Source: Bdellovibrionota bacterium (lineage in GTDB: Bacteria > Bdellovibrionota_C > UBA2361 > SZUA-149 > DAOLCO01). Taken from it: a stretch of DNA of 34,218 bases. The notes below the pieces were generated by a model that searched no databases, had not been told where the DNA came from, and saw nothing but the letters and a program-made list of their open reading frames with translations. Shown here in pieces: positions 1 to 34,218 of the stretch. The number at the start of each line of letters is the position of its first letter. Within the stretch, counting starts at the first letter, position 1. The stretch lies in NCBI GenBank assembly GCA_044351785.1, contig JBILFC010000001.1:1-34218 (forward strand), given 5' to 3'. The translations under genes were made by a program, and so were the position numbers.

Positions 1-2
1 CT

Positions 3-1727
3 ATTCCTGGTCTAGTTAACTTCTCTAATGAAGAAATTGAATCTGCCTTAACATCTCTTTTAGGCCTAACTAAGAAAGAAGATCTTCCTTTAATAGATGC
101 TGATACTTTAAAAGGCCCTAATATCGATATAGAGACAGCTGTAGCTCTGTTAGACTCTGGCCTATCAGATTACATCTCATTAAATTTTATACATAAAGCT
201 AACGCAATTCCTAATGATCCATCCTACAGCTCTCTATGGGGGATGAATCAATCTAATGACATCGACATTAATGCACCAGAAGCTTGGGATAAAGTAAATC
301 CTGATGAAGTAAGAAACACAGTAGTGGCAGTTATAGACACCGGAATCAACTACAATCACCCTGATCTTAAAGATAACATGTGGATAAATACAGCAGAGCA
401 AGCCGGCAGCCCTGGAGTGGATGATGATGGAAATGGTGTTATTGATGATATTCACGGATATAATGCGATTAATAATACTGGCAATCCCCTTGACGATCAA
501 TCCCATGGTAGTCACTGTGCTGGAACAATAGGTGGTGTTGGAAACAACGGTCAAGGCGTAGCAGGTGTTGCATGGAATGTTAGACTCATGGCATTAAAAT
601 TCCTTGATTCAGCTGGTAGAGGAAGCGATTCTAATGCAATTAAAGCAATTAACTACGCTGTACAGAATAGAAACAAAAGTGGAACACTCAAAGTATTAAG
701 TAATTCTTGGGGTGGGTCTGGATACAATCCAGCTATGCTCTCAGCAATACAGTCTGCAAACAACGCAGGACTACTATTTGTAGCCGCAGCAGGAAATGAC
801 AACAAGAATACCGACTCAAGCGCTAACTATCCATCGAATTACGATGTTCCTAATGTAATATCGATTGCTGCTCTAAATCAAAATGGAAGTAGGGCTTCAT
901 TCTCCAATTATGGAGCCTCCACTGTAGATATAGGAGCACCTGGTGTAGGAATTTATAGTACGGTACTAGGTACTGGGTATGCCTCTTATAACGGAACATC
1001 CATGGCAACTCCTCATGTAGCTGGCATTGCTGCTCTTGTCTACTCTCAAAGTTCACTTACAACTCCAGGAGAGATGAGAACGCTATTAATGGAAAGCTTT
1101 AAACCTATTCCAGCCTTACAGAATTTAATGATTGTACCTGGAATTATTGATGCGAGCAAGGCTTTAACCGATAATACGAACTCTGCTCCTAATCTTCAAG
1201 ATATACCTAATCAAAAAATAAGAGATTTAACTAAGGTAATCACTGTACCCCTTGTAGCCTCTGATGCTGAGGATAACCAATTAACATTTAAAGCTGAAAT
1301 TCAAGGGCAAGCTCATGAAAAAATAGCCGCTGATATAGACAAACAATATGGCTTCACCGCATACCTTCCACAATTCGATAATTTCTATGGCTTAGCTGAA
1401 AAGAGATTAACCTCCCAATCTAATATGCAGTATTTTATATTTAACGATGGTAGTATTTACGAATTCACATTCCCCACTTATAGGTATAAAGCCAAAGTAG
1501 ATCCAAGGTATTATTCTAATCCTAATGGTTTAGTTAATGCACATCCACTCAGTTACAACAATCTGGCAATAATTACAGTAACAAATGGCAAACCTGGCAA
1601 ACTAGATATTAAACTAGCAGATAATTTTAGCGGTTCATTTTCAATTTTAGTTGAAGTAAGTGATGGAAACAAAACTGATTCCAGTACTTTTTTAGTAACA
1701 ACAACAGAGCCTGAAAGTTGCTCTTAG
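3..1727 (+). CDS. Subtilisin-like serine protease (peptidase S8), 5'-partial, with a C-terminal split cadherin-like repeat
   Basis: The frame of the 243 ATG stays open back to position 3 with no stop (IPGLVNFSNEE...FIHKANAIPNDPSYSSLWGM), so the gene starts upstream of the window. Catalytic triad motifs are present: VAVIDTGI (Asp codon 336-338), SHGSHCAGTIGG (His 514-516), GTSMATPHVAG (Ser 999-1001), plus oxyanion SNSWGG. The C-terminal ~170 aa (nt ~1195-1710) look like a cadherin-like repeat (VASDAEDNQLTF ... FSILVEVSDGN) interrupted by an insert. Confidence 0.9.
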   Translation: MPGLVNFSNEEIESALTSLLGLTKKEDLPLIDADTLKGPNIDIETAVALLDSGLSDYISLNFIHKANAIPNDPSYSSLWGMNQSNDIDINAPEAWDKVNPDEVRNTVVAVIDTGINYNHPDLKDNMWINTAEQAGSPGVDDDGNGVIDDIHGYNAINNTGNPLDDQSHGSHCAGTIGGVGNNGQGVAGVAWNVRLMALKFLDSAGRGSDSNAIKAINYAVQNRNKSGTLKVLSNSWGGSGYNPAMLSAIQSANNAGLLFVAAAGNDNKNTDSSANYPSNYDVPNVISIAALNQNGSRASFSNYGASTVDIGAPGVGIYSTVLGTGYASYNGTSMATPHVAGIAALVYSQSSLTTPGEMRTLLMESFKPIPALQNLMIVPGIIDASKALTDNTNSAPNLQDIPNQKIRDLTKVITVPLVASDAEDNQLTFKAEIQGQAHEKIAADIDKQYGFTAYLPQFDNFYGLAEKRLTSQSNMQYFIFNDGSIYEFTFPTYRYKAKVDPRYYSNPNGLVNAHPLSYNNLAIITVTNGKPGKLDIKLADNFSGSFSILVEVSDGNKTDSSTFLVTTTEPESCS

Positions 1728-1742
1728 TAAATTAGGTTTTAG

Positions 1743-4700
1743 ATGCCAAGTTGTATTAGGCTCATCAGTACTCGTTTAATTCTATTATTGTCTTTGATGA
1801 CAATAAATAGCTTTAATGCTGTTGCTGAGGATCAAGAAGTTACTCTATTTAGTCGCACCTTAAAAAATGGTGAACTAAGAGGTGAATCAGCTTTACTTGA
1901 AAAACCAGAAAAGACAGCCGGGATTCTATCAAATTTAATCACTAACACTAAAGTTATAAAAGATAATGGCCCATCATCTAATCGAGTAGATTTAGTATTT
2001 TTAGGCGATGGATATACAACCGGTGACTCTTCAAAGTTCGATTCTCAAGTGGTAAGCATCTCTGATGGTTTATTCCAACAAATGCCATTAAGTGAATATA
2101 AAAACTATTTCAATCTACATCAAGTTTTCTCACCATCAGTTCAATCTGGTATAGACAATGATGGACAACTTGGAATAGATAAAAATACGGTGTTGAATGG
2201 TAAATTTTATTGCCAAGACGTAAAGGAAAATATCTGCGTAGATGTATCTATCGCCTGGGAACTTGCTGCTCAAGCAAGAGACTTTGATCAAATTTCAGTT
2301 TTAGTAAACTCTAGCTCTGATGGGGGAACTGCCTATCCATTTAGCGATATCTCAGTGGTACCAGGAGGAAACGGTCTAGTAGCTAGTAATCTTGCTCACC
2401 AAGTGGGACATAGCTTTGCTAATCTTGCAGATGAATATGACAATGGTAGTTGGCCTACCTACACTGGCTTTGAACCAGCAGAACCAAATGTTTCTGCTCA
2501 AAATACTGAAGCCATGCTCACACAAAAACTTAAATGGCATCAATGGCTAAGCATAGATTCTGGCGCTAACTTTGGTGGAATAATAAATACCTATGAAGGT
2601 GCAATGGGTCATAAATATTCAATTTATAGGCCAACTGAAAACTCTAAGATGAGGAATCTAAATGCTCCATTCAATAACCCATCTATAGAATCTTTTATTA
2701 AAGAAATCTATAAAAAGGTAAAACCTATTGATAATGCAACGTCAGTGGAAACTCCTCTTACTGGTTCATCAGTGATAAGCGTAACCCCCCTTCAACCAAT
2801 CGGTAGAAACTTAACAATTCAGTGGTATGTAGATAACACTCCTATAGCAGGGGCTAATGCTAAAACTTTTAGACCAAATGACTACCCTATAAGTGATGGT
2901 ATGCATGCAATCTCAGTAGAGGTTTCAGATGATACTCCACTTCTAAAAGACGAAGCCTTTAGAACACAGTACATGAAGGAAAAACGCACTTGGAATGTAC
3001 CTATTGATCAAAATGCACCCATCATCACAAAACATCCTGCAAGTGTTTCTGTATTTATTGGAGCGACAACCAATCTATCGGTAACTGCCATTGGCGAAGA
3101 TCTAAAATACCAATGGTTTAAAAACGGCGTTAAAATTGACGGCGCTACTCAAACATCATATTTGACTCCAGGAGCAATAAGAGAAAAAGCTGACTACTAC
3201 GTAGAAGTCTCCAATGTTCAAGGTACCTTAAGAAGCAATACAGCTACTGTAAGTATTAAAAATAGACTACCCGCATATTCAGGTAGCACTTCATTAACTC
3301 TTTCTAGATTAGAAGAAAAAGAAATTGCTTTTGAAATTAACGATGAAGATGGTGACTCTCTATCTTCAGTTTATACAATTGAAGCCGCGACTAATACTGG
3401 CGTAACAGTTTCATTAGCTTCCAAGAGCCTTAAAATTAAAGCTAGCTCTGCTTACCTAGGACAATTTAGTATAAAATTAAATTTTACTGATTCTTATGAC
3501 ACAATTTCTATACCAATCTCGGTGAACGTTGTTAATAATGCTCCGGTCATTGATGCCATAAATGATTTAACTAGACTATGGACTACTGATAAAGCATCGG
3601 TTGAAATACTTGCTAGTGATAATGACAGCATGGACACAGTCAGTCTCTCTGCTAATCTTGCTACAGGATTCTCAGCACCTGTCAGCCTATCTATGAATGG
3701 TAAAGTGCTAAATATCGATCCGCAAGCAGGTTACTATGGTAAATTTAATGTAACGGTTAGGGCGACGGATGGATTTACAAACACATTTAGAACATTTTCC
3801 GTAAACTGGGCAAATGATAGCCCTGTAATAGATCAGGTGGCACCAATCCGCTCGCATTACAAAGTAGATAAAATTATAGTACCGATAAATGCGACCGATC
3901 CTAATGGTGACACATTACAACTTTCTGCTTCTATTTTGCCTATAAATAACCTAGTTACAGCTAGCTTAAGTGGCAAGACTCTTACCATAGATCCTTCCCC
4001 TACATATAGAGGAGCTAGTACTCTTCGTGTTACAGCTAGTGATAGTGCTCTTAGTAGTGTCATGAATACTAGTCTAGAAATTTATAATAATGCTCCAGTT
4101 ATTGCTCCGATTTCTGCAACAAATGTTAATCAGAATAAAAAATCAGTATCAATACCTGTATCAATATCAGACCCCGATCCAGAAGATAGCGCTACTTTAA
4201 CAAGCAGCGTTAGACTTCTTACTTCTGGAGCAAGTGGTGTTCAGGTTAAATTAGAAAATAACAACCTAATAGTCGAATCTAGTCAAAACTTTTCCGTACC
4301 TCTGTTAGTAGAAGTAAAAGCTACCGATGGAGATTTAACAGCAGTAAGAAATGTTTATCTTAGTGTACTTAATACAGCTCCCTTACTAACTAATATAGAT
4401 GAACAATTTATTCATCCTATTAAAGAAGACATAAGAACCATAGATTTAATAGCAACAGACATAGATAATGATAGTATTACGTATACCGCGGAAGTAGTAA
4501 AACCCAATGCCAAAGCCCCTACCCTATCTGTTTCAGGAAATAAATTATCCATCAATACTATCAACGACTTTCTTGGATCATTCACAATCAGAGTTATCGC
4601 TAGTGATGGCTTAAGTGAAGTAGCAAAAACATTCAAAGTCACAACTTATAATACAGATCCCGAGTTAAATGCCATTTGTGATCGTTCTGCACCGGCAACG

Positions 4701-7700
4701 AAGTTTCCAATAGAAATCCCGCTAATCGCATCAGATCCTGACAAAGAAGACTTAACTTTTGAAGGAAAAATTGAAAGAAATTCTTTACCATTTTTACTAA
4801 AGGCTAAATATAACTTTGACGCTATCAGATTTAGACCTAGTAATGGTCTAGGATTAGGTGAAAAGTATGTCAGTGGTTACGAAACAGACCCAGATATTAA
4901 ATTCTGGTACTATATTCTTCCTAATGGGGACCTATATAGGTTAAATAAAACACATAAGGAAAGCCAGTTCCTCCTAAAATTACCTGCAGGATACTATGAA
5001 AATCCCGATATCCTAATAAATGGTGATATCTCTGGAACTATTCTCAATGCTTTCTCAATATCTTTTGAGGGAAGTAAGCTTAAAGTTGCGCTCTCAAGAG
5101 CAGTACAAGGATCTGTTCAAATAAGGGTTAGAGCTAAAGATTACTTCTCATTTAATGAAAAATCTTTCATTCTAACTGTAACAGAAGGAAGATTAAAATT
5201 AGATGATGTTCCCGACATGAACATCCATTGGAAGGAAGAACCACGATCTGGATCATTAATAGCTAAAGATCCAGTAACTGGCTTAACACCAGATGATATG
5301 AGCTACGATGTGGCAGAATTTGACGGTTCTCTTGCAAAAAGTCTAGATGACCAATACAATTTTCATGTATCAAGAAATGATCAATATGATGCACAGATTC
5401 CACCTGATAACTTCACAAATAGAGGTGAGAAATATATTAGAGCTTACAAGATTAGTTATTTAAACAATGTACCTTCATACGCAGGGATTGATGTATTTGC
5501 GATACTTCCAAATGGTGATTTATATTTATCTCCACCAAAGGCTCAAAATACACAATACTACAGTTTAGAAAATGCTACATTAATAGCAGAACTTGATAAA
5601 GTCTATTATAGAGATACATCTTTACTAATCAATGCAGCAAGTGGAGCGGGAACAAATCTTATTATAAACGGAGATAATACTAGCTTCACGGTGGAACAAA
5701 CTCCTGGATTCTTAGGGAAAGTCATCTTAGAAGCAAGAGCATGGAAAGGTATCGCCTCAGACAGTAAAACATTTATTGTTAACATATACGACAATGAACC
5801 TACGCTGAATGTTCCACTTAATTGTGATGAATTTGGCTGCAAGTTAATAAGAAACTGGAAAACAAACGAAATTAGGCTTCCAATCACCCTCAGTGACGTT
5901 GACCCACTTGATAGTGTAACTTCTAAGGCCTTTGAAACGGATCCTTCCTTAAACCCAGCTAATTCAGCTTCTGAATATTCCCTAAAGTGGAATCATAAGA
6001 ATGGCCAATTCGATAGAGATGGCTGGAGAGAAATACATTTTGCAGGAACTTATCAAAACTCAGAAACTGATATCGCTTTAACTACTGATGGGAAATTATA
6101 TAAATGGAATGGTAATCCACAGAATAGCATTCTATTAACTCAAGTTCCTAGTTCATTCCATGAGCTAGGATACACCTTAGATTCTTCTGTCAATACTTCT
6201 AAGCCTAGCTTGTTAAATCATCCCGAAGTAAGAGTTGAAGGCTCTGAATTAGTAATTACCCCTAAAGCAAATACAGTTATAAATTCCGGTATAATAGGAT
6301 GGGCAAGCGACGGAATGAAACGCGGATTCCTCAAATTCCCCGTATTCATAATTAATCAGCAACCTCAAATTGGAGCCATTGCAGATAAAACTGTTCACTG
6401 GAGAGACAACCTCATTACCGAGAATATCTTGGTTAGTGATCCAGATGGAGACACCGTTTCAAACTTGAATCTGACAATCAATCCTATTAGCATTGATCCA
6501 GCTATCGATTATAATCTAACTAACCTAGTTCTTACTTTAAAATCTAAATTTGGATATTTAGGAACCTATTCATCCACAATCTTTGTGACTGATCAGGGTA
6601 ATCTAAGCAGTGCTCGATCATTTAATACTACAGTCTTCAATACTGCTCCAGTTCTAGAATCTATCGGCAATAAAGATATTGATTGGAATATGAATACGTT
6701 AGAAATTCCATTCACGATGAGCGATGCAGATGCTAATGACTCCGATAAGTTAATATCTATGGTATTTAACGGATCTGCTTCTGACTTTACCGATTTCCTA
6801 GTAAATAAGCACAAGTTTACTAAAACTGGAGCAGGTGCTACCAATTCTCTTGGACTATCTGAAGTACACTTCAAAGGTACAGTAGAGAATCAAAGTAGAG
6901 AATTTATAGTATTGCCCTCAGAGGCTATCTACCTTGTGAGTGGTACTAATTTAGAGATTAAAGGATTCCTAGCACCTGGTACATACAGTAACCCTAACAG
7001 ACTATTAAGCATTGTTAATCCGAACTTTGCTCCAAAACATTCTGTAAGCACCGACGGAACAAAAATCATTTTAAGTAAATCATCAGGGCTAACTGAACCA
7101 ATCATAGTTACAGCTTGGGCAACTGACACGATTCAAGCTACTTCTGAAACATTTACAGTAAATATCATAGACAACGCTCCAGTATTACCAGAGCTAGCGA
7201 CAAGCTATGAAAGACATTGGAGACCAGGGCTACTAGAACTTCCTAATTTCCCTTCAATTGACGAAGAAGGTGAAACCATTAATTATCAAGTAACTTCAAG
7301 TCCAGCAGGATTACAACACTCTATTAGCTCTAGTATTCTTTCTGTAAAACCAACTAATGCTAATCAAATTGGAAATTACACTGTAAACATAGTAGCAACT
7401 TCAGGATCTAAATCTTCAAGCAAGTCCTTTAGCTATAACTTAACAAATGGTGCTCCATCAATTGCACCTCTAGGAGCACAGACCGTCGTTGGTTACAAAG
7501 AATCTTACTCTCAACCCTTTACCGCAACAGATCCAAATTCAGATCCTCTAACTTATACTACCAGCCTAGTAGGACCTTCACCATCTAACTTCTTAGTTGC
7601 TGTAGCTGGATCTACGATTAAAGTTTCTCCTAAAACTCCGCTAGCAGGTACTTACACTATAAACCTAAAAGCTTCAGATGGGCCTTCTTCAGCAGATGCT

Positions 7701-10700
7701 TCAACACAAATAATTTTCCAAAATAGAGCGCCAACATTTAATGTTCCGTCAGCGATGGATATCCCATGGAAAACAAAAGTGGGTAGTCAAACTCTAGTTT
7801 TCAGTGATCCTGATGATGACACTCTAACCTTGACCCCTACCATCAGTGATCCTACTGTAGCCACTGCTGTGATAAGCGGAAATAAAATAAATATCGATCT
7901 AAAGAAATATGCTCCAAGTTTTATAGTTAAAATAAGATTAAGCGATGGAGCTAACTCTATAGACAGAGAATTCCCTGTTTCAGTTAGCAATCTTAAACCA
8001 ACTCTAACAGGCTTACCACCAACTAAAGACATACACTGGAATACAAATTCATTTACGCAATCATTCACAGTAGCAGATGCAAACAATGACACTTTAACAG
8101 TTACATCTAAAATACTAAATAACACAGTTCCTGCTAGCGTAACTATTACAAATAGCCTCGCTACTATAGATGTTACAGAAAAGAAAATGGGCGAATTAAA
8201 CTTAAATATAAAAGTTGCTGACGATGTCTCAAGCACTGAAGGCAACATGAAAGTTACCTTTACTAATACAAAACCTAAAATCTCAGAAATTGCTAACCAA
8301 ATTATTTCAACTGGCATAGAAAAGACTCTTGAACTAGAAGCCTCAGACGCCAATAGTGATGAATTAACACTTTCCGCTATAAAAATGTCTTTGGAAGAAG
8401 TTGCGTTTGACCTAGATAAAATGTTTAACTTTGAACAAGGCGAAACCAACTTTGGATTTAATAAATTAGGTAATAACGAAAAATACCTAAGAGGTAGCGA
8501 TCCTGTAAGAAAAACTCCTCTTAATTTTGTTATCTATCCTAATGGCAGACTATATATCTGGACTGGAATATTAACGAATAGCACTTTTTTAGGAAGTATT
8601 CCTACCGAATTGCATGCCAACCCTACTCTCCTTATCAACGCTATTGCTCCAAATGCTTCAAATATTTCTTATACCGCAAGCATAACTGGTTCTACATTGA
8701 AATTAAAAGCAATTAACGACTTTGAAGGAACCTTCTGGATTAGAGCGGCAGCCACAGATACTCAAGAATTAGCACCAATGTATTTTAGAGTTAATTCCTA
8801 TAAGGAAGTTACTTCAGGTGGTGGCACTGATCCAAAAGAGTGCGAAACTAAAGAGACAGAACACGACGGAGAATGCAGTCAATCTGGGAAGTCAATGTTC
8901 ACTGCCGAAGGCAGAATAGGAGATACTGTGACTGGGGCAGGAAATAGAACTTTTGAATTAGATATTGGCAAAAGTACTAGTGGGCCTTTTGCTAGTGGAC
9001 AAACAAGTAATCATATTTGGGTAAGTGGAAAGAAAGAAAGCTTCTCAATAACTTTTGATCCAATTAATAAAGTATGTAATTTTGTATTAGGAGGGAAAAC
9101 CGTAGTATATAAAATTACAGAAGATGTATTCTCTCTTAGTGACATTTTAATAAGAACTAGACGAGGGAATACTCAGTCCAGTATGAAAATTGATTCTCTA
9201 AAAATCAATGGTAAAACAATTTCTAATTCCGTGTACGCTGATGGGAATTCTAACCAAGTGCGAACTCTACAAATTCGTTCAGTGAAGGAACTAAAGGATA
9301 AATTCACCTTAGAGGGTGCTGCTACTATGATATTCTCCTCTGATGTGAAGAATTCAGAACTTGCATTCCAAATATCCTTTACGAAATCAGACAATGCGCC
9401 TGAGACTTGTGAAGATAGCGATGAAGATGATCATGATGACGACGATTCAGATCACGATGATGAAGACGATAATGATGACGATGATTCTAACTCCAGAAAA
9501 GTAAAAATATGTCATTATCCTCCAGGAAATACCTCTAACCCACAGACAATTACTGTTTCTAAGTCTTCATTATCAGCTCACTTAGCACACGGCGATGTGA
9601 TTGGAGAATGTCCAGGCGATCCTCAAGATCCAGGCACGGGTGAAATTTCATGCGAAGCTAAGCAGTTGTTTGCTAGCCCTAACTACACTCTTTGGAATAG
9701 CTTCTTAAATATGATCAATATTCTAGAATTGACTAACTCTACAGCTAACCCAATTCCAGTGAAGATCTCCTTCTTCTCAATATTAGGTGAGCTTGCACAT
9801 GAAAGAACAATAGTTGTCCCAGCGACTAACCAGTTCGACGTTATTATCAATGATTTCCCTGGATTCGTGAAAGATTCCTATGGTGTTGTAAAACTCGAGT
9901 TTACTGGAAATCTTGATGGTAGAATGAGTTTCTATAGACCTACAACTGGTCTTACTTCTTATGACTATGCATATTCAATTCCTTTAGCTGATGCGAATTT
10001 TGGAACAACTGCAATAAGTTTCAATACCTTCCAACCAAGTCAAAAGCCTTCTGAGCTTAATAACTTAGTAGCTAACTGGTTAAGTATAGTAAATCTTGAT
10101 TCAGCGACACAAAAATATAGTGTCTTCACTTATGATATGTCTGGAAAACTTATTCTTAGAAGAGAGCTTGAAATTCCTTCATTCGGAAGAGCCGATGTCG
10201 ATGGTGGCCATGGTCTTGCAGGCCCTAATGTAGTCGGTTACCATAAGGTTATCCCCTACAATGTGACAGCGGAATACATCGCTCAAATAACTAGATTCGG
10301 TGGGAATGCTGCTGCTGGATTTGCCCCTTCAGCATATAAATTTGCCTTCCCATTATCCGCTAAGCTTGGTGCAAGCGATCCTATTTATGTTCCAATTTCG
10401 AATAAATTCGGGGAATCAAATTGGATAGAAGTTGTAAATATTCTTGATCAAACAGTACAAGCTGCAATCAACTACTACTCAATTGATGGTAGGTTACTTG
10501 AATCTGCAGATGCTTACATCCCAGGGAATGCTCAAATACATTTTAATGCTAGTGCTCAATTAGCAAGTGGAGAGACTGGTTATGCCGTAGTCGTTCCAAG
10601 CACTCCATATTCAATTGTTGCTCAAAGTATGGGTTACCTTAGAGAGCAAGCAACTGGCAGCGTAACTTCAGTTTATGGATCTCAAGCTAGAAGAGCTGTA

Positions 10701-11027
10701 CCTTGTGTTCAATCTGGCGCTTACAACTTATATCTAAATATGCAAAACTGGTTACTAGTTGCAAATACTACTAATGACACTATAAAAGCCGTGGTAAAAT
10801 TCACTGGACCTAATCTAGCTAGCCAGAAGTCCCTAACCCTCGCTCCTAGGGCATCTGTTTACCTACCAATTCATGGCAATACGGAAATTGGTGCTAAAGC
10901 AGATACTTATGGACTCATCGCGGTATATCCCGAGGATTCTTCTCTAAGATTATTCTCCGAAGTTATGAGACTTAAGTATAAGGCTGATGGTTCACCTGAC
11001 TTCTCAATGCCAGTCCCAGTTAGATAA
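1743..11027 (+). CDS. Giant (3,094 aa) secreted mosaic surface protein with an M64-like domain carrying HQVGH, Ig-like domain, 15 cadherin-like repeats and a composite C-terminal region
   Basis: Single uninterrupted ORF starting 15 nt after the S8 stop. N-terminal signal peptide (LILLLSLMTINSFNAVA/ED). M64 signature RVDLVFLGDGYT ... LVNSSSDGG ... AHQVGHSFANLADEYD. Ig-like segment KYQWFKNGVKIDGATQTSY...YYVEVSNVQG (~3015-3260). Repeats carry [ST]D[PA][DN]xDxL motifs (3261-8803). C-terminal modules occupy 8804-11024. Confidence 0.9.
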   Translation: MPSCIRLISTRLILLLSLMTINSFNAVAEDQEVTLFSRTLKNGELRGESALLEKPEKTAGILSNLITNTKVIKDNGPSSNRVDLVFLGDGYTTGDSSKFDSQVVSISDGLFQQMPLSEYKNYFNLHQVFSPSVQSGIDNDGQLGIDKNTVLNGKFYCQDVKENICVDVSIAWELAAQARDFDQISVLVNSSSDGGTAYPFSDISVVPGGNGLVASNLAHQVGHSFANLADEYDNGSWPTYTGFEPAEPNVSAQNTEAMLTQKLKWHQWLSIDSGANFGGIINTYEGAMGHKYSIYRPTENSKMRNLNAPFNNPSIESFIKEIYKKVKPIDNATSVETPLTGSSVISVTPLQPIGRNLTIQWYVDNTPIAGANAKTFRPNDYPISDGMHAISVEVSDDTPLLKDEAFRTQYMKEKRTWNVPIDQNAPIITKHPASVSVFIGATTNLSVTAIGEDLKYQWFKNGVKIDGATQTSYLTPGAIREKADYYVEVSNVQGTLRSNTATVSIKNRLPAYSGSTSLTLSRLEEKEIAFEINDEDGDSLSSVYTIEAATNTGVTVSLASKSLKIKASSAYLGQFSIKLNFTDSYDTISIPISVNVVNNAPVIDAINDLTRLWTTDKASVEILASDNDSMDTVSLSANLATGFSAPVSLSMNGKVLNIDPQAGYYGKFNVTVRATDGFTNTFRTFSVNWANDSPVIDQVAPIRSHYKVDKIIVPINATDPNGDTLQLSASILPINNLVTASLSGKTLTIDPSPTYRGASTLRVTASDSALSSVMNTSLEIYNNAPVIAPISATNVNQNKKSVSIPVSISDPDPEDSATLTSSVRLLTSGASGVQVKLENNNLIVESSQNFSVPLLVEVKATDGDLTAVRNVYLSVLNTAPLLTNIDEQFIHPIKEDIRTIDLIATDIDNDSITYTAEVVKPNAKAPTLSVSGNKLSINTINDFLGSFTIRVIASDGLSEVAKTFKVTTYNTDPELNAICDRSAPATKFPIEIPLIASDPDKEDLTFEGKIERNSLPFLLKAKYNFDAIRFRPSNGLGLGEKYVSGYETDPDIKFWYYILPNGDLYRLNKTHKESQFLLKLPAGYYENPDILINGDISGTILNAFSISFEGSKLKVALSRAVQGSVQIRVRAKDYFSFNEKSFILTVTEGRLKLDDVPDMNIHWKEEPRSGSLIAKDPVTGLTPDDMSYDVAEFDGSLAKSLDDQYNFHVSRNDQYDAQIPPDNFTNRGEKYIRAYKISYLNNVPSYAGIDVFAILPNGDLYLSPPKAQNTQYYSLENATLIAELDKVYYRDTSLLINAASGAGTNLIINGDNTSFTVEQTPGFLGKVILEARAWKGIASDSKTFIVNIYDNEPTLNVPLNCDEFGCKLIRNWKTNEIRLPITLSDVDPLDSVTSKAFETDPSLNPANSASEYSLKWNHKNGQFDRDGWREIHFAGTYQNSETDIALTTDGKLYKWNGNPQNSILLTQVPSSFHELGYTLDSSVNTSKPSLLNHPEVRVEGSELVITPKANTVINSGIIGWASDGMKRGFLKFPVFIINQQPQIGAIADKTVHWRDNLITENILVSDPDGDTVSNLNLTINPISIDPAIDYNLTNLVLTLKSKFGYLGTYSSTIFVTDQGNLSSARSFNTTVFNTAPVLESIGNKDIDWNMNTLEIPFTMSDADANDSDKLISMVFNGSASDFTDFLVNKHKFTKTGAGATNSLGLSEVHFKGTVENQSREFIVLPSEAIYLVSGTNLEIKGFLAPGTYSNPNRLLSIVNPNFAPKHSVSTDGTKIILSKSSGLTEPIIVTAWATDTIQATSETFTVNIIDNAPVLPELATSYERHWRPGLLELPNFPSIDEEGETINYQVTSSPAGLQHSISSSILSVKPTNANQIGNYTVNIVATSGSKSSSKSFSYNLTNGAPSIAPLGAQTVVGYKESYSQPFTATDPNSDPLTYTTSLVGPSPSNFLVAVAGSTIKVSPKTPLAGTYTINLKASDGPSSADASTQIIFQNRAPTFNVPSAMDIPWKTKVGSQTLVFSDPDDDTLTLTPTISDPTVATAVISGNKINIDLKKYAPSFIVKIRLSDGANSIDREFPVSVSNLKPTLTGLPPTKDIHWNTNSFTQSFTVADANNDTLTVTSKILNNTVPASVTITNSLATIDVTEKKMGELNLNIKVADDVSSTEGNMKVTFTNTKPKISEIANQIISTGIEKTLELEASDANSDELTLSAIKMSLEEVAFDLDKMFNFEQGETNFGFNKLGNNEKYLRGSDPVRKTPLNFVIYPNGRLYIWTGILTNSTFLGSIPTELHANPTLLINAIAPNASNISYTASITGSTLKLKAINDFEGTFWIRAAATDTQELAPMYFRVNSYKEVTSGGGTDPKECETKETEHDGECSQSGKSMFTAEGRIGDTVTGAGNRTFELDIGKSTSGPFASGQTSNHIWVSGKKESFSITFDPINKVCNFVLGGKTVVYKITEDVFSLSDILIRTRRGNTQSSMKIDSLKINGKTISNSVYADGNSNQVRTLQIRSVKELKDKFTLEGAATMIFSSDVKNSELAFQISFTKSDNAPETCEDSDEDDHDDDDSDHDDEDDNDDDDSNSRKVKICHYPPGNTSNPQTITVSKSSLSAHLAHGDVIGECPGDPQDPGTGEISCEAKQLFASPNYTLWNSFLNMINILELTNSTANPIPVKISFFSILGELAHERTIVVPATNQFDVIINDFPGFVKDSYGVVKLEFTGNLDGRMSFYRPTTGLTSYDYAYSIPLADANFGTTAISFNTFQPSQKPSELNNLVANWLSIVNLDSATQKYSVFTYDMSGKLILRRELEIPSFGRADVDGGHGLAGPNVVGYHKVIPYNVTAEYIAQITRFGGNAAAGFAPSAYKFAFPLSAKLGASDPIYVPISNKFGESNWIEVVNILDQTVQAAINYYSIDGRLLESADAYIPGNAQIHFNASAQLASGETGYAVVVPSTPYSIVAQSMGYLREQATGSVTSVYGSQARRAVPCVQSGAYNLYLNMQNWLLVANTTNDTIKAVVKFTGPNLASQKSLTLAPRASVYLPIHGNTEIGAKADTYGLIAVYPEDSSLRLFSEVMRLKYKADGSPDFSMPVPVR
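3261..8803 (+). repeat. Array of 15 diverged ~90-aa cadherin-like/Ig-like repeats inside the giant CDS; five carry a roughly 75-100 aa insert
   Basis: Recurrent unit boundaries N[NTD]APV[IL]. Acidic motifs SDNDSMD, TDPNGDTL, SDPDPEDS, TDIDNDSI, SDPDKEDL, SDPDGDTV, SDADANDS, TDPNSDPL, SDPDDDTL, ADANNDTL, SDANSDEL. Each unit closes with ...G.F.i.v.a.Dg. The repeats are conserved at protein level only, with no long identical DNA blocks seen. Confidence 0.8.
9411..9485 (+). repeat. GAT/GAC/GAA-rich low-complexity tract encoding EDSDEDDHDDDDSDHDDEDDNDDDD
   Basis: Read codon by codon from 9411: 25 consecutive codons, of which 21 encode D or E, interspersed with H, S and N. Confidence 0.9.
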
Positions 11028-11107
11028 AAATTTGATTAAACTTCATAAATCTGAGCATTATTAAAGAGTGGTTTTTTCTCGGGTTGCGCTTATAAAGGAG
11101 GAATACC

Positions 11108-11728
11108 GTGATATATGTTGTATTGCTCTCTCTATGCTTTGTTGCCGCGCTCGTTTACTGCCTATTAACAAAAGGGAATTGTGACGATATTGCGGGGGAG
11201 TTTGTAATCTCGGTACAAAGTAATTCGAGTTCAACAACGCCCGACCTGGAGGAGCAGACGTGGAAATGGTTTGAAAAATTTATGATACTAGGACGTGCTC
11301 AGTACGCACTAGGTCAAGTAGTGGATGTAAACTTCTTCTTTCACCTGCTTGAACATAAGAAAAGAATAGTCGTAACAAAAGTTTTTAATTATCCATCCGC
11401 AGGAGACAAGGATAGCGACTTACTTAGTTTAATCAGGATTGAAGAACGTTTCGGTGATTATCCTCAACATGAGATTACTCACCTCAGTATCGCTAGCACA
11501 GCTGGAGAAATTGAAATAGAAACCACTCTACCTATCTTGATTTCGTTTGTGCAAAGAGTTCTATCCACCTATCAGGGCGAAATGGTAGTTCGAACGCAAC
11601 TACTAAATCACTTGCCGGTAGAAGTACAGCAATTTTTCATTCAAACCTTCATTCACTGCGGCTTCCAATCGAGCTTAGTGGGGTTATCATGCATTTGCGA
11701 TGGATCGAAGTCTACTCACGCGCAATAG
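11108..11728 (+). CDS. Hypothetical membrane-anchored protein (206 aa), GTG start
   Basis: A strong Shine-Dalgarno AAAGGAGG lies 6 nt upstream of the GTG at 11108. N-terminal hydrophobic helix IYVVLLSLCFVAALVYCLL. Local GC is ~43% against ~36% in the neighbouring repeat region. A hairpin terminator follows. No family recognised. Confidence 0.55.
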   Translation: MIYVVLLSLCFVAALVYCLLTKGNCDDIAGEFVISVQSNSSSTTPDLEEQTWKWFEKFMILGRAQYALGQVVDVNFFFHLLEHKKRIVVTKVFNYPSAGDKDSDLLSLIRIEERFGDYPQHEITHLSIASTAGEIEIETTLPILISFVQRVLSTYQGEMVVRTQLLNHLPVEVQQFFIQTFIHCGFQSSLVGLSCICDGSKSTHAQ

Positions 11729-11747
11729 CATTTAGGGATTACACATT

Positions 11748-11777
11748 GCCGGAGGCTTGCTTCCGGCTTTATTATTT
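11748..11777. terminator. Stem-loop between convergent genes, T-rich on the + strand
   Basis: GCCGGAGG-CTTG-CTTCCGGC (8 bp including one G-U pair, tetraloop) followed by TTTATTATTT. It overlaps the stop codon of the minus-strand gene at 11772. Confidence 0.5.
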
Positions 11778-12662
11778 ATACTTAGAGATCAGCTTTAAAG
11801 CTTCATTATTTAGATCCTTTTCAGACCATCTCATTTCCTCTGATATAGCTGGAACTAATAAGCCTCCTGTCTTGGGTATTCTACTATATAACCGCATAAC
11901 TCCACCTAATCCATACTTCTCTTCAATTGCTGAAAAATATAAAGAGGCCCTAGAGTAATCTTCACCTGATCCACTAAAAGTAAAAACTGTGGGTTGCCTC
12001 TTAAAACTATACTCCGCCGCCATTGCATTTCTTTTCTTTAACTCTCTCGGATTTAAATAACTTGAAAATCCTGCAGCATAAGTCTCGAACCAAGTAGCAA
12101 ATCCTTCCGCCCTCATCCTATCCCCGCCGAATGCATTACCCAATAAAATAAACTCAACCGCATGACCAAGTTCATGCACTAATACCTCAGTTAAATCAGC
12201 ATCTGCTACTTGTGCAGACTTTTTCACTCCACCACAACCTCCAGCAATACGATCTCCTACGATATAAATGTTAGCTGGAGGCGTCATCCATCCAGGATGG
12301 CAATTGGAAATTAACTGCATAGGAATTTCTCCAGCTCTCAATTCCCCACCGATAAAAATCACTTCCCACTTTTGATTAATTAACTGAAGTTGCTTTGGAA
12401 AAGCCGAAGATTTTAACGCTTTACTCACAGTATTAGCAGCATCTACCATCGCCCTACTAGGAGTTCTACCAAATTGCGCCTCTAGTGAACGAGGCCATCT
12501 TAAATTGACAGTGCCAATAGGTGAATTCAGAACTTCACTTCGGACAGATCCCTTTAAAGTAATATCTTCTGGCCTAGCAAGATTATCTGAATTTTGTGCT
12601 TGCACAATGAAAGGCGAGCTAAAATATAAGATAGAAAGAGCAAGTAAGATTATTTTTTTCAT
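11772..12662 (-). CDS. Secreted HExxH zinc-metalloprotease-like protein (296 aa)
   Basis: Signal peptide MKKIILLALSILYFSSPFIVQAQ. The motif VLVHELGHAVEF is followed by RAEGFATWFE, a possible third-ligand Glu (gluzincin-like). Family not assigned. Confidence 0.7.
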   Translation of the reverse strand: MKKIILLALSILYFSSPFIVQAQNSDNLARPEDITLKGSVRSEVLNSPIGTVNLRWPRSLEAQFGRTPSRAMVDAANTVSKALKSSAFPKQLQLINQKWEVIFIGGELRAGEIPMQLISNCHPGWMTPPANIYIVGDRIAGGCGGVKKSAQVADADLTEVLVHELGHAVEFILLGNAFGGDRMRAEGFATWFETYAAGFSSYLNPRELKKRNAMAAEYSFKRQPTVFTFSGSGEDYSRASLYFSAIEEKYGLGGVMRLYSRIPKTGGLLVPAISEEMRWSEKDLNNEALKLISKYK

Positions 12663-12776
12663 ATCTCTAAAATAAATGTTCCGTAATTATAGACTAATAG
12701 ATCGACTTTCAAGAATCATTACTTTAAATTAGATGAAGATTCCCGAAAGCTAATTTTTATAAGATACTATGGGACT

Positions 12777-13223
12777 ATGAATTTCAGAAATCTCTTTATT
12801 ATTATTACATACTTACTGTGCTCTGCTTGCAGTGTCTCTTCAAGTGGTAAAAGTAACACACTAAAAGCATCAGATACTTGGAGAACCGACAAACCACCGT
12901 CCATTAAAGAAATTTCTCGTGCCGTAGAAGATAATAATATCGATGAAAAACTAAGCGGGATGAAAGAGTGGTGGTTGTACGGACCAGGGATGGGAAAAAC
13001 AATGCTAAACATGGGAACCACTTTAATTTTCCCCCCATATGGACTTTATCTCTTAACAAATGCGGGGCTCAGTTTTATGGGCCTCCAACCGATAAAACCT
13101 ATCGAAGCAATTCCTGAAGGTCCTAAAGAAGTTATCGATGAAGCATTCGATGACATAATCTCAGTTCCGGGAAGGATTACTGCACTAGCAAATGACAAAC
13201 AATATATTCGTGAACTAAAATAA
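12777..13223 (+). CDS. Hypothetical small lipoprotein/membrane protein (148 aa)
   Basis: N-terminal hydrophobic segment ending LLCSAC (lipobox-like) and an internal hydrophobic stretch. Only an 8-nt gap separates it from thrA, so co-transcription is likely. Confidence 0.55.
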   Translation: MNFRNLFIIITYLLCSACSVSSSGKSNTLKASDTWRTDKPPSIKEISRAVEDNNIDEKLSGMKEWWLYGPGMGKTMLNMGTTLIFPPYGLYLLTNAGLSFMGLQPIKPIEAIPEGPKEVIDEAFDDIISVPGRITALANDKQYIRELK

Positions 13224-13231
13224 ATTTTATA

Positions 13232-15679
13232 ATGAAAGTAATCAAGTTTGGTGGCTCTTCCATATCTTCAGCGGAGAATATCACAAAGGTCATAAAGATC
13301 ATTGAATCTGATCTAAGAAAAGGAAGATGTACACTAATCTTCTCAGCCTTTCAAGGCATCACTAACTCACTCTTTAAAGCTGCGGATTTAGCAAAGTCTC
13401 AGAACCAAGAATATTTAAAAGTCATAAAAGACTTAGAAGAAAGACACATCTTAGTCGCAAAAACTCTAATCCCAGAAAAGAATGTAGGAATTACACTTAA
13501 CTTCATAAATGAAAGGTTAAAAGAACTCTATGACATCCACCACGGAGTATTTCTTGTAAAAGAATGTACGCCGAAAATAATGGACTACATAGCTAGTTTC
13601 GGTGAACGACTTTCGACCTATATCATCTCAGAGGTTATTAAAGCAGAAGGTTATGAAGTAAACTACCTAGACGCTAGAGAAGTTATAAAAACAAATAATG
13701 CTTTTGGCAGTGCTCAAGTAGACTTCGCAACAACAAATACTCTTATTACATCCTATTTTAAAAATAATAACGGCATTAAAGTAGCAACAGGATATATTGC
13801 AAGCACTAAAGATGGCGAGACTACGACTCTTGGTAGAAATGGATCAGATTATTCTGGAGCTATTTTCGCAGGTGCATTAAATGCTGAAAGTCTTGAAATC
13901 TGGACTGACACCTCCGGCATCATGACCGCAGATCCAAGGCTCGTATATAAAGCTTTTACTATTCCGCAGCTCACATACAATGAGGCGATGGAGCTATCTC
14001 ACTTCGGGGCCAAGGTACTATTCCCAGCGAGCATGCAACCCGTAATGAAGCAGGGTATTCCGGTTTATATAAAAAACACCTTTGCCCCAGAGCATACAGG
14101 TTCATTGGTAAGTAATAAATCACAAAGCCCTGGATTAATTAAAGGTATATCTTCGCTTACTGATATCTGTTTAATTAACATTCAGGGTACTGCACTCATG
14201 GAAGTTGTTGGCATGAGCAGGAGATTCTTTGGAGCGCTCGCTGATAGTCAAGTAAATATAATTCTAATCAGTCAGGCTTCTTCAGAACACAGTATTTGCG
14301 TTGCAATATCGGGTAAAGACTCAGAGCGTGCAGTTAAGGCCATTGAAATAGAATTTGCAAATGAGATCTCAGCTGGTTCTATGGACCCAGTAATGGTTAA
14401 ACAAAATATGGCTGTTGTTTCCATAGTTGGGGAGAACATGCGTCAGCATCCAGGCTCTAGTGGAAGAATGTTCCAAGCACTAGGAAGAAATAATGTAAAT
14501 GTTTTTGCTATTGCTCAAGGTAGCTCCGAATTAAATATTTCAGCTGTAGTTTCCAATGACGATCATCAAAAAGCCCTTAATGCTTTACATGAGGCTTTTT
14601 TCCTCTCTGAATTTAAAGTACTACACATGTTTCTGATTGGTAAAGGCTTAATAGGTTCAGCTCTTCTAAAGATGATTGGCGAACAATTAAACAAGCTAAA
14701 AGCAGAACAAAACCTTGAAATTCAAATTCATGGCATCGCAAACTCCAGATTTATGTTGTTTAACGAAGATGGCTTTAACCTAAATGATGATTTAACTTTA
14801 GATAGTTCCGCTGAACAATATCAATTAAATAAATTTCTTAGAAGAATGTTTGAAATGAACTTTTCAAACTCCGTACTAGTTGATTGTACTTCAAGTGAGG
14901 AAGTCGCTGAATCTTATGAGTCCATACTAGAAGCTAACATTTCTATTGTTACTCCTAATAAAAAGGCTAATTCTGGCTCATATGAAAGGTTTGAAAAATT
15001 ACATAATATCGCCTTAAAACGAGGCTGTAGATTCCTATACGAAACGAATGTCGCAGCAGGACTTCCTGTTATTAGCACTCTTCAAGATTTAGTCTTAAGT
15101 GGAGATAAAATTAGAAAAATTGAAGGGGTCTTAAGTGGTTCTGTAAATTTTATCTTTTCTAATTTTGAAAACGGAAAACTATTTAGTGATATCGTAAAGC
15201 AAGCGAAAGAAAAGGGATATACAGAGCCTGACCCTAGAGATGATCTAAGTGGCATGGATGTAGCTAGGAAAATTTTAATCCTAGCTAGAGTAGCTGGGGT
15301 AAAACTTCACTTGGAGGACATTTCTATTAATAGCCTTGTACCGAAAGAAGCTGAAAGCGCATCTACTTATAAGGAATTCATGAGCATACTTTCAGCCCAT
15401 GATAACTCTTTTACCTCACTTTTAGCAGACGCTAGTAGTAAGAATGAAAAACTTAGATTTGTAGCTAGTCTTGAAAATGGCCATGCTAATGTTAAGCTAA
15501 AAACCGTAGACTCCGCACATCCTTTCTATTCATTAAAGGGCAGTGACAATATGATTTTATTCACGACAGAAAGATATAGCGAGTTTCCAATGGTAATTCG
15601 AGGTCCTGGGGCTGGGGCAGAAGTAACCGCTGCGGGAGTATTTGCAGATATTATAAGAGTGGGAAATTATCTAAGATAG
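13232..15679 (+). CDS. thrA: Bifunctional aspartokinase / homoserine dehydrogenase
   Basis: N-terminus MKVIKFGGSS with the kinase motifs TLGRNGSDYSGA and DPR. ACT-type regulatory region (VSIVGENM..., NISAVV). C-terminal homoserine dehydrogenase motifs (LIGKGLIGSALL, YETNVAAGLPVI, GVLSGSVNFIF, EPDPRDDLSGMDVARK). Confidence 0.95.
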   Translation: MKVIKFGGSSISSAENITKVIKIIESDLRKGRCTLIFSAFQGITNSLFKAADLAKSQNQEYLKVIKDLEERHILVAKTLIPEKNVGITLNFINERLKELYDIHHGVFLVKECTPKIMDYIASFGERLSTYIISEVIKAEGYEVNYLDAREVIKTNNAFGSAQVDFATTNTLITSYFKNNNGIKVATGYIASTKDGETTTLGRNGSDYSGAIFAGALNAESLEIWTDTSGIMTADPRLVYKAFTIPQLTYNEAMELSHFGAKVLFPASMQPVMKQGIPVYIKNTFAPEHTGSLVSNKSQSPGLIKGISSLTDICLINIQGTALMEVVGMSRRFFGALADSQVNIILISQASSEHSICVAISGKDSERAVKAIEIEFANEISAGSMDPVMVKQNMAVVSIVGENMRQHPGSSGRMFQALGRNNVNVFAIAQGSSELNISAVVSNDDHQKALNALHEAFFLSEFKVLHMFLIGKGLIGSALLKMIGEQLNKLKAEQNLEIQIHGIANSRFMLFNEDGFNLNDDLTLDSSAEQYQLNKFLRRMFEMNFSNSVLVDCTSSEEVAESYESILEANISIVTPNKKANSGSYERFEKLHNIALKRGCRFLYETNVAAGLPVISTLQDLVLSGDKIRKIEGVLSGSVNFIFSNFENGKLFSDIVKQAKEKGYTEPDPRDDLSGMDVARKILILARVAGVKLHLEDISINSLVPKEAESASTYKEFMSILSAHDNSFTSLLADASSKNEKLRFVASLENGHANVKLKTVDSAHPFYSLKGSDNMILFTTERYSEFPMVIRGPGAGAEVTAAGVFADIIRVGNYLR

Positions 15680-16249
15680 TTGAGAAGGAATAGCTTCAAA
15701 CATTAAAAATGCTACTCTAACTTCCTGAGACCTTTTATCTGGGTGAATTTTACTAAAAATACTCTTGGCCTCTTCCCTTTTATCCTCAGCCAAATAAGAT
15801 GACCCTATTAACTCCAACCTAAGTATCTCTAGGTAACTTTTGGCACTAGAATCTGGCTTACTTAACAAATCTTCAAAGTTTTGCTGATTAATTTTTTCAT
15901 ACTGTTTTCTAAGAAAGTCTAAACTTAGACTCAACGTATTGATTGCTGATTGATCATAGGATAACACTCTCAAAGCTTCTATTGAGATCTCTAATACACC
16001 CAAATAGTAAGCATCTTTGGTATCTAGATAAGACTCGTAAGCTAATAAACCTAAAATGAAATGAGCTTTACCCCAAGCTGGCCTTAGCTTCAAAAGCAAC
16101 CTTATGTTTTTAGTAATAGAGGCAGAATTCTTTAGTTTGTCTTGTAAGTTCAAAGTTCTTCTAAATTCACTAGATGAGATATATAGCTTTAAAAGAGCGA
16201 TATAAAATTTCAAATTAGATCTAATTAATTTATTTAGATATCTATACAT
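15671..16249 (-). CDS. Hypothetical helical (TPR-like) protein (192 aa)
   Basis: ORF with helical-repeat-like composition. Its start overlaps the hpt stop by 8 nt (operon-like), and its 3' end overlaps the convergent thrA stop by 9 nt. No specific family recognised. Confidence 0.5.
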   Translation of the reverse strand: MYRYLNKLIRSNLKFYIALLKLYISSSEFRRTLNLQDKLKNSASITKNIRLLLKLRPAWGKAHFILGLLAYESYLDTKDAYYLGVLEISIEALRVLSYDQSAINTLSLSLDFLRKQYEKINQQNFEDLLSKPDSSAKSYLEILRLELIGSSYLAEDKREEAKSIFSKIHPDKRSQEVRVAFLMFEAIPSQLS

Positions 16250-16808
16250 CAGATCGAACTATCTCATATACGGCAGGGACATTTCGAAACTGATCTTTAT
16301 CATCTAAACCGTAACCCACTAACCAATCTTCAGTTAACAACTTAAAACAATAAAAGTCAGGGCAGAAAGTTGATCTAGGTATATCTCTATAAACCAATGA
16401 AGCAGTCTTTACTGTTCTTGCTCCCAGATTAAGACATTCTTTCTTTAACAAAGAAAATAATCTTCCTGATTCGCAGATATCATCAATTATTAAAACAGCT
16501 CTGCCGTTAAGATCCATCGGTAAATGCAATTTAGATAATGCCGCATCTGGTAATTGTTGATTATTAGAAGGGTCGTAAGTGTTATATCGTACGAATTCGA
16601 TATCTAAGCTAGAATTTATAGCCCTAGTCAGATCAGCGAAAAAGAATACCGCACCTCGCAGTACACATAAAGCAATTGGATCATCAGAAGAAATACTTCT
16701 TTCTGCTTCAACCCATGCTTTAACATCTAGGGCAATCTCCCCTATTCTTTTCGCAATCTGGCCTTCATCGAATAAAAGTTTATAGTGAGAAGGAAGCTGA
16801 AATGACAT
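16242..16808 (-). CDS. hpt: Hypoxanthine(-guanine) phosphoribosyltransferase
   Basis: Collinear with HPRTs: LRGAVFFFADLTRAI, PRPP-binding VLIIDDICESGRLF, C-terminal WLVGYGLDDKDQFRNVP. Confidence 0.85.
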   Translation of the reverse strand: MSFQLPSHYKLLFDEGQIAKRIGEIALDVKAWVEAERSISSDDPIALCVLRGAVFFFADLTRAINSSLDIEFVRYNTYDPSNNQQLPDAALSKLHLPMDLNGRAVLIIDDICESGRLFSLLKKECLNLGARTVKTASLVYRDIPRSTFCPDFYCFKLLTEDWLVGYGLDDKDQFRNVPAVYEIVRSDV

Positions 16809-16822
16809 TTTTTAATTGAAGA

Positions 16823-17122
16823 CTATAGTGAGTCTAGAGCATTCTTAAGGCTACCATTTGCTCTCACGTCAGATCTCTCTGAACGAATTCCGAAGCTAGC
16901 ATTTCTATTGTCTCTATATTTATCATAATCTAGAAGTTTTACGCCGGCGATATTAACTTCTCCATTACTTTGATACATCCAGTTATCAATTCTAGCTAAA
17001 GTAGAAACAAATAAAGGGCCAAGAACTAAGACTGACGCAAACCAAAATACAGCCCAGCTCTGTGTCTTAGACCATGAACTGCATTCATTCTTCTCTAAAG
17101 TATTGTGGGATGAGTGCGACAT
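16823..17122 (-). CDS. Hypothetical single-pass membrane protein (99 aa)
   Basis: ORF with one hydrophobic helix (WAVFWFASVLVLGPLFVSTL), on the same strand as hpt and 14 nt from it. Confidence 0.45.
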   Translation of the reverse strand: MSHSSHNTLEKNECSSWSKTQSWAVFWFASVLVLGPLFVSTLARIDNWMYQSNGEVNIAGVKLLDYDKYRDNRNASFGIRSERSDVRANGSLKNALDSL

Positions 17123-17196
17123 AAAAACTCTTAAAATTTATAACTTGTAATAATTCTCAGTAGTTTTTATACAATTAAAGCCTAGTAAGCAATCTA

Positions 17197-17421
17197 CTAA
17201 TGGGAAGTCTGCACCCAATCAAAGTTAGCAATATCTGGGAAATGCTCTTTTAACTCCAAGAGGAGCTTATCTCTTCGGGCCAACTTATTATCGAGTAATT
17301 CTGTCAAGACTTCATCCTCATCCGCCCAACGACTCCACAGTAACTGAAGAGCAGCAGTTTCCACCAAAGCCTTTAAAAAGAACTCCATCTTTCTTTCATC
17401 AGTATTTACCTTAGATGCCAT
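17197..17421 (-). CDS. Hypothetical small acidic protein (74 aa)
   Basis: ORF only; no recognisable motif. Confidence 0.4.
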   Translation of the reverse strand: MASKVNTDERKMEFFLKALVETAALQLLWSRWADEDEVLTELLDNKLARRDKLLLELKEHFPDIANFDWVQTSH

Positions 17422-17652
17422 ATCACTTAGCCCCTATTATAATTAACCATATAATTAGGATGAAGGTTGGGGGATGAGGGTTTCAAAAGAGGGGAATGGT
17501 TGAAACTTTACTTTAAGTGCATTAAAGTAAGAGGGATTACATGGGCTCTGAGGCCGGGTCGGAGATAAATTAAAATTCAGAAAATAAACCTAAATGTCGA
17601 AAAAGACTTAGGTAATAAATTTACTCCTGCAAGACCTTCAACAGTTCCTAAC

Positions 17653-18195
17653 ATGTTATTCTTAAATAAATATAATCAAATCATCACTGGAATTTGCCTA
17701 TATATTTTTATCTACACGCCTTTTAGTCAGTCCATTAAGAATGAAAGAAAACAAAATAGGCCTCCAGACAACACTTTTAATTTAGGAAATACCATCCCCG
17801 AGTTCAGGCTAAAAAGTTCAGAAGGCATTGAGTACGACTCACAAAGATTCAAAGAAAAAGATACTTTATTACTATTTTGGGAAATGGATTCAATCTCAAG
17901 TAAAGTCAACCTGCTTCAGTTAAATAAAATCCACAATAAGATTGATCCTTCCAAAATGGAAATTATAAGTATCTATACCGATGATACGAATAAGGACATT
18001 TCCAGTTTTCTCACAAAATATAAGATTACAGTGCCATTAGTTATGGATAAGCACTTAGCAAAAACTATCGGCATACTACAATTCCCAACAGGAATTATTA
18101 TAGACAAAGAGAAGAAAATAATTTCAATAATAGATTCTAGTGGCCTTCGTTCATATGAACAACTTACTATTTCACCAAGATGGCAGCGAAAGTAA
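17653..18195 (+). CDS. TlpA/AhpC-like thioredoxin-fold protein lacking the CxxC motif
   Basis: N-terminal hydrophobic anchor. Collinear with TlpA-like redoxins (FRLKSSEGIEYDSQRFKEKDTLLLFW...FPTGIIIDKEKKII), but the WCxxC position reads EMDSIS. Overlaps the ABC ATPase gene by 16 nt. Confidence 0.65.
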   Translation: MLFLNKYNQIITGICLYIFIYTPFSQSIKNERKQNRPPDNTFNLGNTIPEFRLKSSEGIEYDSQRFKEKDTLLLFWEMDSISSKVNLLQLNKIHNKIDPSKMEIISIYTDDTNKDISSFLTKYKITVPLVMDKHLAKTIGILQFPTGIIIDKEKKIISIIDSSGLRSYEQLTISPRWQRK

Positions 18196-19100
18196 TCTCA
18201 GTAGAGAATCTACACAAAACTTACTATTCTCTACTACCGCTTGTAAAAATACATGCCGTAAAAAATATTTCCTTTTCAATAGATGAAGGAAAAGTTGTTG
18301 GATTTCTTGGCCCTAATGGTGCAGGTAAGTCAACCACGATACAGGCGATACTAGGCCTAATTCATTGCACAAAAGGATCAATCAATGTGCTAGGACATAA
18401 GGCGCTTAACAAAAAGATCATGCATCGAGTTGGGTTTGTAGCTGAAGTTCATCCTGTTATCGATAACATGACAGTACGCAATCAGCTCAATTTTCTAGCT
18501 AGACTTAGCCCAAAACACAAAAATCCGAAAAATAGTCGAATAGATGAACTCCTAAATCAGTTCCATTTGCTAGATTTCGCGAACAGAAAAGGCTCTAGTT
18601 TATCAAAAGGGATGAGACAAAAGCTGGGTTTCGTACAAGCCTTAATGCATGACCCAGATATTTTAATACTAGACGAACCAACATCTGGCCTAGACCCAGC
18701 AAGTAGAAAACTTTTCAGTGAAATAATTCTAGAACTAAAGAAAAAGGGGAAAACAATCCTCTTTAGCTCCCATATCATAACTGACGTGGTCAGGCTCTGC
18801 GATGAAGCAATAGTAATCGCAAGGGGTGAATTAAAAGATCATTTCCCTTTAGATAAAACCAATTCAACATGGAAAATGATCTTCGAATACTCTACAACCA
18901 ATCCACTGAACACATTTAACTCTCCAAATGTAAAAGTTACCAGCTCTTTTGAGAATATTATAGAGCTCGAATGTCAAGATTCAGAAAAGGATCTTCTCAT
19001 TAAACATTTAATACAATTAGATGCTTCAATAAACAATCTCTCAGAAATTAAAACTGACCTAGAAGAAAGGTATATAAACCTTGTTAAGGATAACAAGTAA
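18180..19100 (+). CDS. ABC transporter ATP-binding protein
   Basis: Walker A GPNGAGKST, signature LSKGMRQKL, Walker B ILILDEPTSGLD, H-loop SSHI. Confidence 0.92.
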   Translation: MAAKVISVENLHKTYYSLLPLVKIHAVKNISFSIDEGKVVGFLGPNGAGKSTTIQAILGLIHCTKGSINVLGHKALNKKIMHRVGFVAEVHPVIDNMTVRNQLNFLARLSPKHKNPKNSRIDELLNQFHLLDFANRKGSSLSKGMRQKLGFVQALMHDPDILILDEPTSGLDPASRKLFSEIILELKKKGKTILFSSHIITDVVRLCDEAIVIARGELKDHFPLDKTNSTWKMIFEYSTTNPLNTFNSPNVKVTSSFENIIELECQDSEKDLLIKHLIQLDASINNLSEIKTDLEERYINLVKDNK

Positions 19101-19882
19101 TGAGACCAATCCTAAGCTATTGCACAAAATCTATTAAAACACCGATGTGGCTATTTATAACTTTCTTGATATCGCTAAGGATTTTATGGATTACATTTAA
19201 AGAAGCGCATGAAATAATAAAATCTTTCATGGTAGATTCAAAGATAGAATATGAGATCGCTGAATACCTACTTATCCAAACTTTATATCAATCTGAAATA
19301 TACTTATTAGGTATTAGCATAATCTATTCTGAAATCATAGAAACAGACCGGAAATCAGGAATCCTACCTCTCCTAGTTACTCGCACAGAGAGATGGAAAT
19401 ATATAATTGGAACTTGGTTATCAATTCCTGCCGCTGTCATCACAATCAATATATTTGCATTAGCGGGCATCTATTCTACACTAATTCAACTAGATCTACC
19501 CTTAAGTACAGCATATCTGTTCGCTTCTATAAGACTAATAATTCCTATTGTAATACTTCATAGCATTCTATTCTGCTGGAACAGCTACTTTAGATTAAAA
19601 ACCTCTTTTACACTCATTATCTTGCTTTCCATTTCAAGTAGCATCTTGACGGTAGTTGAATCCCTCCGTGAAACTTTTGTAACTAAAGTTCTTAATTTTA
19701 TAGAATTTACCCTTGTTTATTTGCTACCGTCCTTAACATTTTTAGCATCACCAAATGATCTTAACTGGTTAAGCACTCAACAATTTTTCTTTATCTATTT
19801 AGATAATCTTTCATATCTTGCGCTGGTCTTATTTATATTCTGCGGGATATTCAAAAGCGTAGACCTCGGAACGAAGTCGTAG
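19100..19882 (+). CDS. Polytopic membrane protein, probable ABC-2-type permease partner
   Basis: TAATG stop/start overlap with the ATPase gene. About six hydrophobic segments. No specific family recognised. Confidence 0.65.
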   Translation: MRPILSYCTKSIKTPMWLFITFLISLRILWITFKEAHEIIKSFMVDSKIEYEIAEYLLIQTLYQSEIYLLGISIIYSEIIETDRKSGILPLLVTRTERWKYIIGTWLSIPAAVITINIFALAGIYSTLIQLDLPLSTAYLFASIRLIIPIVILHSILFCWNSYFRLKTSFTLIILLSISSSILTVVESLRETFVTKVLNFIEFTLVYLLPSLTFLASPNDLNWLSTQQFFFIYLDNLSYLALVLFIFCGIFKSVDLGTKS

Positions 19883-19958
19883 CTTGTAACTACGTACCAT
19901 AAATACGAGCCTACCTACTTTTTAACTAACACTACTAATACCCCTGTACACATCGACA

Positions 19959-20219
19959 TTACATCATCACAGGAGCCTTAGTTACCAGTTCAAGATCTAA
20001 GTCTCCATTTGCAACTGATAATAGCCACAAAGTATCTCCTTCCGAATCGCAACATTCAAGTTCATATCCCAACTGATCCTTGTAAACCATCACAACCCTC
20101 GCATGATCACCTACCACCGGTGGTCGTTTACTTATTCCATCACCGACTAAATTAATTCTTTTGTTAATTTTATTAATACGAACAATATCGTACTCATTAA
20201 ATTTTAAATAATTATCCAT
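19959..20219 (-). CDS. DUF4926-like small protein (86 aa)
   Basis: Pattern FNEYDIVRI...VVGDHARVVMVY...GYELECCDSEGDTLWLLSV resembles the small SH3-like DUF4926 family. Assigned by recollection only. Confidence 0.5.
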   Translation of the reverse strand: MDNYLKFNEYDIVRINKINKRINLVGDGISKRPPVVGDHARVVMVYKDQLGYELECCDSEGDTLWLLSVANGDLDLELVTKAPVMM

Positions 20220-20229
20220 AAGATTAAAA

Positions 20230-20346
20230 TCATCTCGCCGCAGTTACTTCAAAAGCTACATCCAATCCCAAATGTAACTTACCGACAGGCACCACCCCAC
20301 GCGCTGGTTTATGATCTCCAAAAAATTCGGCATATTTCTCATTCAC
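20230..20346 (-). pseudogene. ridA: 3' relic of a ridA (YjgF/RidA family) gene; only the last ~38 codons remain
   Basis: The minus-strand translation VNEKYAEFFGDHKPARGVVPVGKLHLGLDVAFEVTAAR* matches the RidA C-terminus (compare B. subtilis YabJ ...[36 protein letters not shown]). It starts in frame immediately after the TAG stop of the AAA ATPase gene, and the N-terminal ~90 codons are absent. Confidence 0.6.
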
Positions 20347-21594
20347 CTACCTACAATACTCATAGGCCGGTATCATTAAAATAGTCTGCTTACCAGAACC
20401 CTTAACTCCCCCTGATTCATTTGCAGTAACAATGGTTAACTTAGCCTCCGAGAACTTAGTGCTAGCAATCTCTAACGCACGAACTTCTCGCTCTTTTGTT
20501 TCCATATCAGAGATATTTAAACATACTTGTATTAACTGTGAAGTCACATGACCATCTCTCACCAGAAAATCAATTTCCTTTCCATCATCTAAGCGGTGAT
20601 AGAAAATAGAAGAATCACTTTTATAACCACTCCTTCTAAGATGCAAATATACTGAATTTTCTAATTGCTTGCCAAGCACAGGTAGGGAACTTAAATTCAG
20701 TGCACTAATTATCCCAGTATCTATGAGATACGGCTTACGCTCCCCCTTAATCCTTTCTTTTATCTTGTGAGAAAAGTTATGAGTGGTTTCTACTAAGTAG
20801 GCTTCTTCCATAAATCGCAGATAGTTTTCTATGGTTGTTGCGCTAGGCGTTGAATCTAAAGCCTTAGATAATGCTCGAGCACTGGTTCGAGCTGAAACAT
20901 TACCCACTATTAAAGACAACGTATTAGTTAAATAAAAAGGATTACGAATTTTTTTCCTTCGCACTAGATCCTTCAAAATTACAGAATCATATAAAGCTTT
21001 TAAATATGTCTTATAATCTACCGAAGGTTCAAACAATACTTCAGGATACCCACCCCGCTCCAGATAAAACTGATAACTGTCCCATGATCTCTGCCGATTG
21101 GTCGCATCAATATATTCTGTATAGGAAAATGGAAGTAGCTCTATCGCAATATGTCGACCAGTAAGTGCGGTCGCCAACTCAGATCCCAGAAGCTTTGCAT
21201 TCGATCCAGTAATAACTAAGTTATATCCCCGTCTGTGGAGTTTATTTATCAGTGTCTCCCATTCAGGAAAATCTTGTATCTCATCTAGATACCAATACTG
21301 CGCGTCCGGATAAATCTCATGAGCAGTATCAATTATTGAATCTCCTGAAGATTTCTGAAACAACTCTTCTTCAAAATTCAGATAAGCAATTTTTTTATCT
21401 TCTAATATCTTCTGAATGAGCCTAGACTTACCTGCCCTCCTTGGACCTAGGACAATTTTTATCAATGAATTATCAAGCGCCTCAACCAACTCAGCTTCTT
21501 TGGTCCTTATAAAATACTTTTTCTTTGCGAAGCTCAGGAATTCCTGCTTTTGCTTTGAAAGAATGTCTGAAAGTGAGTAAGTAGTTGTAATCAT
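20347..21594 (-). CDS. AAA+ ATPase of the COG1373 / DUF4143 type (415 aa)
   Basis: Walker A GPRRAGKS, Walker B YWYLDEIQ, and a C-terminal region typical of the AAA_14 + DUF4143 architecture (by recollection). Confidence 0.8.
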   Translation of the reverse strand: MITTTYSLSDILSKQKQEFLSFAKKKYFIRTKEAELVEALDNSLIKIVLGPRRAGKSRLIQKILEDKKIAYLNFEEELFQKSSGDSIIDTAHEIYPDAQYWYLDEIQDFPEWETLINKLHRRGYNLVITGSNAKLLGSELATALTGRHIAIELLPFSYTEYIDATNRQRSWDSYQFYLERGGYPEVLFEPSVDYKTYLKALYDSVILKDLVRRKKIRNPFYLTNTLSLIVGNVSARTSARALSKALDSTPSATTIENYLRFMEEAYLVETTHNFSHKIKERIKGERKPYLIDTGIISALNLSSLPVLGKQLENSVYLHLRRSGYKSDSSIFYHRLDDGKEIDFLVRDGHVTSQLIQVCLNISDMETKEREVRALEIASTKFSEAKLTIVTANESGGVKGSGKQTILMIPAYEYCR

Positions 21595-21622
21595 TAAATC
21601 CAGTGCTAACTAATATACTCTA

Positions 21623-21654
21623 TACTTAGCAGATTTGCCCAAATCTGCCAAGTA
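21623..21654 (-). promoter_or_regulatory. Imperfect 14-bp inverted repeat just upstream of the ATPase start; possible operator
   Basis: TACTTAGCAGATTT-GCCC-AAATCTGCCAAGTA (one mismatch) lies 29 nt upstream of the ATG at 21594. A related direct copy ATACTTAGCACATAGCAGAT sits at 21663-21682. Confidence 0.3.
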
Positions 21655-21723
21655 GAAAGATTCATACTTAGCACATAGCAGATCGTAAAAATCAAGTAAT
21701 TAAGACTGAATAAGATGAAAAAT

Positions 21724-21759
21724 CAGCCTATTATTGCTTTATAAATCAATAATAGGCTG
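21724..21759 (-). terminator. Stem-loop with a T-run on the minus strand, downstream of the brnA-like gene
   Basis: CAGCCTATTATT-(12 nt)-AATAATAGGCTG. On the minus strand it is followed by ATTTTTCAT. Confidence 0.45.
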
Positions 21760-21933
21760 CGCTCTGAGGCCTAACTTGTGAGGTTTTAGGTTAAACTATC
21801 TTTAATAGTTCCGCTCAACCTATGAAAGATTCTGATTTTTCTTTTAGTACTTTTTACAAGTAAATTCCTTTCTCAATGACTTACCATTCCTCGTATTCTT
21901 CACGTATGTCCGTTACCCTCCGCTATATTTTAT

Positions 21934-22212
21934 CTATGCCACCAACTTCTTTTTAATTTCTCTAATCTCAGCCTCGATCTTTTCCAATCTTTCACTTTCG
22001 TTAGATTTTCGATCCAAAGAGTCAGACAATAGTCTATTGATCAGCCTCTGATATGGAACTCCGGACTTATCTGCAATAGCCTTCACTCGTTTTAACACTG
22101 CTCCATCAATATTAATTGTAATCTTTACACCTGATCCATCCTTAGCTCTCGAACGAATCTTATTAGTCTTTTGTTGATCTAAAACAACTTCACTTAATTT
22201 TGGCTTTTTCAT
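21934..22212 (-). CDS. BrnA-like ribbon-helix-helix antitoxin-family protein (92 aa)
   Basis: Core VKITINIDGAVLKRVKAIADKSGVPYQRLINRLLSDSL matches the BrnA/CopG-type antitoxin pattern (...v.i.ld.d.l.w.k......gY Q..iN..Lr). No intact toxin gene is adjacent. Confidence 0.6.
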   Translation of the reverse strand: MKKPKLSEVVLDQQKTNKIRSRAKDGSGVKITINIDGAVLKRVKAIADKSGVPYQRLINRLLSDSLDRKSNESERLEKIEAEIREIKKKLVA

Positions 22213-22301
22213 AAAGCGACACCATGCTTCTTTAAGCTACTATATTCTTTGACTAAGTCCAATTCTAATGAAAGCCCTTGCCTAAATCCATATTCATACA
22301 T
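22209..22301 (-). pseudogene. 30-codon stub resembling the N-terminus of a BrnT (DUF497) toxin, ending in an ATGA overlap with the brnA-like start
   Basis: Minus-strand ORF MYEYGFRQGLSLELDLVKEYSSLKKHGVAL*. LELDLVKEYSSLKKHGVAL resembles the BrnT N-terminal signature FEWD..K...N..KHGVSF. The remaining ~60 residues of a normal BrnT are missing. Confidence 0.3.
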
Positions 22302-22445
22302 ATTTTACCATACAATAATAACAAATGCTAATATTTAATGATCGCATTTTTTAAGGATTAGAATTGGCACAGTATCTGAAATTACACTTGCTCTAAATGC
22401 TAACAAACCTGCTATAACACCTCAGAAGAAAACAATGGACAACAA

Positions 22446-23432
22446 ATGAGCATAGGTTTAATTGCTTTAATAGATGACATAACGGCCCTAGCCAAACTTG
22501 CAGTAGTATCCTTGGATGACACTGCTACCCAAGCGGCTAAAGCCAGCTCAAAAGCAGTTTCAAAAGCTGCTGGGATTATTATAGACGACGCTGCGGTAAC
22601 ACCGCGCTATGTAGTAGGTCTTGCCGCTAAACGGGAAATTCCTATTATTGGAAAAATTGCATTAGGTTCTCTAAAAAATAAATTAGTGCTGTTGCTACCC
22701 GGGGCATTACTACTCAGCTATTTCGCACCGTGGAGCATCACTCCCTTACTGATGATTGGTGGCATGTTTCTTTGCTTTGAAGGCTGGCATAAGTTGGCAG
22801 ATACTCTTGGTCTACATCCCAAAATAGATGCAGGCACCCAGAGCGAAATCTTGAAAGGCTCTTCAGAAAATTTAAGCTCCATCGAATTAGAGAATCAGAG
22901 AGTTCGCAGTGCCATACGCACAGATTTTATCTTATCCGCTGAGATCATGGCAATTACGCTATCAACAATTTCGACATTGCCTGCTTGGATGCAGGGTGTA
23001 GTGCTAGCACTATCTGGATTAGCCATGACTTTCATTGTCTACGCTACTGTGGCTATAATTGTAAAGGCAGATGACTTCGGTGCCTACCTCGCACTGCAGT
23101 CCAGTGGTTTTATTCGCACTCTAGGTAAGCTCATAGTTTTAGGCATGCCAATATTTCTTCAACTATTAAGTCATGTTGGCATGATAGCGATGTTATGGGT
23201 AGGTGGTGGTATCATTACCCACGGGCTACATGTTCTTGGAGTACATTCTCCTGAAGATTGGATTAATAAAAGCGGTGACGCTGTCACACTTTATGTGGGT
23301 AACTTTGGATCTTGGATTGTGAAAGCTGGAATTGCTGCGGTATTAGGCTTAATAGTCGGAGCAATAGTTGATATAGTCTCAAAGAAAATACTTTTGCCGT
23401 TACTAGCCCTATTACCCACAACTCCACCATAG
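22446..23432 (+). CDS. yedI: DUF808 inner-membrane protein (YedI-like)
   Basis: N-terminus LIALIDDITALAKLA...DDAAVTPRYV...REIPIIGKIALGSLKNKLVLL.P.ALLLS.F.PW.ITPLLMIGG.FLCFEG is collinear with E. coli YedI as I recall it. Multiple transmembrane segments. Confidence 0.8.
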   Translation: MSIGLIALIDDITALAKLAVVSLDDTATQAAKASSKAVSKAAGIIIDDAAVTPRYVVGLAAKREIPIIGKIALGSLKNKLVLLLPGALLLSYFAPWSITPLLMIGGMFLCFEGWHKLADTLGLHPKIDAGTQSEILKGSSENLSSIELENQRVRSAIRTDFILSAEIMAITLSTISTLPAWMQGVVLALSGLAMTFIVYATVAIIVKADDFGAYLALQSSGFIRTLGKLIVLGMPIFLQLLSHVGMIAMLWVGGGIITHGLHVLGVHSPEDWINKSGDAVTLYVGNFGSWIVKAGIAAVLGLIVGAIVDIVSKKILLPLLALLPTTPP

Positions 23433-23622
23433 TAGCAAAAATTTCAAGCTCATCTAAATATCTTTTTACAAACTCTAAACCTATACCCGTAACTTCATAA
23501 GTTGTTAAAAGCTTTTCATTTACAAATTCCTTTACAACTTTTACACACACCTCAGTCTCAAACTTGTTTAAGAATAAGTCACCATATGACGACAAACTCA
23601 TAAGTAACTATAATCGCTCAAT

Positions 23623-24018
23623 ATGCATATTAAATCAATAATTACCCCTAGACTCTTTAGCCTACTTTTAGCTCTTTTATCCGCACTAACATTGGTACTG
23701 TATGACCAACTTCGTGAAGTCCTCCCCATTCAACTTGAATACTGGGCTGGGGGCGTTCTATACGTGATGTTCTGGAGCTTCCTATTTTATACAATCGTAT
23801 TAAAAAGAATAAGCCCTTTATGGACCTGTTTAATAACAACTCTTACAACTTGCCTAATTGAATTCTCCCAACTCTGGCACCCTGCCTTCCTAGAAGAGAT
23901 CAGATCATATAAAATTGGATATGCTGTACTTGGAACAACCTTTAGCTGGAGTGATTTCCCGCCTTACTTCTTAGGAGGATTTATGGCTTGGCTTTCCATA
24001 AAATTGATCCTAAAATAA
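23623..24018 (+). CDS. DUF2809-like small polytopic membrane protein (131 aa)
   Basis: Four hydrophobic segments. The motifs GGVLYVMFW and IEFSQLWH..., LGTTFSWSDF are reminiscent of DUF2809. Recollection only. Confidence 0.5.
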   Translation: MHIKSIITPRLFSLLLALLSALTLVLYDQLREVLPIQLEYWAGGVLYVMFWSFLFYTIVLKRISPLWTCLITTLTTCLIEFSQLWHPAFLEEIRSYKIGYAVLGTTFSWSDFPPYFLGGFMAWLSIKLILK

Positions 24019-24024
24019 ATCCCC

Positions 24025-24603
24025 ATGTACAATTTACTGCTCAACAAGTTCTCAGAACAACATTTTCTTAAACAATTAACACCATTATCAAAAACTACTA
24101 AGGTAATAACCTCAGACACATCTGGCAGGGGAGTAATTGCAACGATAGATATCCCAGCAGGCACTCTCCTAGGAATATATCCAGGTGCACATATAAGCTA
24201 CAAAGAGTTTTTAGAAAAAGAACAATTTGTAAGTCGCTCTGTAAAATCTGCCTATATGTTCTCTAAAGATATCATTATTGATCCAACAGATATGTTTGGT
24301 TACCTAACCGACACTCCAGATCACCGCATAGCTCTAATTAACGAGGCCAGCCCCTCACAACAAACAAATATCGCAGCAATTAATACAAGAAGAAATGTTT
24401 GGTATATTAGCATTCAAGACATTAAAGCTGGGGAAGAATTATTTACTAACTACGGCAACCAATATAAAAGAAATTATTCTTCCTCTGATGCAGGTAATCA
24501 AATTTTTAGCGATAATCAAATTAAAATCTTACAAGGTTTGGCAGCTAAATATCTTTGGACGAAAAGAGGTATCGGTGAATTGTTAATAATATTATTAAAT
24601 TAA
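24025..24603 (+). CDS. SET-domain protein (putative lysine methyltransferase, 192 aa)
   Basis: GRGVIATIDIPAGTLLGIYPG (GxG plus beta-hairpin), YMFSKDIIIDPT, ALINEASPSQQTNI (in place of the RFxNHSCxPN motif) and IKAGEELFTNYG (the post-SET ELxxxY motif). Confidence 0.7.
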   Translation: MYNLLLNKFSEQHFLKQLTPLSKTTKVITSDTSGRGVIATIDIPAGTLLGIYPGAHISYKEFLEKEQFVSRSVKSAYMFSKDIIIDPTDMFGYLTDTPDHRIALINEASPSQQTNIAAINTRRNVWYISIQDIKAGEELFTNYGNQYKRNYSSSDAGNQIFSDNQIKILQGLAAKYLWTKRGIGELLIILLN

Positions 24604-24607
24604 AAAC

Positions 24608-24662
24608 GCAGTAGCAGAAAAACCCGCTACTGCTGAAAGACGCAGAATAGTTACCTGCGTCT
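24608..24662. terminator. Two adjacent stem-loops between convergent genes (crossed terminators)
   Basis: Hairpin 1: GCAGTAGC-(10 nt)-GCTACTGC (24608-24633), followed on the minus strand by GTTTTTA. Hairpin 2: AGACGCAG-(9 nt)-CTGCGTCT (24638-24662), followed on the + strand by CTTCTCTTTTC. Confidence 0.55.
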
Positions 24663-24911
24663 CTTCTCTTTTCGGAATTCAACTTTCTCAATCCCCATTC
24701 CACCAGAAGCACGTCTCCAGATACCATCGGAAAGCCGCATGAACTCTCCATACTGAATACGTAGTTGAGTCCGCGTTGAATCTAGCCGTGGCAACTGATC
24801 AGGCACAATGACCTTAATCTTACCCCGAGTCTGCTTTGGAACTACTACTGGTACTCGTGCTGGACTCACTGCGGAATAAGAACGGGTCCTACGAACCTTA
24901 CTGACAGCCAT
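24651..24911 (-). CDS. Hypothetical small, highly basic protein (86 aa)
   Basis: I prefer the ATG at 24911 (MAVSKVRRTRS...) because GGAGG lies 5 nt upstream; the track's TTG at 24923 would include that SD. R/K-rich at both termini. GC ~47-50%. No family recognised. Confidence 0.5.
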   Translation of the reverse strand: MAVSKVRRTRSYSAVSPARVPVVVPKQTRGKIKVIVPDQLPRLDSTRTQLRIQYGEFMRLSDGIWRRASGGMGIEKVEFRKEKRRR

Positions 24912-25293
24912 GACATCCTCCAATCCACCGTCAACACCACCAGAAAAATTCCAGTGAAACCATTATGACGGATTCTTCAAGCTATAGCATTTACAACTTC
25001 AAAAATCCGCCAATAAAACCTTTACCATTACTGCCAGCCACAAATAACAAAAAATTATTGTAATTGAAAGATTTCCACTAATATTACACTAGACATTTCC
25101 TAAAACTAACGACTTAGCTCTCTAACAAAGTTGATTTCTTTCGCAAAACTATACTATTCTAACACGCGAAAAAGGTAATAAGGTTTTTTACGATACTTGA
25201 TTGGCTTTCATTGAAATCTTAATTAGATCTGAATGAAGGCTGATCAAGGGGATCAGTGTTTCTAAGTTTCCTGGTCAAAACTTGGGGTTGCTG

Positions 25294-25740
25294 ATGACAC
25301 TCTTTTCCACAACTACGGGATTTTTAAGGTCTTTGACATTCAGAGAATTGAAAGTCATAGAGACTCGTGGCGAATCGACCGTAACTATTAACGGCAAAAA
25401 TATTTCACCGAACGGCCGATTTCCCTTTGTACGTGAATTCAGAGTAAATGGATTCAATCGTGGACAAATGGAAGTTTACCGATTCTATCTCGGAGAAAAT
25501 GGAAAGTTAAATGTCATCTGCCGATGGCCTTGCTACGAAGGGGGATGGGTTGGCTTCAAGATCAAAACTATCGTGGTGAACGGCTGGGACAGTCAACTCA
25601 TCCCTGGCGAACCACTAACTAGAGAAACTGAGACCCGTTTCAAAAGTGACACTAGAGAACTTCTAGAAATCAATGGTATGATTTGGGGAGTAATCGGGGC
25701 ACTTAGCGTGATTGCATATATTGGCTACAGCTTATTATGA
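25294..25740 (+). CDS. Hypothetical tail-anchored protein (148 aa)
   Basis: The ATG at 25294 is preferred over the TTG at 25282. No N-terminal signal peptide. A single C-terminal hydrophobic helix (MIWGVIGALSVIAYIGYSLL). GC ~50%. A strong hairpin follows. Confidence 0.5.
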   Translation: MTLFSTTTGFLRSLTFRELKVIETRGESTVTINGKNISPNGRFPFVREFRVNGFNRGQMEVYRFYLGENGKLNVICRWPCYEGGWVGFKIKTIVVNGWDSQLIPGEPLTRETETRFKSDTRELLEINGMIWGVIGALSVIAYIGYSLL

Positions 25741-25753
25741 TCACAGTCAGAAA

Positions 25754-25776
25754 GGCGCCTTGAAATCCAAGGCGCC
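25754..25776. terminator. 9-bp GC-rich stem-loop between convergent genes
   Basis: GGCGCCTTG-AAATC-CAAGGCGCC, flanked by AAA on the left and GATCTTTCT on the right. Confidence 0.6.
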
Positions 25777-25809
25777 GATCTTTCTAGGTTCTTTTACCTT
25801 TTTCAATTT

Positions 25810-26763
25810 CTAGAATCCGCTATACCCAGAACACTCTCCTTGATAACTCACATTAATACCGGCCTCTGTAGCTTTACACTCATTAAAATAGGTCTGTGCA
25901 TTTGCGCCACATACCGGTGCATATACTCGAGAGCATGTCGGAGCCCCACATTCACCCTCGTATAATACTGTAGTTCCAGCTGCTCTAGCATAGCAAGTGT
26001 TACCATAAGTTTCACCATCTGCACCACAGACAGGCACAAATTCCTGCGAACAGATAGGAGCAGGGGCAGACTCCTGTCTGCAAATCCCTTGATGAGCGAC
26101 TCCCACCCCCGCTTCGGCAGCATGACAATAACTATCATATGTTTTGCCATCGACACCGCAAACCTTTCCAATAACTTGTATACAGTAAGGCCCATCAGTT
26201 GACTCCTGCTTGCACTCACCTTCATAAGAGACAGTAGCGCCAGCATTTTTAGCTTCACAAGAATTACTATAGGTCTTACCATCTGTCCCACAAACAGGCT
26301 TAATCCACTGTGGGCATATATCAGATCCTCCCGTGCTAGGAGAATCTGGCCTTTTACTATTATCAATATTATTATCCACACTCGTACGTACATCTTCAGG
26401 CGTTTTTCCTACTACCACATCTATCTGAGCTGGTTTTGAATTATCAACTAAATTTGTTACAGATACAGTTGTGTTTACAGCAGGACCATTAAATATAATT
26501 ACTGCCTCTTGACCTACCTCACTAGCAATCTCAAATTTGCCCTCAGAATCTGTAATAGTAGTATCGCCAGTTTCTTCGACCGTAACGGAAACATTAGGTA
26601 TCGGCTTTTGATTAGAATCTACGACAGTCCCTTCAAATTGTCTTAAATTTACAGACGTATTATCTCCACCCGTCCCAGAAGTACCACCTCCACATGCCAT
26701 GATTGACACAATTAAAAACCCTAAAAATACTTTGGAACAAACCTTACCAACAAAACAATTCAT
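25810..26763 (-). CDS. Lipoprotein with a CarboxypepD_reg-like beta-sandwich and four tandem atypical Kazal-like protease-inhibitor domains
   Basis: Lipobox SIMAC (Cys24). FEGTVVDSNQKPIPNVSVTVEETGDTTITDSEGKFEI matches the carboxypeptidase-regulatory-like pattern. There are four copies of C-x7-C-G-x-D/N-G/A-x-T-Y-x3-C-x-A-x2-A-G-x9-C. Confidence 0.85.
   Translation of the reverse strand: MNCFVGKVCSKVFLGFLIVSIMACGGGTSGTGGDNTSVNLRQFEGTVVDSNQKPIPNVSVTVEETGDTTITDSEGKFEIASEVGQEAVIIFNGPAVNTTVSVTNLVDNSKPAQIDVVVGKTPEDVRTSVDNNIDNSKRPDSPSTGGSDICPQWIKPVCGTDGKTYSNSCEAKNAGATVSYEGECKQESTDGPYCIQVIGKVCGVDGKTYDSYCHAAEAGVGVAHQGICRQESAPAPICSQEFVPVCGADGETYGNTCYARAAGTTVLYEGECGAPTCSRVYAPVCGANAQTYFNECKATEAGINVSYQGECSGYSGF
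25831..26316 (-). repeat. Four Kazal-like units (aa 150-184, 194-228, 238-272, 276-311)
   Basis: CPQWIKPVCGTDGKTYSNSCEAKNAGATVSYEGEC; CIQVIGKVCGVDGKTYDSYCHAAEAGVGVAHQGIC; CSQEFVPVCGADGETYGNTCYARAAGTTVLYEGEC; CSRVYAPVCGANAQTYFNECKATEAGINVSYQGEC. Period is 44/44/38 aa. Confidence 0.85.
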
Positions 26764-26794
26764 AACTACTCCTATTTATACAACTAACATTTCT

Positions 26795-27601
26795 CTAATT
26801 CATTTTTAATAGCTCTGACCAGCTAAAGCTTCCCAGAACTACCCTATTTCTATTAGACTTATTTACCGATGGATTAAAATCTTGATCGAACTGACTTAAG
26901 TAAGCAGAAACTTTTTCATGAAATAAAGTGCCCTCACTGAGTAACCACTTCTTAATTTCTTCGATATTCTCATCAGGTATACCATCATATTCTGTTCTAA
27001 GATGAAGATTCCGAATGCCTTCACCTGAAAATATATTTTCCTCTACAGCTTCTAAAAGATCTCGCATATCTCTAGATAAACCTTTTAAAGATTCTTCTGG
27101 ATTTTTTACAGTGCTATGAAACCTAGCAATTAACTTTAATCCCTTCTCTGTTTTTTCTACGTAAGATAATCTCTTTAGCTCAAATAAAATCGTGTAGGGA
27201 TTTAAATCCTTACTAACTGATTGGACCAAGTCACTAAACTCACTTTGTTTACTTCCAATTGCAAGCACTCTAGGCTTACCACTAGCTAAACTAAACCGAG
27301 GATCATTTCTCCACTGAGATATTACTCTCGTTAGTACACTACTTGGTTCAACCTTTAACTCTTTAGAATTATAAATAAGACTTACTTCTCTTCTTTGAAT
27401 CCCTGTAATGGCAGATATTTTACTGATGTTGGCATCGATTGCCTGACGCTTTAACTCTTCTTCCGCAATTTCAACAAAAGTTCTCTTAAGAACTTCTATA
27501 AAATCTTGATACTTCAAAGAATGACGTAGACAAATCCGCACTAAAGGAGAAATTAACTTAGCTAACGCGTTTAGTACAATTTTAGAAGATTCCTTTGCCA
27601 T
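26795..27601 (-). CDS. Hypothetical protein with a probable helix-turn-helix (268 aa)
   Basis: The segment ISKISAITGIQRREVSLIY looks like an HTH. The rest is unassigned. Confidence 0.55.
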   Translation of the reverse strand: MAKESSKIVLNALAKLISPLVRICLRHSLKYQDFIEVLKRTFVEIAEEELKRQAIDANISKISAITGIQRREVSLIYNSKELKVEPSSVLTRVISQWRNDPRFSLASGKPRVLAIGSKQSEFSDLVQSVSKDLNPYTILFELKRLSYVEKTEKGLKLIARFHSTVKNPEESLKGLSRDMRDLLEAVEENIFSGEGIRNLHLRTEYDGIPDENIEEIKKWLLSEGTLFHEKVSAYLSQFDQDFNPSVNKSNRNRVVLGSFSWSELLKMN

Positions 27602-27629
27602 ACAAAAGTATTATGACAAAATCCATAGA

Positions 27630-27650
27630 GGATGTGCTTTCTGCACATCC
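27630..27650. promoter_or_regulatory. Perfect 8-5-8 palindrome 29 nt upstream of the HTH-protein start
   Basis: GGATGTGC-TTTCT-GCACATCC. It could be an operator for a dimeric regulator or a 5'-leader hairpin. Confidence 0.3.
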
Positions 27651-27782
27651 CTTGGATAACTAGACTCCTAACCCACTATTTTTACACTTCTTTATTAGCG
27701 CCCAGAAATCGGGCAATGTTACTTTGACTCATTTTAAGAACTAACTTATCTTTCTTGGAAAGTTTTAACCCAAGGATATCTC

Positions 27783-28259
27783 ATGGCTGGCGCACTTCCA
27801 AAATCACCCTCAGAATTTACTAAAATCCCAGGCGCGAAAGTAGCCATTATTGCTAGCATGTGGCACAAGGAAATTATTGAAACCATGGTCCAGAGTGCAA
27901 AGAAGCACCTCATGGCAATTGGCCTTCAAGAAAAGCATATTAAAATCACTTGGGCTCCTGGTTCTCATGAAATTCCTTACTATGCTAAAATGCTTTTAGA
28001 TCATCAAAATAATTTAGATGGAATCATGGCCTTTGGCGTTGTACTCAGAGGCGGCACAACTCACAATGACTCCGTACTTCAAGCCGCTGTTAATGGTTTT
28101 ATCAATCTAAGCCTAGAATACGGAAAACCAATTATCAATGAAGTGATTGGAGTAAATAATATTGAAGACGCTGAAAAAAGAGCAGAAGACAAAGGCACCG
28201 AGGCGACCTTTGCCTTCTCAGAAGCAATTGCGTTTAAGAGATCCTTACTTCTTCTTTAA
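27783..28259 (+). CDS. ribH: 6,7-dimethyl-8-ribityllumazine synthase (divergent)
   Basis: VAIIASMWHKEIIETM (canonical ASRFN... with Trp in the stacking position), APGSHEIP (canonical VPGAFEIP), DGIMAFGVVLRGGTTHNDSV, EDAEKRAEDKGTEA. Confidence 0.78.
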   Translation: MAGALPKSPSEFTKIPGAKVAIIASMWHKEIIETMVQSAKKHLMAIGLQEKHIKITWAPGSHEIPYYAKMLLDHQNNLDGIMAFGVVLRGGTTHNDSVLQAAVNGFINLSLEYGKPIINEVIGVNNIEDAEKRAEDKGTEATFAFSEAIAFKRSLLLL

Positions 28260-30323
28260 CAATTCCGCCGTTTCTAGAAGCTTTATATAGTCAGCTCTAT
28301 ACCCAAGAGCGTCTTCACCCTTAGCACCCCTAGCTAACTCTATCGCAGTAGCAAAGGTAGCTGAACCTTTATATTCAGAATCTCTAAGAAGCATACCGAA
28401 CTCAGCAACAGAAGCTGCGAATCTAAAGTTATTACTTGTTTCACTACCAGCAATTGGATTAGAGTTAATCACCTGACTTATCAGTTTACTTTGTTCTTCA
28501 GCAGGAAGTTTATATCTAAGCTTTATAGTAGCCAACTCTTCATTGTGATTCATCTCCTGAACTTTTACAGGACTAGGCGAAGGAGCTGCCCGCTGATACT
28601 TAAGATCATCAACACTTGCCACCTGATTAAAATCAACTCCTACTGGAACAATTTCATAAAGCGCAGTTACGCTATGACCTGAACCTAATTCCCCAGCGTC
28701 TTTTTTATCATCATTAAAATCTTCCTTCGCTAACATTCTATTTTCATAACCGATCAACCTATATGCCTGCACATATGCTGGGTTAAATTCTATCTGAATT
28801 TTAACATCCTTAGCGATAGTAAATAGAGTCCCTTTAAGATCTTGAACTAAGACCTTCTTAGCTTCAAGAATATTATCTATAAAGTAGTAACTGCCATTCC
28901 CTTTATTAGCTAACTGCTCCATCTTTTTATCCTGATAGTCACCAGTACCGAAGCCAAGTACACTTAAAAACACCCCTGACTTTCTTTTCTCTTCTATCAA
29001 CCTCACTAATTCTTGATCACTAGATACTCCGACATTAAAATCACCGTCAGTAGCCAATATAACTCTATTATTAGCGCCCTGAATGAAATTCTTCTTCGCA
29101 ATTTCATAAGCTAAGCCTATCCCAGCTGCTCCAGCAGTGGATCCTCCTGGAGAAAAGCTATCAATGGCTGAAAGGATTTCTGCCTTCTGAGTTCCACTTT
29201 TTGACTCGAACACCACTCCAGCAGTACCAGCATAAGTCACAACTGAAAGCCTATCTTCTGGTTTTAACTTCTCGACTAATAACTTTAGTCCCTGCTTTAA
29301 CAAAGGTAACTTATCAGGACTATCCATAGACCCTGATACGTCTACTAGGAATACAAGATTACTAGCTGGAAGCTCACTAATATCCTCTTCGTATCCCTTA
29401 AGTCCAACATGAAGTAATTGATGTTTAGGCTCCCAAGGCGCTGAACCTAATTCAGTATAAACAGCAAATGGAACTTCTTTAGTTGATGGAGCTTTATAAT
29501 CATACTTAAAGTAATTTAGAAGCTCCTCTGTTCTAACAACATCCGCAGGCGGTAACTCACTGTTACTTAAGTACCGTCTTACATTAGAATACGAGCCAGT
29601 ATCCACATCTATTGAAAATGTAGAAAGAGGTACGTTTAAGGCATCTAAATAGCCATTTTCAACAGCTTTGCCGTAATCAGTATCTAGCGCAGCAAAATTC
29701 GCCTCTCGACTACCATCTAATACCATCTGACCCTTAAGACCTCTTCCTATATTTGCCCCCTGAGCAGGAACTGATTTGGGTAATACTGACTTTTTCTGAC
29801 CTTCAATGTCATTCTTAAAAGCCACTATAAGATCCGCGTATTGCTCACCGCCCTCGGATTGTAACGCATACGGAACAGGATTTGGAGTACCCTCAGTAGG
29901 TGCATTCACACCCGTTAGAAGATTTACTGATTCACCTTCATTAGTTAAAACCTGCACCCCAGGTTGAGCTTTGTAAATAATCATTAAGACTGCAATACTT
30001 GCAAAACTTGGCGCAAGCACATACACAAACCTTCTTCTATCTACAACCTTCGCTATTTTTTTCCTTATACTACTCATACTACTACTCCATTTATTAACCG
30101 GCGATAATTCTCCAATCGCCTTCATTACTACTAAATCAAAACCTTCTGGTGCCTTAACTCCATTTACGCTCATGGAACCTAAAGCAGCATTTACCTTAAC
30201 AAATTCATTATAATCACTAGCTAACTTAGGATCTTCTCTGAAACTTTTCTCTAAAGATTCCCTCTCAGAAGCCGACAATGTGCCTTCTAAATATGCTAAA
30301 AATTGTTCGTGTAAGTCTTTCAT
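28245..30323 (-). CDS. Anti-sigma-factor N-terminal domain / TM / von Willebrand factor A fusion (YfbK-like, 692 aa)
   Basis: N-terminus HEQFLAYLEGTLSASERESLE (anti-sigma-like, no Cys), TM helix FVYVLAPSFASIAVLMIIY, PLSTFSIDVDTGSYSNVRRYL...RTEELLNYF (VWA N-terminal module), MIDAS DVSGSM (29325-29342), and a long C-terminal extension. Confidence 0.85.
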   Translation of the reverse strand: MKDLHEQFLAYLEGTLSASERESLEKSFREDPKLASDYNEFVKVNAALGSMSVNGVKAPEGFDLVVMKAIGELSPVNKWSSSMSSIRKKIAKVVDRRRFVYVLAPSFASIAVLMIIYKAQPGVQVLTNEGESVNLLTGVNAPTEGTPNPVPYALQSEGGEQYADLIVAFKNDIEGQKKSVLPKSVPAQGANIGRGLKGQMVLDGSREANFAALDTDYGKAVENGYLDALNVPLSTFSIDVDTGSYSNVRRYLSNSELPPADVVRTEELLNYFKYDYKAPSTKEVPFAVYTELGSAPWEPKHQLLHVGLKGYEEDISELPASNLVFLVDVSGSMDSPDKLPLLKQGLKLLVEKLKPEDRLSVVTYAGTAGVVFESKSGTQKAEILSAIDSFSPGGSTAGAAGIGLAYEIAKKNFIQGANNRVILATDGDFNVGVSSDQELVRLIEEKRKSGVFLSVLGFGTGDYQDKKMEQLANKGNGSYYFIDNILEAKKVLVQDLKGTLFTIAKDVKIQIEFNPAYVQAYRLIGYENRMLAKEDFNDDKKDAGELGSGHSVTALYEIVPVGVDFNQVASVDDLKYQRAAPSPSPVKVQEMNHNEELATIKLRYKLPAEEQSKLISQVINSNPIAGSETSNNFRFAASVAEFGMLLRDSEYKGSATFATAIELARGAKGEDALGYRADYIKLLETAELLKKK

Positions 30324-30919
30324 TAGCGAACCTCACTTAATTTAGATCTTAGAACTAAAAGGGCGGCATTCATTCTTGAAGAAACTGTTCCAACAGGAAT
30401 ATCAAGTTCTTTACTAATTTCTTGATACGACATCCCGTTAAAAGCCCGCCGAACTAAAACATCTTTATAAATTTCTTTTAGCTGTGAAATTTCTTGCCGC
30501 ATAAAACCTAAAAGTTCCTCAGAAAACTTGTTCTCTTCGCTAGTTTCTGAACTAATTATCTGCTCATGCTCACTTGTCTTAAAACTATCTGATCGCTGTT
30601 TTTTCTTATACGCAGAAGAAGTGAAATAAGACTTAATATTATTTAGAGCTATTCTAACTAACCAAGTCTTAAACAAACTATCTCCCTTAAAAGTTCCCAG
30701 ATATTTATAAGCCCTGATAAAAGTATCCTGTGCAATATCTTTCGCCATAGCTTGATCACCTACCTGAGCTAACACCAATGCATAGATCTGATCTTGGAAA
30801 TTTAAAACAATAGAAGAGAATGCGGACTTATCGCCAGCGATAACTCGCCGAACAACATCCAGAATCTGGCCCTCATCAAGAGGCAACTTAACTACATTCT
30901 CACTCATCTTCCTATCCAA
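30323..30919 (-). CDS. ECF-type RNA polymerase sigma-70 family factor
   Basis: Region 2 DIAQDTFIRAYKYL...FKTWLVRIALNNIKSY. Region 4 MSYQEISKELDIPVGTVSSRMNAALLVLRSKL. TAATG overlap with the anti-sigma gene. The track start is a TTG at 30919; the ATG at 30907 (MSENVV...) is an equally plausible start. Confidence 0.9.
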   Translation of the reverse strand: MDRKMSENVVKLPLDEGQILDVVRRVIAGDKSAFSSIVLNFQDQIYALVLAQVGDQAMAKDIAQDTFIRAYKYLGTFKGDSLFKTWLVRIALNNIKSYFTSSAYKKKQRSDSFKTSEHEQIISSETSEENKFSEELLGFMRQEISQLKEIYKDVLVRRAFNGMSYQEISKELDIPVGTVSSRMNAALLVLRSKLSEVR

Positions 30920-30935
30920 TCTGTGCTACTGATTA

Positions 30936-30963
30936 TTAGACCTAGGAAGTTAGCTTTTGTTCG
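30936..30963 (-). promoter_or_regulatory. Candidate ECF-type autoregulated promoter
   Basis: The minus strand reads CGAAC-N17-GTCTAA about 30 nt upstream of the ATG at 30907. This is a loose match to the AAC-N16/17-CGT-type ECF promoter logic. Confidence 0.2.
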
Positions 30964-31018
30964 TTTTTTTAGTAAGAGGGAAAGTTTGTTTAATAACAGG
31001 AAGTTAAGCAGACTAGGC

Positions 31019-31429
31019 CTATATCTCCCTCAAAAATTGGCTGGGATTTCTCACCTTAATTGGAGAATTCTTAAACCCTTTTACATCTCTTGTAATAATA
31101 AGATAACAATTATTTAAAACGGCAGAAGCACAGACACAGGCATCTTCGTGATCGGTGAACTTTAAGGTTTTAGCAAATCTAATCTCTTTCTCTGTAAAAT
31201 CCAGGAACTTCACACCCAGACCTTCAAGTGTATTAAAAAAATCAAGCGCAATCTTCTTATCAGCCAACTTAGATACAACATAATATATATCCGTATAACT
31301 GCAACTCGCCAAAGAAACTACTATTCCTGGCGAACGAACTAACTTTTTAAACAAATTTACAGATGCTAATTGAGAATTTGGCCTGCAAGCTATATCGATA
31401 AAGATATTAGCATCAAAAAGGATATTCAC
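31019..31429 (-). CDS. vapC: PIN-domain toxin (VapC-like, 136 aa)
   Basis: N-terminal ILFDANIFID (first acidic residue) and C-terminal HEDACVCASA...LIITRDVKGF, as in PIN domains. ATGA overlap with the upstream small gene. Confidence 0.75.
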   Translation of the reverse strand: MNILFDANIFIDIACRPNSQLASVNLFKKLVRSPGIVVSLASCSYTDIYYVVSKLADKKIALDFFNTLEGLGVKFLDFTEKEIRFAKTLKFTDHEDACVCASAVLNNCYLIITRDVKGFKNSPIKVRNPSQFLREI

Positions 31430-31683
31430 GAATACTTCCTATTTCTCGCCTGCCTTAAGATAGATTCTACTTCCTTATCACTTGGCTCTTTAGAAATTTT
31501 CTTAAAAGCTCTTTTATGAAAGTCTGAAAGAATACCATCAACATCTATGCTTTCATTTTTACATATAGCCTTACTAAGACCATCTTCGACTATACTAGAC
31601 AAAGAAACACCAGAATCAGAGGCAAACTTCTTTGCCTTCACCAGTAAATCCTCATTTATAGTTAAATTTAATCGGTTTTTCAT
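31426..31683 (-). CDS. Putative antitoxin partner of the PIN toxin (85 aa)
   Basis: N-terminus LNLTINEDLLVKAKKFASDSGVSLSSIVEDGL (RHH-like strand-helix-helix). 4-nt overlap with the PIN gene. Confidence 0.6.
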   Translation of the reverse strand: MKNRLNLTINEDLLVKAKKFASDSGVSLSSIVEDGLSKAICKNESIDVDGILSDFHKRAFKKISKEPSDKEVESILRQARNRKYS

Positions 31684-31713
31684 ATGCGCATACCTTTACT
31701 AACTATACGCATA
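31683..31713. promoter_or_regulatory. Two copies of TATRCGCATA at the antitoxin start; possible operator
   Basis: A perfect 10-bp palindrome TATGCGCATA (31683-31692) abuts the start codon. TATACGCATA (31704-31713) lies 21 nt away, about two helical turns. Confidence 0.3.
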
Positions 31714-31798
31714 GAATGATATTTCGTCAAGGTATTTAACTTGATTTAATATAAGTAAAATACTATGAACTTACAATATTTAGTTAAACAAGGGTAAG

Positions 31799-32395
31799 AT
31801 GAGACAACTAAAAGTGTTATTGAAGAGTTCCTGTATTTTAATCTTATTAGCCGGTTGTTGGAGCGATCCAATTCGTCACATTACTCCCCTAGCTGCCCCT
31901 AATCCAAAACTTCCCGTAGGAAGTTTCGCAGTGAAGAAAATGAAGCAGTGTGAGGTAGATCCACTACTCGTACCAAATCCGGTAAAATTAGACCTCATGC
32001 GCAAGTGTAGTTTCTTCTATTCTGAGCTTACTGCTAATATCGCAAGCTCCGGCGTATTACGCCAACTTAACGAAACAGAGAGCAAACCCGATTTTGAGAT
32101 AGAACTAATTGAGCTACCCGATCGCTCCATCAATCATCATGGAATAGGTCCCCTCATGCTTTTTACCTGCGTAATTCCATTTTGGTCAACTCAGGAATAT
32201 GGCTTTCTTTTTTCCATTAAAGACAATCATAGCGGAGAAATACATATAGTTGATTCTAGAGATAAAGGTACAACTATCTACTGGATGCCAGCAATATTAT
32301 TAAATATTTTTCCGGATCGAACATGGGAGAGGAAAGAAGAAAGAGAGATTGAGGATTTAAGAAACAGGATTTTGAATGTTTTAAAGATTACATAG
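31799..32395 (+). CDS. Hypothetical lipoprotein (198 aa)
   Basis: Signal sequence plus lipobox ILLAGC. No family recognised. Confidence 0.55.
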   Translation: MRQLKVLLKSSCILILLAGCWSDPIRHITPLAAPNPKLPVGSFAVKKMKQCEVDPLLVPNPVKLDLMRKCSFFYSELTANIASSGVLRQLNETESKPDFEIELIELPDRSINHHGIGPLMLFTCVIPFWSTQEYGFLFSIKDNHSGEIHIVDSRDKGTTIYWMPAILLNIFPDRTWERKEEREIEDLRNRILNVLKIT

Positions 32396-32598
32396 CTATC
32401 ACAGTGGCCTACCAACTAACTTAAGTTACTACTGGGAGTTCAAAGTTACCCCTAGAGTACACTTGATTAATTGGAATACACCACTATCAAATTTTATTGT
32501 CCAGCGGTTTGAAAACTGTTAGAAGATGTTGGGTAGATTGTCGATCGAGCACCATTATTAAATGGCCAAAACAACACTGAAGGAGCGGAGCGATTCAG

Positions 32599-33147
32599 AT
32601 GAGTCATTCAGAAACACTAGACGACGTTATTGTCCCGTGGTCCTCAAAAAAGATGGTGCTGGCATGCGTGAGCGGAGTGCTCATCTGGCTTGCCTGCGCG
32701 TTGACTCTGACATATGCAGATACCGATTGGAGCAGGTCCAATACATGGTTACTTATCGCTCTATTGTTACTCATCCCGATTGGTATCGTTTTCTCCCTAA
32801 GGAGCGTATTTGATACTAGGCCCAGGATACTCATCAATAAGGCAGGCCTTTTCGATCGGACTTTAAAAATTGGAACAATTGAATGGTCGGATCTGATTGA
32901 CGCCTTTCATTGGACTCAAAAAATCAATGCTGGTGGGCGCTCTTCAGAGGTGCATTATATTGCACTAAAAATGGCGGATCCTACAAAATACTCTTCCCGA
33001 TTAAATTGGATTTTTAGGCAGCTCCTAGTGCTTGCAAAACAGAAGGCTCCTGAACCCTTTAATATTTGTCTGCTTGGAATTGAATACCCTCAAGATAAAC
33101 TGCTAGTGGCCATCAAAGAGCGCATCGCACTTCACGGCAAATATTAA
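32599..33147 (+). CDS. Hypothetical membrane protein with two N-terminal TM helices and a PH-like C-terminal part (182 aa)
   Basis: SD AAGGAGCGG upstream. Helices MVLACVSGVLIWLACALTL and LLIALLLLIPIGIVF, then RPRILINKAGLFDR...IEWSDLIDAF, typical of bacterial PH-like (STM3941/YcxB-type) proteins as I recall. GC ~50%. Confidence 0.5.
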   Translation: MSHSETLDDVIVPWSSKKMVLACVSGVLIWLACALTLTYADTDWSRSNTWLLIALLLLIPIGIVFSLRSVFDTRPRILINKAGLFDRTLKIGTIEWSDLIDAFHWTQKINAGGRSSEVHYIALKMADPTKYSSRLNWIFRQLLVLAKQKAPEPFNICLLGIEYPQDKLLVAIKERIALHGKY

Positions 33148-33212
33148 ATACGAGCTCTTAGTTGCATGCAACAAAGACGGTGGTTCTAATTTCTTTCTTT
33201 ATGCAAAATACC

Positions 33213-34218
33213 CTATATCTCCGCCAAATACTCCTGAATAGTCCTCACATCTTTACTTCCCCCAGCTCCCTGCAACTTCATCGCATCAAGAGCCACTTCA
33301 ACAGCTTGTAATGTTGTAAACAAAGGGATTCTAGCTTGAATAGAAGAACTTCTAATTGTCCTCGAATCGAGCATTGTTCCACTTCCTTCTGGAGTGTTAA
33401 TCACCATGTCAATCCTACCCAATTCAATCTCTTCAACTATATGAGGTGATCCGTCTCTAACTTTATTAATAACCTGGACCTTAATGCCATTATCATTTAA
33501 AAGTTTTGCAGTTCCAAGAGTTGCGATAATAGAGAAACCTAGATCCACTAATTCTTTTACATAAGGCACAACTTTCTCCTTATCCGACTCCTTCACGCTC
33601 ACAAATACCTTCCCTGACATTGGAAGTGGATTACTTGAAGCCTTCTGCGCTCTTGAAAATGCCTCAGCTAAAGAATATTCTATCCCCATTACCTCACCAG
33701 TAGATTTCATCTCTGGTCCAAGTATCGCATCTACTCCAGGAAATTTTATAAAAGGGAAAACTGATTCCTTTACAGCCTTATACTTAATCTTAGAAATTGC
33801 TTTTCTATAATCCGTAAAATTAAGTATTGGCCCGTAAATGCCAAGTTTATCAAGATCTTTTAAGGTCTCACCAGCCATCACTCTCGCAGCCACCTTAGCC
33901 CAAGGTACTCCTACCACTTTAGAAACAAAAGGCACACTTCTTGATGCCCTTGGATTAACTTCCAAAACATGAACTCGGCCTTGTCTGACCGCATACTGAA
34001 CATTCATCAAGCCTCTTACGCGACAATCTCTAAGTAAAGCCTTTGTACTAGCTTCAATCTCTTCAATCATCTCATCAGACAAAGTCTGACTAGGTAACAT
34101 AAAAGAACTATCTCCCGAATGCACCCCAGCTCTTTCAATATGCTCTATGATTCCGCATACAACAGCAGTCTCACCATCATACACAGCATCAACATCAATC
34201 TCGATCGCATCATCCAAG
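33213..34218 (-). CDS. carB: Carbamoyl-phosphate synthase large subunit, C-terminal part (5' end lies beyond the window)
   Basis: LEVNPRASRSVPFVSKVVGVPWAKVAARVMAG and EMKSTGEVMG. MGS-like allosteric domain GKVFVSVKESDKEK...ATLGTAKLL...INKVRDGSPHIVEEI...VINTPEG. The track's 'M' at 34217 is a TTG inside the open frame. Confidence 0.93.
   Translation of the reverse strand, partial: LDDAIEIDVDAVYDGETAVVCGIIEHIERAGVHSGDSSFMLPSQTLSDEMIEEIEASTKALLRDCRVRGLMNVQYAVRQGRVHVLEVNPRASRSVPFVSKVVGVPWAKVAARVMAGETLKDLDKLGIYGPILNFTDYRKAISKIKYKAVKESVFPFIKFPGVDAILGPEMKSTGEVMGIEYSLAEAFSRAQKASSNPLPMSGKVFVSVKESDKEKVVPYVKELVDLGFSIIATLGTAKLLNDNGIKVQVINKVRDGSPHIVEEIELGRIDMVINTPEGSGTMLDSRTIRSSSIQARIPLFTTLQAVEVALDAMKLQGAGGSKDVRTIQEYLAEI

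Follow-up and report, generated by a model that had tools for sequence, protein, structure and literature searches.

In Clostridioides, the CspB / CspA-CspC system pairs an active S8 protease genetically with dead protease-fold components that serve in binding or as receptors, and in the Lap system a periplasmic cysteine protease, LapG, is controlled by LapD and c-di-GMP, LapA being a T1SS substrate. The locus described here resembles the former in having an active S8 protease with a pseudoprotease partner, and the latter, as logic, in having a dedicated protease that would act on a giant surface repeat protein. The pseudoproteases of the CspB system, however, have the S8 fold and are intracellular or spore-associated, whereas here a putatively dead M64 domain is carried on a giant, predicted secreted fibre; the CspBA and CspC models of NCBIfam match our S8 protein only weakly, and none of the LapG, LapD and LapA components is present in our pair. 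In Bordetella, the S8-family protease SphB1 is tied functionally to FhaB, a secreted repeat protein of more than 3,000 aa (PMC6070651), and the prcB-prcA-prtP operon of Treponema denticola encodes dentilisin, in which a subtilase and non-catalytic partners form a surface complex (PMC8167434). The first of these shares with our locus the combination of an S8 protease and a giant secreted repeat protein, but in Bordetella the protease is an autotransporter and its partner a two-partner-secretion substrate, the two genes do not overlap as a pair, the proteins have no module in common, and FhaB has other repeat types and no pseudo-peptidase head. Dentilisin is likewise a subtilase encoded in an operon with a non-catalytic partner, but there the partner role falls to small lipoproteins or substrates (PrcA and PrcB) and not to a 3,000-aa fibre, and there is no M64 domain; since our protease scores 102 bits, as a partial match, against a cut-off of 300 for the dentilisin PrtP equivalog (NCBIfam), it is not a PrtP orthologue. 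The M64 IgA peptidases (the Thomasclavelia ramosa IgA protease; BF3526, PDB 4DF9) are related to the head of our giant by the PF09471 match and the HxxxH..D metal site, but the giant clade lacks the catalytic Glu of HEXXHXXXGXXD. This sequence is the M64 motif, in which Glu is the general base/acid, and a survey of the family in 2025 reported that every bacterial cluster has kept the motif (PMC12402451). SphB1/FhaB, the dentilisin operon and the CspB/CspC pairs come closest in function, but in none of them is the architecture the same. Our literature search found no paper describing a pair of an S8 protease and an M64-headed giant, and the pair reported here is real, conserved and undescribed, consisting of known families in a new arrangement.

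The window, i.e., the whole stretch of DNA that was analysed, has 34,218 nt and is an entire contig, so upstream extension is impossible there; all features mentioned below lie on its forward (+) strand. The S8 subtilase gene occupies positions 3..1727 (Peptidase_S8, 2.9e-58) and is cut at its 5' end by the contig start, leaving 574 of 628 codons. The full length is known from an identical protease, P0192, on an 11-kb contig of GCA_041443065.1, which has 628 aa, 54 aa more than the copy in the window; there too the giant begins 15 nt further on, and what the window copy lacks is its signal peptide and the beginning of the propeptide. The original prediction that the module continues upstream of the window holds for these 54 missing protease codons; beyond them there is merely a small, divergently oriented ORF, which is weakly conserved among loci. 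The stop codon TAG (1725-1727) is separated from the ATG of the giant gene (1743..11027; 3,094 aa) by an intergenic spacer of 15 nt (1728..1742), in which a consensus scan found no terminator-like structure; the first strong hairpin followed by a T-run after the pair is at 11748-11767 and has an 8-bp stem with six G-C pairs (consensus scan). Together with the junctions of the orthologous loci, which extend from an overlap of 8 nt to a gap of 26 nt, this bears out the claim of a tight unit, and the two genes are probably co-transcribed as one unit. A downstream ORF of 206 aa (11108-11728) was considered as a third member of the operon and rejected, being conserved in no other locus. Both proteins have predicted signal peptides, that of the giant being an N-terminal Sec-type peptide at aa 1-28, and from these the subtilase and the giant are judged to be exported proteins.

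The S8 catalytic domain lies at 312..1100 (Pfam aa 104-366) and matches PF00082 with 197.9 bits against a gathering score of 21.8. Its Asp-His-Ser motifs, DTG, HGSH and GTSMA, are intact in the window protein and invariant in the five orthologues that were aligned; with the D/H/S triad complete, the subtilase is predicted to be catalytically competent. The protein scores below the cut-off of the mycosin (T7SS subtilase) equivalog of NCBIfam (131 against 278.75). Behind the catalytic domain, a single copy of a split Ig/cadherin-like module of the Big_9 type was located at 1182..1712 by blastp and by HMMs of the repeat and its insert. The two halves of the beta-sandwich correspond to aa 410-434 and 533-555 and the insert to aa ~447-512, and acidic motifs of the SDAEDN type are present. 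Big_9 scores 17.3-22.6 bits on the protease, under the cut-off of 23.6, and the Cadherin_5 match is weak (E 0.012). In an AF2 model (pLDDT 68) the beta-sandwich is interrupted by a helix and a small beta-meander, and a Foldseek search with this model at that pLDDT returned generic Ig-domain matches alone. The protein ends in ..EPESCS, and the codon of the penultimate Cys (1719..1721) is invariant in 18/18 orthologous short subtilases.

The Pfam families recognised in the giant are Peptidase_M64, Big_9 and Ig_7, to which NCBIfam adds choice-of-anchor W. The M64-like domain lies at 1956..2732 (Pfam aa 72-270, 7.7e-36), matches PF09471 with 124.2 bits against a gathering score of 26, and aligns with PDB 4DF9 and 3P1V. 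HQVGH of the giant (aa 219-223; nt 2397-2411), within HQVGHSF, stands opposite HEFGHSF of these solved M64-like peptidases; the giant retains H219, H223 and D230 as metal ligands and has Gln in the position of the general-base Glu. The window sequence at the catalytic motif is HQVGHSFANLAD, which lacks the Glu of HEXXHXXXGXXD. The replacement is a property of the clade: a genome scan with an alignment of the M64-like head found eight related giant loci in Bdellovibrionota/Oligoflexia with 48-76% identity, and HQxxH is present in 8/8 of them, HV and HL occur at the motif in two metagenomic orthologues, and HExxH is retained in 46 other, more distant M64 relatives found in the same scan. The two His and the Asp/Glu ligand are invariant. 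The earlier judgement that the metalloprotease domain is catalytically dead, leaving the subtilase as the active protease, agrees with this clade-wide absence of the general base beside an intact S8 triad. Because the Glu is lost, the head would be a binding domain and not a protease, and because its membership in M64 is by fold only, we file it as a predicted conserved pseudopeptidase, which probably still binds metal and peptide without hydrolysis.

The remainder of the giant was resolved into a stalk and a base. Five intact repeats of the Big_9 / tandem-95 type (3285..4637; aa ~515-965, with matches of the repeat HMM at aa 527-956; Pfam 6.1e-16) are followed by split module 1 (4650..5186; aa 970-1148), which opens with an invariant P-I-C-D-R-S motif containing Cys979 and is the best match to the protease module, by split module 2 (5199..5810; aa 1153-1356), which has an extra internal insertion, by split module 3 (5838..6368; aa 1366-1542), detected with the repeat and insert HMMs, and by split module 4 (6642..7178; aa 1634-1812), detected with blastp and the HMMs. 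Four more intact Big_9-type repeats (7185..8252; aa ~1815-2170; repeat HMM) then lead to split module 5 (8265..8828; aa 2175-2362; blastp and HMMs), the choice-of-anchor W domain (8862..9380; aa 2374-2546; NF041928, 117.7 bits against a cut-off of 45) and a C-terminal domain of ~450 aa (9660..11024), in which an AF2 model shows four tandem beta-sandwiches. On the giant, Big_9 (PF17963) scores 59.5 bits, above its cut-off of 23.6, and tand_rpt_95 (NF012211, NCBIfam) 38.1, below its cut-off of 90. The model of the C-terminal domain has a pLDDT of 85.7, rising above 90 in the folded part, and a PDB fold search with it gave per-domain beta-sandwich matches alone, e.g., to TM1070. An outer-membrane beta-barrel was considered for this domain and rejected, because the model consists of four soluble sandwiches. 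The same domain also ends many secreted proteins with other heads, namely S8, M11/M12-like (reprolysin-like), trypsin and plastocyanin/CHRD heads, and searches of NCBIfam, of homologues and of folds gave no recognised anchor or secretion signal in it. The description of the giant as a surface adhesin is therefore not borne out as it was stated, no anchor or secretion machinery having been identified.

The resemblance between the protease tail and the giant was examined at the level of both the repeat and its insert. Over its last 189 aa, the protease can be aligned from end to end with aa 970-1148 of the giant (blastp, E 9e-11) and with aa 2174-2367 (E 4e-10). A profile of the intact ~90-aa repeat finds 10 intact copies in the giant and matches as two halves, the first third and the last half lying 75-100 residues apart, at six places, five of them in the giant and the sixth in the protease; with a profile of the insert, the giant has five copies and the protease a single one (E 1.1e-26). 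These three kinds of match support the claim that the protease tail is one copy of the split repeat of the giant. The further statement that this repeat is seen nowhere else is correct within the window, where no other ORF of the six frames matches the insert profile better than E 0.2, but not beyond it: an exhaustive profile search at E <= 1e-3 found the insert in 1,069 representative protein clusters, of which 607 also match at E <= 1e-10, usually with 3-9 copies per cluster. The exhaustive search was required, as a word-indexed homologue search with the protease tail alone returned nothing. Among the best 150 insert carriers, 29 carry at the N-terminus an S8 domain that is a close relative of the one in the window and six have an M64-like head, and the others include proteins with matrixin, clostripain or trypsin heads or with Planctomycete signals; the module sits behind S8, M10, C11 and trypsin heads. 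The insert has the consensus LD..xGL....N..G..EKW..G....WYFI.P.G.LY.W.G, and a PDB sequence search with its profile found no relative. Some other carriers match DUF6593 positions 64-113, or Choline_bind_1, a choline/cell-wall-binding repeat; the insert copies of the window match neither DUF6593 nor the cell-wall-binding repeat at E <= 1 (Pfam), and a literature search on DUF6593 found no paper. A stalk building block that is spread over more than 1,000 clusters is not evidence for the docking device that had been proposed for the shared module.

The origin of the module in the protease can be explained by a comparison with long S8-headed paralogues. One of these, P0010 (2,163 aa; MCB0323093.1, 'S8 family serine peptidase [Bdellovibrionales bacterium]', from a MAG), is collinear over its aa 62-631 with aa 1-565 of the window S8 protein at 51% identity, and this stretch includes its first split module. 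After that module, P0010 continues with six more at a period of ~175 aa, seven in total, and its C-terminus is the same ~450-aa domain as that of the giant. The long paralogues have the same stalk modules and C-terminal domain as the giant, but combine head, stalk and base in one polypeptide, whereas in the window pair the predicted active head belongs to a short protein that has a terminal Cys, the stalk and base being part of the neighbouring protein, whose M64 head is putatively dead. The protease module shares 37% identity with the first module of P0010 but only 20-30% with those of its own giant, and a pairwise comparison with the latter gave no sign of co-evolution. Because the short S8 protein, including its module, is collinear with a long paralogue, common descent explains the shared module: the short protease is a stalk-less and base-less relative of the long S8-headed proteins, and common ancestry within a family of the design protease head, stalk and base is a sufficient explanation of the shared repeat. 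Docking is possible, but the sharing of the repeat in itself gives it no support.

We also examined whether the two genes have been kept together in related genomes. The order of S8 gene and giant is found in 11/11 orthologous loci from Bdellovibrionota/Oligoflexia MAGs, at 49-78% S8 identity (window/GCA_041443065.1, L002, L003, L004, which is partial, L005, L009, L162, L163, L166, L167 and L169; L009 is identical to L164/L165 and was counted once). Among the loci of the aforementioned scan with the M64-like head, the four with enough upstream DNA (L002, L003, L005 and L009) have an S8 gene of 620-650 aa with one C-terminal split module directly upstream of the giant, and an S8 gene with a split module is likewise upstream in the L004 fragment. 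In a search with the whole protease, 18 orthologue clusters of 600-654 aa were found at 49-100% identity and 100% query coverage, beyond which the coverage falls abruptly to 84% or less; neighbourhoods of seven of these clusters show the S8 gene followed by the M64 giant or its start in 7/7, with giants of 3,057-3,119 aa, one of them split as 1,863 + 505 aa. Orthologous giants overall have 2,885-3,119 aa. An S8 protein with one module and a terminal Cys, encoded directly upstream of an HQxxH giant of ~3,000 aa with the four-sandwich end, is found in the window and 10 further loci. The loci share no flanking genes except the aforementioned small divergent ORF upstream. The survey of neighbourhoods suggested with the original prediction, of whether S8 genes carrying the module sit next to such giants, thus gave adjacency in all 11 independent loci and no counter-example. 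HQ giants of a sister group (L006-L008) have no S8 gene upstream, two of them (L007 and L008) having a Ser/Thr kinase-LysM gene in its place, and the giant can therefore exist without the subtilase partner. A metagenome scan with the S8 alignment yielded 80 S8 relatives at 62% identity or less, none with the insert or an M64 neighbour; its two closest relatives are cut inside the S8 domain, those below ~62% identity have other C-terminal domains, and the scan gave neither new pairs nor counter-examples. Since the pair has been kept together in every related genome examined, its two proteins very probably function together.

Cysteines give a hint as to how the two proteins might touch. The long paralogue P0010 has no Cys where the 18 short S8 proteins have their penultimate one. 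The invariant Cys of the giants number nine, which is odd, and one of them, Cys979, lies in the opening P-I-C-D-R-S motif of split module 1; in 6/9 pairs this module is the one most similar to the S8 module. In 7/9 giants, module 2 has a further Cys that might form an internal pair with Cys979. The invariant terminal Cys and the odd Cys count of the giant hint at a contact in trans, and a concrete form of such a contact would be a fibre in which the subtilase is bound through its module and through a disulfide between its terminal Cys and Cys979 at module 1 of the giant, some way along the 3,000-aa stalk, and the zinc-binding pseudo-M64 tip captures the target protein, so that Bdellovibrio-like bacteria would capture and cut at the surface of prey or substrate; we consider this specific arrangement doubtful.

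The best explanation overall, which we hold to be reasonably probable, is a conserved two-gene operon of a Bdellovibrionota-like bacterium whose two Sec-exported proteins act together, the giant serving the subtilase in trans. The product of the first gene would consist of a signal peptide, a propeptide, the S8 domain, one split Ig-like module of 175 aa and a terminal Cys, and that of the second would be a fibre of ~3,000 aa with a distal, zinc-binding M64-type head that binds and does not cleave, a stalk of intact and split Big_9-type repeats, and a base formed by the choice-of-anchor W and four-sandwich domains. The giant would supply stalk, base and a substrate-binding pseudo-head in trans, and the subtilase would be the sole catalytic partner, riding on the giant or processing it, and may be held by the retained split module and a disulfide from the invariant terminal Cys. 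The likely role would be extracellular or surface proteolysis, e.g., of prey envelopes; the organism is known from MAG contigs alone, and the taxon labels of related genomes are therefore the basis on which a predatory lifestyle is assumed. A subtilase that only trims, releases or activates the giant, as SphB1 acts on FhaB, with no stable docking and with the S8 module as an inherited appendage, would also fit the operon linkage and the translational coupling. Such subtilisin-type maturation of a giant adhesin has a precedent (PMC6070651), and descent from the long paralogues accounts for the module, but this reading leaves unexplained why exactly one split module and the invariant terminal Cys have been kept in 18/18 orthologues, and no conserved cleavage site was identified; we regard it as rather unlikely.

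The module and the C-terminal domain are reused on many unrelated heads, and HQ giants occur without the S8 gene; the two products might also be independent neighbours, i.e., secreted proteins derived from paralogues and co-expressed for one process such as feeding or predation, neither touching nor modifying the other. Against this stand the adjacency in 11/11 loci over 49-78% S8 identity, the lack of any other conserved flank, and overlapping stop and start codons, which together indicate that co-translation and stoichiometry have been selected for; the two proteins are co-encoded and almost certainly co-translated, and we think that independence of their products is quite improbable. A system of two proteases, in which the M64-like head would still be a peptidase using a different general base, could appeal to the invariant ligands (H, H and D/E) and to the invariance of much of the head domain. 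Orthologues, however, have Q, V or L at the Glu position, which means that there is no conserved chemistry there, and it is this Glu that acts as the general base/acid in M64 (PMC12402451), which makes a second active protease very improbable. Finally, the pairwise identity of about 26% between the protease tail and the giant repeats might raise the suspicion of a chance or low-complexity match, but this is refuted by the aforementioned end-to-end alignments and the split HMM matches, which are in register, by the insert profile, whose E-value of 1.1e-26 for the protease compares with at least 0.2 elsewhere in the window, and by the retention of the module in all orthologues.

The reading that we favour, of a giant serving a subtilase in trans, concerns two proteins that form a conserved system of an undescribed kind, in a lineage that is known to prey by means of hydrolases. 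Two of its parts, the ~175-aa split Ig-like module, present in more than 1,000 protein clusters, and the ~450-aa four-sandwich C-terminal domain, common to many secreted proteases, are widespread building blocks that have been unannotated, and the head of the giant would be the first clade-wide bacterial M64 pseudopeptidase, set against the retention of the motif in all bacterial clusters of the 2025 survey. If the subtilase were indeed held on the fibre as a head in trans, the pair would illustrate clearly how, in nature, a catalytic head can be encoded by one gene and its stalk and anchor by another, and for such a pair the terminal Cys and a Q220E change would be testable handles.

At every locus related to the subtilase (S8)–giant pair for which upstream DNA is available, the S8 gene is preceded, at a distance of 280-410 nt, by a small ORF of 128-181 aa on the opposite strand: in other genomes at L162:9274-9819, L163:9289-9708, L164:9143-9592, L166:9329-9730, L167:9300-9719 and L169:3540-3926, all on the minus strand, and, with 136 aa, on the contig of GCA_041443065.1, the assembly carrying the identical full-length protease. 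The encoded protein carries a hydrophobic stretch at its N-terminus and a helical motif at its C-terminus, and homology between the loci is weak (23-39% identity); this ORF may be a third, fast-evolving component of the system, or a regulator. Downstream of the giant gene, the window encodes a 206-aa ORF (11108-11728, plus strand) with a strong ribosome-binding site (AAGGAGG) and a hydrophobic segment at the N-terminus, followed by a strong hairpin terminator at 11748-11767. This ORF may share a transcript with the pair in the window organism, but no other locus has it.

The penultimate Cys of the protease (window 1719-1721) is kept in 18/18 orthologues and is not present in the long S8-headed paralogue. 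The giants have nine invariant Cys, an odd number, and Cys979 of the giant (window 4677-4679) sits within the invariant P-I-C-D-R-S motif that starts its first split module; these two residues are candidates for an intermolecular disulfide between S8 and the giant.

Two invariant Cys are included in a short conserved motif of the giant, K-I-C-H-x-P-P-G-N ... H-L-A-H-G-D-x-x-G-E-C (aa 2589-2623; window 9507-9611), which follows a poly-Asp/Glu linker, precedes the C-terminal domain, and gave no family match. The C-terminal domain itself (about 450 aa; window 9660-11024) consists of four beta-sandwiches, has weak DUF5719 matches as its sole annotation, and is common to many secreted proteins with unrelated heads, such as S8, M11/M12-like, trypsin and plastocyanin/CHRD. 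A 220-aa ORF antisense to the giant gene (window 7787-8449, minus strand) has a counterpart in the related locus L002, and is most likely a shadow of conserved repeat-coding sequence and no gene.

Elsewhere in the window, a minus-strand gene (25810-26763) encodes a protein with a CarboxypepD_reg domain and 3-4 Kazal-type serine-protease-inhibitor domains, which are unusual among bacteria; this protein could be a self-protection inhibitor against secreted serine proteases. A SET-domain protein resembling lysine methyltransferases is encoded at 24025-24603 (plus strand), in a bacterial chromosome setting. The YfbK-like VWA-domain protein (28245-30919, minus strand) and the ECF-type sigma factor that it adjoins are ordinary and have no relation to the pair.

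HQ-type M64 giants, whose heads carry HQxxH in place of the catalytic HExxH, include a sister group in which a LysM-containing Ser/Thr protein kinase takes the place of the upstream subtilase (L007:7718-9460 and L008:1-1035). Planctomycetales, an unclassified MAG and Spirillospora also have S8 genes directly 5' of short M64 genes that retain HExxH (L043:2692-9710, L063:2049-7624 and L015:7561-11053), two of these S8 proteins having dockerin domains. The S8-M64 adjacency may be older and broader than the giant system of Bdellovibrionota.

Follow-up and report, generated by a model that had tools for sequence, protein, structure and literature searches.

A conserved M64-type domain without the catalytic glutamate at the head of a giant Bdellovibrionota protein: a predicted pseudo-peptidase

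Introduction

Pseudo-metalloproteases are well known in animals, for instance the inactive ADAMs, and to our knowledge are rarely documented in bacteria. The prey-contact proteins of the Bdellovibrionales-like group are likewise poorly known. The window considered here (the whole stretch of 34,218 nucleotides that was analysed, from a Bdellovibrionota bacterium) encodes a giant secreted protein whose N-terminal domain resembles M64 peptidases and carries HQVGH in place of HExxH. An earlier note on this DNA had read the domain as a pseudo-protease kept as a binding module, with a sequencing error or a recent mutation as the alternative. Is the missing glutamate an accident of one assembly or gene, or has a whole lineage given up catalysis while keeping the domain, and if so, for what?

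The locus and the identity of the head domain

The giant ORF is organised as follows, directly downstream of a subtilase gene whose stop codon lies 15 nt before its start.

1 to 1727, forward strand: S8 subtilase gene, 5' end beyond the window edge
1743 to 11027, forward strand: giant ORF, 3094 aa
1743 to 1826, forward strand: predicted Sec signal peptide, MPSCIRLISTRLILLLSLMTINSFNAVA followed by EDQ, read directly from the sequence
1950 to 2747, forward strand: M64/igalysin-fold domain, predicted to be catalytically disabled (aa 70-335)
2748 to 3272, forward strand: post-M64 beta domain (aa 336-425) and Ig-like domain (aa 426-510)
3273 to 8852, forward strand: repeat stalk of Big_9, cadherin-like and tandem-95 repeats (aa 511-2370)
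8862 to 9380, forward strand: choice-of-anchor W domain (aa 2374-2546; NCBIfam NF041928)
9381 to 9689, forward strand: poly-acidic linker DDHDDDDSDHDDEDDNDDDD and Cys motif KICHYPPGN...AHLAHGDVIGEC
9690 to 11027, forward strand: all-beta C-terminal module of 445 aa, the most conserved part of the giant protein

In favour of the start codon, an MPSxIRL sequence is conserved in the orthologue from a Bdellovibrionales MAG. Stalk repeats were recognised as Big_9 (five stretches, E=5e-20), Cadherin_5, Ig_7 and the tandem-95 repeat, and modules of the type 'ILPNGDLY...YYxNP' interrupt some of them, near aa 1056, 1254 and 2262, while the choice-of-anchor W domain matches NF041928 with E=4.7e-34 (117.7 bits versus a cut-off of 45). 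The protein thus has the features of fibrillar adhesins and enzymes, namely great length, a signal-peptide-like N-terminus and a stalk of tandem Ig-like repeats. LPXTG, PEP-CTERM, T9SS and beta-barrel signals were looked for in the giant protein and none was found.

The assignment of the N-terminal domain as a genuine M64/igalysin domain is solid. Pfam PF09471 matches aa 72-270 with E=7.7e-36 (124.2 bits versus a gathering cut-off of 26), and sequence matches of the head in the PDB are BF3526 (4df9/9qdi), 3p1v and the T. ramosa IgA protease. When aa 30-425 are modelled with AF2 (pLDDT 93.9, pTM 0.88), HQVGH lies within a helix (model residues 184-197), followed by a loop with the third ligand, as in the igalysin/metzincin fold, and a Foldseek search with this model returned BF3526 (E 3.5e-21), 3p1v (3e-19), the IgA protease IgAse (3.5e-15) and then adamalysins. 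The M64 pattern recognised in the earlier note is therefore borne out, all the strings quoted there being present (RVDLVFLGDGYT at aa 81-92, LVNSSSDGG at aa 187-195, and HQVGHSFANLADEYD); the possibility that the domain is not homologous to M64, which would have undone that reading, was examined and homology was confirmed. M64 relatives at E<=1e-3 number 4892 in the representative library, the best 150 of these 4892 being listed.

A zinc-site motif without its glutamate

Two short elements of the domain are relevant here.

2397 to 2438, forward strand: zinc-site motif H219-Q220-V-G-H223-S-F-A-N-L-A-D230-E231-Y232
2643 to 2654, forward strand: Met-turn S301-K-M303-R304

Re-reading the codons at 2397-2411 (CAC CAA GTG GGA CAT, aa 219-223) gave HQVGH, exactly as first noticed. 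Q220, encoded by CAA at 2400-2402, takes the place of the catalytic Glu that characterises family M64, and its alignment column is that of the catalytic Glu, with E in 203 of the 203 relatives outside the clade described below. By the residue roles given in PMC12237041 and PMC12402451, H219, H223 and D230 correspond to the zinc ligands and Y232 to the 'tyrosine switch'. The Gly position of the HExxHxxxGxxD motif holds Asn (N227), as it often does in Glu-bearing relatives. In the M64 type enzyme, for which the Met-turn was also defined, E540A kills activity, and Glu-to-Gln and Glu-to-Ala changes are the standard inactive forms (PMC12237041).

A second zinc site, structural in role and made of a Glu and three Cys, is incomplete: E231 is present, and the first Cys position, C398 in BF3526 and adjoining the Met-turn, is S301. 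As Ser occurs there in 94% of near Glu-bearing relatives, this second site is not family-wide.

A bacterial clade that lacks the glutamate

The window is one of nine independent Glu-less sequences, all from MAGs and metagenome contigs, with Q (seven), L (one) or V (one) at the base position. The motif reads HQVGH in the window, HQIGH in the MAG orthologue and in P0001, HQLGH in P0075, HLLGH in P0076, HQFGH in P0077 and P0078, HQFAH in P0079 and HVFGH in P0080. The orthologue, 70% identical, reads CAT CAA ATT GGC CAT, and the codons of the seven further members are CAA or CAG for Q, CTT for L and GTG for V, so that GAA, for which a check of orthologues had been suggested, is absent. Across the clade the base position is encoded by CAA (three), CAG (four), CTT and GTG, with different synonymous neighbours, and the source samples of the other members range from 32 to 61% GC. 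In a neighbour-joining tree (numpy) of 212 M64 domains, built with the motif column masked, the nine sequences form a single bipartition and are monophyletic (bootstrap 199/200), with identities of 49-76% to one another.

Outside the clade, Glu was found in about 400 other M64 relatives, including all 203 aligned domains, 317 of 326 proteins and all 80 metagenome loci. The latter came from a metagenome scan with clade peptide patterns (HSF[AG]NLAD and YTGFEP[AG]E), which yielded no further member, the 80 loci being at most 46% identical. Likewise, a profile search of a set of 5.8 billion proteins returned no extra clade member, only P0243 (HNLGH). This sporadic singleton still has R, Y, G and Y and thus, unlike the clade, has the look of an isolated mutation.

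These data bear on the simplest explanation, a sequencing error or a very recent GAA to CAA mutation in an otherwise active M64 peptidase. CAA is indeed one nucleotide away from GAA, which is why the earlier note kept this alternative. However, Glu is likewise missing at that column in eight more sequences, each assembled independently, Gln is encoded by two codons, the clade is robust and four other active-site residues have disappeared in concert (see below), which leaves this explanation with virtually no probability.

Concerted loss of active-site residues around a preserved metal site

Two further stretches of the domain are involved.

2226 to 2231, forward strand: E162-N163, at the positions of BF3526 R255/Y256 (substrate-contacting latch, loop 3)
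2319 to 2333, forward strand: D193...A197, at the positions of BF3526 Y286 and G290 (substrate-binding strand)

Among the 59 columns that are at least 85% conserved outside the clade, six are lost inside it, and five of these six correspond to BF3526 E312, R255, Y256, Y286 and G290, whose catalytic and substrate-contact roles are described in PMC12402451 (Fisher p = 1.4e-4 for active-site loss; 7e-6 with the metal ligands excluded). In Glu-bearing relatives, the R255/Y256 positions hold R (93%) and L (85%) and the Y286/G290 positions Y (94%) and G (93%); all are lost clade-wide, and the substrate contacts typical of family M64 are therefore missing. In turn, H219, H223 and D230, together with E231 and M303, are invariant in the nine members, against a background in which 27% of columns are invariant (joint probability ~1.5e-3), in agreement with the earlier remark that both zinc-binding His residues are kept. 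The Met-turn is also kept in 9/9 and Y232 in 8/9, with T in P0080. The pseudo-protease reading is stronger for this, since four more substrate-handling residues were lost with the Glu while the zinc ligands are invariant.

Could the head nonetheless still be a hydrolase, with a base relocated to E162 or E231, or with a zinc-hydroxide mechanism that dispenses with the helix Glu, and perhaps with a different substrate? The preserved ligands, Y232 and Met-turn would fit such an enzyme, as would the strong constraint on the domain (see below), and the R255-equivalent position is Glu in five of the nine members, including the window, where E162 could in principle reach the metal site. However, this loop-3 Glu is replaced by G, N, T or S in the other four, and the residues gained clade-wide (W172, F200, L217, W237, P238, F243, A246, A252, Q261, M288, G289 and S317) include no new Asp, Glu or His. 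In addition, the base position tolerates Leu and Val, the R255, Y256, Y286 and G290 contacts are all gone, and E540A is dead in IgAse (PMC12237041). Persisting hydrolysis thus appears improbable, and the preferred reading remains that of a disabled peptidase.

Constraint has moved to a loop beside the zinc site

The domain is among the best conserved parts of the giant protein. Between the window and the MAG orthologue, the M64 domain is 77% identical with a pN of 0.13, versus 58% and 0.28 for the stalk, which is the least conserved part; pN and identity contrasts were used in place of dN/dS as synonymous sites are saturated (pS about 0.8). The post-M64 beta and Ig-like domains are conserved throughout the clade. 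Overall invariance of the head in the clade (0.267) equals that of diversity-matched active sets (0.272), and its distribution differs: it is lower over aa 120-190 (0.15-0.25 versus 0.32-0.47 in active sets) and highest in the following segment.

2439 to 2501, forward strand: loop after the zinc-binding Asp (aa 233-253, DNGSWPTYTGFEPAEPNVSAQ)

Within the clade, no segment of the domain is under tighter constraint than this loop, in which 0.57 of positions are invariant versus 0.25 in diversity-matched Glu-bearing sets. It contains, in addition to F243, A246 and A252, a clade-specific W237-P238 insertion that aligns with the D329 latch position of BF3526. At the level of sequence, these comparisons show a shift of constraint towards a loop beside the zinc site that is rich in Trp and Phe and specific to the clade.

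The position of this loop matters for another possibility, that the head is purely structural, i.e., a folding nucleus, cap or export/retention plug that binds no ligand and uses its zinc site for stability only. What is kept, zinc ligands and Met-turn, are indeed stability elements, the head has no known ligand, and what comes after it is always the same pair of beta and Ig domains. Yet constraint peaks in a surface loop next to the former cleft and not in the core. Moreover, P0001 is a free-standing version of 336 aa that has a signal peptide and a stop codon of its own; the domain therefore exists without any fibre.

The C-terminal module speaks in the same direction, as it bears functional heads elsewhere. 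It ends secreted proteins of ~700 aa with reprolysin or trypsin heads, which are intact in all six reprolysin cases (HExxHxxGxxH) and all 13 trypsin cases (TAAHC, GDSGG). The head-plus-module design is therefore modular, with the dead M64 head as the exception, and an uncharacterised C-terminal module is common to three unrelated protease families in Bdellovibrionales-like bacteria. The module has no match in a Pfam scan or a PDB sequence search; its AF2 model is of moderate quality (pLDDT 69.5), the best Foldseek matches being strings of macroglobulin-like domains (TM 0.12-0.15). Taken with the loop and P0001, this makes an exclusively structural head unlikely, albeit somewhat less so than persisting hydrolysis.

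The subtilase neighbour

The upstream gene (Pfam PF00082, E=2e-58; frame open to position 1) encodes an S8 subtilase whose Asp/His/Ser triad is intact, with DTG, HGSHCAGT and GTSMATPH motifs in an alignment with three orthologues. The C-terminal ~180 aa of this enzyme share homology with modules from the stalk of the giant protein (BLAST matches to aa 970-1148, E=5.6e-11, and to aa 2174-2367, E=2.3e-10). The dead head could hence serve the co-encoded S8 enzyme as partner, dock or regulator, a scaffold that holds the protease or presents substrates to it, and an intact S8 gene directly upstream in the window, L002, L003 (with a 4-bp overlap) and L007, i.e., four of the eight loci with context, is in line with this. 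The shared module sits in the stalk, however, and not in the M64 head; at L004, L006 and L008 no S8 gene adjoins, and all that L005 offers is an S8-cadherin protein, far off and in the opposite orientation. S8 pairing was accordingly rejected as a clade-wide feature and belongs to one sub-branch only, and a role of the head as S8 partner is at best as doubtful as persisting hydrolysis, and probably slightly more so.

A probable non-catalytic module: proposed function and significance

The reading that we favour, and hold to be fairly likely, is that the M64 head descends from an active zinc peptidase, lost catalysis long ago and has been selected since as a non-catalytic module. On this evidence the domain would be a conserved pseudo-peptidase, for which 'non-peptidase homologue of M64' is a fitting predicted label. 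The pseudo-protease proposed in the earlier note is hence upheld by the concerted losses, the preserved zinc ligands and the conservation of the domain. Its second half, 'kept as a binding module', fares less uniformly: the domain is clearly kept, whereas binding is suggested by the conservation pattern.

We infer from sequence that the head binds zinc, is inactive and recognises a ligand. In the scheme we propose, the head would still bind zinc and its remodelled cleft would act as a ligand-binding head on a long Ig/cadherin-like stalk, a 'fibrillar enzyme' having turned into an adhesin-like protein; as the ancestral substrate-binding residues are gone, any binding must use the remodelled site. 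In the sub-branch of the window, the head may work alongside a co-transcribed, catalytically intact S8 enzyme with a common stalk module. A bolder and rather unlikely version, to which we nonetheless give a little more credit than to a purely structural head, would make it a zinc-dependent recognition module, a 'substrate-trap' rebuilt on the Trp/Phe loop. Predatory Bdellovibrionales-like bacteria would carry it on the end of a ~3000-residue fibre, and with the subtilase it would form a two-part 'bind-and-cut' device. If true, a dead metalloprotease would target the prey or substrate and a serine protease would cleave it.

The clade is a natural experiment: it dropped the base along with the substrate-gripping residues, held on to the metal site and put a new aromatic loop under selection. 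It also provides a candidate surface recognition head in Bdellovibrionales-like bacteria, as well as an annotation rule: M64 matches with H[QLV]xxH and the W-P insertion should not be called peptidases.

Comparison with known systems

Among M64 peptidases with solved structures (BF3526 of B. fragilis, BACOVA_00663 of B. ovatus; PDB 4DF9, 9QDI and 3P1V), BF3526 is the best match both in sequence and in structure (about 24% identity). The head has in common with BF3526 and BACOVA_00663 the igalysin fold, the H..H...D ligands, the Tyr after Asp-Glu and the xxMR Met-turn. It differs from BF3526 in that E312 is Q and R255, Y256, Y286 and G290 are E, N, D and A, in the absence of the three Cys of the second zinc site, and in the W-P insertion at the loop-4 latch. 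Moreover, BF3526 is a lipoprotein of 426 aa, whereas here the domain is the N-terminus of a 3094-aa protein.

The Thomasclavelia ramosa IgA protease (IgAse/ThomasA; PDB 9I4Z, 9QDH, 9EKK and 9QA6), the type M64 peptidase, also has its M64 domain inside a large multi-domain surface protein with beta-sandwich domains. It combines HExxHxxxGxxD with a Tyr switch and a Met-turn (PMC12237041), and the equivalents of its M608 and Y552 (Y324 in BF3526) are retained here as M303 and Y232. In contrast to the head described here, IgAse keeps its Glu and is active, has an LPXTG-like anchor and comes from a Gram-positive bacterium, with about 15% identity in the fold alignment. Its engineered, inactive E540A form is the laboratory counterpart of the natural change in the clade.

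Inactive ADAMs, which are M12B metzincins, have HQxxH or LQxxL for HExxH, i.e., the same kind of substitution in the active-site helix. They are retained as non-proteolytic adhesion or recognition proteins, and Gln is the most frequent replacement of the Glu in HExxH (PMC3650047). They are eukaryotic, however, and carry disintegrin domains, so that the analogy is one of outcome, with homology at the clan level only. Fibrillar adhesins and 'fibrillar enzymes' are likewise long secreted proteins with an Ig/cadherin-like repeat stalk and a terminal functional domain, and their stalk-borne enzyme domains may also serve in binding (Monzon et al., PMC9210967). In contrast to them, no recognised anchor motif was found in the giant protein, its terminal domain is a predicted disabled enzyme and its 445-aa C-terminal module is uncharacterised.

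Our literature search on M64 pseudo-enzymes returned only unrelated T6SS papers. According to the 2025 survey of the M64 family, HEXXH is kept in all bacterial clusters, and the trypanosomatid cluster CL-X is the only M64/PF09471 group earlier reported without catalytic residues (PMC12402451). CL-X is eukaryotic, has 11 members and is reported to be devoid of conserved catalytic residues altogether, whereas the clade described here belongs to bacteria and is selective in what it retains, namely the metal ligands.

An M64 domain without its catalytic glutamate

The giant protein of the window carries an N-terminal M64-like domain, the head, and is encoded as follows.

1743..11027, + strand: giant ORF, 3094 aa

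The N-terminal region is a genuine M64 domain. It matches Pfam PF09471 (E=7.7e-36, 124 bits for a cut-off of 26) and, among PDB sequences, Bacteroides fragilis BF3526 (4df9/9qdi), 3p1v and the Thomasclavelia ramosa IgA protease (IgAse). An AlphaFold2 model of aa 30-425 (pLDDT 93.9, pTM 0.88) retrieves BF3526 (E 3.5e-21), 3p1v and IgAse as top Foldseek matches, followed by adamalysins. The codons CAC CAA GTG GGA CAT at 2397-2411 encode H219-Q220-V-G-H223, which lies within a helix of the model and is followed by SFANLADEYD; the earlier note's reading of HQVGH in place of HExxH is thus borne out exactly. Public annotation starts this protein at Met19 (window 1797) and makes it 3076 aa long (P0074); a conserved N-terminal MPSxIRL in an orthologue from a Bdellovibrionales MAG and a complete signal-peptide-like sequence favour the upstream ATG at 1743.

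A clade of Glu-less relatives

Sequencing error or recent mutation had been put forward as an alternative origin of the Gln. In a first search, HExxH was present in 72 of 73 relatives, and the closest, P0001 (51% identity), has HQIGH; its DNA (32% GC) also reads CAA at the site, with neighbouring synonymous sites that differ from those of the window. A genome scan further uncovered an orthologous gene of ~3110 aa in an uncultured Bdellovibrionales MAG, whose head is 70% identical and reads CAT CAA ATT GGC CAT, i.e., Gln and not Glu. An exhaustive search over 1.84 billion representatives returned 4892 relatives, the best eight of which (727-314 bits, before a gap down to 247 bits) all lack the Glu, while the 138 next-ranked matches all have it. 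These eight include the window's own protein and P0001; the other six carry HQLGH (P0075), HLLGH (P0076), HQFGH (P0077 and P0078), HQFAH (P0079) and HVFGH (P0080). In a neighbour-joining tree of 212 domains, computed without the motif column, one bipartition (bootstrap 199/200) comprises the nine domains that lack Glu (these eight and the MAG orthologue), and identity within the clade is 49-76%. Their site codons are CAA (three), CAG (four), CTT and GTG, and the use of both CAA and CAG indicates that Gln has outlasted synonymous turnover. The clade gained no members from two further large searches, which showed Glu in 80 of 80 metagenome loci and in all other proteins except P0243. The latter (393 aa, on a metagenome contig of 2169 bp) is an HNLGH singleton, 68% identical to the Glu-bearing P0083, that groups with Glu-bearing relatives and has every other residue of the active site; a sporadic mutation, a pseudogene or an assembly error is the probable explanation. 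P0243 shows how such an event looks, and the pattern of the monophyletic, nine-member clade is unlike it, so that error or recent mutation does not account for the Gln of the window.

Concerted loss of active-site residues

The M64 active site is known from recent structures. The IgAse motif, H539-E540-xx-H543-xxx-G547-xx-D550, is joined by a tyrosine switch (Y552) and a Met-turn that contains M608; the E540A variant of this enzyme is inactive (PMC12237041). In BF3526, H311, H315 and D322 bind zinc, E312 acts as base, the scissile carbonyl receives a hydrogen bond from Y324, and substrate contacts come from R255, Y256, Y286 and G290 (PMC12402451). The 212 domains were aligned with BF3526, and scoring covered the 59 columns with a conservation of at least 85% among the 203 Glu-bearing sequences. 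Six of the 59 are lost clade-wide, five being E312, R255, Y256, Y286 and G290 of BF3526 (Q220, E162, N163, D193 and A197 in the window), a significant enrichment in active-site residues (Fisher p=1.4e-4; 7e-6 without metal ligands). H219, H223, D230, E231 and M303 are invariant in all nine members, and Y232 is kept in eight. The base and four substrate contacts have thus been lost together while the metal ligands were kept, a sequence pattern that strongly supports the loss of catalysis at the core of the earlier pseudo-protease proposal.

Selection on the disabled domain

When the window is compared with the MAG orthologue, saturation is seen at synonymous sites (pS about 0.8), yet identity is still 77% over the M64-like domain (pN 0.13), as opposed to 58% over the repeat stalk (pN 0.28). 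Compared with diversity-matched sets of nine active relatives, the clade shows equal overall invariance (0.267 vs 0.272), lower invariance over aa 120-190, where the lost substrate contacts lie (0.15-0.25 vs 0.32-0.47), and higher invariance over aa 233-253, the loop after the zinc-binding Asp (0.57 vs 0.25). This loop bears the clade-specific F243, A246, A252 and a W237-P238 insertion, which aligns at the position of the BF3526 D329 latch, known to pair with R255 (PMC12402451). Other clade-wide gains are W172, F200 and M288, and a family-conserved Tyr has become Gly289. Retention of the disabled domain under selection is strongly supported by these comparisons. A residual or altered hydrolase ranks lower: five of the nine members have a Glu at the R255-equivalent position, which could serve as a relocated base, but the clade-wide gains include no new acidic or His residue, which argues against such relocation. 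A purely structural cap also ranks below a head that would bind a ligand.

Architecture of the giant proteins

Clade giants share the order head, beta domain, Ig, Big_9/cadherin-like stalk, choice-of-anchor-W domain, Cys motif (CHxPPGN...AHLAHGD..GEC) and 445-aa C-terminal module. In the window, the parts beyond the head include:

about 4908, 5502 and 8526 (around aa 1056, 1254 and 2262): insert modules of ~100 aa, 'ILPNGDLY ... YYxNP..LIN', that break the cadherin-like stalk repeats
9525..9689, + strand (aa 2595-2649): poly-acidic run DDHDDDDSDHDDEDDNDDDD, then Cys motif
9690..11024, + strand: 445-aa C-terminal module, all-beta in its model

The window Cys motif reads KICHYPPGN..TI.V....L.AHLAHGDVIGEC and is matched in the MAG orthologue, P0076, P0077 and P0080, not in P0079. 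The C-terminal module is 51-83% identical among clade members. Pfam and PDB sequence searches gave it no match, its relatives show weak DUF5719 similarity only, and a fold search with the all-beta model (pLDDT 69.5) gave no informative match. In a profile search, the module also ends secreted proteins of ~700 aa with protease heads, either reprolysin-type (n=6, HExxHxxGxxH in 6/6) or trypsin-type (n=13, TAAHC and GDSGG in 13/13), one of these proteins being from a Bdellovibrionales MAG. The module, as yet uncharacterised, seems to be protease-associated and, judging by these motifs, normally goes with intact proteases, the M64 head of the giants being the disabled exception.

Neighbouring genes

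S8 subtilase genes lie upstream of the giant gene at several loci of clade members.

1..1727, + strand: S8 subtilase with intact Asp/His/Ser triad, truncated at the window edge, immediately before the giant gene
L002 8104-9984, L003 4284-6086, L007 8026-9978: S8 subtilase, its triad likewise intact, directly upstream of the giant gene

In these four loci, the two genes overlap by 4 bp (L003) or are no more than 22 nt apart; no S8 subtilase adjoins the giant gene in L004, L006 or L008. The C-terminal ~180 aa of the subtilase are homologous to the stalk modules (E=5.6e-11) and include the ILPNGDLY module. The M64 domain as a dock for this subtilase is likewise ranked below ligand binding.

Two other stretches of the window stand out.

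25810..26763, - strand: 317-aa protein with a CarboxypepD_reg-like domain and four Kazal-type serine-protease-inhibitor domains (PF00050, E=3e-27)
28245..30919, - strand: VWA/YfbK-type protein gene (692 aa) overlapping by one base the upstream ECF-type sigma factor gene (198 aa)

Kazal domains occur chiefly in eukaryotes, so that the 317-aa protein is an unusual one for a bacterium; it may matter in this genome, which has many secreted serine proteases. The VWA/YfbK-sigma factor pairing is ordinary.

Relation to known systems

From the conservation pattern, the free-standing version P0001 and known precedents, we infer that the domain would still bind zinc, that its remodelled cleft may bind some ligand, and that it would form the distal head of a fibre. 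Dead zincins are already known as a kind. The precedents are catalytically inactive ADAMs that carry HQxxH and act in adhesion (PMC3650047), and the 'fibrillar enzymes', in which the enzyme domains may have a binding role (PMC9210967). A 2025 survey of M64 found HEXXHXXXGXXD kept in all bacterial clusters and catalytic residues absent only in a trypanosomatid cluster (PMC12402451). Unlike that cluster, the clade described here selectively keeps the metal site; what is new within M64 is thus a bacterial clade with the metal site kept and the cleft rebuilt, on proteins of ~3000 aa.

Follow-up and report, generated by a model that had tools for sequence, protein, structure and literature searches.

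The window, that is, the whole 34,218-nucleotide stretch of Bdellovibrionota DNA that was analysed, carries a giant ORF encoding a secreted protein of 3094 residues in a Bdellovibrio-like host, and the last 740 of these residues form the composite C-terminal region considered here (Table 1). The initial annotation had divided this region into a lectin-like module, an acidic tract, a Cys/His motif and four cryptic repeats. All four parts were found to lie in frame with the giant ORF, and every peptide string cited for them was present in its translation. The first part, which had been placed from 8804 onwards, starts in codon phase at 8802. A sequence search of the PDB with the raw 741-aa region returned no match. 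Taken as a whole, the C-terminal region is a chain of four independent modules. A single-protein scan for related loci returned two loci only.

Table 1. Features of the giant ORF and its C-terminal region, in window positions.
Feature	Position	Strand	Residues	Remarks
Giant ORF	1743..11027	+	3094 aa	Signal-peptide-like leader, M64-like head, Ig/cadherin-like stalk, composite C-terminal region
Choice-of-anchor W domain	8862..9380	+	2374-2546	All-beta, concanavalin-A-like jelly-roll
Acidic D/E/H low-complexity linker	9411..9485	+	2557-2581	Imperfect GAT/GAC repeat
Cys/His (CH) mini-module	9498..9617	+	2586-2625	KVKICHYPPGN...AHLAHGDVIGECPG
ASRAH-like repeat 1	9675..10001	+	2645-2753	Hallmark Asn N2665; pocket-position Glu E2662
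ASRAH-like repeat 2	10002..10376	+	2754-2878	NWLSIVN; hallmark Asn N2784; conserved DxDGGH loop
ASRAH-like repeat 3	10377..10703	+	2879-2987	NWIEVVN; N2899; E2896; conserved QxH
ASRAH-like repeat 4	10704..11024	+	2988-3094	NWLLVAN; N3008; protein end

The GC content along the region was 0.374 in the W domain, then 0.40 and 0.419, and 0.398 in the block of four repeats (hereafter the tetrad), the reference values being 0.364 (stalk) and 0.377 (whole window). The higher local GC remarked on earlier is thus a small rise inside the window's per-kb range of 0.33-0.41, too slight to carry meaning. A foreign origin of the C-terminal region was dismissed because the GC difference amounts to only 0.03 and the orthologues are collinear.

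The W domain, the acidic linker and the Cys/His module

The NCBIfam choice-of-anchor W model (NF041928) matched part 1 with 117.7 bits (E 4.7e-34; curated cut-off 45) over profile positions 28-195 of 196. The AF2 model of the domain has a core pLDDT of 84-96, and Foldseek matched it to concanavalin A-type lectins with a probability of 1.0 (E 1e-5, TM 0.34-0.45, identity 10-15%), which bears out the lectin or jelly-roll fold that had been read from the sequence. Membership of the legume-lectin or concanavalin A family was rejected, the likeness being at fold level only at these TM values, and the Pfam lectin families gave no match to part 1. Homologues of the W domain, of 212-312 aa and scoring 91-197 bits, were found in MAGs of Latescibacterota and Eisenbacteria. 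These small proteins terminate with a short TWGxIKxLFR tail, whereas in the window protein the W domain is followed by the linker, the CH module and the tetrad. In the literature mentioning 'choice-of-anchor', nothing was found on type W.

The acidic tract at 9411-9485 translates exactly to EDSDEDDHDDDDSDHDDEDDNDDDD, and its DNA was resolved by TRF into imperfect repeats of period 3 (10 copies) and period 24 (2.8 copies). With a pLDDT of ~42-50 in the AF2 model it is disordered, in keeping with the flexible tract proposed in the initial annotation. Tract length also varies: in the 98%-identical relative P0003 the linker has two extra residues and carries substitutions, and in the more distant orthologues P0004, P0005, L009 and L010 it is shorter or missing. 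Judged by these alignments and the model, the linker appears to be a fast-evolving spacer.

The Cys/His motif had been noted at 9510-9611, a span encoding CHYPPGN...GEC; the full module, of ~40 aa, is wider. Sixty-four instances of it were aligned and a profile was built from 38 of them, which scores the window copy at E 4.5e-22. The consensus reads xITICHxPPGNPxNxxTIxIxxSALxAHLxHGDxxGxC, and in all 38 aligned copies C, H, H, D, C is kept without exception, the HGD Gly and a third His being nearly invariant. The module is present in a single copy here and in tandem arrays in metagenomic proteins, four of which gave 9-23 matched stretches in the search. One such array protein, P0060, has a weak N-terminal plastocyanin-like match (E 2.9e-4), far under the family cut-off.

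The motif thus recurs in other secreted proteins, as the initial annotation had stated. Pfam and NCBIfam scans and a PDB sequence search with the module gave no match, and a literature search for its motif strings found no paper. The initial annotation had been unable to place any part of the region in a characterised family; this stands for the CH module and falls for part 1 (NF041928) and part 4 (the ASRAH superfamily, below), so that the CH module is, as far as sequence can tell, the sole really unassigned part. A small, conserved and widespread Cys/His module has thereby been isolated that the searched databases leave unnamed. A disulfide or a metal ion may stabilise it, and it would at least serve as a rigid spacer. 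Its conserved residues might suggest a new mini-domain for metal binding or redox chemistry outside the cell, a reading that we regard as rather doubtful. On a related reading, the module and the D/E/H tract would jointly lend metal-dependent stiffness, or a switch, to the junction that precedes the tetrad.

Four homologous repeats and the ASRAH superfamily

The repeat block had been assigned to 9687-11024. Its four repeats were recovered, with a start slightly upstream (9675), and repeats 2-4 match the proposed motif NW[LI]x[IV]xN exactly, whereas NILELTN stands in its place in repeat 1. In Smith-Waterman comparisons against shuffles the repeat pairs gave z values of 1.7-9.4 (above 5 in four of six pairs). 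The alignment of repeat profiles by hhalign succeeded for all six (probability 97.4-98.9%, E 1e-11 to 3e-17), which upholds the homology claimed for these cryptic repeats. The AF2 model of the whole block has a pLDDT of 95.1 and a pTM of 0.92, and DSSP assigned eight strands to each repeat; the four repeats are therefore predicted to be eight-stranded beta-sandwiches in one compact unit. An outer-membrane beta-barrel or autotransporter was rejected, the model consisting of four soluble sandwiches and the block occurring also at N-termini. When parts 3 and 4 were scanned by themselves, neither Pfam nor NCBIfam yielded a match.

The ASRAH superfamily was described in 2009 by De Souza, Iyer and Aravind, who defined its hallmark residues: a conserved Trp, preceded by a polar residue, where strand 1 opens, and a nearly invariant Asn that ends strand 2 and fixes a tight turn (PMC2739507). 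Its domains are organised as a tetramer, dyad or tetrad, and the binding of a sugar or another small molecule, in a cleft lined by strand 2, is a prediction only (PMC2739507). In the window tetrad the hallmark Asn corresponds to N22, N141, N256 and N365 of the 451-aa block and is nearly invariant among 46 sequences. As to the Trp, strand 1 carries it (LWN) in repeat 1 only and has F or Y in repeats 2-4, where a conserved N-W opens strand 2 instead.

A single repeat was matched by Foldseek to TM1070 (1nc7) with a probability of 1.0 (TMt 0.68-0.70); with the whole tetrad there was no whole-module match. When the merged repeat profile was searched against PDB sequences with hmmsearch, ASRT (2ii7) came top at E 0.0098, which is marginal alone. 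This search used a repeat-only alignment, as an alignment including the partner proteins was swamped by their trypsin domains. Alignment of the repeat profile with an ASRT alignment by hhalign gave 91.9% over 76 columns, with a pairwise E of 7e-7 that carries no database correction. In it the hallmark Asn of the repeats aligns with the Asn of ASRT ...CILN, and E2662 and E2896, the Glu conserved in repeat 1 and in repeat 3, fall on the ligand-contacting Cys of ASRT. The Pfam ASRT family (PF07100; gathering cut-off 25 bits) gave no match at E<=1 across the genome, including the window block.

A second Pfam family, DUF5719 (PF18986), matched 28 of 46 relatives at E<=0.1 (best 4.6e-7) and, in a set of 60, 15 at E<=1e-3 (best 4e-10). 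Its cut-off of 26.2 bits was passed by some relatives, for example P0153 at 29.7 bits, and in many family members profile positions ~60-130 match the first ~50 residues of the repeats. It gave no match on the window's own tetrad, and paralogues in the same genome reached 12-17 bits only, below the cut-off. DUF5719 would, we presume, be the same as the actinobacterial ASRAH dyad family; a literature search for it found no paper. On these sequence and model comparisons, the tetrad belongs to the ASRT/TM1070 (ASRAH) superfamily, the relationship being remote and at superfamily level only.

ASRT (2II7) and TM1070 (1NC7) are cytoplasmic, each a homotetramer of a single domain whose pocket strand reads SHEshChhN, whereas the window protein joins four different repeats into one secreted chain, and its repeats 1 and 3 have a conserved Glu where the pocket Cys would be. 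From the pTM of the model and the literature only, we propose that the tetrad would form a single-chain pseudo-tetramer resembling the TM1070 tetramer. The closest description is that of the Chloroflexi ASRAH 'family 2', four-repeat blocks on secreted N-acetylmuramoyl-L-alanine amidases (PMC2739507). In both, exactly four tandem eight-stranded beta-sandwiches of ~110 aa, with an Asn ending strand 2, are fused to a hydrolase in secreted proteins; the repeats are proposed to form an ASRT/TM1070-tetramer-like assembly that binds cell-wall sugars (PMC2739507). They differ in host (Chloroflexi versus Bdellovibrionota) and in cargo, amidases in the former and mainly peptidases and giant adhesin-like proteins in the latter. 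The window tetrad is a sequence family of its own, with 578 cluster representatives in the protein library at E<1e-30, and is likened to 'family 2' by description only.

Distribution of the tetrad and its possible role as a tether

The same genome holds eight tetrad matches, and the partners include M11/M66-like and reprolysin-like metallopeptidases, a trypsin-like protease, an FN3 array, TSP3 repeats, a beta-helix protein and a DUF1800 protein. Among the best 146 homologues the tetrad is C-terminal in 126 and N-terminal in five, with 14 stand-alone or fragmentary copies, and the four repeats keep a fixed order in all full-length homologues. Within the host's order, 27 of 30 genomes carry tetrads, many of them with at least 13 scored matches, and the host lineage attaches the tetrad to dozens of secreted enzymes. 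First-look tetrad candidates numbered up to 51 per genome.

M12, M11, S1, S8 and M10 peptidases dominate the partners, more than half of which are peptidases. This preponderance, and the position of the tetrad nearly always at the extreme C-terminus, could be expected if the tetrad were cleaved off after export and served until then as a pro-domain, as an intramolecular chaperone or to keep the enzyme latent, much as the PPC domain and C-terminal extensions do in other secreted proteases. Macroglobulin-type domain arrays also figure among the Foldseek matches. However, the tetrad is borne by non-protease cargo as well and exists in N-terminal and stand-alone form. The whole-tetrad matches to alpha-2-macroglobulin, and likewise those to complement, Cry and binary-toxin chains, have a TM of 0.10-0.18 only and were rejected as generic beta-sandwich-array likeness. 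We consider a pro-domain role improbable.

The region had been described as the most likely functional tip of the protein, and a head swapped between orthologues over a conserved stalk had been envisaged. The reverse was found: the tetrad is the best-conserved region among orthologues, with 61-65% identity as against 28-34% for the stalk. Nor is it a protein-specific head: many unrelated secreted proteins share the block, which makes it look like an end used in common for binding or tethering. From N- to C-terminus the chain consists of the jelly-roll W domain, a disordered acidic spacer, the CH module and the compact ASRAH tetrad. By analogy with the predicted sugar-binding ASRAH superfamily, we infer that the tetrad most likely binds a carbohydrate polymer. 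Such binding would fasten the giant protein to polysaccharide, along with at least seven further secreted proteins encoded in the same genome, for the most part peptidases. This polysaccharide would most likely be that of the cell's own envelope, or alternatively that of a target or prey surface. The protein would then be attached by its C-terminus, with the M64-like head at the N-terminus lying distally. The four-module chain with the tetrad as a glycan-binding tether is the reading we favour, with some reserve, and on this analogy glycan tethering is more likely than a catalytic 'tip'.

The same glycan binding could serve the opposite orientation, with the tetrad a carbohydrate-binding module that aims the secreted peptidases and the giant protein at a foreign surface, such as a prey wall, biofilm matrix or detritus, and the C-terminus as the working tip. 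Such targeting would suit partners that are mostly degradative enzymes and a module that is also found stand-alone and N-terminally, and the host phylum includes predators. The amidase-linked ASRAH tetrads of Chloroflexi, moreover, have been proposed to bind peptidoglycan elements (PMC2739507). Against it, the same block is carried by non-enzymatic FN3, TSP3 and Ig proteins, and the adjoining choice-of-anchor domain is of a type named for its proximity to anchoring signals. Targeting to a foreign surface is thus a real but lesser possibility.

If the tetrad is a glycan-binding tether, the apparently unique 'head' would be a standard tethering cassette on much of the secreted peptidase and adhesin repertoire of one uncultured Bdellovibrionota order. 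The range of ASRAH tetrads now extends to a diderm, possibly predatory lineage. We know of no binding assay on an ASRAH domain, and of no experiment on the function of this widespread module. One binding experiment on it would therefore annotate hundreds of protein families together.

The tetrad is taxonomically restricted and multi-copy, nearly always forms the very end of the secreted proteins that carry it and here comes after a 'choice-of-anchor' domain. These features would also fit a lineage-specific export or sorting domain read by dedicated outer-membrane machinery, comparable to the T9SS C-terminal domain. A C-terminal sorting domain was nevertheless rejected and is highly improbable, since the tetrad, at 450 aa, far exceeds the ~70-100 aa of known sorting domains and is not obligatorily C-terminal. 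Moreover, members of the superfamily are known from monoderm Actinobacteria and Chloroflexi and, in the form of ASRT, from the cytoplasm (PMC2739507), and the analysis brought up no candidate for the partner machinery. The T9SS CTD family (PF18962) itself matched three of 46 tetrad relatives weakly, at E 0.004.

Composition of the C-terminal region

The initial annotation had placed no part of the C-terminal region in a characterised family. This no longer holds for part 1 (NF041928) and part 4 (the ASRT/TM1070-like superfamily, ASRAH), which belong to already known domain kinds, but it stands for part 3, which nothing names. All four parts lie within the last 741 residues of the giant protein, and the peptide strings quoted from it were all recovered in translation. 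The segments were likewise all present, with two limits corrected, as the codon phase of part 1 runs from 8802 (not 8804) and the repeats from 9675 (not 9687). GC content was 0.374 in part 1, 0.40 in the acidic tract, 0.419 in the Cys/His (CH) module with its linker and 0.398 in the repeats, compared with 0.364 in the stalk and 0.377 in the window. The higher GC proposed for this region falls inside the per-kb range of the window (0.33-0.41), and we therefore attach no meaning to the difference. Overall, the observations of the initial annotation were confirmed and its interpretation was upheld in part: the fold of part 1 and the repeat homology are retained, the GC difference and the suggested head swapping are not, and a position at the distal tip is considered less likely.

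Features of the giant protein and single-repeat proteins of the same genome (G000; C-numbers are its contigs)
Feature	Location	Strand	Basis or source
Giant ORF, 3094 aa	1743..11027	+	single ORF spanning all four parts
Choice-of-anchor W domain (NF041928), aa 2374-2546	8862-9380	+	NCBIfam E 4.7e-34, 117.7 bits, cut-off 45
Acidic D/E/H tract	9411-9485	+	imperfect GAT/GAC repeat, periods 3, 12 and 24
CH module	9498-9617	+	discrete module; conserved in aligned instances
Four ASRAH-like repeats (tetrad)	9675-11024	+	repeat alignment, AF2, Foldseek
Small single-repeat protein, C-terminal ASRAH-like repeat	C53:21679-22425	-	G000
Small single-repeat protein, C-terminal ASRAH-like repeat	C326:9039-9875	+	G000
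Small single-repeat protein, C-terminal ASRAH-like repeat	C15:2747-3589	+	G000
Small single-repeat protein, C-terminal ASRAH-like repeat	C136:2-712	-	G000

Homology and fold of the tetrad

Direct alignment of the four repeats gave identities of 22-24% and Smith-Waterman z-scores of 1.7-9.4. When per-position repeat profiles (46 homologues) were compared pairwise by hhalign, every pair aligned at 97.4-98.9% probability (E 9e-12 to 3e-17), upholding the proposal of four cryptic repeats. The AF2 model of the tetrad (46-sequence alignment; pLDDT 95.1, pTM 0.92) contained an eight-stranded sandwich per repeat, and its high pTM indicates that the repeats would adopt a fixed arrangement and not that of beads on a string.

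No solved structure resembling the whole tetrad was found by Foldseek (TMq <= 0.20); a single repeat matched TM1070 (1nc7) with probability 1.0 and TMt 0.70. The top PDB sequence match of the merged repeat profile (A4, the repeat-only alignment) was ASRT (2ii7, E 0.0098), and hhalign of the repeats against the ASRT family alignment gave 91.9% (E 7e-7, 76 columns). Of 46 relatives, 28 matched Pfam DUF5719 at E<=0.1, and of 60 relatives 15 did so at E<=1e-3 (best 4e-10); the window's own tetrad had no match to it, and PF07100 had no match across the window's own genome. The ASRAH superfamily was defined by De Souza, Iyer and Aravind as an eight-stranded sandwich with a Trp opening strand 1 and an Asn at the end of strand 2 as hallmarks, assembling as tetramers or covalent dyads or tetrads, and with a predicted sugar pocket walled by strand 2 (PMC2739507). 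Each of the four repeats has the hallmark Asn, with hardly any variation, at a position that aligns with the Asn of ASRT; the Trp hallmark is only partly matched. Two nearly invariant Glu residues, E2662 (repeat 1) and E2896 (repeat 3), align with the ligand-contacting Cys of ASRT.

Distribution and possible role of the tetrad

Eight matches to the tetrad were obtained in the window's own genome, a MAG of 371 contigs and 82% completeness, the carriers being M11/M66-like and reprolysin-like metallopeptidases, a trypsin-like protease, an FN3 array, TSP3 repeats, a beta-helix protein and a DUF1800 protein. In this last carrier (paralogue C22:4606-7656, + strand) the tetrad is N-terminal, coming straight after the signal peptide, with the DUF1800 domain (E 4e-68) behind it. 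The four single-repeat proteins (237-281 aa) look secreted and carry, before the repeat, an N-domain of ~120 aa with a conserved SYCC(E/D/T) motif; the one on C53, scanned against Pfam, had no match.

A search of a library of 1.84 billion proteins gave 3252 matches at E<1e-3, of which 578 reached E<1e-30. Among the best 146, the tetrad formed the extreme C-terminus in 126, stood alone or in a fragment in 14, and was N-terminal in five; four or five of the 146 have the reversed order seen in the C22 paralogue. Its partners in 60 representatives were mostly peptidases (M12 ~15, S1 8, M11 8, M10 4, S8 3), with Cupredoxin, CHRD, CarboxypepD_reg, FG-GAP and Ig domains as further partners. Of the 30 genomes in the host's order, 27 carried the tetrad, many with at least 13 matches scored, and first-look candidates numbered up to 51 per genome; elsewhere in the phylum it was seen as weak single matches in one genus only. 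Swapping of the head region between orthologues, another suggestion, was not found, the architecture being collinear and the tetrad 61-65% identical, the N-terminal M64-like head about 50%, versus 28-34% for the stalk.

The tetrad would be a compact pseudo-tetrameric carbohydrate-binding unit, and the reading to which we commit is that it would keep its cargo protein on a polysaccharide, as a glycan tether. The cell's own envelope is, tentatively, the surface to which the cargo would be tethered, a proposal we hold at close to even confidence; delivery of the cargo to prey or another foreign surface is less likely, a role as a pro-domain or latency domain improbable and one as a sorting domain highly improbable, and the remaining probability goes to some other function. 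The domain identities, the homology, the compact predicted fold, the distribution and the range of partners are established here; binding, ligand and orientation are inferred. If the tetrad is an anchor, the C-terminus would form the stalk base and the N-terminal M64-like head the distal end, reversing the earlier picture of a C-terminal distal head.

Modules upstream of the tetrad

Part 1 had no match in a Pfam scan; its homologues of 212-312 aa in Latescibacterota and Eisenbacteria MAGs scored 91-197 bits on NF041928. Its AF2 model (13-sequence alignment) was all-beta with a core pLDDT of 84-96, and Foldseek matched it to concanavalin-A-type legume lectins with probability 1.0 and E 1e-5, at a TM of just 0.34-0.45. 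The suggested jelly-roll or lectin fold is therefore accepted at the level of fold, short of lectin-family membership or sugar binding. In seven of eight aligned small choice-of-anchor W homologues (P0181-P0187) the C-terminus is a short, conserved TWGxIKxLFR tail that resembles a sorting signal; NCBIfam scans of P0181, P0184 and P0185 matched the W domain and nothing else.

The acidic tract, part 2, is the triplet repeat it was taken for, and it was modelled as disordered (AF2 pLDDT about 42-50), in keeping with a flexible hinge. Its length, put forward for comparison, differs between relatives: P0003 (tail 98% identical) has two additional residues, with substitutions, P0004 has a shorter tract of G/E/D composition, and in P0005, L009 (tail 83% identical) and L010 it is nearly absent. 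The tract is fast-evolving and is an ordinary variable linker. Its reading as an acidic, putatively Ca-binding hinge is reasonable because paralogues C79, C268 and C243 have, immediately upstream of their tetrads, a D-rich bacterial TSP3 repeat (DxDxDGxxDxxE...DP) in place of the tract and CH module of the window protein; TSP3_bac is a common partner across the tetrad family (6/46 and 7/60 relatives).

Part 3 is the only element of the four without a family assignment and holds the remaining novelty. Neither Pfam nor NCBIfam covers it, array proteins included, its profile had no match to PDB sequences at E<=10, and no paper in the literature library searched mentions the motif strings. The proposed recurrence of ICHxPPGN-type motifs was borne out by the library search, with 9 to 23 tandem stretches matched in P0047, P0060, P0066 and P0123. 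In all, 64 instances were aligned. In the profile alignment A6 (38 instances) C5, H6, H28, D33 and C38 are invariant and three further positions (H31, G32 and G36) almost so; the consensus is KxTICHxPPGNPxNxxTITIxxSALxAHLAHGDxxGxC. The conserved Cys, His and Asp residues suggest a putative disulfide-closed or metal-binding knot. AF2 suggested a beta-hairpin followed by a helix, at a pLDDT of just 53-63. The module occurs in 27 of 124 genomes of the host phylum (1-6 copies), independently of the tetrad, and within the window's genome is confined to the giant protein. The metagenomic orthologues P0008 and P0010 are without it and carry instead a ~130-aa DUF642-like domain (aligned to window ~9300-9620), inserted after the main part of the W domain and ahead of its last strand (KNSELAFQIS), so that the junction upstream of the tetrad is a module-exchange hotspot. 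In P0060, a metagenomic protein of 1224 aa, a weak plastocyanin-like match at the N-terminus (TIGR02656, E 2.9e-4; score 21 bits, family cut-off 88) is followed by ten to thirteen CH modules with Pro-rich linkers and then a hydrophobic segment, the most suggestive context for a putative metal-related role of the CH module.

Follow-up and report, generated by a model that had tools for sequence, protein, structure and literature searches.

The DNA analysed here (the window) is the entire contig C256, 34,218 bp long, of a metagenome-assembled genome (MAG) of 3.0 Mb, which consists of 371 contigs and is 82% complete; the closest relative bearing a name is an uncultured Bdellovibrionales MAG. The locus described lies on the minus strand. 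Its main component is an intact gene for a 415-residue ATPase with AAA_14 and DUF4143 domains (20347..21594), which is preceded by a promoter/operator-like region (21595..21687) that contains the inverted repeat I1 and is recognized by its conservation upstream of orthologues. The ATPase gene is followed by a ridA relic (20230..20346), composed of codons 92–129 and a TGA, which lacks codons 1–91 and has no promoter of its own, then by a 10-nt spacer (20220..20229; TTTTAATCTT) that separates the stop of ridA from the next start codon, and by a DUF4926-like gene of 86 amino acids (19959..20219). The recombination junction between the ATPase unit and ridA was placed at 20340..20348 by the overlap of BLAST extents and by aligning the window with two environmental sequences, L053 and L055.

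L053 (run SRR30545107) and L054 (run SRR26425193) carry closer copies of the ATPase and were found via its 90% protein cluster. L055, a 1,194-bp Logan contig from run SRR26192775, was reached through a protein-cluster look-up with DUF4926, and L052 is a Logan assembly from a separate run, SRR27426722. The same-genus genome G001 was used as the relative for comparing both ridA and the ATPase.

The gene order in the window is DUF808, brnT′-brnA, ATPase unit, ′ridA, DUF4926, ABC operon and right block. In L053, which shares with the window the DUF808 gene, the brnT-like stub with brnA, and the 4.3-kb downstream block (17555..13289) at 86–92% identity, the order is DUF808, hipBA, ATPase unit, a 44-aa ORF, brnT′-brnA and right block. 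The unit thus sits within the same DUF808...AK-HSDH hotspot in both, and since the two gene orders differ, it has changed sides relative to brnTA. A third haplotype is that of L055, where the end of a β-propeller gene, one that precedes DUF808 in L053, is followed by ridA-DUF4926. The 30-codon brnT-like stub, whose identity as BrnT is tentative, gave no Pfam match at E ≤ 0.1, and the upstream brnA unit is closed by a strong hairpin with a T-run at 21759..21724. Neither the DUF808 nor the ABC-permease neighbours are conserved in the species representatives of the same genus and family, which provided no empty site; the L054 flanks fall on three different contigs of genome G000, with 64–75% identity and without synteny, and give no empty site for the ATPase unit either. 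No further copies of the intergenic stretches of this islet exist in the genome.

The ATPase gene as a portable unit

The ATPase matches AAA_14 (6e-29, 101 bits) and DUF4143 (3.5e-21, 76 bits) in Pfam, and the PADLOC model for PDC-S01 over its full length (PDLC04787, 1e-95, residues 26–413). A Walker A motif (GPRRAGKS) and a Walker B-like motif (YLDEIQ) are present. By this architecture the protein is assigned to PDC-S01/COG1373 and is a candidate single-gene defence system; DUF4143 corresponds to COG1373 (PMC3424549). PDC-S01 genes are very common and are candidates for defence on the grounds of “guilt by embedding”; in them an ATPase is joined to a PD-(D/E)XK-superfamily domain, and validation is still pending for most such candidates (PMC12988326). 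The PD-(D/E)XK signature itself is missing from the protein: the ATPase, its orthologues and the three nearest paralogues read E(I/V)DF...QV(C/S), where the distant paralogues in the alignment read EIDL...IEIK, so that the ExK of this clade is QVC. The genome contains 13 matches to the family, with 24–37% identity.

The first-pass annotation regarded the ATPase as part of an acquired segment, a view that the comparison with relatives does not bear out. Orthologues occur in four related genomes with amino acid identities of 83% (G001), 68% (G002), 65% (G005) and 57% (G007), a divergence that resembles that of core genes, and the neighbours differ in each of the four. In G001 the orthologue adjoins tmk, and the tmk locus of G000 is without the unit. 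By these comparisons the ATPase has been relocated within a hypervariable hotspot and is not evidently foreign.

Homology to the closer copies forms a sharp block, which extends over 21687..20341 in L053 (95% identity) and over 21677..20345 in L054 (87%), thus defining a unit of 1.34 kb that comprises the ATPase gene and about 93 nt of upstream repeats. Its context is different in each of the five relatives examined. The 5′ region contains four half-sites of about 10 bp in alternating orientation (GTGCTAAGTA, TACTTGGCAG, CTGCTAAGTA and TAGTTAGCAC), and it is kept upstream of the orthologues in G001, G002, G005, L053 and L054, the DNA further upstream being different. A promoter-like hexamer pair is found at 21641..21612, although the number of such pairs in the region is not above chance. 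A sigma-54 reading of TGGCAG...GGGCAA in the operator-like region was considered and discarded, its spacing being off by one and the sequence being, by eye, unconserved in orthologues. At the other end, the protein terminates in ...PAYEYCR followed by TAG, and this C-terminus is native, because the orthologues in G001, L053 and L054 share the ending ...AYEYCR*.

A truncated second copy of ridA

The TAG of the ATPase gene (20349..20347) is immediately followed, in the same frame, by a GTG codon (20346..20344), from which the frame stays open for 38 codons, up to a TGA at 20232..20230, coding for the peptide VNEKYAEFFGDHKPARGVVPVGKLHLGLDVAFEVTAAR. The proposal that this is the 3′ end of ridA was confirmed, with correct coordinates. 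The peptide matches the C-terminal end of both family profiles, at positions 82–120 of 121 in Pfam Ribonuc_L-PSP (E 1e-3) and 88–124 of 125 in NCBIfam TIGR00004 (E 1e-4), with scores that are below both cut-offs (19.5 bits against 27.3 for PF01042, and 22.6 bits against 106.25 for TIGR00004). The stretch ...HKPARG... is preserved, whose arginine we take to be the catalytic one, as in RidA of Salmonella and E. coli.

Relatives with an intact gene are decisive here. A complete RidA of 129 amino acids is found in L055, with a score of 109.5 bits on TIGR00004, above the 106.25 cut-off, and positions 593–969 of this contig align with 20348..19972 of the window at 96% nucleotide identity (E 1.5e-177). 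The stretch common to both contains the last 38 codons of ridA, the stop codon, the 10-nt spacer and the DUF4926 gene, so that the relative predicted by the first-pass annotation, with an intact ridA beside the same DUF4926 gene, does exist. The orthologue in G001 is also intact, with 129 residues, and its C-terminal 38 residues are the same as those of the relic at 33 of the 38 positions; the nucleotide homology between G001 and the window (72–74%) extends no further than from the stop codon to about 20346–20357. The descent of the relic from the RidA family is established by this collinear identity with intact orthologues, a match that we judge to be far beyond chance. With 38 of 129 residues left, the relic can be described as a fragment of a RidA-family member and would not itself be a functional one. 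The missing part, estimated in the first reading at some 90 codons, corresponds exactly to codons 1–91, for which tblastn found no match anywhere in the 82%-complete assembly. A tblastn alignment that ran on from the relic into the C-terminus of the ATPase was dismissed as noise, the identity outside the relic being about 18%. No longer contig carrying the intact ridA allele is on record. The stretch 20346..20230 should accordingly be annotated as a pseudogene fragment and not as a small ORF.

The DUF4926 gene scores 26.8 bits on its Pfam model (PF16277; cut-off 29.1, E 3.4e-6). From the arrangement in L055, it is taken to be the original downstream partner of ridA. Homology with L055 ends at 19972, and the last six or so codons of DUF4926 differ, which places a second breakpoint near that position. 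None of the 30 other genomes of the order contains the gene, and scanning metagenomes with the protein produced one irrelevant match of 30 residues. No terminator-like site was found on the minus strand between the ATPase and DUF4926; because of this, and of the loss of the ridA promoter, DUF4926 would probably be read from the ATPase promoter, that is, co-transcribed with the ATPase under the operator-like region.

The displaced gene had been considered a housekeeping one, and this has to be revised. The same genome contains, on contig C132, an intact RidA of 126 amino acids, of canonical type and better scoring (143 bits on TIGR00004), in addition to a weak third homologue on contig C309, and the G001 orthologue of the relic and the C132 protein have only about 33% identity. 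Of the 30 other genomes of the order, G001 and G026 alone have an intact version of the paralogue from which the relic derives, and their copies are 67% identical to each other; besides the G001 gene itself (100%), the closest relative in a scan of the collection was 50% identical. In G001 it adjoins hemF, among a nucleotidyltransferase fragment, and the hemF locus of G000 is without it. The retention of a stronger-scoring RidA and this patchy distribution show that the truncated gene was a second, accessory copy, probably dispensable, rather than a housekeeping gene. The relic by itself is therefore of little weight, being a recently truncated spare in a genome that has kept an intact, stronger-scoring RidA.

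The junction and its formation

At the junction, the window reads ...TGT AGG TAG / GTG AAT GAG AAA TAT... (TAG/GTGAATGAGAAA), the unit of L053 reads ...TGT AGG TAG / GTGAATATTTAAGTTTGTCCC... (TAG/GTGAATATTTAAG), that of L054 ...TGT AGT TAG / GTTGGTTTAGCTTTGTCCCC..., and the intact ridA of L055 ...TGG GCA GAG / GTG AAT AAG AAA TAT... (GAG/GTGAATAAGAAA). The sequence AGGTGAAT (20348..20341) is common to the native 3′ tail of the unit and to ridA codons 91–93, so that a microhomology of 8–9 nt, AGGTGAATA (20348..20340), lies at the very point at which the sequence passes from unit to ridA. The window keeps eight of the nine bases; at 20340 it has G, where the two parental forms have A, a later change that turns lysine into glutamate. 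The BLAST extents overlap in the same place, the homology with the unit reaching 20341 and that with ridA starting at 20348. The boundary, which had been said to be fixed within a few nucleotides, is thus a real rearrangement breakpoint placed inside 8–9 nt. The L053 tail GTGAATA-TTTAAG aligns with GTTGG-TTTAGC of L054, and the two tails align past the stop (…TTTA[A/G]…TTTGTCCC); GTGAATA therefore belongs to the 3′ tail of the unit and not to ridA. The evidence for the microhomology is the 3′ tail of a single relative, L053 (95% identical); L054 supports only AGGT. The chance that a random join would share at least eight bases is, by our own rough estimate, no more than about 1e-4.

The fragmentation of the MAG (371 contigs, 82% complete) raises the question of an assembly chimera, to which we assign a negligible probability: L052 is 100% identical over 21581..19498 (2,084 bp), across the junction; the gene order and the 127-nt gap between the ATPase and DUF4926 recur in a 24,346-bp JGI contig that is present in two samples; and the two partners share just 8–9 nt, too short for a k-mer join.

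The relic starts in frame and without any spacer because the TAG of the ATPase overlies the GAG codon for Glu91 of ridA. The layout is a by-product of the microhomology and does not point to a fusion. It could also be thought that the relic has been retained as a working relay ORF that couples the translation of DUF4926 to that of the ATPase, with ribosomes ending at the TAG, restarting at the GTG and stopping 10 nt before the ATG of DUF4926. The position of the GTG directly after the TAG, the 38 open codons free of stops and frameshifts, the spacer identical to that of the intact allele, the lack of any Shine-Dalgarno-like sequence seen before DUF4926 and that of a terminator-like site between the two genes would all agree with such a role. 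We nevertheless consider it very unlikely, given that frame and spacing are fully explained by the microhomology and that the truncated form was not found in a second lineage, and also in view of the age and substitution pattern of the relic.

Compared with G001, the relic differs at 22 of 26 synonymous sites (pS 0.85) and at 9 of 88 nonsynonymous sites (pN 0.10), and three of the five amino acid differences match the G026 state; the low pN relative to pS means that purifying selection acted on the ridA gene over almost its whole history. Compared with L055, there are five differences in 117 nt, three nonsynonymous and two synonymous, resulting in a pN/pS of 0.46, above the values of the neighbours (ATPase 0.06, brnA 0.10, DUF4926 0.13). 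A Fisher test on these five changes gave p = 0.05 against the ATPase and p = 0.075 against the pooled neighbours. The pattern, with only five changes counted, agrees with a recent truncation after which constraint was relaxed, and an open frame is expected in so young a relic without selection.

From the observed relic, intact allele, portable unit and microhomology, we infer that the relic is very probably the dead 3′ remnant of a second RidA gene, cut by illegitimate recombination with the ATPase unit at the microhomology. The ancestral state would have been a ridA-DUF4926 pair, upstream of which the 1.34-kb unit, formed by the operator-like promoter region and the PDC-S01-type ATPase gene, would have come to lie. 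Recombination would then have taken place between the copies of the shared sequence, one just after the ATPase stop and the other at ridA codons 91–93, with loss of the unit's 3′ tail of about 20 nt, any sequence in between, and ridA codons 1–91. This may have occurred by deletion between the two short direct repeats or by a one-step, microhomology-anchored integration. No haplotype corresponding to the presumed intermediate, with the unit upstream of a full ridA, was found, and the two routes therefore fit equally. Short-repeat deletion and homology-facilitated illegitimate recombination, as in naturally transformable bacteria, leave gene remnants of this kind.

A search for a dedicated machinery gave negative results. 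In agreement with the first reading, which had seen no recombinase or IS, a Pfam scan of 28 ORFs of the contig (including all non-overlapping ORFs of at least 80 aa except 3..1727, 1743..11027, 13232..15679 and 25810..26763) revealed no recombinase, transposase, integrase or IS. Neither terminal inverted repeats nor the target-site duplications and att-like repeats that had been suggested at 20346 and between 21595 and 22445 were found beyond chance. With no recombinase in the scanned ORFs and no flanking repeats beyond chance, the unit does not have the attributes of an IS, a transposon or an integron cassette.

Movement by a site-specific or nuclease-driven mechanism would make the break in ridA an insertion scar instead of a random deletion. 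The movers could be the PD-(D/E)XK-like domain of the unit, or a recombinase encoded elsewhere and acting on the hairpin motif GGCCTCAGAG. In line with this, the ends of the unit are the same in at least three contexts, the 3.0-Mb genome has 13 ATPase paralogues, and the sequence GGCCTC[AG]G[AC]G appears at module boundaries, at 21771 and 17555 of the window and also in L053 and L055, and has 12 genomic occurrences where about four are expected. The hairpin motif, however, does not precede the unit in L054 or G001, and only three genome copies are within three mismatches of the 18-mer consensus; the ExK catalytic motif is replaced by QVC in this ATPase clade, and the signature of the junction is a microhomology and not a conserved att core. 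Together with the missing repeats, duplications and recombinase, these features make a dedicated mechanism very improbable. That the 1.34-kb unit is an autonomous single-gene mobile element, moving both inside a genome and from one genome to another without a conventional recombinase, the ridA stub being one of its insertion scars, is likewise very unlikely, though if it were true it would bring selfish-element biology to the abundant, uncharacterised PDC-S01/COG1373 family.

Illegitimate recombination being the preferred explanation, the relic is an ordinary pseudogene in a variable islet with many toxin-antitoxin remnants, well resolved and unsurprising. Taken together with the three alternative haplotypes, it provides a nucleotide-level map of the shuffling of a PDC-S01 promoter-plus-gene unit within one chromosomal hotspot.

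Comparison with known systems

The relic resembles the RidA/YjgF/UK114 family (PF01042, TIGR00004; 2-iminobutanoate/2-iminopropanoate deaminase) in its ...KPAR... stretch, which falls within positions 88–124 of the profile, but family members have a full domain of about 125 amino acids and the relic only 38 of 129 residues. The ATPase is like PDC-S01 in its single-gene architecture, in having many divergent paralogues per genome and in being surrounded by toxin-antitoxin remnants within a variable hotspot. The unit also recalls integron cassettes, as it contains a single gene, has reproducible ends and varies in order and position within one hotspot across strains; it departs from them in having its own promoter/operator-like region, with no attC-like site, integrase or attI seen, and in a junction that shows microhomology and not a conserved core site. 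Gene remnants of microhomology-mediated illegitimate recombination, whose intermediate, and homologous anchor if there was one, were not observed here, are a further point of reference. The locus shares with them an abrupt junction within 8–9 nt of identity, no recombinase, terminal repeats or target duplication found, and the truncation of one of the two partners.

The 3' end of the DUF4926-like gene and the DNA beyond it

The DNA common to the window and L055, a contig from a near relative that carries an intact ridA–DUF4926 allele, amounts to only 377 nt. Their DUF4926 genes diverge over the final ~6 codons, which read …LVTKAPVMM* in the window (19959–19975, reverse strand) versus …LVDRAPAGI* in L055 (966–982), and homology ends at 19972; a second breakpoint therefore lies inside the 3' end of the gene. 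Downstream of DUF4926, L055 contains a ~65-nt sequence (1031–1094), which is a dispersed repeat: copies with 83% identity are found on several contigs of the related genome G000 (C296:10836–10900, C168:4845–4909, C100:42–106 and C33:20–84), two of them at contig ends, and the assembly probably breaks at this repeat. Separately from it, window positions 19901–19929 match three sites on contig C36 of another related genome, G001.

Variable content and module boundaries of the hotspot

A 30-codon ORF (22209–22301, reverse strand) overlaps a CopG/BrnA-like antitoxin gene, brnA (21934–22212, reverse strand), the TGA of the first lying on the ATG of the second. A Pfam search with the ORF gave no match at E ≤ 0.1; it looks like an N-terminal stub of BrnT (…LKKHGV…). 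The stub and antitoxin are 90.5% conserved in L053 (6490–6911), an alternative haplotype of the same hotspot, and the truncation is therefore older than the split of these strains. The pN/pS of brnA, 0.10, indicates purifying selection. A further toxin–antitoxin locus elsewhere on the contig, a PIN_3 toxin with a DUF6364/CcdA-like antitoxin (31019–31683, reverse strand), is apparently intact.

The redoxin-like/ABC ATPase/permease operon (17556–19958) belongs to the variable content of the hotspot. It is missing from L053, where 36 nt separate brnA from the right-hand block, and its permease was not found in five genomes of the same family. Directly after the ATPase unit, L053 encodes a 44-residue ORF (6291–6425, reverse strand; start MHKKRKPIIGVMGPGEE), for which Pfam gives no match; it resembles a longer gene cut down to an N-terminal stub, and could be a further relic adjoining the same unit.

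The sequence TAGGC-CTCAGA-GCCTA, a small motif resembling a hairpin (core GGCCTC[AG]G[AC]G), is located at 21771 and 17555 (reverse strand) in the window, at ~4890 and 6948 in L053, at ~1003 in L055 and at C370:12726 in G000. These sites include several module boundaries across three haplotypes of the hotspot, as well as a position immediately downstream of another ATPase paralogue. The genome has 12 occurrences versus about 4 expected. The motif may act as a hot spot for recombination, or its copies may be no more than intergenic hairpins.

The ATPase gene and its upstream region

Four alternating ~10-bp half-sites (consensus xTGCTAAGTA) precede the ATPase ATG (21595–21687, reverse strand) and are kept in six orthologous contexts, the DNA around them being unrelated; the array resembles an operator moving together with the gene. 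It encloses a promoter-like hexamer pair (21641..21612), although such pairs do not exceed the chance count in this region.

Within the ATPase itself (20347–21594, reverse strand), the PD-(D/E)XK motif region (residues ~345–368) reads E(I/V)DF...QV(C/S), as in its orthologues and three nearest paralogues; more distant paralogues of the same genome have EIDL...IEIK. The clade to which the window ATPase belongs may have an inactive or altered nuclease site.

Follow-up and report, generated by a model that had tools for sequence, protein, structure and literature searches.

The gene under study lies on the minus strand of the window, by which we mean the whole stretch of 34,218 nucleotides that was analysed, and encodes a predicted lipoprotein that carries four Kazal-type units in its C-terminal half. 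The gene, its partner and its flanking signals are as follows.

25810..26763, minus strand: whole coding sequence, 317-aa lipoprotein (signal/lipobox, Gly-rich linker, CarboxypepD_reg-like beta-sandwich, four Kazal units), from the ORF listing, Pfam and dN/dS
26769..26773, minus strand: AGGAG Shine-Dalgarno-like motif, 6 nt 5' of the ATG of the Kazal gene
26795..27601, minus strand: DUF6502 (PF20112) partner gene, 268 aa, 31 nt upstream of the Kazal gene (Pfam E 6e-31)
25754..25776, no strand assigned: GC-rich hairpin with a 9-bp stem, between convergent genes and 34 nt past the stop codon of the Kazal gene

The hairpin is a candidate bidirectional terminator. Comparison of the Kazal gene with the variant at locus L025 (92% nucleotide identity) gave a dN/dS of 0.14, and of 0.15 for the Kazal array alone; the lipoprotein gene is thus under purifying selection. 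Shine-Dalgarno motifs are scarce in the window and likewise in the Bdellovibrionota loci that were compared, and the Bacteroidota -7 promoter motif TAnnTTTG was matched 37 times in the window against 38.8 expected, so that neither motif helps to tell the phyla apart.

The N-terminal half of the protein comprises four segments.

26692..26763, minus strand: lipoprotein signal peptide, aa 1-24, lipobox S-I-M-A-C24 (sequence reading; Cys conserved in the family)
26665..26691, minus strand: Gly-rich linker GGGTSGTGG, aa 25-33, directly behind the putatively lipidated Cys (family conservation)
26410..26646, minus strand: CarboxypepD_reg-like (transthyretin-like) beta-sandwich, aa 40-118 (Pfam, AF2, Foldseek)
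26317..26409, minus strand: low-complexity spacer predicted to be disordered, aa 119-149 (AF2 pLDDT <50)

Read by eye, the N-terminus (MNCFVGKVCSKVFLGFLIVSIMAC24) consists of a K-containing n-region and a hydrophobic core followed by the lipobox. We take the rule for bacterial lipoprotein signals (Prosite PS51257-type) to be a positive n-region, a hydrophobic core and [LIVMFWSTAG]2-[LIVMFYSTAGCQ]-[AGS]-C with the Cys within the first ~35 residues, and the N-terminus of the Kazal protein conforms to it, so that lipidation is predicted. Every homologue of the family has a lipobox Cys; across 55 aligned members, C24, G25-G27, G30 and T31 each reach a conservation of 90% or more, and in another alignment G25-G33 is invariant. 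Both CarbopepD_reg_2 (PF13715) and CarboxypepD_reg (PF13620) matched aa 44-116 above the Pfam cut-offs; the AF2 model of this region has seven strands (pLDDT about 77-85), and Foldseek matched it weakly to 9hfj, an NTE domain of SusC, and to carboxypeptidase N 2nsm. The architecture given in the original prediction, a lipobox followed by a CarboxypepD_reg-like domain, therefore stands. Of its description of the protein as surface-tethered, the lipid anchor is the predicted part, and the surface is one possible location.

The remainder of the protein is made up of the Kazal units.

26212..26316, minus strand: Kazal unit 1, aa 150-184, beginning CPQWIKPVC, P1 Gln152 and P15' Asn167 (regular expression; alignment to leech-derived tryptase inhibitor, LDTI)
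26080..26184, minus strand: Kazal unit 2, aa 194-228, beginning CIQVIGKVC, P1 Gln196 (regular expression)
25948..26052, minus strand: Kazal unit 3, aa 238-272, beginning CSQEFVPVC, P1 Gln240 and P15' Asn255 (alignment to Galleria mellonella silk protease inhibitor 2, GmSPI-2)
25831..25935, minus strand: Kazal unit 4, aa 277-311, beginning CSRVYAPVC, P1 Arg279 and P15' Asn294 (regular expression; Pfam stretches)

A regular expression for C-x7-C-x10-C-x14-C found exactly four copies, as first read from the sequence, and past lipobox C24 the protein has no other Cys. Membership of the Kazal family (MEROPS I1), likewise predicted, was confirmed by Pfam matches far beyond chance to Kazal_1 (PF00050; E 3.1e-27, 94.8 bits, cut-off 21) and Kazal_2 (PF07648; E 7.2e-22, 77.7 bits, cut-off 22.8), each in four stretches. 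All four units contain the core motif C-x7-C-x6-Y-x3-C, with Tyr at unit position 16, and the C-terminal Cys6. Typical Kazal domains have six Cys in three disulfides (1-5/2-4/3-6); each unit here has only four Cys, and hence the units are two-disulfide variants and not typical Kazal domains. Alignment to LDTI and ovomucoid identified Cys1 and Cys5 as the missing residues, which agrees with the earlier statement that one disulfide is absent from each unit.

That statement had been extended to an equation with the so-called atypical Kazal domains, and this part was wrong. The published atypical class (LEKTI, Phytophthora EPI1a and ShSPI) is without Cys3 and Cys6 (PMC1236909, PMC6950245). Its domains likewise have four Cys but are without the 3-6 bridge, whereas the units of the window keep 3-6 and are without 1-5; since both Cys3 (e.g. 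C158) and Cys6 (C184) are present here, the units should not be equated with the LEKTI/EPI1a class.

A closer likeness is found in GmSPI-2 (PDB 4hgu, 2m5x), which has the identical C-x7-C-x10-C-x14-C spacing and a reactive loop of seven residues with P1 second after the first Cys. In this inhibitor the disulfides are 5-24 and 13-39 (classical C2-C4 and C3-C6), P1 is Thr7, and activity is strong on subtilisin and proteinase K (PMC4169406). The alignment to the present units is gap-free, the corresponding 1st-3rd/2nd-4th pairing here being predicted; unit 3 aligns end to end with 2m5x/4hgu (E 1.4e-9), and its model superposes on 4hgu with an rmsd of 1.4 A and a target-normalised TM of 0.81 (Foldseek). 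GmSPI-2 differs in that it is secreted by an insect as a single domain with Thr at P1, whereas the present protein, known from sequence, has four tandem units (Gln, Gln, Gln, Arg) behind a beta-sandwich on a bacterial lipoprotein. LDTI (PDB 1an1, 1ldt), a non-classical short Kazal inhibitor, has the same C2-C3-C4-C6 spacing, is 51% identical and places its P1 Lys8 on Gln152, but it retains a third disulfide, C4-C29, at positions that are not Cys here (the fifth is Asn173 in unit 1). Across the units, gap-free identity to these two proven inhibitors is 43-54% for GmSPI-2 and 37-54% for LDTI.

Because LDTI and GmSPI-2 align without gaps, their P1 residues fall on Q152 and Q240, and the proposed register, in which P1 is the second residue after the Cys preceding the x7 loop, holds. 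Q152, Q196 and Q240 had been correctly named as P1; the fourth had been given as R278 and is R279 (C277-S278-R279). Modelling, suggested earlier as a check, returned a Kazal-like fold: the AF2 model of the whole protein is of low overall confidence (mean pLDDT 59.6, alignment of 6 sequences), every unit shows the E-E-H-E secondary structure of the Kazal fold at moderate model confidence, and a modelled unit also superposes on 1an1_I with an rmsd of 1.0 A and a TM of 0.85 (target-normalised).

Inhibitory Kazals conserve P3 Cys and P15' Asn as contact and scaffold residues (PMC1236909); every unit here has the former, and three have the latter (N167, N255 and N294). When compared with 117 distinct four-Cys units, unit 2 is divergent, having Lys200 instead of the usual P4' Pro and Ser211 instead of P15' Asn, and without the P4' Pro and the loop-stabilising P15' Asn it may be weak or inactive. 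Among the same 117 units P1 is the most variable position at 3.76 bits, scaffold positions staying below 0.6 bits, and such P1 hypervariability is the classic pattern of inhibitor contact residues. In homologues the P1 sets read A,A,Q,A; A,T,G; and L,E, and the P3-P3' residues are identical in a 93%-identical variant. No one-to-one orthology of units between homologues was seen, as the identity matrix is without diagonal dominance and the units cannot be paired one to one.

Kazal-like modules of follistatin and agrin are not known to be protease inhibitors, and the units could by the same token be non-inhibitory binding or structural modules as in follistatin, agrin, SPARC or RECK. In that case the core function of the family would have nothing to do with proteases, and the C-terminal module would serve only to bind a ligand or partner. 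Follistatin, FSTL3, agrin and RECK are indeed among the best sequence and fold matches, in about 90% of the sampled family members the C-terminus has a different domain or none, and the loss of P15' Asn and P4' Pro in unit 2 would fit. The high rank of the multi-domain follistatin-type proteins, however, arises because many repeats are summed; at the level of the single unit the best full-length, gap-free matches are the true inhibitors GmSPI-2 (at the E-value given above) and LDTI. Each unit is moreover a minimal Kazal core of 35 aa and has no EGF-like subdomain such as follistatin modules possess, three of the four retain the reactive-loop length together with P3 Cys and P15' Asn, and it is P1 that varies most. 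We therefore consider a purely non-inhibitory role unlikely.

Kazal inhibitors are textbook eukaryotic proteins, and transfer of the array from a eukaryote, in view of its elevated GC, had been raised in the original prediction; it is taken here as a recent acquisition. GC content is 0.47 in the Kazal part and 0.377 in the window as a whole, and insect, mollusc, crustacean and algal multi-Kazal proteins are among the matches. The elevated GC does not bear this out as a sign of transfer, however: GC3 of the Kazal part is 0.32, normal for the window and inside the 0.25-0.36 range of its other genes, and the excess sits only in codon positions 1 and 2 (GC1 and GC2 both 0.54; Gly, Ala, Cys and Pro content). 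As the excess is due to amino-acid composition, it gives no evidence of recent transfer from a eukaryote. The nearest units, with four or five Cys, belong to metagenomic or bacterial proteins (60-71% identity), and units with four Cys are found repeatedly in Kazal proteins of bacterial and metagenomic origin and are almost absent from the eukaryote-named matches, only one of which, from an alga, has any. Kazal arrays also sit on the same bacterial lipoprotein scaffold in five or more clusters whose mutual identity is 38-45%, and we regard recent eukaryotic origin as highly improbable. An ancient transfer, in either direction, is conceivable with domains as short as 35 aa. Annotated bacterial Kazal proteins (MAGs of Myxococcota, Polyangiaceae, Fibrobacterales and Ca. 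Peribacteria) also have tandem x7/x10/x14 units, many with only four Cys, that follow a signal peptide or a lipobox, but these proteins are without the CGGGTxGTG linker and the CarboxypepD_reg scaffold.

The N-terminal half was found to be part of a large CGGGTxGTG-CarboxypepD_reg lipoprotein family, which was delineated in this analysis and is not a curated family. Of the best 150 representatives, 76 contain the motif. Only about one in ten of the sampled members bears a Kazal array, with a unit number that ranges from 2 to at least 7, and the C-termini of the others hold other domains or none (DUF5666 in 2 of 55, most being without a further Pfam domain). The Kazal array is hence an optional addition to the C-terminus within a larger family of lipoproteins, and, as most members are without a Kazal domain, the core role of the cassette is other than protease inhibition. 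A search of GTDB genomes with the Kazal protein returned no close relative and only generic CarboxypepD_reg matches (Flavobacteriia, Cytophagia, Blastocatellia and others).

What accompanies the scaffold is DUF6502. The order DUF6502 followed directly downstream by the lipoprotein gene was seen in 11 of 16 loci, namely this locus and 10 more, and the present locus shows the full set of family features: the lipobox Cys with GGG(T/S)xGTG, CarboxypepD_reg, and DUF6502 immediately upstream. Both this conserved partner and the optional nature of the Kazal array had been overlooked in the original prediction. The DUF6502 protein is predicted to be cytoplasmic and mostly helical with a winged-helix-like element (AF2 pLDDT 89). 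Foldseek with this model gave nothing significant, its weak matches being all HTH or winged-helix proteins, which is only a hint, and the DUF6502 profile met PDB sequences only at chance level (E 0.5). We read DUF6502 as a probable regulator, cytoplasmic, DNA-binding and co-transcribed with the lipoprotein gene. Literature searches returned no papers on DUF6502, and DUF6502 with the CGGGTxGTG lipoprotein constitutes a conserved gene pair without prior description in the literature searched. As to the lineage, the best named matches of ThrA, encoded in the window, are from Cyclobacteriaceae (60-64%), while a Bdellovibrionota MAG holds a DUF6502 match and a 70% identical C-terminus of the giant protein, in conflict with the ThrA signal; on balance a Bdellovibrionota-like organism seems somewhat the likelier.

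The giant protein has HQVGH in its M64 domain, which is accordingly dead as predicted, and a HELGH protein with a signal peptide represents the secreted HExxH protease listed earlier; an NCBIfam search of the unannotated neighbours and of the C-terminus of the giant found no T9SS or other sorting-domain match. The S8 subtilase, whose ORF runs off the contig end, is no neighbour of the Kazal gene, contrary to the original description. That the Kazal lipoprotein is a dedicated self-protection inhibitor for this subtilase would accord with the presence of the S8 gene (Pfam E 2e-58) on the same contig and with the fact that two other Kazal domains of two disulfides, GmSPI-2 and EPI1a, target subtilisins; subtilisin A and P69B, a subtilase of tomato, are both inhibited by EPI1a (PMC1236909). 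The two genes are, however, 24 kb apart with thrA and other housekeeping genes in between, and the S8 gene adjoins the M64 giant gene (16 nt downstream, same strand) and not the Kazal gene. Around the Kazal homologues of loci L007 and L010, gene calling revealed no S8 gene, and no protease gene consistently linked to homologues was seen at the loci examined; S1 genes lie near DUF6502 in loci L018 and L023 only, where the lipoproteins are without Kazal domains. It is DUF6502 that is conserved as a partner, and dedication to this one subtilase appears very unlikely.

The reading that we favour, and judge fairly probable from the sequence comparisons, is that the protein is a lipid-anchored envelope protein whose four two-disulfide Kazal heads act as canonical serine-protease inhibitors. 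As a member of a known inhibitor family it is unsurprising as such. Having only two disulfides does not prevent a Kazal domain from being a stable inhibitor (PMC1236909), and a Kazal variant with P1 Gln has been crystallised in complex with a serine protease (PDB 2sgq). From the membrane outwards, the predicted layout would be the lipidated Cys24, the flexible GGGTSGTGG linker, the CarboxypepD_reg beta-sandwich in the role of a stalk, some 30 aa of disordered spacer and finally the four minimal Kazal domains, all of which presumably keep the classical C2-C4 and C3-C6 disulfides without C1-C5. The heads would be substrate-like, tight-binding inhibitors of the standard mechanism that present a C-x-P1 loop, with Gln152, Gln196 and Gln240 probably directed at subtilisin-like or broad-specificity enzymes and Arg279 at trypsin-like ones. 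Held at the membrane, in the periplasm or at the surface, they may shield envelope proteins from the cell's own or foreign secreted serine proteases. In this the protein would be a tethered functional analogue of ecotin (MEROPS I11), a periplasmic protein of Gram-negative bacteria that protects against exogenous serine proteases (PMC9904509). The likeness is one of proposed role, envelope or periplasm protection, and thus a functional analogy only; ecotin differs in its unrelated fold and as a soluble dimer that works by another mechanism, dual-site binding, and there is no sequence relationship.

A wider conjecture, which we put forward as possible and rather doubtful, is that the two genes make up an envelope module, so far undescribed, that a Bdellovibrionota-like lineage shares with other uncultured bacteria, with an exchangeable C-terminal payload (Kazal arrays, DUF5666, other domains or none) and DUF6502 as its dedicated regulator; in its Kazal version bacteria would then have their first canonical serine-protease inhibitor tethered to a membrane, shielding a protease-secreting, possibly predatory bacterium from its own S1/S8 enzymes. 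Literature searches found no bacterial Kazal protein with measured activity, and, as far as they show, the bacterial homologues are annotated yet uncharacterised. Against this background the locus is a compact example that combines four minimal two-disulfide heads, the unusual P1 Gln and a lipid anchor. The gene pair, with its almost invariant CGGGTxGTG and swappable C-terminus, offers a concrete handle on DUF6502. If the heads are active, they would be a source of very small, stable inhibitor scaffolds, and would illustrate how this uncultured diderm bacterium protects its envelope from serine proteases by means of a tethered inhibitor.

The four-unit Kazal description of the predicted lipoprotein is correct, far beyond chance. 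The gene and its partner, together with the units encoded, are arranged as follows.

25810..26763, reverse strand: Kazal lipoprotein gene, 317 aa in the ORF listing
aa 150-184, 194-228, 238-272 and 277-311 of the protein: Kazal units 1-4, each C-x7-C-x10-C-x14-C
6 nt 5' of the Kazal-gene ATG: AGGAG motif
34 nt 3' of the Kazal-gene stop codon: GC-rich hairpin
26795..27601, reverse strand: DUF6502 gene, directly upstream of the Kazal gene, gap 31 nt

The four tandem units with four cysteines each, as put forward in the original prediction, were confirmed by the cysteine spacing, all 16 cysteines after Cys24 lying within the units and none outside, and by Pfam, in which Kazal_1 (E 3.1e-27) and Kazal_2 (E 7.2e-22) each matched four stretches of the 317-aa protein. 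The lipobox and CarboxypepD_reg-like sandwich expected ahead of the units were also found, the lipoprotein signal being the N-terminus MNCFVGKVCSKVFLGFLIVSIMAC24 and aa 44-116 matching CarbopepD_reg_2 and CarboxypepD_reg in Pfam. The gene is real and constrained; compared with a variant of 92% nucleotide identity from another sample (locus L025), dN/dS was 0.14 for the whole gene and 0.15 for the Kazal array, and P3-P3' were identical in 4/4 units.

P1 had been placed at the second residue past the first cysteine of each unit, and this register was borne out by alignments to two solved inhibitors. In a PDB sequence search, unit 1 aligned gap-free with the leech tryptase inhibitor LDTI, placing Cys6-Pro-Lys8 (P1) on C150-P-Q152, and unit 3 aligned over its whole length to Galleria silk protease inhibitor 2 (GmSPI-2; 2m5x, 4hgu; E 1.4e-9), the cysteine spacing of which, C-x7-C-x10-C-x14-C, is that of the window units. 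GmSPI-2 has four cysteines with disulfides 5-24 and 13-39 (first-third, second-fourth) and a reactive loop of seven residues in which P1 is Thr7, the second residue past the first cysteine, and is highly active against both subtilisin and proteinase K (PMC4169406). The register transfer is therefore supported by the gap-free LDTI alignment and by the spacing and P1 of GmSPI-2. The fourth P1, however, is Arg279 and not R278 as originally numbered, since the sequence reads C277-S278-R279. The units had also been equated, as lacking one disulfide, with atypical Kazal domains; the four cysteines stand, but the equation does not. The term "atypical" denotes domains without Cys3 and Cys6, as in LEKTI, EPI1a and ShSPI (PMC1236909, PMC6950245), whereas the window units are without Cys1 and Cys5, the counterpart of LDTI Cys29 in unit 1 being Asn173. 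Membership of the Kazal family is secure, and by their spacing and gap-free alignment the units are predicted to be two-disulfide variants of the GmSPI-2 type.

An AF2 model of the protein, made from six sequences and of low overall confidence (mean pLDDT 59.6), has a seven-stranded sandwich at aa 40-118 (pLDDT about 77-85) and the order E-E-H-E in every unit. Even at this confidence the anticipated Kazal fold was recovered, as single modelled units superposed in Foldseek on 4hgu (rmsd 1.4 A, target-normalised TM 0.81, 50% identity) and 1an1_I (rmsd 1.0 A, TM 0.85). The N-domain showed weak likeness to the SusC NTE domain and the carboxypeptidase N transthyretin-like domain.

Four homologues of the same architecture (P0006, P0010, P0011 and P0072; 38-44% identity) have the lipobox of the window protein, and the linker GGGTSGTGG is invariant among them all. 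The loci L007 (P0006) and L010 (P0072) also have DUF6502 as the immediate upstream gene and are not otherwise syntenic. Further loci were found from DUF6502 itself by a metagenome scan and homologue look-ups, and 16 distinct DUF6502 loci with readable downstream sequence were counted. The next same-strand gene encodes a C-GGG(T/S)xGTG lipoprotein with CarboxypepD_reg in 11 of the 16 (among them the window, L007, L010, L013, L015, L016, L018, L019, L023 and L024), usually overlapping DUF6502 by 4 nt or starting within 31 nt; it is convergent in one locus and absent in four.

The first 125 aa of the window protein, used as query in an exhaustive search, matched 643 representatives at E <= 1e-3, and linker-bearing lipoproteins of <500 aa made up 76 of the best 150. 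Since CarboxypepD_reg occurs in 53 of 55 sampled family members and Kazal domains in only five (the window protein, P0006, P0010, P0072 and P0437, a homologue with seven Kazal_2 stretches), the scaffold is conserved and the Kazal array an optional addition at its C-terminal end. DUF5666 was found in two members and TSP_3, Dockerin_1 and Dioxygenase_C as single matches, the rest matching no Pfam families beyond those that, in the window protein, likewise overlap CarboxypepD_reg. The C-terminal part of cassette lipoproteins ranges over Kazal arrays, DUF5666, other sequence and nothing. Kazal domains as such are not new to bacteria, where annotated examples exist; the novelty lies in how the window protein is built, with Kazal heads on a beta-sandwich stalk and a lipid anchor, and in its place inside a DUF6502 cassette.

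The DUF6502 protein is without a signal peptide, and its confident AF2 model (pLDDT 89.2) consists of helices and one beta-hairpin. Foldseek gave no significant match to this model, the weak matches all being HTH or winged-helix DNA-binding proteins, and no mention of DUF6502 was found in the literature; a role as regulator is a guess. In P0317 (465 aa, Logan contig), DUF6502 is in-frame with a CarboxypepD_reg part without signal peptide or lipobox, either as a genuine gene fusion, which would back a functional link of DUF6502 and the lipoprotein, or as an assembly or frameshift artefact. A trypsin-family (S1) gene lies 0.3-1.2 kb upstream of DUF6502 in two cassette loci (L018, 2550..4706; L023, 1062..1886), the lipoproteins of which are without Kazal domains. 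Their proximity may reflect chance or some loose association of the cassette with secreted serine proteases.

The proteases named in the original prediction lie elsewhere in the window.

3..1727 (ORF listed 243..1727), forward strand: S8 subtilase, reading frame open from base 3
1743..11027, forward strand: giant protein (3094 aa) with M64 domain, motif HQVGH
11772..12662, reverse strand: 296-aa protein with signal peptide and HELGH motif

The S8 frame is open from base 3, and the gene is therefore cut by the contig end and 243 is not its true start. An S8 subtilase is present as claimed, directly 5' of the giant gene, but it is no neighbour of the Kazal gene; the two are 24 kb apart, and thrA and other housekeeping genes separate the Kazal gene from the S8, giant and HELGH-protein genes, so that there is no local Kazal-protease gene link. 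The M64 domain is catalytically dead, as proposed, because its motif is HQVGH. For the secreted HExxH protease, the signal peptide and HELGH motif hold; the protein had no Pfam or NCBIfam match and could be a secreted zinc metalloprotease of a class not yet defined.

The giant's C-terminal region (about 300-440 aa, especially 9525..11027) has counterparts at L018 9976..10851 and 3381..4694 and at L020, another DUF6502 locus, 2855..4204. Its identity is 70% to the last 292 aa of the 2885-aa M64 giant of L018, a Bdellovibrionota MAG, 34% to the C-terminus of the trypsin-domain protein directly upstream of DUF6502 in L018, and 27.5% to a protein of 2576 aa adjoining DUF6502 in L020. The region had no Pfam or NCBIfam match and may serve large secreted proteins that recur near the cassette as a sorting or anchoring domain specific to the lineage.

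Two genes from the Kazal gene, 24025..24603 (forward strand) encodes a 192-aa SET-domain protein (Pfam SET E 4e-13, PRDM2_PR 2e-8); SET methyltransferases are uncommon in bacteria. An AAA_14/DUF4143 ATPase gene (20347..21594, reverse strand) has small ORFs on either side with weak CopG antitoxin and DUF4926 matches (JGI gene calls), and together they may form a small mobile or toxin-antitoxin-type islet amid housekeeping genes.

The elevated GC of the repeat region had been offered as a sign of transfer from eukaryotes. The Kazal part is indeed higher in GC (0.47), but the excess lies at codon positions 1 and 2 (0.54 each) and GC3 is 0.32, inside the 0.25-0.36 of other window genes. Units with four or five cysteines in bacterial or metagenomic proteins come nearest (60-71% identity), named bacterial matches being from Myxococcota, Polyangiaceae, Fibrobacterales, Alphaproteobacteria and Peribacteria MAGs, and the four-Cys form is almost never seen in eukaryote-named matches. 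A recent eukaryote transfer is for these reasons not supported; an ancient one is beyond the resolution of 35-aa domains. ThrA (13232..15679, forward strand) is closest to Cyclobacteriaceae (Bacteroidota) proteins (60-64% identity), whereas the sole phylum-level name among DUF6502 relatives, and the close relative of the giant, is the L018 Bdellovibrionota MAG. This conflict would mean either a horizontal transfer of thrA or markers that several phyla share; on balance we favour, without certainty, a Bdellovibrionota-like diderm bacterium.

The main rival to an inhibitory function is that the Kazal units are non-inhibitory binding modules. The signs that favour inhibition are indirect. Among 117 distinct four-Cys units drawn from the top 120 homologues, P1 was the most variable of the 35 positions (3.76 bits), with P1' (3.16 bits) and P3' (3.04 bits) also highly variable, while the scaffold positions P7, V8, G10, D12, T15, Y16, N18 and G33 were each <0.6 bits. 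Variable contact residues over a constant scaffold are a pattern long known for Kazal inhibitors. The two conserved contact residues, P3 Cys and P15' Asn (PMC1236909), are both kept in units 1, 3 and 4; unit 2 may be weakened as an inhibitor, since Ser211 replaces P15' Asn and Lys200 the near-invariant P4' Pro. P1 sets in same-architecture homologues are A,A,Q,A (P0006), A,T,G (P0010) and L,E (P0072). Canonical binding can accommodate a Gln at P1, as PDB 2sgq is the ovomucoid Gln18 (P1) variant in complex with SGPB. On the precedent of GmSPI-2 (P1 Thr) and EPI1a, the three Gln heads would plausibly target subtilisin-like enzymes, and the Arg279 head trypsin-like ones. The most likely function of the window protein, which we consider somewhat probable, is that of an envelope-tethered, multi-headed canonical serine-protease inhibitor. 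Such a tethered inhibitor would be biologically sensible in a protease-rich, often predatory Bdellovibrionota-like diderm lineage.
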